49,237 nt of DNA from Octopus bimaculoides (Eukaryota). Under the pieces are notes generated by a model, which saw only the letters and a program-made list of their open reading frames with translations, had not been told where the DNA came from and did no database searches. Numbering within the stretch: the stretch's first letter is position 1; the number at the start of each line of letters is the position of its first letter. The stretch is taken from NCBI RefSeq assembly GCF_001194135.2, contig NC_068987.1:6127309-6176545 (forward strand), given 5' to 3'. Position numbers and translations under genes: made by a program. Positions 1 through 49,237 of the stretch are shown piece after piece.

Positions 1-45
<45 letters not shown>

Positions 46-69
46 GTCTATATGTATCGTTGTAATGTA

Positions 70-702
70 GAGATGGCGGCATAACTTTGAAGAATGCCGT
101 TTATAGAATTACAAATGTTTGGGATTAAGTAAATGAAGACGCTCTTGCATAAACTTGGAACAATCTCTCGTCTAAGAAATTAGGTTCAGTCATGATAAGG
201 AGGTAAGTGAAGAGTCCAAGGACTCTACTTGTCAAGTTGGAGAAAGATTAGATGAAGTTTAGTTATATTCGCGGAAATATCTCCCTCAAAATCCATCTGT
301 AAGCTAGAGGATATGGATAGCAAAGATTTTAACATCAACAATGGCGCTTGAGTTGTTCATTCTTTGACAGAAGTTATTCTCAATGAATATGGTGCTTATA
401 ATAACGATGATGTTGAAGAGGACTTGGTTAACGAAGTGGAGTATGCGCCCGTACAATATGTCGGAAATGTTTGGGAACTTAGAGCAGGACCAGAGGGACA
501 TGCATTCTATACAGAAGAAGAAATCGCAACAATGCATGAAAGAAAAGAGAAATGGAAAGTCTTTGCTAAAAAATACATTTAAAGGGGTCTTTGAATATAG
601 AATTTAGTCCTTCTTGAGGTGCTGATAATGTGATAAACTTGGGTCCCATCACTTCATCGCAGTTTTACACCATCCCCTAATCCGAGATTATCTAAAGCAC
701 TG
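70..702 (+). mobile_element. Decayed pogo/Tigger DNA transposon, 3' part of transposase plus probable right end
   Basis: Translation ITLKNAVYRITNVWD*VNEDALA*TWNNL resembles the DDE_1 C-terminal motif (xLKDAIYxxxxAWxxVxxxTxxxxWxKL). It is followed by an acidic tail ORF (364-582) and a pogo-like terminus ...GATTATCTAAAGCACTG; several stops. Confidence 0.65.
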
Positions 703-2067
703 AATATGGTAATTCTGATTCTCCAAAATGGTTGCTCTTGTTACATGTAGAGGCTTTTGTGCTGTTTTGTTTCGTAATGTGGTTCCTTTCTCTTCGCACT
801 TCTCTCCCTCTCCAGGCATCCACTTTTAAGAATTCAAGAACAACCACTGTAGCTGAGATACTTCGCTAATTGGGAAGGCTCACGAAAGCTATGAGCAGTT
901 TCTCTTCCTTCCTCCGGGCGATTATAAAAATACGTGTGAGATAAGACCTAAAGATAAAGAGAAGTGTAAAGATATGGAGTGGATAGACAGGGGAAAGCGG
1001 ATGAATAATGATTGGTGTGTCGTGGAGTGAGGTGCGCACCGATTGTAGAGACCACAGAATATTTGTGAAAAGAAAATACAAGGAGAAACTAAGAGTAAAA
1101 ATAAAAATACTTTTAAACCTAATCAAAAGTTACAAGAAATAATGATGTAGAACTGATACAATCTCATGTTTCAGTTGCTCTACTGCGTACTTAACTTTGA
1201 ATATTTATGTAATCGAAAGATCAAATATACGATCGAATACGTATGCGTGTAAAGAGACAGTTACTTTAATGATGTTATTTGTTTCACACACAAAATGTGT
1301 TAAATCACATAGCAAGCACATGAACGGTAACAGCAGTGATTTGGCACTATCTCTAACTTCAATTACAGTCATAAACATAACTTATTTCAAATAGCAAATG
1401 GCAAATTCTATTTGACACATATTGACATCGTTGTAAAAATAGATATGTGCAAAGGTTATAATGTAGGAAAGAAAATGAAACTATAAAACAGATGTATACG
1501 AATATCTGTTCTTCATATTTTAGCCCAAATGATGCGGAATGGCAACCGTAGTATGGTCATTACTGTTCATTTTCAGTTTGTCAACATACGAGTATTCCTT
1601 TCTGTCGGCAATGCGCTTATAGCCATAATTTCCATTTCAATTATGTTAAAAGATGAGAAAAGCAACATCCGTAATGAACGTAGTAGGTTGCATTCAATAC
1701 AAGAAGCAGCCAAAAGTAAAATAAACAGTCAGAGATAAAAGATATACAGAAGTTTATTATAACTTCATTGCAAACCGAATGATTTATAGTTGTTACGCTT
1801 CGTTGGATTTTGCTTCCATGCATGCTGCTAATCTCTTGAATAAAGCTTGGAGATAAAAAAAAAAAAGACACTCGTTATTGTTGTTGGAACCAATGAACGA
1901 TGAAACTTATGTAAATATTTGAAGAAAATGATTAANNNNNNNNNNNNNNNNNNNNNNNNNNNNNNNNNNNNNNNNNNNNNNNNNNNNNNNNNNNNNNNNN
2001 NNNNNNNNNNNNNNNNNNNNNNNNNNNNNNNNNNNNNNNNNNNNAAATGTATGTATGTGTGCAGATA

Positions 2068-2137
2068 CTCATATAGGCACAGATACTCATATAGGCGCAG
2101 ATACTCATATAGGCGCAGATACTCATCTAGGCACAGG
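2068..2137 (+). repeat. 18-bp tandem repeat (GCAGATACTCATATAGGC) x about 4 running into a SINE head
   Basis: Direct reading of the sequence. Confidence 0.9.
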
Positions 2138-2280
2138 TATGGCTGCGTGGTAAGAAGCTGGCTTCTCAACTACATGGTTTCTGATTCACTCCCACCACGG
2201 GGCAACTTGGACAAGTTTCTTCACCCCTTGGCCGATTAAAGCATTGTGAATAAATTTGGTACATGGAAACTGAAAGACAT
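2129..2280 (+). mobile_element. tRNA-derived SINE family A, 5' half, diverged
   Basis: Head GGCTGCGTGGTAAGAAGC, plus GGAAACTGAAAG motif shared with other copies in the window. Confidence 0.8.
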
Positions 2281-2288
2281 CTCTTGCA

Positions 2289-2350
<62 letters not shown>

Positions 2351-3759
2351 CCTATCTATCTACCTGTCTGTCTGTTTGTCAGTCCGTCGGTCCGTCCCTA
2401 TGCTACTGTAAACGATGCTACCATGAAAACGATACTGGGCGTTGATGAACACAGTGTTTTCTGGAGGACGTAATGACAACTTCCGTCGTAAGTCCTTGGA
2501 TTGGCGGTTCTATAGGGTGACCTTATTTGTTCAAGGCAAGCTTCAAAGTAACAGAAGTGCAAACAGCTGGATCTACCCAAGACGAGCAAAAGCTGAAAAG
2601 ACTGTTCTGCACGCTAGAGTTCAGTATCCTTGCATTATATTTTTGTGGGTTTGTGTCGAACAGCTTCGGTCGGATGTAAAAAGAATCTTGTTAGCAGCCG
2701 AGTGGATAGTGAAAATCGAGATATCACCTTCCTTTGGTAAGGAAGAGCAGGTATGCTAAAAGAAGCTCAGTGGTTGACTCACCTGAAAGTTTTGTAGATG
2801 GACAATTTCCAAAATGGCTAATTTCTCATCAACTTCTTCAAATACCACTGCAAAGTGATCGAGGTTCCCTTTGAAGATATAATTCGAACGTATAAGGAAA
2901 TAAATAGGAATAGTTGTTTTTCACTAGAAGAAACACTCCCCATTTCTAGAAGAAGGTTAATGGACGTTTGTAACCTCTATAATTGTCTTAATGAAGTTGC
3001 TAATGAAATTATCAAGATAGGAAACTAGCATAAAACCGAAAACAACTTGTAAACGCGATAGCTTACGGTTTGCTTTGCAGTGCCTCGTACAAGCGGTATT
3101 CATGATATTCAATAGCATGTTTATATATCTATTGAATATCCTTTGTTCTAACTATAATGAAATTGGATACGAAAGGGTGTGCGTGCATGCTTTTATGTGT
3201 GATTGCGTACCAGGAATTCTCTATGTGCAATGTCAGCCATATTGACTTATATTCATTTCAAAACAATGAAAACATAAAGCAGCATTTCATATAACAAAAA
3301 TAATAAGTGAGATATAGATGGATTTTTCAAGAATATAATATAATAATATTCCATCTATATTCACATAGTCAATGTTTTCTTTATCCTTTATCATCATCGG
3401 ATTTCATGATATAATTTATTTTTTTTTGCGTTCTCTCATAATTGTCAAAATCCCGAGATGCTTGCATGATTGATACATTTTGTAAATTTGTGTTAGTCGT
3501 AGAATCTCTAGATAGTTCTAAAGCATTTACTTCTGGTTGGTCTGGAGAATTTCGCGTGATATATGTTGTTTTTTTTTTTTCATTTTTTTAATAGGATGTG
3601 ATTGTTATGACAGAACATCTACATTAATCCGACAGACCAACATGTGTCCATGGAATCATCTCGTGATAATTAAATGCGTAAATATGTGTTGAATGAGAAA
3701 AATATGCGAAGACAGTAGGTGTGTGAAAAAACAAGAACAATACGAAACGACACACTGCC

Positions 3760-3833
<74 letters not shown>

Positions 3834-4016
3834 NNNNNNNNNNNNNNNNNNNNNNNNNNNNNNNNNNNNNNNNNNNNNNNNNNNNNNNNNNNNNNNNNNN
3901 NNNNNNNNNNNNNNNNNNNNNNNNNNNNNNNNNNNNNNNNNNNNNNNNNNNNNNNNNNNNNNNNNNNNNNNNNNNNNNNNTATACATGTATATAAATATA
4001 TCTATATATACATATG

Positions 4017-4047
<31 letters not shown>

Positions 4048-4056
4048 TTATATATG

Positions 4057-4096
<40 letters not shown>

Positions 4097-4422
4097 CATA
4101 TATATGTACATGCATATATGTGTGTTTATGTATGTATCTTCGCTTCCATTCTCTCATTGTGCTATTGATATTTCAATGAGTTTCTATTGATAAAAGTAAA
4201 TATAATTTACCAGGTATTTATATAGAGAAGATATACACGAATATGTTATTTACTATATATGTATGCCCTGTGTATATGTATGTATGTGTGTTCTTGTGTG
4301 GTTGTGTGTGAATGTATGTGTGTACGTGTATGTGTGTGAGTGTGGATGTGTGTTGTGGGTTTGAATATTAACACTTCGTCGAAGGATGCACAATAAAATG
4401 AGTCTTCAATAAATATAAATAT

Positions 4423-4556
4423 AGACGCAGGAGTGGCTGTGTGGTAAGAAGCTTGTTTCCCTACCACATGTTTCCGGGTTCAATTCAATTCCGCTGACCA
4501 ATGCCTTTTGAGTGGATTTGGTAGACGTAAACTGAAAGGAGCCTGTCGTATATATA

Positions 4557-4587
<31 letters not shown>

Positions 4588-4625
4588 TTGTCTGTCTGTG
4601 TTTGTCCCCCAACATCGCTTGACAG
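4423..4625 (+). mobile_element. SINE family A, internally deleted
   Basis: GCAGGAGTGGCTGTGTGGTAAGAAGC head, GTGGATTTGGTAGACG, internal TA/TG repeat, then TTTGTCCCCCAACATCGCTTGACA. Confidence 0.85.
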
Positions 4626-5639
4626 TAAAAGCTGACCACATTCGGAATCGAACTTGAGACATACAATGTTGAAACTAAATGAAGTGCGGTATTTAATCTT
4701 TCCAATATTTCTGCAAATTTCACTTAATTACTTGATACCAAAGTTTCAGATGTAGTAAATTTTGACAAGAGCTTTTGAAAATATTGAATATGTCAATGGA
4801 ATATTCCAAAGACTATACAGTTTTTTTCTATAATTGAATTTCTGAACATTCTGTTATTTTCATTTCTATATATTAGATTTTCTTTGCACATTGCATCTGT
4901 GAACTTTTCTCTTCAGATCAAAACTGTGGCTGCCACATTATTATATAATATAATGTAACGGAATAGAAGTAATGACAGCGCATTTCCGGTAAATCTTATT
5001 TGCAAATTCCATTCTAAAGACAGGAAGATGCGAAAGCAACCATTTCAAAGTGACATTTAGAACAGTCTTGTTCTTGTAATTGTTTGTTTTTTTAATAAAA
5101 ATTACATCTGCTTCTATCCATAGAAGTTAAATTTATAATTACTATAAATTCATACACCCATGTATTCGTGCATCTGATGTAAGCGTGTTTCAAATACTTC
5201 GTACCGTATTGTCTAGAAGCAAATTAAAAATTAAATGAAGCAGATTAAATCATATAAACAAATACACAGATTTATTCGATGTAACGAGTGAGCCTCTTGG
5301 CGGTTAGACGAACTGCTAAAACGTCAGCCAAATATCCCTCATCGAGGTTACATAGGATAATGTGATCCTATCTACATTATTTCAAGAAAAAGAAACAGAA
5401 ATGATTAAAGATGTTACCTCTTTGATCATACGTCTGCTCAGTTAGAACTGCTCTGGGCTGAAAAACAACAGAAGCCAGAAATTTCTTGGTCATTTGTGTG
5501 AAGACCTGAAGCATGATTTCGGAATAATAACCTGCTGGTTTCTGCTCTGAAGGAAAATTTATTTAAACAGAACACTTATATGCAAGTTCAACCGCTAGCT
5601 AAACCCTTTGCTAATACTAGCAGCTAATCTCTCGATTTG

Positions 5640-5935
5640 TAACCACGTTCAGTTCCACTGCACGGCAACTTGGACAACTATCTTCTCCGGATTAACAAAT
5701 GTTTTGTGAGTGACTTCGGTACACAGAAATTGTATGGAGGACTATTTCATATAAATATATATCTATGTGTATGTCTTCGTATCTGTGTTTGATCCCTTAA
5801 CTTTTACCACTTGCCAACAAGAGTTGGTTTGTTTGCGACGTCGTAACCTAGTGGTTCGGCAAAAGAACTGATAGAATAAATAACCGACTTAAAAATAAGT
5901 GCTGTAGACTATCTGTTCGTCTAAACCCTTCAAAG
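5640..5935 (+). mobile_element. SINE family A, diverged
   Basis: GTTCAGTTCCACTGC and GTAACCTAGTGGTTCGGCAAAAG motifs shared with intact copies. Confidence 0.7.
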
Positions 5936-6006
5936 CCGTAAATGAACGCTCGAAACAAGGCAGACACTCGGCAAGAAATGGAAACAAAATACAAAGAAGA
6001 AAATAC

Positions 6007-6394
<388 letters not shown>

Positions 6395-7278
6395 AATCAC
6401 TCTGAGCTAATATTGAAATTGAAGTATGTTTTTGATTTTTTATTTATCCAGTCCGTCGTTGCTGCTTTTTCTACGACTTACCATGACCTCTTTTCTATGA
6501 ATAACGTCTACCTGCTTTGTCTCCTCTCGATCTTATAATAGTTATAGATTTCTAATACATTGGCAAATGTATTCATAAAGGAACAAAGCCGAAACTGATG
6601 TTACTAGCTAAAAGTTCAACGCAAAAACGATATATTGCATAGCAAGCGAAATGGACAACCTCTTTTCTGTTTAAATATCAACAAATTATGCCACGCTTCA
6701 ATTTGATACGCCTTGTTACTATTCTGTCAATGATAAGTATAGCTGAAGACGTTTATTGCGTGAATATAGGAAAATTGACAGAAGACATCGTGCATCTGTC
6801 CATCTCATTTGCCTGAGGATAAATCAATATCTTGATTCACTGCTTTCTACAGCAGAGAGAAACGGTCTTTCTCGCTTCTTTTTTCCACGAATATTCTCGT
6901 AAGACGGAGAATAGTACACAAGCTGACTGAGAGCAAAAACTAAGGGTACGTGTCCGTGCCCGTGTGCTCGTGTGAATGTGGATCCGTTTGATTTGGGGCC
7001 ACCAGGGGTGGGATTTGCTTCGCTTGTTACGTATGTTGCCACCACACGTTTCTGGATTGGCAGAACTGTAAAGTGCAGAATTAAATGTTCTGCCTTAATT
7101 TATATCTGTCCAACTAGATTCTGGCCTTCGATTCCCACATTACTGATAAGATACTTATAACAATTCAAGCGACCAGCTCTGTGGTCTTTATTTGTGAATT
7201 ACTTCGTGTGCAAATATCTGTAGAATACGCAATCGTATATTTTCACAGGCCCATTTAAAGAACAGTAGGCCGTCTATT

Positions 7279-7327
<49 letters not shown>

Positions 7328-8829
7328 CATATATATACATATATATACATACCGAATTGCTTCATCATTTATTTGCTTCCAATGTATTTCATAAATATGT
7401 CTCTCGTCGCTATATGTTCCAAGTAAGTGAATATGTGGCCCATACTTATGCCATACGAATCAGTTTGAATATGTTTGAGATACTTGGCCTGTAAAATGGA
7501 CATTTTTCTCTACGGTCTGCCGTAGAATAAATTCTAGCTTTAAAACCCTCTTTTAATGCATTTCAAGCAATTGGCAATCGTCAGAACCGTATACTAGGAA
7601 AGATAACCATGAAGTTACTTTGAAAGTGTAAGCTATGGCTTCGCAGAAAATACCTAGAAATGAATGTTGGCCATTTATCACCTATTGCCTACAAAGAGAA
7701 TTTTCCACCGACAAACTGCAGTGAAAATAGCCCTTTTACAATTTCAATATGTCCCAAACATTATTTGAATTTATTCAAAAGTTTATTAAAAGTTACAACA
7801 TGTCTGCTACATGTTTATTACGGGTATTTTTTTATTAGATACGTGTGTCGGTATTTTTGTTCGTGTGTTCGTTCGTTTGTCCGTGTGAATGTGGATTTGT
7901 GATAAGAACGCCAACCATTTTATAATAAATGATTTTTAAGCAAGAATAAAATTAAATATCGAATAGAAATCATTTTATAAATATCTTTTAATTGAAATAC
8001 AAATATTCAATGCAGAAGTTATTTTTTGAAACTAATTTAAATGGACAGAAACATGTTTAATTCCTGCAACCATTTCCAAACAAAATGTGTATGTATATGT
8101 ATATCTTCTGTGCCTTTCAATAAATGCGCGACTATAATTGTGTTTTGCACGTGTCTGCGTGTACCTGCAACTCTGCGTGTTTGCGTGCATGTACGTGCGC
8201 TTGTGTATGAACACACATGCATGTATGTTTGTGCTTGCGTTTTTTGATTGTGATAGCATGTGATTTTATTAGAAATTCATAAAGTTTTGTGAGCTTAATA
8301 GAAGCTGTGATTAATAATTTGCAAGAATTACGTTATGGAAACTTGAAGCCATACCGAAAGCTAGAAAAATTTGTCTCATAAATATAACTAAATATTGTTC
8401 AATTTTAATTATTATGCCGTTTTCTTCTAAATTCGCTTAAATCGATCGCATAACTCTGTGCTTTCATTCTCATGAGTGCGTGTTCATGTATTTATAAGAC
8501 GTGTGTGAATTTTCGTTATTATTTTATATGTTTATATTGTGTATTTTTTAAAATTATTTTTAACTAAACGGGTTATAATTTTTCGTTATGTTTATTATTA
8601 GATTTTTAGTTCTTTTATTATTTAAATTATAATTTCAGCACAGCTTTCTTTAAATAGATTGGAATTATTTGGAATCTTACTGTGGCATTACGTCAGCAAT
8701 GGATTTACTGTGGTAAAACTTCCGAAGTTGGTGACCCTGAATGCAGTGTTTTAAGACTATTCTTCCCGATACAATTCTATATTTAAAAGATGAGGAATTA
8801 TGTACATTATTTACATTAATTACATTTGA

Positions 8830-8955
8830 TGGATATTTGTCCTCATCTTGTTTTTTGTTTAACACAACGTTTCGGCTGATATACTTTCCAGCCTTCATCA
8901 GGTGTCTTGGGGAAATTTCGAACCTGGGTTCTCATTCCCAAGGTATTTTTCGATT
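8830..8955 (-). mobile_element. Penelope-like element terminal fragment
   Basis: Carries the CTGATGAAG...CCGAAACG signature typical of Penelope-like element termini; no RT or GIY-YIG ORF nearby. Confidence 0.55.
8861..8906 (-). ncRNA. Minimal type I hammerhead ribozyme motif
   Basis: Minus-strand RNA GACAC-CUGAUGA-A-GGCUG-gaaaguauau-CAGCC-GAAA-CG-UU-GUGUU: catalytic core, 5-bp stem II, stem I ACAC/GUGU, palindromic AACGUU in place of stem III, GUU cleavage triplet. Confidence 0.65.
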
Positions 8956-9014
8956 GTCAAGCAAAGGTGGGATGACATACACAGACATACAAACACACAA
9001 ACACACACACATCC

Positions 9015-9050
<36 letters not shown>

Positions 9051-9130
9051 NNNNNNNNNNNNNNNNNNNNNNNNNNNNNNNNNNNNNNNNNNNNNNNNNN
9101 NNNNNNNNNNNNNNNNNGTGGTTGGTAACC

Positions 9131-9207
<77 letters not shown>

Positions 9208-9224
9208 CGTGCGTGCGCGCACGT

Positions 9225-9425
9225 GTGTTTGTCCCCACCATCACTTGACAAGCGGCTTTGTTTTTTTTCCTCCTGTAATTTAGATGCTTTGCACAACAGA
9301 CCGATAGAATAAATACCATTCTTAAAAGGAATATCAGGCTTGATTTGTCTGACTAAAACCCTTTCAAGGGGGTGCACCATCATGGCTGCAGTCCAATGAT
9401 GGAACCAAGTAAGAAGTAATGAGTA
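9225..9425 (+). mobile_element. SINE family A, 3' half
   Basis: TTTGTCCCCACCATCACTTGACAA...GATAGAATAA...CATGGCTGCAGTCCAATGA, after a (TG)n tract. Confidence 0.75.
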
Positions 9426-9778
9426 AAAGATATTTTCTCCAATTCGGCCCCTAAATAACATTTCTTAATTTGTAAAAACATACCGAAATATTCACCCAAT
9501 TTCCATTCAAGAAATTTGATGGGAAACCTCTTGACGAGTTAGCGAGCATTGTCTTCAAGCAATTCCCATCTTATATTGATCAGTTTCAATATAAAGTAAT
9601 TACTTTCTGCCAACGAACACTGTTTATCTATTTTCGTGTGGGATATTCCAAACAGGGTTTCGGAATAGATATCCAATTACCTCGCTTTTGTTATATGTGT
9701 GTAGGTGACGAGATAAAATACCTGGAGCAGAATAACAACAAACATACGAAACATACCAGTAATGGAAACATAGGAGCA

Positions 9779-9847
<69 letters not shown>

Positions 9848-10804
9848 AGTCATCGCAAACCAGAAGTAATGTTAATGAATATGAAATCTTGAAGAACATA
9901 AGTCTATAAAAATATAATGACAGTGACAAAATGAAAAGCTATCAGAAAATATAATATGGAATATTTATGAAGAAAGCGCCGAATAGCAGAAATAGTAGAA
10001 AACCTATGTGTTATGGAAAAGGATAGAAATTCAGATCAACAATTACGTATGAAAAATAACGATAACAAAGATATTGAAGTGCTAGTTTTAAAATATTTAA
10101 TTAGTCTTATTTCGAGTTGATATTCCCTTTACGAAGGCACGGAGGAGACCAAGAGAACATGATTTAGATGATGGGTCCATTAAGATAACTTGTCGGATCA
10201 TTGCGCATGATATTTTAAACGCCGTATATGTTACGATGTAGAATTTAGGACTGGGGATTTCATTTCATGGGTCTTCACTGCCAAAGTCGGGTGATATACG
10301 TGTGGAGAAGTATTGTAATGCTCAGGCACTGTAAGACGCGCTTATTTATAGTAGCCACTGGCAATTATTTAATTCTTGCCGTTGTTCATTGTTATTGCTT
10401 TATTATACCTTTTATTAAACGCTTTTTTGTGTGCTGGCTGTATCCGTTGTTTACAGACATGGTCTGTTACGTCAATGATGATATCATTGATTGACTTTAT
10501 ATTCCTGTATTTTACTAAGCATTTTAGAAAGATGATGCGCATGTAATGACCAAATTGTGCTTCTGATATACAGTAACATTCTTTATATTTGTCCCCACAT
10601 CTCTTACACCATACAACGTAAGAACACTGGCACATATCCATGCTGCGTATCAAGAAGACGGCCAGTGTACATGGGTTTTTTTGTCACAGAAGGGCAGTTT
10701 CTATGATAGACGTTTCTATAGAAGGAAATGTCCTGAGCCGGTCAGCTCTATATCTATGTTGTTGAGAGAGATGTTAGATACAGATATTAGCTGTAAGGCG
10801 GTTA

Positions 10805-10865
<61 letters not shown>

Positions 10866-11293
10866 ATTAGGCTTTTCATATCGAGTTTTGATTTGTGTTA
10901 GAAACCTTGTCTCAAAATAAATTTTGAATCGAAGCGGAAAAGCTTGAATTCTGTGGAAAAGAGAGGACCGGTCAGATGTGTGACAAAAGGCTGGAAGTTG
11001 ATGACGAGTTGTGGTGTCACCGTTGATGGACTTAATGGCAGTAGCAACGCTGCTGCATCTGTCAGAGTTGATGTTTATGATTAGAATTGCTGTAATAAGG
11101 ATGTTTTGGTTTAAGTTATTTCTTCTTGTGATCGACACCAACGTTGTAGCATCGCTCTATAGCTACACTTGTTTCTCAAAGATAAAAGACCAGGAATAAT
11201 ATTCTTTGTGATGTGCATTCTAGTATTTTGTGAACGGCGTGGTGAAGTTGATGTCGAAGGATTGTTTTTTTTTATCTATAAGTTCTATATAAT

Positions 11294-11457
11294 AGGCGTA
11301 CGCGTGGCTGTGTGGTAAAAAGCTTGCTTATCAATCATATGGTTCCGGGTTCAGTTCCACTGCTTCACACCTTGGTCAAGTGCTTGCTACTATAGCCTCG
11401 GGCCGACCAAAGCCTTGTGAGTGTATTTGGTAGACGGAAACTGAAAGAAAGCCCGTC

Positions 11458-11489
<32 letters not shown>

Positions 11490-11822
11490 NNNNNNNNNNN
11501 NNNNNNNNNNNNNNNNNNNNNNNNNNNNNNNNNNNNNNNNNNNNNNNNNNNNNNNNNNNNNNNNNNNNNNNNNNNNNNNNNNNNNNNNNNNNNNNNNNNN
11601 NNNNNNNNNNNNNNNNNNNNNNNNNNNNNNNNNNNNNNNNNNNNNNNNNNNNNNNNNNNNNNNNNNNNNNNNNNNNNNNNNNNNNNNNNNNNNNNNNNNN
11701 NNNNNNNNNNNNNNNNNNNNNNNNNNNNNNTGTGTGTGTGTCTGTGTCTGTCTGTGTATGTATGTATGTATGTATGTATGTGTTTGTGTGTCTATGTTTG
11801 TCCCCCCAACATCGTTTGACAA
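11294..11822 (+). mobile_element. SINE family A with an assembly gap in its internal microsatellite
   Basis: Near-consensus 5' half 11294-11460, (TA)n, N gap, (TG)n, then start of the 3' half. Confidence 0.9.
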
Positions 11823-12673
11823 TTAAATAAGCTATATCACATTGTCTCAGTGTCCTATTTATAGGACACCGAGTATTTCCATTTCTACTTGAAGTAAAGG
11901 AGTTTTAATATTTTTTTTTTCATTTTAACCTATTTTCAATCATCTGTAAAAGTTTTAAAATAATATTCAGGAAATTAAGTACTCTGGGACTTAATGGGAT
12001 AAAGCAACAAACTCTCAGAATTGTTACCACAACGGAAAATATTGTTTAGCAGCAACATTTCTAACTTTACGTTCTGGACTTAGTGGCTTTGGGCCAAAAT
12101 TTGAAGCCAATATGGAGGTACATAAAACACGACATGCATGTAATATGCAGTTAGGCACGAATTAGATTTGATATATGCACCAACTGTTTAGATTTTATTA
12201 GCAATGCGTTAGTGATATCTTTATTCGAATTTTCATTTAGTGTATTATCATTCATGTGTTGTTATTGATTCGGAAGATACAGCAAATGTTCTATCAATGT
12301 GATTGTGTTTGTATTTGTGTAGAATTAACTGTCTGTATGAGGTTGTGTAGGATCTACGATGTATATGTGTGTGTCTGTGTGTCTGTGTCAGTATATATAT
12401 GTTTGGATATAGGTGATTAAGTATCTGTATGTATATGTATGCCGTTACAGGTCTTTATGCTGTTCCATATGCACATACAAATATGTTTCCTTTCAAAATT
12501 ATTAAATTATAGCTATGGCCACGCTGAAGAAACGAAGTCTCTTTGTTAGTTTCTTAGTTTTTTTTCTTTTTGTTCTTTTTTTTTCAATAACTTATCAATT
12601 CTTCAACTTTCATTCCTTTCTTCTTCCAACGTTTATTTGTTCTGTCGCCTTTCTCTCCTTTTCTTTAACCCTC

Positions 12674-12674
<1 letters not shown>

Positions 12675-12754
<80 letters not shown>
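12675..12754. repeat. (CT)n microsatellite
   Basis: Direct reading. Confidence 0.95.
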
Positions 12755-12759
<5 letters not shown>

Positions 12760-13325
12760 GTCTCTTTTTCTTTCTCTCTAACACACACCAGTCTAACAAA
12801 CAACTGTATTACTTTTATTTTTCCGTAATAGCATCATTTCACATTTCATTTTATTTTTATTTGTAATTTCAACTTACTTTCCTGCCGCCAAAATATAAAT
12901 GATTTATCAGCATCCGCTGTAACAAATAAAAATAGATAAATGAATTTAACAAGAAAATTATAAGGAAGCGAATACGTAAGACATAAAAGCCTTTCTCTCT
13001 ATGAAATTCAACGAATGAAACAAACAGCAGATAATTCTCTTCCTTGCTACTTTTGAACTTCGCTAGAAATAGCTCTATACACATAGCCAGACAAGTGATT
13101 TAGAGCTTTTGAAGGGAGAAGAAAAAAAAGAAATCAATCAATTTATTGGAAACTGTTTTCAAAATGCATTTATTTTTAGAAAATGATAAATAAGTACATA
13201 AGTAAATAACGTTTGTGCGGCTTACTCGCAAACATCAACGCCATACTTGTTAATTAAATATATTTCATTCTGTGAACGTCAACCTGATAAACAACAACGT
13301 ATAGATGTTGGTTGGGTTGGATATA

Positions 13326-13700
13326 AGCGCAGGCGTGGCTGGGCATTAAGAAGTTTGTTTCCACAACCACATGGTTTAAGGTTCAATCCCACTGTCTGGT
13401 CCCCTTCGGTAGTGTCTTCTACTATAATCCTGGGCTGGCCAATACCGTGTGAGAGAATCTGGGAGACGGAAACTGTGTGGAATCCAGTGATATATATCTA
13501 TTCTTTACTTGTTTCAGTCATTTGATTGCGGCCATGCTGGAGCACCACCTTAAAGGGTTTTAGTCGAAGAAATCTACCCCAGAACTTATTCCTTGTAAGC
13601 CTAACACTTGTTATATCTGTCTCTTTTGCCCAACCGCTTTGTTACGGGGACATAAACACACAGTATCGGTTGTGAAGAGATGGCTAGGGGACAAACACAC
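13326..13700. mobile_element. SINE family A: 5' half on + (13326-13490) abutting a 3' half on - (13500-13700)
   Basis: Head GCAGGCGTGGCTGGG, then reverse-complement tail TTTCAGTCATTTGATTGCGGCCATGCTGGAGCACC. Confidence 0.8.
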
Positions 13701-13740
13701 ACACACACATAAATATACACACACACACACATACATACAT

Positions 13741-13777
<37 letters not shown>

Positions 13778-13781
13778 TATA

Positions 13782-13847
<66 letters not shown>

Positions 13848-14069
13848 TATTAATAGAAACAACAGGCTGCAATGTTTCACCAAAAAGAAGAATTATAATT
13901 ATGTGACTAAATGTGACTAGGGTATTAGGAAGCACTTGCATTGCTAGAAATAGAAGCTACAATGCTCTCATACTGTAGTTATTTAAAGTGGATTGATTCG
14001 GTTCCCTGCGGCTTAATGTTTCCTAGGCTTCTGACAGAAACTTAGCTCGTCAGTCTGACATGCTGCCGT

Positions 14070-14185
14070 ACAGTTTCCGTCTAACAAACTCGCTCACAAG
14101 GCATTGGTCTACCAGGAATTATAGTAAAAGACACTTGTCCTTGGTGCCGCTCAGTGGAACTGAACCCGGTAACACGTGCTGGCAA
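14070..14185 (-). mobile_element. SINE family A, 5' half
   Basis: CAGTTTCCGTCTA...CTCACAAGGC...GACACTTG...CAGTGGAACTGAACCCGG is the reverse complement of the family A 5' half. Confidence 0.75.
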
Positions 14186-14318
14186 TGCGTACGAAATATT
14201 TTTTTAATTATTTGCTAATTTAAGTGGAAGAGAAAATCGATGTAAATGATCCGAGCCATTTTAATTAATTGCAGAAATTTTCTAAAACAACATCAATGAG
14301 TTGGTGTAAGAAATCGTA

Positions 14319-14449
14319 GTTGTTGTTGTTGTTGTTGTTATTGCTGTTGCTGCTGCTGCTGTGTTCTTGTTGTTATTCTTCGCTGTTGTTGTTGTTGCTT
14401 ATGATGATGATGCTGTTATTTTTGTTTTTATTCTTCTTATCGCTGCTGC

Positions 14450-14499
<50 letters not shown>

Positions 14500-14705
14500 A
14501 TGATGATGCTGTTGCCGTTGTTGTTGTTGTCGATGATGATGACGATGATCATGATACTCTCGTTGTTGTTGTTGTTGTTGTTGAAGATATTGCCGGGGGT
14601 TTTTTACCGTTGTTGTTGATGTTTTTAACGATGTTGTTGTTGATGCCGCTGTTGTTGATGCTGCAGTCGTTGTCCCTGCTGCTACTGTTATAGTTGTCGT
14701 TATTG
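14319..14705. repeat. Compound (GTT)n/(GAT)n/(GCT)n microsatellite
   Basis: Direct reading; explains the poly-L and poly-V ORFs. Confidence 0.95.
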
Positions 14706-15228
14706 TTGTAGATGAATACTTGACAGGTAATGATTTCTAACATTTCCAAATAATTTATGGGTATTACTGGTATTTATGGACGTCCATGTGTTTCCTCTAC
14801 ACCAAATTTTACTCAAGCTTTTTCATTTCCTGAACGCATCATCCAATACAAATCTGAGAAACATACGGTAGTATCTTAGTAACAGAGAAAGAAACTCCTA
14901 AACGATTGTGTACAATAACAGTAAGTAACAGTCGTTGTATTTAATGTGGACAGTTATTTCCTTCTTCGAACAAAACGTGACAATTGAGTTTTATTGTCGA
15001 ACATTCATTGGAAGAGGAGGAGGGAACGTTTGTCAGCTTTTGATAGTCAGGAAATCTGAAGCTTCTAGCATGAAATATTCTGGAGAGTCAATATAAATGT
15101 AATTCTCGGCAAACAAACAAACAACTATTTATTAAGAAAGTGCAAATTAGTTTTGCTCTCATAAAACATCATTTTGTGGTGGCTGTTTTCTTGCTGTTGT
15201 TATTACTACTGCCACAGCTGCTCCTGTT

Positions 15229-15259
<31 letters not shown>

Positions 15260-17499
15260 CTGCTGTTATTACTACTGCTGTTACTGCTCCTGTTGTTGTT
15301 TTTCTTGCATCGGAAATATACCTTACTTGTATGAGGCAAAAATAAATTAGATGGAGTGAATTGGTTGATTGAAAAAAAAAACATCTCATAAGAATCAATT
15401 AATTTAAATGAAACCATTTTATTGCAAAACTATTTATTTTGTTGGATAAATTGTTATTATCATCGATCAATATATATATAGCGAAGAACATTCCAAGATG
15501 CATAACAACATTGACTTAATTACTCCACTTAAAATAAAACTAGTTGCTAAAGAAACTGTACAGAGAAAAAAAATCATTACTTCAGCGAAACATTTTATGC
15601 AACATGAACAACCTTTTATGCGTCGTGAGTTTTCTTTTCTAACCAGCAATAGAGATAATCAAAAATAATTATTCTTATTTTCTCCTAAAGGTACTTTAAA
15701 ACGAAGATGTAATACGTAAAATTGATTAAAACTCAAGTTACACAATGGATTTAGGGAAGTTTCTAACAATTTTTAGATAAGTTTCAAACAACTTTTAGGG
15801 AAAGTTCTTACAGAGATATAGATATATCTCTGAGAAAAGAACTTGAAGACGCAAGAGAGAAAGAAAGCAAAGCACTGGAGGCTAGTGAATGTTTCATTCC
15901 ATCATTTTATTTGTTAACTAAATATTTAGCATGAAAATTGTAACAAAACACTTCAAACGCTTAAGATATTTGTGCAGTAGATTATTGGTGAACTATGAAA
16001 AATGTGTTTTGAAGTCAGAGAAATAAGATCGTCTCTAGTAGAGTTTAGTACATTAGTGTGCACATTCTTATGAAGTTGGGTGCCCTGCCTTGTTTTAATG
16101 GATCTCCCGGACAACGCTGAAAGAATTACAGTTACTGCAGCTCCTACGAATTATATTATCTTTGTAAAACGTATTTATCTTCTTACAGAGGTTGAAAATG
16201 AAGTTTCAAGAAATATCTAACAGAATAGTTTCATTTTATTATAAAAGAGAATGTTACGAATTCCTAGATTTACCTAAAGTCATTAGAGAAAAGCAGACGG
16301 TACCGAGAGCTTAGTTATTACCTAACGGAACTAACCATTCCACCGGCCTTAACTGGACGACTGTATTTAAGTAGCACAATAATATAGAGTAATATACATA
16401 GAAAAACAATTATTTATTCACTAAAGGGAGGCAATAGATGAACTAAAACTCCGAGATGATTGTCCCCACACTGAAAATGCAGGAGCTACTCAGAGGTATT
16501 GAAAGGTCTTCTGAATCTATTACAATGTCGGAAACACTTTTATTTCATTAGCGAGTATCTCATGGTCAAAAGCGTCTTGACCCTTAACTTTCACGCTTGA
16601 CCTGAGTGTAGAGTATCTAGGATTGAACTAATCTTTGCCTACGAAGAGTCCTACCAGCAATCTCTTGTCCATTACAGCTAACTTAAGTTGGCTTCAACAC
16701 TAACCAGACGAGTACTTTTAAATAACATAATGGTCTAAAGAAATTAATATACAAAAAAGTTATTTATTCGCTAAATGGAGAAATATATTACAAAATACTT
16801 AGAAATGAATATAACATTTTTCGTATAGAATGAGCGGATAATGAAAAATAATTAAGACGTTTTCAATGGCTATTCATGGAGAAAGGTCGATGTAGGAATG
16901 ATAGTAAGCGAACATATATTCATTTGCGTAATAGCCATTTAATTAATATACTCATTAACAATGTTCATTTAATAAGTTCCTTTAATTGTTCCATGGCGTT
17001 ATCTTAATTTAAGAGCTGTTGCTACTGGTTTTAATTAATATTGAAGATTTACTGAGTATAATCGGGAAGCCATTAAGTCTTAGCTGTACTTGAAAACTCG
17101 GTGACTATTTGTTTCATGCATTGTAATATCCTTCAGCGCGTAACGGATGGTGGGTCATAAAACTACTTTCTATTTTTGGTTTTAAGAACAGGGAAACAAT
17201 TTTGAACTTGAGTTTGCTTTTTCACTTGATTTAGACTAAAATTGGCTGATTTCAAAACTACAATTCTATCGCATCAGTTTTTTTTTTTCCTACAGCTGTC
17301 TTTTTGAATAAGCACAATTATACCATTCGTCCGTAAGTAATAGAGCTGGTCATTTGCTTTTATTATAATAAATTGATAGACAGTCTGAGATAGATATCTT
17401 TGGTATTTTAGAATATATTGCATTTTATAAATCGTTTTTAACGGTGGAATTAGACGTAGATAAATCTATAAATGATCCTTTCCGCTAAAGGTAGAAGGC

Positions 17500-17925
17500 C
17501 TGAAATTTTGACTACATCCAACCCAGTGATTCAATGGTACTTACTGTGGTGCATAATAATCGCGGCTTGTTTTCAACAAATTTTAATTCAACAAAAACAA
17601 TAACAATAGTTAACAAAAACATCTTTGAATGGTGGTTTGACCGTCTGCCGAACAAATTGGAAGCAGTAATTGAAGTAGATAGTGAATATGCTTCGGAATA
17701 ATCATTTAAAGATGTGTTTTTGTTACATGTTGTTATTGTCTTTGTTGAATAAAATTTGTTGAAAAAAAGCCGCAATAATTATGCAGCAACTCTATAATTT
17801 ATCGACCCCGAAAAGATGAAAGGTAAAGTCGACCTCGGCGGAATTTGAACTCAGAACGTAAAGACGGACGAAATGCTGCTAAGCATTTTTTCCAGCGTTC
17901 TAACTGTTCTGCCAGCTCGCCGCCT
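17500..17925 (-). mobile_element. SINE family B, interrupted by a mariner MITE
   Basis: Consensus ...TGGTACTTA|ATTTATCGACCCCGAAA... is split at a TA; the head TTCTGCCAGCTCGCCGCC ends near 17925. Confidence 0.85.
17544..17794 (+). mobile_element. Non-autonomous mariner (Hsmar1/cecropia-like) MITE
   Basis: About 85-bp terminal inverted repeats (TGCATAAT.AT.GCGGCTT), TA target duplication, and internal DRLPNKLEAVIEVDSEY* resembling the mariner transposase C-terminus. Confidence 0.85.
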
Positions 17926-18451
17926 TCATATGCTTTAGAATAATATATTGCATTTTCTTACGGTATAGTCTAATTGGGATTCTTTTGTGCTGCTAAATAT
18001 TATTTTATATAATAGGTTAGTCTAGGTGGTCTCAGAAGCACCGGTTTTACGTTATAAGTTTGACTTTCTTTTAATCCAATTAGGTTTCTGGGATCCTACA
18101 AAAAATACTTTATGCAGGGGCAGGATACAAACAGGTTATCATGAAACTGGTTCCCAAAACTGAGCTCACCATATCTTGCTAACAAATCACTTTCTAATTA
18201 CGTTTTGTGCATTATTAAAGTAAGTTTTATCCCTTAATAGCTCTTATATGCAAGCTGGACGGATTATGACATAAGAATATAATACTTTTTTCGTCGCTAC
18301 TTAAAGATAAACTAAAATATGAGTCGATAAGTAAATAACCTTTTTACACGGACTACTGCAGTCCGTTAATCTGACAATGAAAGCATTGCTAATCGAAGTC
18401 GACGCATTCTTGTTTTCTCACGGCTAACATATTGATTTGGTTATCAAAAGA

Positions 18452-18457
18452 TTTATT
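18452..18457 (-). promoter_or_regulatory. Candidate polyadenylation signal AATAAA
   Basis: First AATAAA on the minus strand, about 30 nt after the stop codon of the IgGFc-type gene. Confidence 0.45.
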
Positions 18458-18485
18458 ACAAGAAAGACGCAACTATAAACTATTT

Positions 18486-19498
18486 TCATGTGTCAAATGA
18501 AGGCGATATAGTTCTTTGTGCACGAGGTTTTATCCAGTTCTCCACAAACAGGCAGCCGGCTAAAAATATAAACACGGCCAGTAATGATGCTCCTAAGGAG
18601 CTGACCAACGCTACGATATTACTTTCCTCTTGTTTACTGTACATACTCTGAACCAGTTGCAGTCTTTTTCCTTCATTCGAGAAGAGACCAAGAAGCTTGC
18701 AACCTTTTATAAATGTAAGATCTTCATCAAATAGTCCATCGCCATCGTCGTCTTTTTGATTATTTAGTTCTTCATCTGTCCTACTGTCGCAGTCCTCATC
18801 GATGCCATTACCCAAATCTAACCTATACAAAGTGGATAGTTGTATGTTGGTCAACAATGCTACATCGGATGGATTCAGCCATGTGAATGAATCGGTAATT
18901 AAATTTCGCTTTATATTCGAAGAAGAAATCGATTCTAAAATCGAAATCAAAGTTAAGTTTGGACAATTAATCGTTGGAAAGGAATGTATCGGAAATGGAT
19001 ACATTCGCTTAAAAGTTTGGTTCACCATCCCGAAATAACCATAAAATGACACAGATTTCAAATATTTTTGCATTGTTGAATTTTTACTCTGATTTGGGTA
19101 AGTAATCGACCATTCTGCAATGTAACGATTGTAAACAGTGAAATGTTTAGAGTTATTCAATACTGGCACTGACAAAAGATTTGGTGTCGCTTCAGTAGAA
19201 CCATTGCAGTGATTGTAAAGAATAAAAGTAAAGCTTTGATAGACACTGCTTGAAGCTAATAACAGATACTTTAAGTTTAAATACTGTAAAGTTGGTGGAA
19301 TACAATGCAGCGTCATTGCGTTAGATTGGTTCAGTGTATGGTGAATGTGAGTCAGCAGCAAGACTCCTTTTTCCGAGTGAATAAAAGCGAAATCTCCTGC
19401 AGAAAGAGATAAAGAAAGCTGCTGCTGGGAAGCTTCTAATGTCTTGGATTGTTCTCCGTTTTTTGTCCGCCATGTAATCTTGGTGTCACTTTGTAAAG
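18486..19498 (-). CDS. IgGFc-binding-domain membrane protein, terminal exon with acidic repeat motif, TM helix and cytoplasmic tail
   Basis: Strong acceptor ttttttttcttttcgtag|CT at 19499, phase 1. The frame is open from 19498 (longer than the ORF track shows): ALQSDTKITW...FIHSEKGVLLL...CIPPTLQY...GNGIDEDCDSRTDEELNNQKDDDGDGLFDED...IVALVSSLGASLLAVFIFLAGCLFV...SFDT*. Spliced total 1776 nt = 591 aa + stop. Confidence 0.9.
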
Positions 19499-20009
19499 CT
19501 ACGAAAAGAAAAAAAATAGGTTAATTTTGTGCAAATGCTATGGAGTGCAACATACGTCTTCATTACTGACCCTCTTTCAGCCAACCACACTAATTTCTGC
19601 TTTCACATGAGAATATATTATCCATACATGTATTCTTTTATACATGTATGCCTATACAGGTTATATAAATGTGTTTCATCATTATTTTTCGGCGTAAACG
19701 AAGTCAACGTGAGATCGAAAGGAATTCACGAATTTCTTGGAATTGAACCCACATCAATCATGTTGAAATTATTGTCTTTCCTGATAACGCTTTTGTACCT
19801 CTTCACAGTATACACCTCTTATGCATTTACACAGAATAAGAATGTAAAGGATTCTGCAATCGAAATTCAGCCACGGCACCAAAAGACAGAAATGGTCTCG
19901 CAAATACACAAGAGTCAAAAGAAATGCAGACTTACAGTATTAATGTATCAATGGATTAAATGGAAAACAGACAAGTTACAAATAGTTTTTCTGAGTAGGG
20001 TATTCTTTT

Positions 20010-20203
20010 ATTCTCTTACTTCTTTCAGTTATTTGACTGCGGCCAGGCTGGAGCACCGCACCGCCTTTAGTCGAAAAAGTCAGCTCCAGGGCTTATTATA
20101 GCGGTCTCTTTTGCCGAACCACTAAGTTAAGGGAACGTAGACACACCGACATCGGTTATTAATCGATGGTGGGAGTGGACAAGCACAGACACACAAACAT
20201 ATA

Positions 20204-20205
<2 letters not shown>
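20010..20205 (-). mobile_element. SINE family A, 3' half
   Basis: TTTGACTGCGGCCAGGCTGGAGCACC...CTCTTTTGCCGAACCACTAAGTTA. Confidence 0.85.
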
Positions 20206-20281
<76 letters not shown>

Positions 20282-20328
20282 CATTTCTATTATAGGCACA
20301 ATGTCTGAAATTTGGGGAAGGGGGATAT

Positions 20329-20380
<52 letters not shown>

Positions 20381-20381
<1 letters not shown>

Positions 20382-20593
20382 CATTTCTATTATAGGCACA
20401 ATGCCTGAAATTTGGGGAAGGGGGATAGTCGATTACATCGACCCCAGTACTCGACTGGTGCTTAATTTATTGATCCCGAAAGGATGAAAGATAAAGTCGA
20501 TCTCGGCAGAATTTGAACTCAGAACGTAGGGACGGGCGATATACCGTTAAGCATTTCGTCCGGCGTGCTAACGATTCTGCCAGTTCGCCGCCT
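20381..20593 (-). mobile_element. SINE family B (tail type i), full length
   Basis: Reverse complement of head GGCGGCGAACTGGCAGAATCGTTAGCACGCCG, core motif TTTCATCCTTTCGGGATCAATAAATTAAG, and tail CCCCAAATTTCAGGCATTGTGCCTATAATAGAAA. Confidence 0.9.
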
Positions 20594-21464
20594 TAATAGT
20601 AATAATAATAATAATATTGAACGCACATGCACAATGTATGCGCTATGCTGGTTAGTCATCGGTCGGTTGCGTGAGAGGAAAGTCAATCACAGACAGGCAA
20701 GACAACTCAGCCAAGCTTCGTTCAGGGTCGATGGACATCGCTGTGTCGTCAATTTTGTGACTTTATTAACATCACGAATCCGAACCGAACCTGATGCAAC
20801 TTGAATAGCTTATCAATGATTACATGTAAAATAGTGCAAGAACCGTTTGCTGGTAAACCCGAAGGATGCCTACGTGGGGATAAATCCAAATATGAATTAG
20901 AAGCAGCTCGAGTGTTGTACACAATATCGAACACACATACGCTCTCTTTGTGCCTTGTTAGATCGTCGGTCGGCTGCGTGAGGGGAGAAACAATTGAATA
21001 TATGAAAGATGAGGCGATATAAATTGTATTACATTTTTCCCTGAAGGGAGAGAATAAAATTGCAGATGTATGACAATACTTTACCTTTGAGACAACTAAA
21101 AGTGACGTATACGGTGCGAACATATTACTGTGTACATCAACTTTCATCTTGGTGTGAATAAAAGGCGAAAAGTAATATTAAGAAAATTACGGAATATATA
21201 TAGAGGTATAAACTTGAACAAAATCAAAGGAAGACGAGGAAAACGAAAAGAAAATCTGAACATTAAAATAATGAATTTATTTGTAGACCAGAGAATTTAG
21301 CAGCTCTGGCAGATTGCGTTTGAAATTTCATTAGCGCATCTTTTAAGGAGATATACGACCATCACTGGCTAATAAATAGCCAACCACGCGTTAACGTTAA
21401 TAGAAAGTCAATCGAAAGATTTTTAATAAAGAGATCTTTTAAAATTTGTATATATCTTTTCTTA

Positions 21465-21690
21465 TTTTCTATTATCGTCTCTGACTTGTTTCAGTCGTTG
21501 GACTACGGCCATGCTGGAACACTGCCGTGAAGGGTTATAGTTGAACAAGTCAATACCAGTAGTTACTTTTCTTACTTTCTGGTATTTATTCTAGCTGTCT
21601 CTTTTTCGAAACCATTAAATTACGGGTACGTACAGACCACCATCTGTTGCCAGGTGATGGGCTGCAGACAAACATCGCACACACACGGGA
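21465..21690 (-). mobile_element. SINE family A, 3' half
   Basis: TTGTTTCAGTCGTTGGACTACGGCCATGCTGGAAC...TCTCTTTTTCGAAACCATTAAATTACGG. Confidence 0.8.
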
Positions 21691-21929
21691 GTAGGTGAAA
21701 TACTTTTGTTTTTGATATTTTTTAAAGTTTGAACACGAAGTAGAAAATCCCGGGGCTGTAATAGATGACACTAACACCAAAATGTCGCGCAGTGAGACTG
21801 AAACCGAAATCTCGTAATTGCAATGTGATTTTCTTAACCACCAAACAGCCAAGTGCGCCTATAAATAAATGTTTATCCAGCAGCAAAAATTGCGCGGGGC
21901 AACAGCAAATAATAACATATAACATACGT

Positions 21930-22375
21930 AGGTGCAGGCGGGCGTGGCTGTGTGGTAAGAAGCTTGCTTCCTTGTCACGTGGTTCTGGTTTCAGACTCAC
22001 TGCGTGAGACATTGGGCAAGCGTCTTCTGCTGTAGCCTCGGGCCGACCAAAGCCTTGAGAGTGGATTTGGTACACGGAAACTGAAAGAAGCCTATCGTAT
22101 ATGTGTGTTTGTGTGTGTGCGCGTGTGTGCGCGTGTGTGCATGCGTGTATATGTGTGTGAGTATGTACATCTTTGCGTCTGTGTCTGTCCCTCACCACCG
22201 CTTGACAACCGGCGTTTGTGTATGTCTAGGTCCCCGTAACCTAGTGGTTCGGCAAAAGAGGCAGATAGAATAAGTACCAGGCTTAGAAATATGTCCCGGG
22301 GTCGATTCATTCGATTAAAATGCTTTAATGCGGTGCTGTAGCATGGCTGCAATCTAATGACTGAAACAAGTAAAA
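21930..22375 (+). mobile_element. SINE family A, full length
   Basis: Complete head, internal TG tract and tail ending TGACTGAAACAAGTAAAA. Confidence 0.92.
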
Positions 22376-22427
22376 AATAACAGACATAAATAAATTAAAC
22401 AAATGATATAAAATCTAAAATATTTAC

Positions 22428-22928
22428 CCATGATATAAAGTATTGAGTTTATCTGGATCCAGTTGGGAACATACACAAAATACTGCCCAGTTAAAGTTGA
22501 AACCGGTTGAAGTGATTCAATCATCAAAATATGTTCATCGTTTTGGTGTTTTGAATATTGTCCGAAGATCACAAACACTGGCTGGTTAGCGACGAGACGA
22601 AAACCCGAGAGATTGCATTGGCATGAAATAGTAACCGTCTCAGACTCATTGAGAACTAAGACGTGAGAAGAAGGCGAGGTATTGACGAATGGTTTTAATA
22701 TTGATTTCGATGGATCATATGATGGCGGTGTGGTTAATGTTAAAGTGGTGTTGTTGTTATGACTCATAATAACCGTGAAATTGAAGTAATTTGTTCCAGG
22801 CTGCTGGGAATTTGGTAAAATCGGGATAACGTATACGTATCCCAAGCTTGATAAAGAATAGACGAGATAGACGTCGTGAAGATACTCCACATAGACACTT
22901 ATCACTTGGGATGAAGATATTTTGTAGC
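22428..22928 (-). CDS. IgGFc-binding-domain membrane protein, exon 2 (YKISSSQVISVYVEYLHDVYLVYSLSSLGYVYVIP...LSGFRLVANQPVFVIFG...LMIESLQPVSTLTGQYFVYVP)
   Basis: Acceptor ttttattttctag|GC and donor G|GTAAAT; 501 nt, phase 1-1, fully open. Motifs match my recollection of the IgGFc-binding N-terminal family (IxSxxxISVY..DxYL..xxLGxxY; DLtG..v.s.kPVaV.sG; lvEQlxPv..wG..Y). Confidence 0.88.
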
Positions 22929-23005
22929 CTAGAAAATAAAATCATGTCTCATTAAATTAGAATATATCGTTGCTTTAAGAAATTATTTAGTTATAAAACC
23001 TGAAG

Positions 23006-23230
23006 CAGTGGTTACCAACCGGCGCCCACATGACCCTTAGGGATTCACATAAGATTCCGTTGTTAAAATTTATGCACAATAAATTGGTTATGCTTTTACA
23101 ATACATAAAATATTTTTTTAGTTTTTTTATACAATATCTTATCAAATTTAATTATAAAAATACAAGAGGATCTTTTAGACATTGAATGGTTATGAGGGTC
23201 CCCTAGAGTAAAATATTAATCAAAGGGACT
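23006..23230 (+). mobile_element. Possible hAT-type MITE fragment
   Basis: Starts CAGTGGTTACCAACC, a common hAT terminus; no matching right end seen. Confidence 0.35.
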
Positions 23231-23244
23231 TTCTGCAGGGCACA

Positions 23245-23400
23245 TCTAACGAAACAAATTACCTTCGTATAAAGTTGTATGTAAAAACAACACTAAACTG
23301 CAGAATTGCTCAATATTTTTTAGGGATGCACGCTTATTAAATTTTTACATGAAAGGTCATATTGACTTGGGAGTTTCCGCCGGATACCCTTCGTGTGTGT
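23245..23400. repeat. Dispersed repeat, copy 1 (copy 2 at 28045-28190)
   Basis: Shared ACACTAAACTG.AG.ATTGCTCAATATT...GCTTATTAAA...AAAGGTCA.ATTGACTTGGGAGTTTC, each followed by (TG)n. Confidence 0.8.
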
Positions 23401-23606
23401 NNNNNNNNNNGGGGGGGGGTGCATGTGCACGTGTGTGTGCGTGTGTGTGGTTATAGGTAAAAAGTAATTGAGAACCATTGATCTAGCGGGAAACTATATC
23501 TATTTAACAATTCCTCGACTACAATTTAGATTTAATGGAATCACGCTTGCGTAATGTACGTGACAGTCAGAGACAAAATTAATGTCAAAGCTGTAAATGT
23601 TGGATC

Positions 23607-23846
23607 CAGTAATCCCTCGACTATCGCGGGTGCTACGTTCTAAAAACTCCCTGCGATAGGTGAAAATCCGTAAAGTAGAAACAGTACTGTACTGTATATT
23701 ATTATTATTATTATTATTATAATTTGTATATATCTATTTTATTACAAATGCAAAACAACACCACGGAGGAATCGGCGTAAGATTAAATAATAAGCCGCGG
23801 TAGGTGAACGATGATAGGTGAACCGCCACATGGCGAGGGATTATAG
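23607..23846 (+). mobile_element. pogo/Tigger-like MITE, copy 1
   Basis: TIR CAGTAATCCCTCG...CGAGGGATTA; homologous to 38491-38735 and 41610-41860. Confidence 0.85.
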
Positions 23847-24039
23847 TTGCGTCTTGTAAGAAATCTTTTGATAACCAAATCAATATATTTATTTTATCAT
23901 ACAGTCGTAACTCAATGAAATCTTAGGTTGGCATGCACAAGTCTAATATACCACCCGCCAAATTCACAGGAAAAGATAATTAATTGTGGATCGTAAATAA
24001 TTATGGATAAATTATTCATCTAATTTTGAAACAAAGCCA

Positions 24040-24440
24040 GCAATTTGAGGGGAGGGGAAATCGATTACATCGACCTCAGTGTTCTACTGGTATTTATTTC
24101 ATCGACTCCAAATAAATGAAAGGTAAAGTCGACCTCGGGAGAATTTGAGCCCGGAACGTAAGGCCGGAAGAATTGCCACTAAGCATTTTTTTCCGGCATG
24201 CTGATGTTTCTCCTAGCTCGCCACCTTCATATCCTTCCTATTATAGGCACAAGACATGAAATTTTGTGGTTGGTGTGTGTGGGGGGGGGGAAGCTAGTCG
24301 AATATGTCGACACCATTACTTCACTAGCACTTGTTTTATCGATCCCGAGTGTATGACAGGTAAAGTCAACCTCGGAAGATCTTCAACTCAGTACGTGAAG
24401 AACCGGAAGAAATGCTGCTTGGCATTTTGTCCGGCGCAGT
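24040..24440 (-). mobile_element. Two tandem SINE family B copies (24040-24228, 24240-24440)
   Basis: Each has the AAAGTC.ACCTCGG and GAACGTAA or GTACGTGA motifs. Confidence 0.8.
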
Positions 24441-24587
24441 TAAGATACAACCAGCTAGCTACCGTAATTAAATTAAGAAAGTATACGTGTTTGCAACGGC
24501 ACAGATTCTGAATGGGTGCCAAGTAATGGAATTAGAAGACCTTTCGTAGTCACAGTCTCAAATATATTCGAGAGGAAAGCTAAAAAT

Positions 24588-25133
24588 NNNNNNNNNNNNN
24601 NNNNNNNNNNNNNNNNNNNNNNNNNNNNNNNNNNNNNNNNNNNNNNNNNNNNNNNNNNNNNNNNNNNNNNNNNNNNNNNNNNNNNNNNNNNNNNNNNNNN
24701 NNNNNNNNNNNNNNNNNNNNNNNNNNNNNNNNNNNNNNNNNNNNNNNNNNNNNNNNNNNNNNNNNNNNNNNNNNNNNNNNNNNNNNNNNNNNNNNNNNNN
24801 NNNNNNNNNNNNNNNNNNNNNNNNNNNNNNNNNNNNNNNNNNNNNNNNNNNNNNNNNNNNNNNNNNNNNNNNNNNNNNNNNNNNNNNNNNNNNNNNNNNN
24901 NNNNNNNNNNNNNNNNNNNNNNNNNNNNNNNNNNNNNNNNNNNNNNNNNNNNNNNNNNNNNNNNNNNNNNNNNNNNNNNNNNNNNNNNNNNNNNNNNNNN
25001 NNNNNNNNNNNNNNNNNNNNNNNNNNNNNNNNNNNNNNNNNNNNNNNNNNNNNNNNNNNNNNNNNNNNNNNNNNNNNNNNNNNNNNNNNNNNNNNNNNNN
25101 NNNNNNNNNNNNNNNNNNNNNNNNNNNNNNNNN
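24588..25133. other. Assembly gap, representative of about 14 N-runs that are mostly flanked by (TA)n
   Basis: Run of N; ORFs spanning these gaps are artefacts. Confidence 0.99.
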
Positions 25134-25203
25134 TATATATATATACATACATACATTTATGCATATATAGATGTTTATATAGGTATATATATGTATATGT
25201 ATA

Positions 25204-25258
<55 letters not shown>

Positions 25259-25863
25259 AGATATAGATATGTATACACGTATATATGTGTGCATGTGTGT
25301 GCATGTATGTGTGAATTTATACGCAACACACACCTTTATTTACTTACATATACATCACATAATGGTGTGTACGCGCGTGCATGCAGGAGCATATATGAGA
25401 GTAACCTCATTCAATCTTATCACAGTTATTTATTTTATAAATATAGCCACACACACGCGCACACACATACATCCACACGCATGCACACATACACACGCGT
25501 TAGCATATGAAGAATCGAGTAAACCGTTTTAATTAGTAGCCATAAATGCAACAATGTGAATGATTAAAATCAATATATCTAACAATGGTCATTGTTAATC
25601 ATTGGATTAGTAACCCGTCGTTTTAAAGCTTGAACTTTCAATCTACTTTTGATTGCTATCATGTCTTTATTACATTATTGATCCTTCGTTGTTATCGACG
25701 ATGAGCATTTAGCTGTTCGATTAACTGGACAGCCTCATCGTTAAATTTAATATTTACACAGTAAGCATAAGAAATGCAGTGTTGTGAATAAACAAACGTT
25801 TCCTTAGTCCTGAGTCCATCCCGCGTCTGGTGGCGCATTTGGGCAGACAACGGTCTCCACTGA

Positions 25864-25905
<42 letters not shown>

Positions 25906-25909
25906 TCTC

Positions 25910-25937
<28 letters not shown>

Positions 25938-25940
<3 letters not shown>

Positions 25941-26345
25941 CAATGTTTTCCAATTTTCTGTTTATTACTGCTATGTCTGCTTTGAACGATCTGCGCCATG
26001 TTGCTTTTGGTCTTCCTCTCTTTCTCTTTCCGCTAGGTGGGTCCCATCTAAATGCTGTTTTGGCGTGCCGTTGGTCTGGCATGCGGGAAAATGTGCCCAG
26101 CTAGTCTCATTCTTCTCTCTGCCACGATGTCTTGCAGCCTTCTTGACTGTTCTCCATGGAGGACTGCAGCATTTGTGATGTGGTCGCGATAGGAGATCTT
26201 CAATATTTTCCGCAAGCACCTCTGATGGAATACATCCAGTATCTTGGATATTGTTGATGTTACTTTCCAACAAACATTTAGATCAGTTTAATATGCATGG
26301 GACGTATCTGACACGTAAAAAGGCCGCACTCAGTGTTGTTTGCCA
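25938..26345 (-). mobile_element. RTE-clade LINE, 3' fragment with (GA)n tail
   Basis: Frameshifted FHQRCLRKILKISYRDHITNAAV and AFRWDPPSGKRKRGRPKATWRRS, characteristic of the RTE ORF C-terminus. Confidence 0.88.
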
Positions 26346-26783
26346 TGGGGAAGAATTCTCAATTTAGATAATAGATGTTAGATTCTTTGCCTTGAACTTG
26401 CAAATGCAAGTGCTACCAGTTGAAAGCTCTACATACCGAATGCTAGCAAGTTTATGGGGTCATCCGGAGAAAATACGCTCACCACCTTAATAAATAAGAA
26501 TATTGATACAGGAGTGAAAAAGAAAATTCATTTCTATTAACTGATACCCGGAAGTGCATTCTTCTTTTATCATATTGCTGCCTAGTCTACCCATATTTCT
26601 TAGTGAGCAAATTACAAGTCCATCTTAATTACAATATAGAAACAGAAAGGAAAAAAATGTGTTTAGCGACGACGTTAACTTTACAACAAAGCCAAGGATG
26701 CTTGTATTTTTCATGTTTCAAACGTCGGAAATCGATGCAATTAACAAAATCAATATGTACATACGAACACTGACCCAGTGCGT

Positions 26784-26827
<44 letters not shown>

Positions 26828-27149
26828 CACACGTATATAATACACACACACGTGTAGATATGCATGCATATATGTATATAAGTATGTTTGTATCTATCTA
26901 TCTATTTATCTTTCTCTCCTCCGTCTCTCTCTTTCTATATATATATGTGTGTGTATGTGTGTATGTGTTTCTGTGTGTGTGTACGTATGTATGCATGTAT
27001 TTCGCCAGTATGGATGTATATATGTATCTATCTATTTATCTTTCTCTTCTTTCTCTCTCTCTCTATATATGTATGTGTATGTCTATACGTCGTATGTGTG
27101 TGTGTGTACCTCGTATACGAATATATGTGTATGTATGTTTATGTGTACG

Positions 27150-27354
27150 TTTATCTCCCTACCACTTGACAATCCGTCTTTACTTAAGTCCCCAAAACGA
27201 AGCGGTTGAATTAAAGAATTCGACAGAATACCTATCAGATATTAAATTATTAATGAGAGTGATGTGTTTGACTAAACCCTTCAATGCAATGCTGCAGCAT
27301 GGCCGCAATCCAGTAACTGAAACAAATAAAACAATAAAAGCTTACACACACATT

Positions 27355-27394
<40 letters not shown>

Positions 27395-27570
27395 NNNNNN
27401 NNNNNNNNNNNNNNNNNNNNNNNNNNNNNNNNNNNNNNGCAGGAGTGGCTGTGTGGTAAGTAGCTTGCTTTCCCACTATGGTTCAGTCCCACTGCATGGC
27501 ACTTTGGGCAAGTGTCTTCTACTATAGCCTCGGGTCGACCAAAGCCTTGTGAGTGGATTTCGTAGACGTT
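27150..27570 (+). mobile_element. SINE family A fragments: 3' half 27150-27345 and 5' half 27439-27570, separated by a gap
   Basis: Family A motifs on both sides of the (TA)n tract and N gap. Confidence 0.8.
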
Positions 27571-27637
27571 TTCCACGGACAAACAAACAAACACGACTGA
27601 AAACAATACCTCCGCCTTCGCTAAGACGGAGGTAACA
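27569..27637 (-). mobile_element. Helentron-associated (HINE-like) element terminus
   Basis: Minus strand TTGTTACCTCCGTC-TTAGCGAA-GGCGGAGGTA-TTGTTTTCAGTCGTGTTTGTTTGTTTGTCCGT: subterminal hairpin followed by a (TTTG)n tract, as recalled for non-autonomous Helentrons. Confidence 0.55.
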
Positions 27638-27981
27638 AAGATGCTCTAGAAAAGTGACGCGTAACTTACATTAACAATTTCATGGGTAAACTGTTGCTGG
27701 ACTCACGCCTATGAGATCATGCACGTAGTACTTATGAGTATGGTTATTACATAAGTTAGAGCCGTCTTGAAACAGATGTCGAGATGTGACTTTACATAAT
27801 TCGCTTCAGCTTCGTTTATTTTCTTCGTATTTTGTAATCTGTATTTTGTGTTCTTAAAGCTAATTTCGATACCGAGGTGCTGATCCTAGAGAGAATAATT
27901 TCCCATTCACTTGAGCACTAGCCTGTGATATTTACATTAAACTTATATCATTTTCTCCTACTCTCTACCTCTCTCTCACCC

Positions 27982-28044
<63 letters not shown>

Positions 28045-28049
<5 letters not shown>

Positions 28050-28184
28050 TGCTTTCCTATATAACGTTGTATATAAAGACACTAAACTGAAGGATTGCTC
28101 AATATTATTTTAGGGGTGCATGCTTATTAAACTTTTACAAGAAGAAAGGTCACATTGACTTGGGAGTTTCGGCCTGATATCCTT

Positions 28185-28190
<6 letters not shown>
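28045..28190. repeat. Dispersed repeat, copy 2
   Basis: Aligns by eye to 23245-23400 in the same orientation. Confidence 0.8.
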
Positions 28191-28233
<43 letters not shown>

Positions 28234-28938
28234 GTGTGTGCGTGTGTGTGTACTTGTGTGTGCGTGTGTGTGTGTGTGTGTGTATGTATGTGTGTGTGCA
28301 CTTATATATATGTATTATTTTATATGCATATACATACATGTTTTTATATATGTATGTGCGTGAGAGAAATGTGTGAGTATATGTGTGAAAGAGAGAGAGA
28401 AAAATAGAAAGAGAGCGAAAGCGAAAGAGAGGGAGAGAGAGAAAGCGAAAGAGAGAGAGAGAGAGAAAGAGAGAGAACTCATTATTTTAGAGTAATTCCC
28501 AGATATTGTTAATATGCACACTCTTATAAGTTCGATCTGACAATATATTTGAGCACTTTTTCAACGACGGTACAGTTATCAATCATCAATATTTTCTGGT
28601 CGTTCTCATTCCGAATCACTTCCAATGTTTGTACAAGATGCAATCGGTTGCTTTAAATATATATTCTAGCTACAATAATCTTTCAAAATGTCTGAATTTT
28701 ATTTATAACACTAACTCGGTGAATCGAAAGTTAATTAAATGCTACCAAGATTTACCGACTTAACCGTAAAGCACAACACCAACTCAAGCAACAAATTATC
28801 CGGTCCGTTTCCATTACCACTAATGCGGTGCTTAACCGGCAATATATATGACAGTAAATGTATTATATCATGTACGAACTTACGAATCTGATAGGATAGA
28901 GACCGTGATGTAGAATAGATATTTGTATAAACAGTTTC

Positions 28939-28983
28939 CTCTGCTTCGCTCCTGCTTCGCTCCTGCTTCGCTCCTGCTTCGCT
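28939..28983 (+). repeat. 11-bp tandem repeat (CTGCTTCGCTC) x4
   Basis: Direct reading. Confidence 0.9.
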
Positions 28984-29168
28984 TTTGTTTTTACTTGAAC
29001 ATCTTTTTCCAAGTTATATTANNNNNNNNNNNNNNNNNNNNNNNNNNNNNNNNNNNNNNNNNNNNNNNNNNNNNNNNNNNNNNNNNNNNNNNNNNNNNNN
29101 NNNNNNNNNNNNNNNNNNNNNNNNNNNNNNNNNNNNNNNNNNNNNNNNNNNNNNNNNNNNNNNNNNNN

Positions 29169-29206
<38 letters not shown>

Positions 29207-29925
29207 AATATAGGAGTATATGCATATATATGTACATGTATGTATATACGTTCATCCACATGTACATATAGATACATAACTGGATACATGACGTGGCAAA
29301 AGAACAAGGACAAAAATGGTAAACAAGGTGCAACAAACAAGCAGGCCACATAGAAACATCCCCTTCATCAGCTGCCACCATTAAAGCTCCGGCGTTAAGC
29401 ATATATTGTAGATGTATGCATATACAAGCGCATACATGCATGCATGCACAACAAACACATTTTGTTCTTGGACAAGAAATGAAATAACAAATACAAGAGT
29501 CAGAAATATCGCTAAGAGAAATTAGTTGGGTCATGTGATCATTTTTTGTTAGTTGTGTTATATGGGTCATATCTTGTTAATTGGGTCATGTGGTCATGGC
29601 TTGTTTTTTTGTTTTGGACAATTGTCAGAGTCGGTTGAGCATCAGATGAAATATCTCGTGATATTTATTATTTCCGCGTTTTTCTGCTCGTTGTGAATTT
29701 TGACAAGTTTAACGTCATTTTACTCCTTCAGAATTCGATCTCAGTCTAGGGTGGTTGGCTGGTGGAATCGATAAAGCATTTATGAGATATCTTGTGCCAT
29801 TTGTTCTCAGTGAACCAATATTCCTGTGAAAAAAATAATTGTACTAAATACCTGAGAAGCCTTATTCAAATATGGCTTTTCAGGTATTTAGTACTACATT
29901 AGAATATGGCATAGCAACTACTCAC

Positions 29926-30187
29926 CGCTTGTAAGATTCTCATCCAGACTGTATTCTCCACAGGGTAATGTAAAGGACCGAATATTATTGCCATCTAGCA
30001 TAAATGTCATAGACGTTTCTGTAGAAAAGACCTTGATTTCTGTTAGTTGTGAAGTCATTGACCAAATCTTTATGTGGATTCCTTTGGTATATTTGCAGAA
30101 AACATTTGGTATTAGAAAATGCGTCCCACTTGATTGGTTGCATAGCGATCCTGGAAAGAAAATAATGATGGATAAAACTTCAATCAT
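29926..30187 (-). CDS. IgGFc-binding-domain membrane protein, first clear coding exon (MIEVLSIIIFFPGSLCNQSSGTHFLIP...ENLTSG)
   Basis: ATG at 30187 with an in-frame TAA just upstream; hydrophobic signal-like stretch; strong phase-1 donor G|GTGAGT at 29925; joins exon 2 in frame. True 5' boundary uncertain (alternative acceptor giving a start at 30177). Confidence 0.75.
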
Positions 30188-30279
30188 AAAATAAAATTAC
30201 CAATGATTTTCTGTTTTTGCAGAAGGGCGGATGCGGTATTTAACCAACGACCACTGTATATACAGGTATTATTTGATCA

Positions 30280-30480
30280 CTCTCTAATGGTTAGCACGCC
30301 GGACAAAATGCTTAGTGGCATTTTTCTGGCTTTACGCCCTGAGTTCAAATACCACCGAGGTCTACCTTGCCTTTCATCCTTTCGTGATCGATAAAACAAG
30401 TACTAGACAATTTCTGGAATCGATGTAATCGACTACCTCCCTTCCTTGCGAATCTCAGGCCTTGTGCCTATAGTAGAAAG
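30280..30480 (+). mobile_element. SINE family B (tail i), about 100 bp upstream of the IgGFc exon, antisense to the gene
   Basis: GTTAGCACGCCGGACAAAATGCTTAG...CCTTTCATCCTTTCG...GCCTTGTGCCTATAGTAGAAAG. Confidence 0.85.
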
Positions 30481-32169
30481 CATTGTTTTATCACTCTCTT
30501 GTCGGGAGCGGGCTGAATGGAACACAAAGTTTGTTTAAACGGAATCATTTTTCACAAGTTAGTCTAAAGTTTTCAGAACTCTATACAAATGAATAAATAA
30601 AAATAGGTGCAATCGATGTGGTTGCGGTTCAATTTGAATATTATTCGGTCGATGTTTCAAAGAAAAAAGCGAAAGGAAAACTTTGATCGCAGATCTGGTG
30701 ATAAAGAATTGGGGTAACTGTTTATCACAACGGGTGAATTGTGAGAGTCTGTAACAGAAAAATGAGTGGGAGAGATTTGTGGATTAATTAGACCAAAGCA
30801 GAACTATGTAGGTTGGTCTGATCGTCTATAAACTTTATGATTAATTCATGTAAATTTTCTAACAAAATGACAACAGACAGCGCACATAATGTCACTGTAC
30901 ATGTAACAGTAATAAACGTGAAAGCAGTTTCAATCAGGTGGGACCACTGCGCATTATAATACCTTCTAAAGCCGTCTGATTTTCAACATGGCCAAGCATT
31001 TATTCCGCAACAGATTTCCTAATTATATAGGATGAAAGCATCAATTTACTGATGAAGGTTTTTCTAAATATCAGAATGTTTCAAAACGCGTGATAGAGTT
31101 CTAGTAATATCTATGAAACGGTTCTGCTTTTACACTCATAAATATCGCAGACTACATTTAAATGAATGCATCATCACTCGCCATCAAGTTCCAACCACTA
31201 ACTGTTTCTTTTCTCTCTTTTATCGGTAATGTTACTGTAACAGCTTTTGAATCTCTGGAGTAGCTCAATCAGAGCCCCCCATCCGCCCAATTTCACTTAG
31301 TTTTTGTCTCTTCTCACATTAACTTTTAAAATATGATGCGTAATCCACGTATTAATCACTTAATCTATCTATCCCTTCTTATATATGAAGCTCTGTGCTA
31401 TCTCTAATTCACTGTCTACAAATATATTGTTGTTACAATAAATCATAGGGTGAGTAACCTGCAAATCTTTGGCCACACGAGGCCCGTGTGGCCATTAAGT
31501 GCGGCGTTCTGGAGAAGTGTGAATTTTGTATTAAAATATACATAATTACGTATGACTAAAAATGTTCAGATCTTTCTAATGAGTAAGAAAAACATCAAAT
31601 ATATATATATTGTGCACCTTTCTTTATTTTTCGTGTGATTTCAAATTCAAAATTCTAGTCTCACCAAGATTTTTCTAGAAGTGATTATCTCCCTTACAAT
31701 AACTGGCCACTAGGGCACGTTACATTTTTATATTTTTCATTACATATTTATTAATAGACTCGGATTATTTTCTAGAGCCAACTTAATATATACAGTCGAC
31801 AACTTTTATGAATACACCGTATTGTAGTATCACACATGGTTTTATAAACGATGTAGGAGCTTCGCAATATGTTTCACCTTTATCATCATATTCCTCCTCC
31901 TCCTCCTTCCTCCTTCCTTCTTTTTCTCTTCCCCTTTTCTCCTTAGCATTGTCGATATCGTCCTCTTTGTCGTCGTCTCTCCCGCTACCATTTATAATTC
32001 AATGTATTAGTCAACCCACAGAGAATAAATCTATTTAATTACCTTTAAAGTGGTACGCCAAACATAATCCGATGCTCATGGTAAACACTGGAAAAGAAAT
32101 GGAAATCTATCAGGAAACAAGAACTGCAATACGAACAAGCAGACACAAAGCAGCAGGCAGCACGATCGA

Positions 32170-32310
32170 ATCCAACGACACGTAACACAGAATGGTTTCG
32201 CAATACGCCGAGGTCGACTTTGCCTTTCGTGATTGATAAAATAAGTAGCAGTTGAGCACTGGGACACTAGGACTTAACCACTGTCCCCAAATTTCTTGCC
32301 TTGTACCAAA
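32170..32310 (+). mobile_element. SINE family B, diverged fragment
   Basis: CGCCGAGGTCGACTTTGCCTTTC...GATAAAATAAGTA...CCCCAAATTTC. Confidence 0.7.
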
Positions 32311-34179
32311 AATTCTTCATTGAACTTTATATTTTCTTAAGACATAAAACGTCCATTAAATTCTTTATATAACAATATATTGTCGTACTCCTCGGTATTT
32401 TTGGAGATCAATGGCCATGCTAGATTAAGAACATTGAACCACATATATCCACGTTTTTATGCATATCTTCAATTAAATCAACATTACTCACTTGTGTGAC
32501 TGATGTGCATTATACAAATCATTTAAAACATGCAATCTAAATTTTTCTGAGCTAAATTGTTTTCTATAAACTTTACTGATGATATGCATATGCTTAGAGA
32601 CAGATTCAATCTCATTGACAAAACAAGCCACGGAGTTAGAGGTTGCTACGTAAGAAACTAAAATAAAGCTAATTGGACGCTCATTGTGGTACTAGATGTG
32701 TAGCTTTATTCCTCTGCCGTTTCAGTATTTATCTGAAAGCCTAAGCGAAGTCGTTCATCATACATTAGAGAAAGGAAGAAAATGGCTAAACATTTTGCTG
32801 TCATCGAAGACCAATCTCGACTTTATTGATACGCCTACGCCGACGTTTGTGCGGTTTTTCGCCTTTGAACCTCATTAATTTCTTGCCAATCACATCTATA
32901 AAACTGTTGAAATTTCGTTTATTGATAAGAAAGATTTGTATTATTCACAGAAAAGACATTTAATTGCTTCTGAGTCAAGTTCTTAGCAACGTCGCTGGTT
33001 AGCCAGCAGTTACAATCGTACTTAGGAAGAAGAGGAAAGAATTTTTAGTTTGGTCAATAGAGAAAATATTTTCTAGGGTCATGCTTTAAATACGCCGTAT
33101 GAAAAAAAAATGAACATTTCAAGTAGTGCATCAAGGATCGACTGAGCTCTTAAACAAACACAGACACGCGCACACATGCAGACACTACATACATACATAG
33201 AGTTCCGTGCTTTGGCACTTATCAAAGGTTTATATATATANNNNNNNNNNNNNNNNNNNNNNNNNNNNNNNNNNNNNNNNNNNNNNNNNNNNNNNNNNNN
33301 NNNNNNNNNNNNNNNNNNNNNNNNNNNNNNNNNNNNNNNNNNNNNNNNNNNNNNNNNNNNNNNNNNNNNNNNNNNNNNNNNNNNNNNNNNNNNNNNNNNN
33401 NNNNNNNNNNNNNNNNNNNNNNNNNNNNNNNNNNNNNNNNNNNNNNNNNNNNNNNNNNNNNNNNNNNNNNNNNNNNNNNNNNNNNNNNNNNNNNNNNNNN
33501 NNNNNNNNNNNNNNNNNNNNNNNNNNNNNNNNNNNNNNNNNNNNNNNNNNNNNNNNNNNNNNNNNNNNNNNNNNNNNNNNNNNNNNNNNNNNNNNNNNNN
33601 NNNNNNNNNNNNNNNNNNNNNNNNNNNNNNNNNNNNNNNNNNNNNNNNNNNNNNNNNNNNNNNNNNNNNNNNNNNNNNNNNNNNNNNNNNNNNNNNNNNN
33701 NNNNNNNNNNNNNNNNNNNNNNNNNNNNNNNNNNNNNNNNNNNNNNNNNNNNNNNNNNNNNNNNNNNNNNNNNNNNNNNNNNNNNNNNNNNNNNNNNNNN
33801 NNNNNNNNNNNNNNNNNNNNNNNNNNNNNNNNNNNNNNNNNNNNNNNNNNNNNTATATATATATATATATCCAATCTTAAAAATATACCTGTTTTTAGAT
33901 ATAACTTTACTTCAGCCAAGTTTAAAACAATCAAATATATATTAGGCTAATTTAAATTCAGCGAAGAGATAAATACTACAATATTATCTTCGCGAGTTAT
34001 TATTATTTACGGCTGAATAATCTCTCTTTACGTCAGCTATTTCTGCCATGAAATCCCTAGTGTGGTGGAAATTAGTTTATTTAGAGACAAAAATATGATG
34101 AGGCTGATAACTGCACGTTCACAAATTTTGTTGTAATTTTATACATAAATTCTATACATTAATCGCATCCTTTTAATTT

Positions 34180-34525
34180 TTATCGTTTACTTGTTTATAG
34201 CAACGGGATTGCGGCCATGATAGAGCACCGTCTTGAAAGGAGTTTTAGTGGAACAAATTCTCAGCAGTACTTAGGTATTTTTAACTCAGATACTTATTCT
34301 ATCAGTCTCTTCTGCCGAACCCCTACGTTACAGAGACGGGAAGAAACCAAGTGGTGGTGGTGGTGGATGACAATCACAGACACAAAGACACACACTCATA
34401 GACATTTATTGAATTCACTCACAAGTCATTGGTTGGCCCTAGGTAGTCTCTCGCCCAAGCTGCAGCGCAATGGGACGGAAACCGGAACGACGTGGTTGAA
34501 AGCGAGCTTCTTAACCACACACCAA
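34180..34525 (-). mobile_element. SINE family A, diverged, near full length
   Basis: GATTGCGGCCATGATAGAGCACC...CTTCTGCCGAACC...GGAAACCGGAACGACGTGGTTG...CTTCTTAACCACAC. Confidence 0.75.
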
Positions 34526-34721
34526 TCCTGGTCACATTCATTACTGTGACGCTATCTAAGTAAACTAAATGTTGGCGGCATGGCAACAACTGAATCTTTG
34601 ACCAATTACTATGGCATTCGCTTGCAGGAATGCGTTATCTTACAACATACAATTGCCAAATGGAATAAACTGGATTGCAGTGCCTATCTTCACTTATTGT
34701 GAAAAATGTTTGTTAATCCCT

Positions 34722-35220
34722 TCTACTATAGGCACAAGACCTGAAATTTTGGGTGAGGTGGGGGCCAGTCGATTAGATCGACCCCAGTGCATAACTGGTA
34801 CTTAATTTATCGACCAAGAAAGGATGAAAGGCAAAGTCGACCTCAGCGGAATTTAAACTCAGAACGTAACAGCAAACGAAATACGGCGAAGCATTTCGCC
34901 CGGCGTGCTAACGTTTCTTATTTCTTTTAATGCCCACAAGGGGCTAAACATACAGGGGACAAACAAGGACAGACAAAAGGATTCAGTTGATTATATCGAC
35001 CCCAGTGCGTAACTGGTACTTAATTTATCGACCCCGAAAAGATGAAAGGCAAAGTNNNNNNNNNNCGACCCCAGTGCGTAACTGGTACTTAATTTATCGA
35101 CCCCGAAAAGATGAAAGGCAAAGTCGACCTCCGCGGAATTTGAACTCAGAACGTAACGGCAGACGAAATAACGCTAAGCATTTCGCCCGGACTGCTAACG
35201 TTTCTGCCAGCTCGCCGCCT
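34722..35220 (-). mobile_element. SINE family B dimer (tail-i copy 34722-34916, tail-ii copy 34917-35220)
   Basis: Two complete cores; the second ends in head TTCTGCCAGCTCGCCGCC. Confidence 0.9.
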
Positions 35221-35239
35221 TAACCCTTCCATAGAGTTT

Positions 35240-35372
35240 CTTTCGACCAAATTCACACTCAAGTCTATGGTCGGCCCAAGTTTAAAGTAGAAGTATGCCT
35301 CGCATTGGGACCGAACTCGAAATCACGTGGTTGTAAAGCGTGCTTCTTAACCATACAGCCACGACTACGCCT
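35240..35372 (-). mobile_element. SINE family A, 5' half
   Basis: CCAAATTCACACTCAAG...GGGACCGAACTCG...CTTCTTAACCATACAGCCAC. Confidence 0.7.
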
Positions 35373-35989
35373 AAATATAAAGCTTTTATCTTGCTGCAAG
35401 CACAAGAGATTGTTCATCCGACATTACTTTGAACTGACATTCATATATCACAGGTTTTAAATCAAGAACACAATATACCAAAGCATCATTTCAGTAAAAT
35501 ATTTAGCTTTATATTGTCTGTGTCTTTACTATTCCTCTGTTTTACGGTTATAACATTAACAGCTATCGATTTTAAAAGCTTTAACGACAATGATGTTATC
35601 AAGTAAATCGGTGACCGAATGGCATTAGAGACAAATTTCCGGGCCATGCTGGTTAATTAGGCACAGATCCAAATTTGGTATGCTCACGTGAAGAGGTTTT
35701 TAATGTTAATTCCCTTTCTAATTAATTTCAGTAATATCCTTGCTCACTTTCCTCTGTCAGATACCATTTATCAACCTAACCTATTCAACCAGATTGCACA
35801 GATAAACGGTGCAACTCGTTATACAGTCACTTATCATAAAAGTTTTCATAAACTTTTTATACAATAACTATGATTATTAAACAGCATCTCTTCTGTGCCC
35901 AAAGTATCCGTAACGAAGTTCTCTGCAGTCTCTACATCTATGGCGTTGTGATTATTCAACCATAATTCTAGCTCTTACTAATAAAAGGG

Positions 35990-36300
35990 TGAAGATGCCT
36001 GGTCTTGTGGTTAAGACGTTGCACTAACAATCGCAGAATCGTGGTTTCGATTCCCTGACCCGGCGGTGTGTTGCGTTCTTGAGCATAAGTCATCATTTCA
36101 CGTTGCTCTAGTCCACTCAGTCGTAACTGAATTCTAACAACAGCAGAGAAGTTAACCCGGCGACAGACGGACAAGTGTTTCATTGAGGTAGTGAAGACTC
36201 TTGGTCTTCCATAAACAACCTTGACCGGGCTTATGCCTCTTAGGAGAACTTTCTAGGTGCAATCCCATGGTCATCCATGACCGAAGGGTGTCTTTTCCTT
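35990..36300 (+). mobile_element. Third tRNA-derived SINE family (C), possibly with a Meta-like central domain
   Basis: A-box-like TGGTCTTGTGGTTAAG, B-box-like GGTTTCGATTCC, then TTCTTGAGCA...TTGCTCTAGTCCACTCAG. Confidence 0.6.
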
Positions 36301-36599
36301 TCGATGCATAATAGAACTTCCAATATCGTAATACCTACTTAGAAGAGATTTTACAACGAAGAAATGTAATACTAAACAACGGGGCCAAACTCTTTCGTTC
36401 CTAGTGTTTCTTTTTGAGTCCTTTAATCTAAAGAGTTACTGCCTTTGCGAAATACATAATCCCAACCCAGCACCAAATTTAAATCATTAAAGACTACCAA
36501 AGAACGTGTTTCATAATAACATCCCAACGCCTAGGTGTATACTTCATATTCCTCCTCCTCCTCCCCCCCCCAGACAAATATATTTGCGTGTAAGTATTC

Positions 36600-36985
36600 C
36601 TTTATTATTTTACTTTATACAGTCATTTGACTGCGGCCATGCTGGAGCAACTCCTTTAGTCGAGCAAATCGACCCCAAGACTTATTCTTCGACTTATTCA
36701 TCCTATCGGTTCTCTTTTGCTGAACCGATGAAATTATGAGGGGCGTAAACACACCAGCATCGGTTGTCAAGCGATGTTGGTGGGAGGGGGGACAAACACA
36801 GACACACAAACATATATATATATACGACGGGCTTTTTCAGTTTCCATCTACCAAATCCACTCACAAGGCTTTGGTCGGTTCGAGGCTATAGTAGAAGACA
36901 CTTGCCCAAGGTGCCACGCAGTGGGACTGAACCCGGAACCATGTGGTTGGTAAGCAAGCTACTTACCACATAGCCACTCCTTCAC
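36600..36985 (-). mobile_element. SINE family A, full length, near consensus
   Basis: Complete reverse complement of head to tail. Confidence 0.93.
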
Positions 36986-37375
36986 CTATGTGCATGTATA
37001 TATATAAATTATAATCCGATGCTTTATAAACAGAGACTAGTAATAACCACATAATTTACTTGGATATTGTATCTTTTAAGGTTTCAGTTTACTTCAGACA
37101 GTTTAAATAGAATTTATACAATGAAGTCCTTCACAATATTGTCTGTTTCCTTCAATTTTTCCCTTATTTAATGGTAGGAAAGAACAGCCATTAAGTTGAT
37201 AATAATGGCGAACTAAGACTTGAACATTACTGAACTAATAAAATAGATATAGTCTACTATTTTATAGTTTATCATTAACCTCGTTATACATCCCATTTCG
37301 CCTTTATTACATTTATTTGGTTATTTAATTAGTGACTTACTCCTGACTTGTGAAATAAAATATTTGGATATTTAT

Positions 37376-37547
37376 AGGCGCATGAGTAGTTGTGTGGTAG
37401 GTAGCTCGCTTACCAACCACATGGTTCCGGGTTCAGTCCCAATGCGTGGCACTTTGGGCAAGAGTCTTCTGCTATAGCCTCGGGCCGACCAAAGCCTAGT
37501 GAGTGGATTTGGTAGACGGAAACTGAAAGAATCCCGTCGTATATATG

Positions 37548-37587
<40 letters not shown>

Positions 37588-37795
37588 AATGTATGTTTGT
37601 GTGTTTGTGCTTGTCCTCCCAACATCGCTTGACATCGATGATGGTGTGTTTACGTCCCCATAACCTAGCAGTTCGGCAAAAGAGCCGATAGAATAAGTAC
37701 TAGGCTTACAAAGAATAAGTTCTGGGGTCGATTTGCTCGACTAAAGGTAGTGCTCCAGCATGGCCGCAGTCAAATGACTGAAAGAAGTAAAAGAA
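37376..37795 (+). mobile_element. SINE family A, full length, near consensus
   Basis: Complete head (A box, B box GGTTCAGTCCC), microsatellite core and tail. Confidence 0.93.
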
Positions 37796-38490
37796 AGATA
37801 TTAGTGTATCCACTGAAAGAGTAGTTTTGTGGCTGTACAGTGAAAACGCTTGCTTTACAACCATGTAGTNNNNNNNNNNNNNNNNNNNNNNNNNNNNNNN
37901 NNNNNNNNNNNNNNNNNNNNNNNNNNNNNNNNNNNNNNNNNNNNNNNNNNNNNNNNNNNNNNNNNNNNNNNNNNNNNNNNNNNNNNNNNNNNNNNNNNNN
38001 NNNNNNNNNNNNNNNNNNNNNNNNNNNNNNNNNNNNNNNNNNNNNNNNNNNNNNNNNNNNNNNNNNNNNNNNNNNNNNNNNNNNNNNNNNNNNNNNNNNN
38101 NNNNNNNNNNNNNNNNNNNNNNNNNNNNNNNNNNNNNNNNNNNNNNNNNNNNNNNNNNNNNNNNNNNNNNNNNNNNNNNNNNNNNNNNNNNNNNNNNNNN
38201 NNNNNNNNNNNNNNNNNNNNNNNNNNNNNNNNNNNNNNNNNNNNNNNNNNNNNNNNNNNNNNNNNNNNNNNNNNNNNNNNNNNNNNNNNNNNNNNNNNNN
38301 NNNNNNNNNNNNNNNNNNNNNNNNNNNNNNNNNNNNNNNNNNNNNNNNNNNNNNNNNNNNNNNNNNNNNNNNNNNNNNNNNNNNNNNNNNNNNNNNNNNN
38401 NNNNNNNNNNNNNNNNNNNNNNNNNNNNNNNNNNNNNNNNNNNNNNNNNNNNNNNNNNNNCCTGTCTAAAAGTCGTTATTGGCTACAATA

Positions 38491-38735
38491 CAGCAATTCC
38501 TCGCCATATCGCAGTTCCCCTATCGCGGTTCCCCTATCGCGGTTCACCTATCACAGTTTATTATCTAAACTAATATCGATTCCTCCGTGGTGTTGTTTCG
38601 CATTTATAGTAAAATAAATATATACAAATTATAAAAATAATTTTAAAATATATACAGTACAGTACAGTTTCTACTTCGCGGATTTTCACCTATCGCGGGT
38701 GAAACGCAACACATACGATAGTCGAGGGATTACGG
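38491..38735 (-). mobile_element. pogo/Tigger-like MITE, copy 2
   Basis: Reverse orientation of the same element, TA-flanked; internal 12-bp tandem CTATCGCGGTTC. Confidence 0.85.
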
Positions 38736-38764
38736 TATAATAATTTCTAAGTTTAGTACAAAGT

Positions 38765-39382
38765 GAACAAATTTGAAGGGGGAACTTAGTCGATAACATC
38801 GATCCTACTGCTCAACTATTACTTTTTAATCGATCCTGATAAGGATGAAAGGCGAAGTCGAGCCACGGCTGAATTTGAAATCTGAACGTAAATCCGAAAG
38901 AAATGCCACTGTGCATTTTGTCCGGCGTGCTAACAAGTCTGACAAATCACCGCCCTTCATTATCTGCACTATAGGTGCAGGTCCTGAAATTTTGCTGGGG
39001 AAGGGCTAATCGATTACTCCAACTTCAGTGCTCTGCTAATACCTATTTTTTCGTCCCCGAAAGGATGAAACGCAAAGTCGACCTCGACGGAATTTGAGCT
39101 CAGAACGAAGAGAACTTAGAGAAATACCACTAGCCTTTATCCTCCACCTGTTGACGATTCTTCTTTTCTAATTTTGACAAAAGCCCAGTAATTTCGAGGG
39201 TGAGAATTAGTTGATTACATTTGCCCCAATATTAAACTGATACTTATTTTATCAACCCGAAAAGAGCGAAAAGGTAAAGTCGACCTCGACGGCATTTGAA
39301 TTTAGAACAGAGAACAGGAAGAAATGCCGCTAGATATTTTCTTCGTCGCTAGACATTTTCTTCCTTCTGGAAATTCGCCGCC
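38765..39382 (-). mobile_element. Three consecutive diverged SINE family B copies
   Basis: AGGATGAAA...AAAGTCGACCTCG-type core motif at about 38845, 39065 and 39275. Confidence 0.8.
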
Positions 39383-40193
39383 ATATATTGGCCACAACAT
39401 AATAACAGAAACTAGCTTGCGTTCCCCTTCTCGAATAAGATTTACTGTTCCATATTCATTAGCATTTAAACCAAAAGTCGCGTGTGAGATACCTTAAAAT
39501 TGTTCGAGTAGTACTGATATTAGTAAAAGCTATGAGTTATGTGAGAAATATTACAATATCTTCCATATACGCCATTTCAAATGAGATTTCCACGCAATTC
39601 TCCATTGGGTTACATTTGCGCCAGTCACCACTCACAAATCAATTTACGAAAGCTATTCATCATTTCAAGTGTACGTCAGCTGAAAAGCATTAAAGAAAAT
39701 GGGCCGATATCTCGATAGTTCATTGTTGTTGAGACTTTTGTACTTATCTGAGATGATTGCCAAATTTAAACTAATAATCTAAAGGACTACGTTTTCAAGA
39801 TATATAACTGTTGTTCTATCTTCCTGGGAAAGGAAATTAGAAATATTTGCAGGGCTTAATGCAATTCAAATATCAAATGAACACAAAGACTATAAATAAA
39901 CGTACCGGAAACTGTGAGACAGTAAATATATGAATGGATTTTTCATAACTTTGTGAAACATTAAATATTCATAGATTACATGTTTGTGTCTAGAACCACA
40001 GTGTAAACGGAATTATGTAATCAGTTAATGTGAAGTAGTCTCTATACTTCTGAAGTGGTATTGCTTTGAGATTTTGAGAATTGTGAAGGAGTGTGTGCAT
40101 TTGTGTGTGATGCTATTCACAGACATGTACGTATATTCATTCAAATAAACACATACGCAAAACACACACGCGCGTATGTGTGCGTGTGTGTCT

Positions 40194-40237
<44 letters not shown>

Positions 40238-40242
<5 letters not shown>

Positions 40243-40610
40243 GGGGTGAAGACATGTCTGGTTAAGAATTTCGATTCCCTACCACGTCCATACGAGTTCA
40301 AATCTTACTGCACGACACTAGAAGTAGGTGTGGTTCCTACATATGAAACCTTGTCAGTAAATCTGGTACATGCAAATTATGTGGAACTTAGTCGTACGAA
40401 CACACACACACACACACATACACACACACATACATATATATATTATCGACAGGCTTCCACATAGTTTTCGTTCCCTAAATTCACTTACAAAGCATTGATC
40501 GGCCCGAAGCTATTGTAGAAGGTACTTGCTCAAAGTACCGCACCGTAGGACTGAACCTAAAACCATATAATTGCAAAACGTGTTTCTTAATCACAGAGCC
40601 ATGCTTGTGC
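40238..40610. mobile_element. Two SINE family A 5' halves in inverted orientation around a (CA)n tract
   Basis: + copy 40238-40395; - copy 40445-40610. Confidence 0.7.
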
Positions 40611-40842
40611 CTAATCATAAAGATAATGGGTTTTGTTTTCCCTCATCACCGTATGTGTTAGTTTAGTTAATTAAAAGTCTTGGCTCACTACATTAAAGAC
40701 GTTGGCGTTTCCGTCTATTGGGAAGATAAAAACTAATTCGCTTGTGTATAAAATTAATTTTCACAGCTGCTGATACAATGGTCAAACATAAAAGCATCGA
40801 TAATATTTCGTGGAAATAGGTGTGAATATTGAATCTCTTTCA

Positions 40843-40984
40843 GGTGGAGGGCTGGCAGAATGGTTAGCACGCCTGTCTTTACGTTCTGGGTTCAAATGCC
40901 ACCGGGCTCGACTTTACCTTTCATCCTTTCCGGTTCGATAAAATAAATACCAGTTGAGCACAGGGATCGATGTAATCGATTTGT

Positions 40985-40985
<1 letters not shown>
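40843..40985 (+). mobile_element. SINE family B, internally deleted
   Basis: GGCTGGCAGAATGGTTAGCACGCC...TTACGTTCTGGGTTCAAAT...CCTTTCATCCTTTC. Confidence 0.8.
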
Positions 40986-41075
<90 letters not shown>

Positions 41076-41609
41076 CATACATACATACATACATACATAC
41101 ATAGATGTGTGTGTGTGTGTGTGTGTGTGTGTTTTGGTATGGGTGAAGATATGTCTATGTATAATACATACCATCAACTCCTACACAGTTTCCGGTTGCA
41201 AAATTTTAATTGAAAGACTTTGGTCTATCACAGAGTTTAGTAGCAAATACAAGACAACTTTCCATTGTCAAGTTTTACACTCTTGGGGCTTAAGAAACGC
41301 TGTTGTCTGATATGTGGAGGAAGCGGTGCCAAAAGACCCGTTTTTTTTTTTGGCAGTATAACAAGGCTAATGACTAACAATTAAACTGACTTCCAGCATT
41401 AACAAAAAGCCATAATTTTTGGCGATGGGAATCCGGTACGAAATTGGTTCTCGTTTCAGCGACTGTAAAATGAAATGCCAAATCTACCTAAGCAGGATAT
41501 GAATTCATAATGGCAATGCATATAATACTATTACATCTTTCCTTTTTCTTCAACCATTTCTGCCTCCAAAGCCTCAAAAGGAGTAGTTATATCATATTAT
41601 ATTATATTA

Positions 41610-41860
41610 CAGTAATCCCTCGACTATCGCCGATGTTACGTTCCAAAACACCTCGCGACAGGTGAAAATCCGTGAAGTACAAACAGTACTGTGCTGTATA
41701 TATGTATATATATATATATATATTATATATATTATATATATATACATTATTTTTATAATTTGTATATATTAATTTTATTATAAATGCAAAACGGAGGAAT
41801 CGACGAAAGCTTAAATAATAAACCGCGATGTGTGAACCGCGATATGGCGAGGAATTACTG
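41610..41860 (+). mobile_element. pogo/Tigger-like MITE, copy 3
   Basis: TA-CAGTAATCCCTCG...CGAGGAATTACTG-TA: complete TIRs and TA duplication. Confidence 0.9.
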
Positions 41861-41894
41861 TATATTATATTATTCTATTTTATTTTATTTTCAT

Positions 41895-42298
41895 GAATTC
41901 TGAGTAAACGCCCAAATAGTACGATCGCGCATGAAAGCAGTCGAAATGGGGTTCCTTCAAAGGATCTTTACTTGACAGGGAATCAGTGAACCTCTCCAGG
42001 TTAAACCGCTACTTTTCCACATTAAAAGTCTCCAGCTCCAGTACTACGGACATGCGATTAGAATGTCGCAGGAAAAAACTGCAAGACTGGTTCGTTAAGC
42101 AGATCCAACCGGCAGGAGACTTAAGGGTTAACCAAGAATGAAAGGGTTGGGTAATAACTATAGTTTCAGGGGGTCACCTTCGATAATACTTCTGGAGAGT
42201 GTAATCACGGTTACTTCTGAGAGGACTCTTATGCAGGAGGTACTTAAGGCCTCTACACCTCGACCATCCTTGGTATAGCGAGCGCAGAAAATGGACGG
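41895..42298 (+). mobile_element. RTE/Expander-like LINE, 3' fragment
   Basis: RSRMKAVEMGFLQRI...VKPLLFHIKSLQLQYYGHAIRMSQE...PTGRR resembles RTE EMxFLRR...EPLLLRIERSQLRWFGHLVRM...PTGRRPRGRP; ends GCAGAAAATGGACGGG. Confidence 0.82.
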
Positions 42299-42961
42299 GT
42301 ATTATTATATTATATTATATCATATTATTCCTATAATATCATATTAGATCATATTATATCATATTAATTTCCCTGTCAAATTATATACTATCATATATTT
42401 AGTATCGATTATATATATTTTTCTGATGAAGAAGTTTAATATAAATATTTGTTCGAGAAAAATCTAATGTAATTGAAATTCTCACCTCACTTGTTTACCG
42501 AAATTAATTATAAGCAAAACACTACAGTTTCCCACAAAAATCTACTCAGTTACTTACATTAAACACGGGAACAAATTTATCGATAAATTTATTTTGAGAA
42601 TATATTTTTGCTTATTTATTTTTCTCCTCAAATCAGAAATTTGATTTTCTCAATTACTTATCTAAGAAAGGAAATAATTTCCTGCTAATTTCTAATTCAA
42701 TTTTCAAATTATATCCATATCCACCATTAAATGCTGTGATTAGGTGCAAGATAAAAGTATCCGTAATTTTCGCATTATGCAGTGCAGTTACATTATAATT
42801 CAATTATATCTCAAAGGTTCTTCTATTCATTTAAATCTAAATATCTTACGTAATACACAAGGAGTGCCAAAAATTACCATATTTAGAGAACTAATAGAAA
42901 TTCTCCTTTAAGACACAGTAAGTATTTATTGGCGCAATCTATATATGTATATATATATGTA

Positions 42962-42996
<35 letters not shown>

Positions 42997-44088
42997 NNNN
43001 NNNNNNNNNNNNNNNNNNNNNNNNNNNNNNNNNNNNNNNNNNNNNNNNNNNNNNNNNNNNNNNNNNNNNNNNNNNNNNNNNNNNNNNNNNNNNNNNNNNN
43101 NNNNNNNNNNNNNNNNNNNNNNNNNNNNNNNNNNNNNNNNNNNNNNNNNNNNNNNNNNNNNNNNNNNNNNNNNNNNNNNNNNNNNNNNNNNNNNNNNNNN
43201 NNNNNNNNNNNNNNNNNNNNNNNNNNNNNNNNNNNNNNNNNNNNNNNNNNNNNNNNNNNNNNNNNNNNNNNNNNNNNNNNNNNNNNNNNNNNNNNNNNNN
43301 NNNNNNNNNNNNNNNNNNNNNNNNNNNNNNNNNNNNNNNNNNNNNNNNNNNNNNNNNNNNNNNNNNNNNNNNNNNNNNNNNNNNNNNNNNNNNNNNNNNN
43401 NNNNNNNNNNNNNNNNNNNNNNNNNNNNNNNNNNNNNNNNNNNNNNNNNNNNNNNNNNNNNNNNNNNNNNNNNNNNNNNNNNNNNNNNNATATATATATA
43501 TATATATATACGACAGGCTCCTTTCAGTTTCCGTCTACCAAATCCACTCATAAGGCTTTAGTCGAATATAGAGCATAATAGGTAATTTAATAAATGACAA
43601 GAAAACAAAAAATTTATTTTGAATTTCATCAGCATACAATTGTTTCTGGTATTAGATGCTATGCATTCACAGTTAAACGCTTATGTATCACATTATAGCT
43701 TGAAGATCTGACGAAGCTATAACGTGGTACACATGCACTCATCTATGAGTGCTTTGCATCTCATTGCAGAAACGGCTGTAAGCTAATGTACTATATATCT
43801 GTAACATATGTAATACACACAGTATGGAGGTATGATATAATAAATATGTAACATGGTATAATTATAAACACGGCAAATTTTAGCCATTTCTCCGCAGACT
43901 AAAAACAAAATGATGAACAACCTTAATCGATTTTCGAACCTTATTGGGATCTCATCAAAGGCGTCCACATCACTTTGACAATCTCCAGAGAAGCAAGCAG
44001 CCAAATTGTTTGTATACTCAACAAATGCAGCAGTTACTCTATGAAGGATTGAAGGATTCCCGAATTTGCATACCGAAAGTGTTTAACA

Positions 44089-44119
<31 letters not shown>

Positions 44120-44927
44120 NNNNNNNNNNNNNNNNNNNNNNNNNNNNNNNNNNNNNNNNNNNNNNNNNNNNNNNNNNNNNNNNNNNNNNNNNNNNNNNNN
44201 NNNNNNNNNNNNNNNNNNNNNNNNNNNNNNNNNNNNNNNNNNNNNNNNNNNNNNNNNNNNNNNNNNNNNNNNNNNNNNNNNNNNNNNNNNNNNNNNNNNN
44301 NNNNNNNNNNNNNNNNNNNNNNNNNNNNNNNNNNNNNNNNNNNNNNNNNNNNNNNNNNNNNNNNNNNNNNNNNNNNNNNNNNNNNNNNNNNNNNNNNNNN
44401 NNNNNNNNNNNNNNNNNNNNNNNNNNNNNNNNNNNNNNNNNNNNNNNNNNNNNNNNNNNNNNNNNNNNNNNNNNNNNNNNNNNNNNNNNNNNNNNNNNNN
44501 NNNNNNNNNNNNNNNNNNNNNNNNNNNNNNNNNNNNNNNNNNNNNNNNNNNNNNNNNNNNNNNNNNNNNNNNNNNNNNNNNNNNNNNNNNNNNNNNNNNN
44601 NNNNNNNNNNNNNNNNNNNNNNNNNNNNNNNNNNNNNNNNNNNNNNNNNNNNNNNNNNNNNNNNNNNNNNNNNNNNNNNNNNNNNNNNNNNNNNNNNNNN
44701 NNNNNNNNNNNNNNNNNNNNNNNNNNNNNNNNNNNNNNNNNNNNNNNNNNNNNNNNNNNNNNNNNNNNNNNNNNNNNNNNNNNNNNNNNNNNNNNNNNNN
44801 NNNNNNNNNNNNNNNNNNNNNNNNNNNNNNNNNNNNNNNNNNNNNNNNNNNNNNNNNNNNNNNNNNNNNNNNNNNNNNNNNNNNNNNNNNNNNNNNNNNN
44901 NNNNNNNNNNNNNNNNNNNNNNNNNNN

Positions 44928-44958
<31 letters not shown>

Positions 44959-45324
44959 AGTATGTATTTGTATCTAATATATATATATGTATATATATGT
45001 ACATACATATATACAGAGAGACCTAGATATATGTATATACATAAATGCGTGTATATATATTAACGTTCGTCTTAAGTCGAGTCATAATAAACAATATTTT
45101 TACATTAAACAGAAGGATTGCTTCTTATGGATTGTAGAGTACATATTTATATCACTTTAAGAAGTCGAGGTGTGAAAGTAAATTCGAAGTTTCGACTTGA
45201 TAGACTTTCCGACGAAGGCTAGCGGCTCGAAATTCCAGGTCGAAACTCTTGCTGTCCCGCTTCTTGCAAAAATATAACAATTATTCCTATCTATCTGCCT
45301 GTCAATCTATCTAACTATTTATAT

Positions 45325-45540
45325 TTGTCTTATTTCTTAATTGCCCACAAGGGGCTAAACACAGAGGGGATAAACAAGGACAGACAAAGGGATTAAGTCG
45401 ATTACATCGACTCCAGTGAGTAATTGGTACTTAATTTATCGACCCCGAAAGGATAAAAGGCAAAGTCGACCTCGGCGGAATTTGAACTCAGAACGTAACA
45501 CCAGACGAAATACCGCTAAGCATTTCGCCCGGCGTTCTAA
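45325..45540 (-). mobile_element. SINE family B (tail ii), head truncated
   Basis: GCCCACAAGGGGCTAAAC...GACAAAGGGATTAAGTCGATT plus core. Confidence 0.9.
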
Positions 45541-45859
45541 CTCATGAAATGAGTCAAAAAGGGAAAGCAAATCACTGAAAAAAGAACAAAGAAAGTCAGC
45601 CCTACCCAATTCTGTCCAGTTCTGCCCAACTCACTAGTTTGCCAGGACCCATTTCGGAGACAAGACTTGCAAATGAGTCTAAAATAAACAAGCATTAGCG
45701 CTATTGGTGATACCCTAGCATGACCACAGTCTCTGGCTAAACTAATAACAGTATAGTTGAATAATAATAATAATAATAATAATAATGTAACAGTATATAT
45801 ATACACATTGTATGTGTGTGTGGCAACATAAATTTAAAGATAACGATTTATTTCTTTTC

Positions 45860-46285
45860 CACACAAGACACAAGGCCCGAAATTTTGGGGGAGGGGGCCA
45901 GTCGATTAGATCAACCCCAGTATGCAACGGGTACTTAATTTATCGACCCTGAAAGGATGAAAGGCAAAGTAAGCCTCGGCGGAATATGAACTCAGAACGT
46001 AAAGACAGACGAAATAACGCTAAGCATTTCAGCCGGCGTGCTCACGTATCTCATTTCTTTATTGCCCGCAAGGGGCTAGACATAGAAAAGGACAAACAAG
46101 GACAGACAAAGGGATTAAGTCGATTACATCAACCCCAGTGCGTTATTGGTACTTAATTTATCGACCCCGAAAGGATGAAAGGCAAAGTCGACCTCGGCGG
46201 AATTTGAACACAGAACGTAACGGTAGAGGAAATACCGCTAAGTATTTCGCCCGGCGTGCTAACGTTTCTACCAGTTCGCCGCCAT
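45860..46285 (-). mobile_element. SINE family B dimer (tail-i copy 45860-46049, tail-ii copy 46050-46285)
   Basis: Same arrangement as 34722-35220. Confidence 0.9.
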
Positions 46286-46621
46286 AAAGATAACGATTTA
46301 TTTAAGGATGTAAACACAACAATTAAACCTCACAACAAAACACAAGGATAAAACATAATGAATTGAATACAAAATGAACTCAACGAATGAAACCGCACAG
46401 GCTGAACGAAAGATGAACACAGTAAGCTATTTGTAGCTCACAATTTATTGAACTAAATACTGAAAATTGAAAACACTGACGTAAACACACATTAATTTAA
46501 GTACAGCGATCTATGAATAGGAACATAACACAGAACAGATTATTAAAGTAAACAGATCGAAGTAAATACAAGATGCTAAACGCAGTGATATGCAGAGAGA
46601 CATGAATAATAAGAATCTTAC

Positions 46622-46772
46622 ATATTGAGTGTTTGTTTTCTCCGCTGCTCGTCATTTCAATATTGTTTCCTGAATTTATGAGGTGAAACGTTCGTTCAAA
46701 ACTTCTTTTTACTTGCAATTTTAATGAGAAAACCGTTATATTGTCCGTTGGTGTTTCTATAAAGATGCATTG
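46622..46772 (-). other. Candidate upstream exon, possibly the first coding exon (MTSSGENKHSI) of the IgGFc-type gene
   Basis: Long polypyrimidine acceptor ...tttttatattttaaag|C, donor T|GTAAGA, ATG at 46655, phase-1 end. Confidence 0.35.
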
Positions 46773-47310
46773 CTTTAAAATATAAAAACAAAAGGAAAGA
46801 CAAGAAATTGCTTGAAGCAATATTATTTGTATTTTAAAATCCTCAGCTTGAACTCTGCCAACACTTGACGTAACTTTTGCTCTTTGCGCGGAACTTCGTT
46901 GAAAATCAGTTTTGGTTTGTATAGGCACAAATTTCAATACTTTTATTCGTATCCAAATACACTGGGTTTGTGGATCGCCTGTGAGTGATTGACTGTTTTA
47001 GTATCAGGCGTTAACTCGACACAAGATGGTTTGAGGCTATGAAAATCAACAGCTACAACTTTATAATCTCGCTTTCACCACGACAACGACGACCAGCACC
47101 AATACTTATATTAATAGCAACAACAGTCGTTCAGTGAATCTAAACAAGGTAACGTCCCAATTAACATAATCCGTAGATTACTTTTCTAGATAAACTTCTT
47201 TTCCTTAGATCGAAGCCGATAAAAACAGACTGAATATAGAAATGAAATTTAGAATCACCATATATAATGTGATCAGTTCTCAAAGAGCTATTTTACACAT
47301 GAGGAAATCT

Positions 47311-47900
47311 ATGACAGCATCAACAAGATCTGTAGGCCTTGTGGCGAATGACAGCATTAATTGCAACAACAATGAGTCAGTGATGAATAATTATTTTATG
47401 AGTGATCAGGCAACTAAATTTATCTCCGTCAGGTTAGGATTTAATAAAAGCATCATACGTTATGATCATAAATATTAAGTTAACATTCCTAAAACAAATC
47501 TGGTACGTAGAAAAACCTTTATGGTTGACGGCCAGTGCACAAACCTCGGTGTGATGGAACTTCATTCATTGCTCGTCTCCGACGAATGCGTTTGGTACAT
47601 AAGAGAACATACGGGTTATTCAGAAACGATAGCGGTAAGCAACATGATTGTATCACAGAAGTCTTGACTTATGACATAACCCGTATGCTTCCAAACTTCA
47701 AGAAAGCAGGAGTAATGGCGTGACATCCTTTGCATGGTTTTATCTACTGGATTCGAAAATGAAGGGTAAAGATCCGTCATGATGTTCTTTAAGACGTTAG
47801 TATGTAAATGAAATGTTATGACTACAACAGTGAATAGCAATCGGGCGTGGACTCGGCTCACCAAGAGCTCATCTGAACTCAACGTAAAAACAAATTTTTG
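47311..47900 (+). pseudogene. Degenerate Ras-superfamily-like coding remnant or pseudo-GTPase
   Basis: By-eye colinear similarity to Ras switch and beta-strand segments (see findings). G1, G3 and G4 motifs are absent and there are several stops. Confidence 0.35.
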
Positions 47901-48707
47901 GCTGAACCAAAACCTGCACAAGCGACCCAAGTAGTAATAGCAATAGTACCAATAGTAGTAGCTGTGGTGGTATTTTCAGGAAAACAGATATGGTGGTAGT
48001 GGTGGTGGAAAATGTGGTTGTGGTAAAAAGCTTGCAGGCAAAGACTGTGTCGTTGGTGTTAGCGGGGGTGGTGTTGGCAGTGCTGGCAGAAGAGGTTCTC
48101 CTATGTTAGTCAATCCAAACACGGCAAAGAGTTGAATTTTCTTATTTGCTTCTTTCTATATTTCATGATAAATCTTGTCAATTAGACAGAAAAATTCGAA
48201 CATTATCATATGACACATTTGAAGGTCAAAGAGCAGGACAGAGACATTATTTTCCTTTTTTCTTCAAAACTTGTATATAAGTGCAAAGAAAATTATTGCG
48301 TCTCTGATAGTTACTACATAAATCCAAATGCATCGAGTTCTCTCACCTGCTGGCCTCACCTCTGATAAATGAGCGGGTTAATAAATTTTCCTTCTTCTCC
48401 ACTCAATTAATATACTGCTGGTTTGATTAGTTATTCTATACATCTCATACTAATAGATTTTCTCTTTCAACCTCTTCATCACTTCATCGCATCATATATC
48501 TTAGCTACCTCATTCATACTATCTCTCTCTCTCTCTCTCTCTCTTCTTTTCGCCCATATCTTCTCATTTCGCAAGCCTCTCGTTCTCTCTTTCCATCTCA
48601 ATACATGCATACATATACATATATCCCCCAACACACATACATTTACATATATATACATAGATATATACATATATTTACATGTACACAGACGTACATACAC
48701 ACACACA

Positions 48708-48757
<50 letters not shown>

Positions 48758-48767
48758 NNNNNNNNNN

Positions 48768-48799
<32 letters not shown>

Positions 48800-49237
48800 A
48801 TTCACATATATGCACAGATACACACACACATTATATGTCATACATTTTATTACTTTCTTTCAACGCTTCATTTTCTCCTTCTTTTTCCTTTTCTCCATTC
48901 ATTCCGTGCCTTTATTTCTCTCTTTTCTCTTCTGACGCGTCCTCTTTCAGTATTCCCCCATAAATCTCTCAAACTATTCTCGCATCTTTCTATAGTTAAT
49001 TGACAAATACGCGACTACACTTACACCAAAGCACACACACACACACACGCACGCACACACAATGCGAGCGCGCAAGTACGCAAGTGCATGTGGACGGATG
49101 TCGGCGATGGGGAGTCAGAAATAATGAATAGTATACAGCAATACATATATGTATATATGTGTGTCATGCGGGTGTAGGCATCTTCAAACTACACACACAG
49201 ACACACACACACAGACACACACACACACGCACACATA

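Follow-up and report, generated by a model that had tools for sequence, protein, structure and literature searches.

Vertebrate FCGBP, which is secreted, measures 2,583 aa in mouse and 5,405 aa in human, contains 7-13 VWD assemblies and undergoes GDPH autocleavage (PMC8267560). In a 49,237-nucleotide stretch of Octopus bimaculoides chromosome CM046607.1 (the window), we analysed LOC106870668, the product of which resembles the N-terminal domain of vertebrate FCGBP: the two are homologous, score above the Pfam threshold, are beta-rich and are known or predicted to be extracellular and glycosylated. Unlike FCGBP, the octopus protein is 605 aa long, is predicted to be membrane-anchored and has neither VWD assemblies nor GDPH, and its match to the FCGBP-type domain is limited to positions 3-238 of the 297 in the PF17517 (IgGFc_binding) profile. 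FCGBP proper was rejected as an identity for this protein, given the absence of VWD-C8-TIL assemblies and GDPH and the presence of a TM helix. No literature on the LOC106870668 protein was found.

D-x-D-x-D-G loops of the EF-hand-like or TSP3 type bind Ca2+, and they form stiffening Ca2+ sites in thrombospondin type-3 repeats and in the Cys-rich motifs of teneurin and MopE. The teneurin Cys-rich region has a published alignment to a PF11617-type motif (PMC3278476). The octopus protein shares with PF11617 (Cu-binding_MopE), the teneurin Cys-rich region and TSP3 loops the acidic pattern D-N/E-D-C-D-G-x-x-D-E but, unlike those arrays, its motif is one two-loop unit.

Gene model and predicted signal peptide

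LOC106870668 lies on the minus strand, from 46655 to 18486. Its coding sequence is split into five exons (46655..46622, 32087..32043, 30150..29926, 22928..22428 and 19498..18486), the translation of which from the window is identical to the 605-aa NCBI model XP_014772304.1. All four introns are phase 1. A sequence-only reading had proposed a 591-aa product from three exons (30187..29926, 22928..22428 and 19498..18486, minus strand). Taking its junctions as intron ends, we recovered the 591-aa ORF and both claimed introns, each with GT/AG splice sites and in phase 1; this region corresponds to the three large coding exons of O. bimaculoides LOC106870668. The product itself stood only in part: the ORF is present, but the annotated protein is 605 aa and has two extra upstream coding exons. 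Since the true start lies at 46655, the gene reaches 16.5 kb past the upper coordinate of the three-exon model. Exon order is the same and the ORF is intact in O. sinensis and O. vulgaris, and a homologue on contig L004 (~29% identical) has the same exon boundaries.

The signal-like start of the three-exon model proved to be intron sequence. The supposed start (ATG..MIEVLSIIIFFP; 30151..30187, minus strand) is the 3′ end of intron 2, with a polypyrimidine tract and a CAG acceptor, and its 37 bases were rejected as coding because they form an intron end (TTTTCTTTCCAG/G; sequence across the acceptor, TTATTTTCTTTCCAG/GATCG). The ATG was likewise discarded, as the corresponding O. sinensis triplet is ATA and the position is non-coding in the annotated model. 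The predicted signal peptide is instead encoded upstream. Exon 1 (46622..46655, minus strand) contains the true start codon, encodes MTSSGENKHSI plus 1 nt, including the predicted n-region (MTSSGENKHS), and ends at donor GTAAGA. Exon 2 (LFTMSIGLCLAYHFK; 32043..32087, minus strand), flanked by acceptor TTTTCCAG and donor GTAATT, supplies the hydrophobic core, with a predicted h-region of ILFTMSIGLCLAY and a Kyte-Doolittle 11-residue mean of 2.34 over ILFTMSIGLCL. It is conserved in O. sinensis and O. vulgaris, with 88% amino-acid identity. On this hydrophobicity heuristic, exons 1 and 2 are predicted to encode a cleavable signal peptide. Plain signal-like N-termini are found in other family members; the O. 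sinensis model begins at a Met inside exon 2, leaving a short h-region.

The remaining exons, all on the minus strand, encode most of the protein. Exon 3 (29926..30150; residues 27-101) begins the all-beta ectodomain (AF2 pLDDT 80-90) and can be aligned with family members from about residue 17-32 onward. Exon 4 (22428..22928; residues 102-268) contains the start of the PF17517 match at 22869, and exon 5 (18486..19498; residues 269-605 and the stop codon) contains the remainder, to 19221. After PF17517, exon 5 continues through a poorly modelled middle region, the acidic motif, a stalk, the TM helix and the tail. Intron 3 (22929..29925, minus strand) holds microsatellites, transposon fragments and four of the 14 assembly gaps in the window (23401-23410, 24588-25133, 27395-27438 and 29022-29168). 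As all four are intronic, the reading frame crosses no gap. The window matches GCA_001194135.2 base for base, gaps included, so the gaps are not resolvable from that assembly. Against the gapless O. sinensis locus, the intron sequence on either side of the gaps at 29022, 27395 and 24588 is collinear and in matching orientation. At the 10-N gap at 23401, about 1 kb of surrounding sequence gave no alignment to O. sinensis, where only the outer anchors are collinear; the O. sinensis protein has no additional residues at the exon 3/exon 4 junction.

The PF17517 ectodomain and the double acidic motif

The proposed IgGFc-binding N-terminal-type domain was confirmed, with PF17517 scoring 61.9 bits in the 591-aa model (E=7.6e-17; gathering threshold 25.6 bits) and spanning residues 122-361 of the 605-aa protein (61.9 bits, E=8e-17). 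The O. sinensis orthologue scored 64.7 bits. The description of the domain as divergent was also apt, as the Lingula relative scored 225.6 bits and four other domain-bearing relatives that were scanned, one from Branchiostoma belcheri, scored 231-556. The conserved family TWG reads TLTG in the octopus protein. In the C-terminal portion (residues 362-495), the domain is expanded, pLDDT is 32-59 and the profile beyond position 238 is unaligned. AF2 modelled residues 30-340 confidently as all-beta (pLDDT 80-95). Foldseek returned just generic beta-sandwich arrays (TM-score <=0.13) and PDB sequence searches with the protein gave no matches or solved structure; the fold is therefore uninformative on function. 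The many N-x-S/T sequons noted earlier are borne out, with 14 in the 591-aa model and 15 in the full ectodomain, compared with 8.2 +/- 2.5 in composition shuffles, of which 0.8% reached 15. All 15 lie N-terminal of residue 452.

The reported lack of VWD repeats was real, since VWD, C8 and TIL Pfam matches in the protein were absent at E<=10, the ORF stops 18 aa after the TM helix and there were no VWD-like ORFs in the whole window. As a special trait of this protein it failed, because most PF17517 proteins found here also lack VWD. Screening all six frames of the whole window for GDPH and for Cys-rich ORFs returned only microsatellite noise and one out-of-context intronic GDPH. No immune domain was found in the protein by Pfam scan, leaving the immune and IgG connotation unsupported.

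The acidic double motif was located as predicted at 18800..18720 on the minus strand (DEDCDSRTDEELNNQKDDDGDGLFDED), from residue 502 onward, and comprises two D-x-D-x-D-G-type loops. The motif hardly varies in the family: columns D502, D504, C505, D506, D510, E511, E512, D518, D520, D522, D526, E527 and D528 show no variation in A1, and in A2 the motif columns reach at least 90% conservation. AF2 confidence is low over the motif and the region 441-500 (pLDDT 32-64). The 60-aa octopus motif fragment scored 16.9 bits against PF11617 (E=0.0075), below the 27-bit cut-off of this putative metal-binding motif. The equivalent Lingula fragment (28.4 bits) and the relatives P0015, P0025 and P0027 pass this cut-off. 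Of the 114 PF17517 proteins related to the Lingula one, 86 contain the double motif, and it directly follows the domain in those where its position was inspected. The conserved Cys located 10-12 residues ahead of the motif is missing in cephalopod members. By its sequence, the octopus motif is probably a degenerate copy of the MopE/teneurin-type putative metal-binding motif and, from its D-x-D-x-D-G pattern, probably a Ca2+ site.

Membrane anchor, family and conservation

The TM helix and 18-aa tail of the sequence-only reading were both present. The TM helix (IVALVSSLGASLLAVFIFLAGCLFV; 18617..18543, minus strand; residues 563-587) has a Kyte-Doolittle 19-residue mean of 2.57 and was modelled by AF2 as a helix (pLDDT 75-92). 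Windows of 19 residues reaching 1.6 start at residues 561-574, with a single other start at residue 121, in the beta ectodomain. The cytoplasmic tail (ENWIKPRAQRTISPSFDT) occupies, with the stop codon, the last 57 positions of exon 5 (18486..18542, minus strand) and contains the basic residues K592, R594 and R597. The TM sequence pattern is conserved among molluscan members, and the octopus tail shares its basic residues and its R-x-[IV]-[ST]-P pattern with other molluscan tails. With its PF17517 ectodomain, sequons on the luminal side only, a single TM helix near the C terminus and a short tail, the protein fits the proposed type I topology. The anchor and tail thus support the prediction that LOC106870668 encodes a type I surface glycoprotein and not a secreted mucus protein.

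We defined a membrane-anchored subfamily by PF17517, the double motif, a TM helix within about 30-90 aa and a tail of up to about 40 aa, within which the octopus protein falls (motif at residue 502, TM 563-587, 18-aa tail). This layout also occurs in Sinanodonta, Pecten, Mya, Dreissena, Pomacea, Nucella, Patella (two genes), Littorina, Liolophura, Lingula and Branchiostoma. The uncharacterised proteins of Lingula anatina (XP_013407689.1) and Branchiostoma (about 570 aa), both named ‘IgGFc-binding protein(-like)’, share with octopus the order of signal, PF17517, motif, stalk, TM and tail, and molluscan members (Pecten XP_033752766.1, Patella XP_055957719.1 and Liolophura XP_064601055.1) share the TM/tail pattern as well. 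The motif consensus in these type I relatives is GDG-x-DNDCDG-x-IDEE...DDDGDG-x-IDED. Octopus is just 20-30% identical to them and, unlike them, has no Cys ahead of the motif; the stretch that separates its PF17517 from the motif is enlarged and poorly conserved. The TM/tail sequences of Lingula and amphioxus bear no relation to those of molluscs, so the anchors need not be orthologous. Bacterial PF17517 surface proteins (Methylomicrobium spp., Chloroflexota) have a near-identical double motif directly after the domain (e.g. DNDCDGRIDEELFNKIDDDGDGRIDED), and the methanotroph and Chloroflexota proteins are 37-40% identical to that of Lingula. Unlike octopus, they run on into PKD, Big_1, RTX or T9SS sorting domains and have no eukaryotic-type TM anchor. 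Sequence comparison places the octopus protein in a divergent molluscan branch of PF17517 proteins.

The gene had been described as fast-evolving and lineage-specific, and neither description held. Between O. bimaculoides and O. sinensis, dN/dS was 0.21 overall, 0.03 in the acidic motif and 0.23 over the TM and tail region, demonstrating that LOC106870668 is under purifying selection within Octopus. At least 25 representative clusters share the layout, and these include bivalves, gastropods, a chiton, the brachiopod Lingula and amphioxus.

Alternative products and proposed function

A soluble main product, with the TM helix skipped by splicing or the stalk cleaved to give an FCGBP-like secreted component of matrix or mucus, is improbable. 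Two O. vulgaris models (CAI9725227/8) do exit the last exon at GAAA/GTATGC, right after ...SSNEGE, and two downstream exons then encode a 68-aa tail without a TM helix; the window conserves both of these exons, splice sites included (12914..12873 and 11272..11114). However, the O. bimaculoides donor reads GACTGC and lacks GT, so an O. vulgaris-type splice is impossible at that position. In addition, the O. vulgaris models carry the label ‘hypothetical predicted’, their 5′ end is implausible and lacks a signal peptide, and the alternative tail is 75% conserved compared with about 92% for the main CDS. Conservation of TM and tail across molluscs, and the dN/dS of this region, also argue against a soluble main product.

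The dN/dS within Octopus also weighs against the earlier idea of a cephalopod-specific, rapidly evolving immune receptor under diversifying selection, as do the spread of the family across Mollusca, the same layout in Lingula and amphioxus, the lack of an immune domain and the absence of tandem paralogues in the 49-kb window, with no annotated neighbours within 10 kb. We consider that reading very improbable, although the low PF17517 score, eroded motifs such as TLTG, numerous sequons and the low identity (about 29%) of the sole other cephalopod-like homologue found, L004, would fit it. It is hardly credible that LOC106870668 represents just one part of a longer gene of FCGBP or mucin type, with VWD exons hidden in the 14 gaps or further downstream. 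Vertebrate FCGBP runs on into VWD repeats, but gapless O. sinensis and the family at large conserve the stop codon, TM helix and tail, the six-frame screen yielded only noise and the stray GDPH, no other sequence in the window resembles the protein, and no other genes were called within 10 kb in three species.

We consider it likely that the exon model, the type I glycoprotein architecture and a Ca2+-stabilised role in surface adhesion or recognition together form the correct explanation. A cleavable signal peptide from exons 1-2 would lead a 605-aa type I membrane glycoprotein, with an all-beta ectodomain of about 470 aa around a divergent PF17517 and 15 sequons, then the nearly invariant double D-x-D-x-D-G motif, a stalk of about 35 aa, a TM helix conserved in sequence as well as hydrophobicity, and the basic 18-aa tail. 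The two acidic loops would bind Ca2+ and may stiffen the junction between beta ectodomain and stalk. Because PF17517 in bacteria is found together with adhesin-type domains (PKD, Big_1, PA14, RTX and T9SS sorting), the most likely function is that of a Ca2+-stabilised surface adhesion or recognition protein, its glycosylated ectodomain perhaps acting at the cell surface as a module for extracellular ligands, for example matrix, mucus or glycan. Immunoglobulin binding would not be expected. Since the tail is too short to signal alone, any signalling or sorting would require a partner that touches the TM helix, with its conserved sequence, and the R-x-[IV]-[ST]-P pattern of the tail.

A rather doubtful extension is that PF17517 and the double motif form a single Ca2+-dependent binding unit, carried in animals by single-pass receptors of molluscs, brachiopods and amphioxus. 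The conserved TM helix may then recruit a partner, and the unit may be shared with methanotroph and Chloroflexota proteins, possibly through horizontal transfer. If this binding-unit reading is true, the octopus gene would belong to an unstudied class of receptors, as one of its divergent members.

Gene model of LOC106870668

The window (49,237 bases, 35.7% G+C, 14 runs of N) is identical, in reverse complement and gaps included, to chromosome CM046607.1 of GCA_001194135.2 (40,752 bases compared). Resemblance to the predicted protein within it was confined to three exons proposed from sequence alone, the two largest of which are the longest clean open reading frames (ORFs) of the window. The junction numbers of this sequence-only reading are intron ends and give exons at 30187..29926, 22928..22428 and 19498..18486 on the minus strand; both introns have GT/AG sites and, as described there, are phase 1, and the spliced ORF is open for 591 aa. 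The database entry, XP_014772304.1 (605 aa, 'uncharacterized protein LOC106870668 isoform X1'), is named 'IgGFc-binding protein N-terminal domain-containing protein' in UniProt (A0A0L8HHF3) and differs from the 591-aa product solely at the N-terminus (MTSSGENKHSILFTMSIGLCLAYHFK versus MIEVLSIIIFFP). Its extra 5′ coding pieces (46655..46622 and 32087..32043, minus strand) have canonical splice sites in the window, and the splice of five exons translates exactly to XP_014772304.1, with all four introns in phase 1. The first 37 bases of the proposed 591-aa ORF belong to intron 2, as its polypyrimidine tract and CAG acceptor, and the ATG of that ORF is ATA in O. sinensis, which keeps the acceptor; the true start codon lies 16.5 kb further upstream. 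By a hydrophobicity heuristic, the N-terminus of XP_014772304.1 is a plausible signal peptide (n-region MTSSGENKHS, h-region ILFTMSIGLCLAY). The original observation is real, but its model of the 5′ end was wrong.

Sequences resembling alternative 5′ exons of the O. vulgaris gene models were also seen on the minus strand at 31807-31890 and 30961-31065 (61% and 91% amino-acid identity). No signal peptide is encoded there, and these sequences could be alternative 5′-UTR exons, e.g. of RefSeq isoform X2, which has an internal Met start. An AATAAA 29 nt past the stop was dropped as support for the terminal exon because O. sinensis and O. vulgaris have AAGAAA. A Logan contig from a close relative (L005) was rejected as a transcript, being unspliced genomic sequence that runs on into the intron upstream of exon 5, and a further contig (L006) gave no tblastn signal.

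The four assembly gaps considered here all lie inside intron 3 (29925..22929), and therefore no reading frame crosses a gap. In O. sinensis and O. vulgaris the locus is free of N, and the exons and their order are unchanged. Intron flanks of the gaps at 29022, 27395 and 24588 are collinear with O. sinensis; the ~1 kb surrounding the 10-N gap at 23401 did not align to it, the outer anchors alone being consistent in order. Compared with the O. sinensis orthologue and with distant members of the family, no residues were missing at the exon 3/4 junction. TA or CA microsatellites occur at the gap flanks (e.g. 24588-25133, 27395-27438 and 29022-29168) wherever listed ORFs span a gap edge, e.g. CVCVCV ORFs, and since these repeats border the edges, the gaps resemble points where the assembly broke at simple repeats, not lost unique sequence. 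The window also carries a dispersed, probably SINE-like repeat on the minus strand (~21725-22225, 27250-27606, 4409-4723 and 37375-37740; translation ...IHSQGFGRPEA..ED.CP..HAV.L.....ASFLPHSHS....), each copy with a microsatellite tail, and retroelement-fragment-type ORFs (…KRKRGRPKATWRRSFKADI…) lie inside intron 3 at 25804-26282, minus strand.

A membrane-anchored PF17517 family

The predicted IgGFc-binding N-terminal-type domain was recovered by Pfam (PF17517, E=7.6e-17, 61.9 bits against a cut-off of 25.6, profile positions 3-238 of 297), with no other match in the octopus protein at E<=10. The sequons, acidic double motif, TM helix and 18-aa tail were all found in the 591-aa product, and sequons are enriched in the ectodomain of the full 605-aa protein (15 versus 8.2 +/- 2.5 in shuffles). 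The architectural interpretation, a type I membrane form with PF17517 and without VWD repeats, was borne out.

An exhaustive HMMER search returned 81 representatives (E<=1e-3), many of 450-590 aa and matching in two segments, one in the N-terminal domain and the other at residues ~497-594. Members with names, nearly all labelled 'uncharacterized', belong to Sinanodonta, Pecten, Mya, Dreissena, Patella (two genes), Pomacea, Nucella, Littorina, the chiton Liolophura and the brachiopod Lingula. All share one order of parts: signal-like N-terminus, PF17517, acidic motif, stalk (30-70 aa), strongly hydrophobic helix and tail (15-33 aa). A Lingula-seeded search found PF17517 without VWD to be abundant in amphioxus, Lingula, bivalves, a bryozoan, an annelid and many bacteria; the double motif was present in 86 of the 114 newly fetched proteins, and 13, mostly ~570-aa amphioxus proteins, end in a TM helix and short tail. 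The FCGBP N-terminal domain in type I membrane form recurs across several invertebrate phyla, and the earlier suggestion of a lineage-specific protein does not hold; LOC106870668 is a divergent member of this widespread membrane-anchored PF17517 branch. Literature searches (gene, protein accessions, PF17517, 'IgGFc-binding protein' with octopus or mollusc) returned nothing on this architecture. A ~29%-identical homologue with the same three large exons and exon boundaries lies at 7-9394 of a metagenome-assembly contig (ENA ERZ21867824, ctg108503l; 35.6% G+C), and its tail (...RRSTSVSPIFEDW) is similar to that of octopus; this contig is probably host DNA from another cephalopod or mollusc.

In molluscs, the TM helix (octopus 18543-18617) is conserved in sequence beyond hydrophobicity; it includes a G-G or A-G pair, and an acidic residue comes after the helix. 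Because the molluscan TM and tail share a pattern (S-x-[IV]-I-[AS]-[IV]-V-I-S-[IL]-x-V-A-[IL]-x-A-V-x-x-F-I-G-G...[ED]...R-R...R-[IV]-x-P), the conservation suggests that the helix contacts something, pointing tentatively to oligomerisation or to a specific partner within the membrane.

Acidic motif, bacterial relatives and predicted fold

In the motif GDG-x-DNDCDG-x-IDEE-x(4-9)-DDDGDG-x-IDED, the acidic and Cys residues form the sole invariant block of the family. Both halves fit D-x-D-x-D-G-x-x-D-E, a pattern known from calcium-binding loops. PF11617 ('putative metal-binding motif', Cu-binding_MopE) scores strongly in multi-copy relatives, one of which (P0025) has 13 copies, and its cut-off is also exceeded by the relatives P0015 and P0027. 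For isolated 60-aa fragments, the Lingula motif scored 28.4 bits, above the cut-off, whereas the octopus motif fell below it (16.9 bits, E=0.0075). Unlike other family members, the cephalopod proteins lack a Cys 10-12 residues upstream of the motif and instead have one just after it. A published alignment places the Cys-rich region of teneurins on this acidic motif (PMC3278476).

Three Methylomicrobium proteins (P0136, P0139 and P0141) and one from Chloroflexota (P0134) share 37-40% identity with the Lingula protein (P0016) over ~80% of its length, with PF17517 followed by a near-identical double acidic motif, e.g. DNDCDGRIDEELFNKIDDDGDGRIDED. Such closeness between animals and bacteria is unusual for extracellular proteins and, given this identity and the almost identical motif, suggests possible horizontal transfer.

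AF2 modelling from 39 family sequences (mean pLDDT 68, pTM 0.66) gave a confident all-beta region at residues 30-340 (pLDDT 80-95), more strands up to ~residue 438 (pLDDT 50-60) and a long helix through the membrane; residues 441-500 were poorly modelled, and the acidic motif had pLDDT 55-64. Foldseek searches of the PDB with both AF2 models returned generic multi-beta-sandwich matches (pilins, complement and alpha-2-macroglobulin MG domains, an RTX adhesin; TM-score <=0.13), except for a local 111-residue match to TM1070, a protein of unknown function. PDB sequence searches (single sequence and profile) gave no match, and the Foldseek and sequence searches together turned up no solved structure related to this domain. 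The predicted fold conveys 'beta-rich extracellular module' and no further functional information.

Selective constraint, alternative products and proposed role

The gene had been proposed to be fast-evolving, with heavily eroded family motifs. In a codon alignment with O. sinensis (91.6% amino-acid identity, dS 0.17, dN 0.036), dN/dS was 0.21, i.e. ordinary purifying selection, with 0.26 in the N-domain, 0.30 in the middle region, 0.03 in the acidic motif and 0.23 in the TM and tail. Divergence from the family consensus is real: PF17517 scores 61.9 bits in octopus versus 225.6 in Lingula, and the conserved TWG reads TLTG. Since this divergence is accompanied by purifying dN/dS, the erosion is old and not ongoing. 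The same dN/dS, with an intact ORF in three species, led us to reject a pseudogene.

A mainly soluble product was considered because O. vulgaris gene models use a GT donor past ...SSNEGE to leave the last exon and add two downstream exons, removing the TM helix. Both exons are conserved in the window with intact AG/GT sites (12914..12873, 100% nucleotide conservation; 11272..11114, ~75% protein identity; minus strand). However, exon 5 of O. bimaculoides reads GACTGC where the O. vulgaris donor is GTATGC, so this splice is not available and a mainly TM-less product is unlikely; the two exons could be non-coding, or part of a different transcript. A larger FCGBP-like gene, of which the membrane-anchored product would be one part, is excluded for practical purposes, because a six-frame local screen (Cys-rich ORFs, GDPH) found no VWD-like sequence in the window and gene calls in three species show no other gene within 10 kb.

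The architecture and selective constraint of the octopus gene are established. Metal binding and function we infer: the membrane-anchored protein most likely acts as a glycosylated surface module for adhesion or recognition, putatively stabilised by Ca2+, and signalling, if any, would proceed via a partner protein. The evolutionary and immune interpretation offered earlier was unsupported. The value of these results is corrective: the automatic RefSeq/UniProt name implies IgG binding, a property with no evidence behind it. They describe a recurrent type I PF17517 form with a strictly conserved acidic motif, to which molluscs add a conserved TM helix. LOC106870668 is a reasonable candidate for an uncharacterised, putatively Ca2+-dependent surface adhesion or recognition molecule, and study of the octopus protein could help define the role of the FCGBP N-terminal domain.
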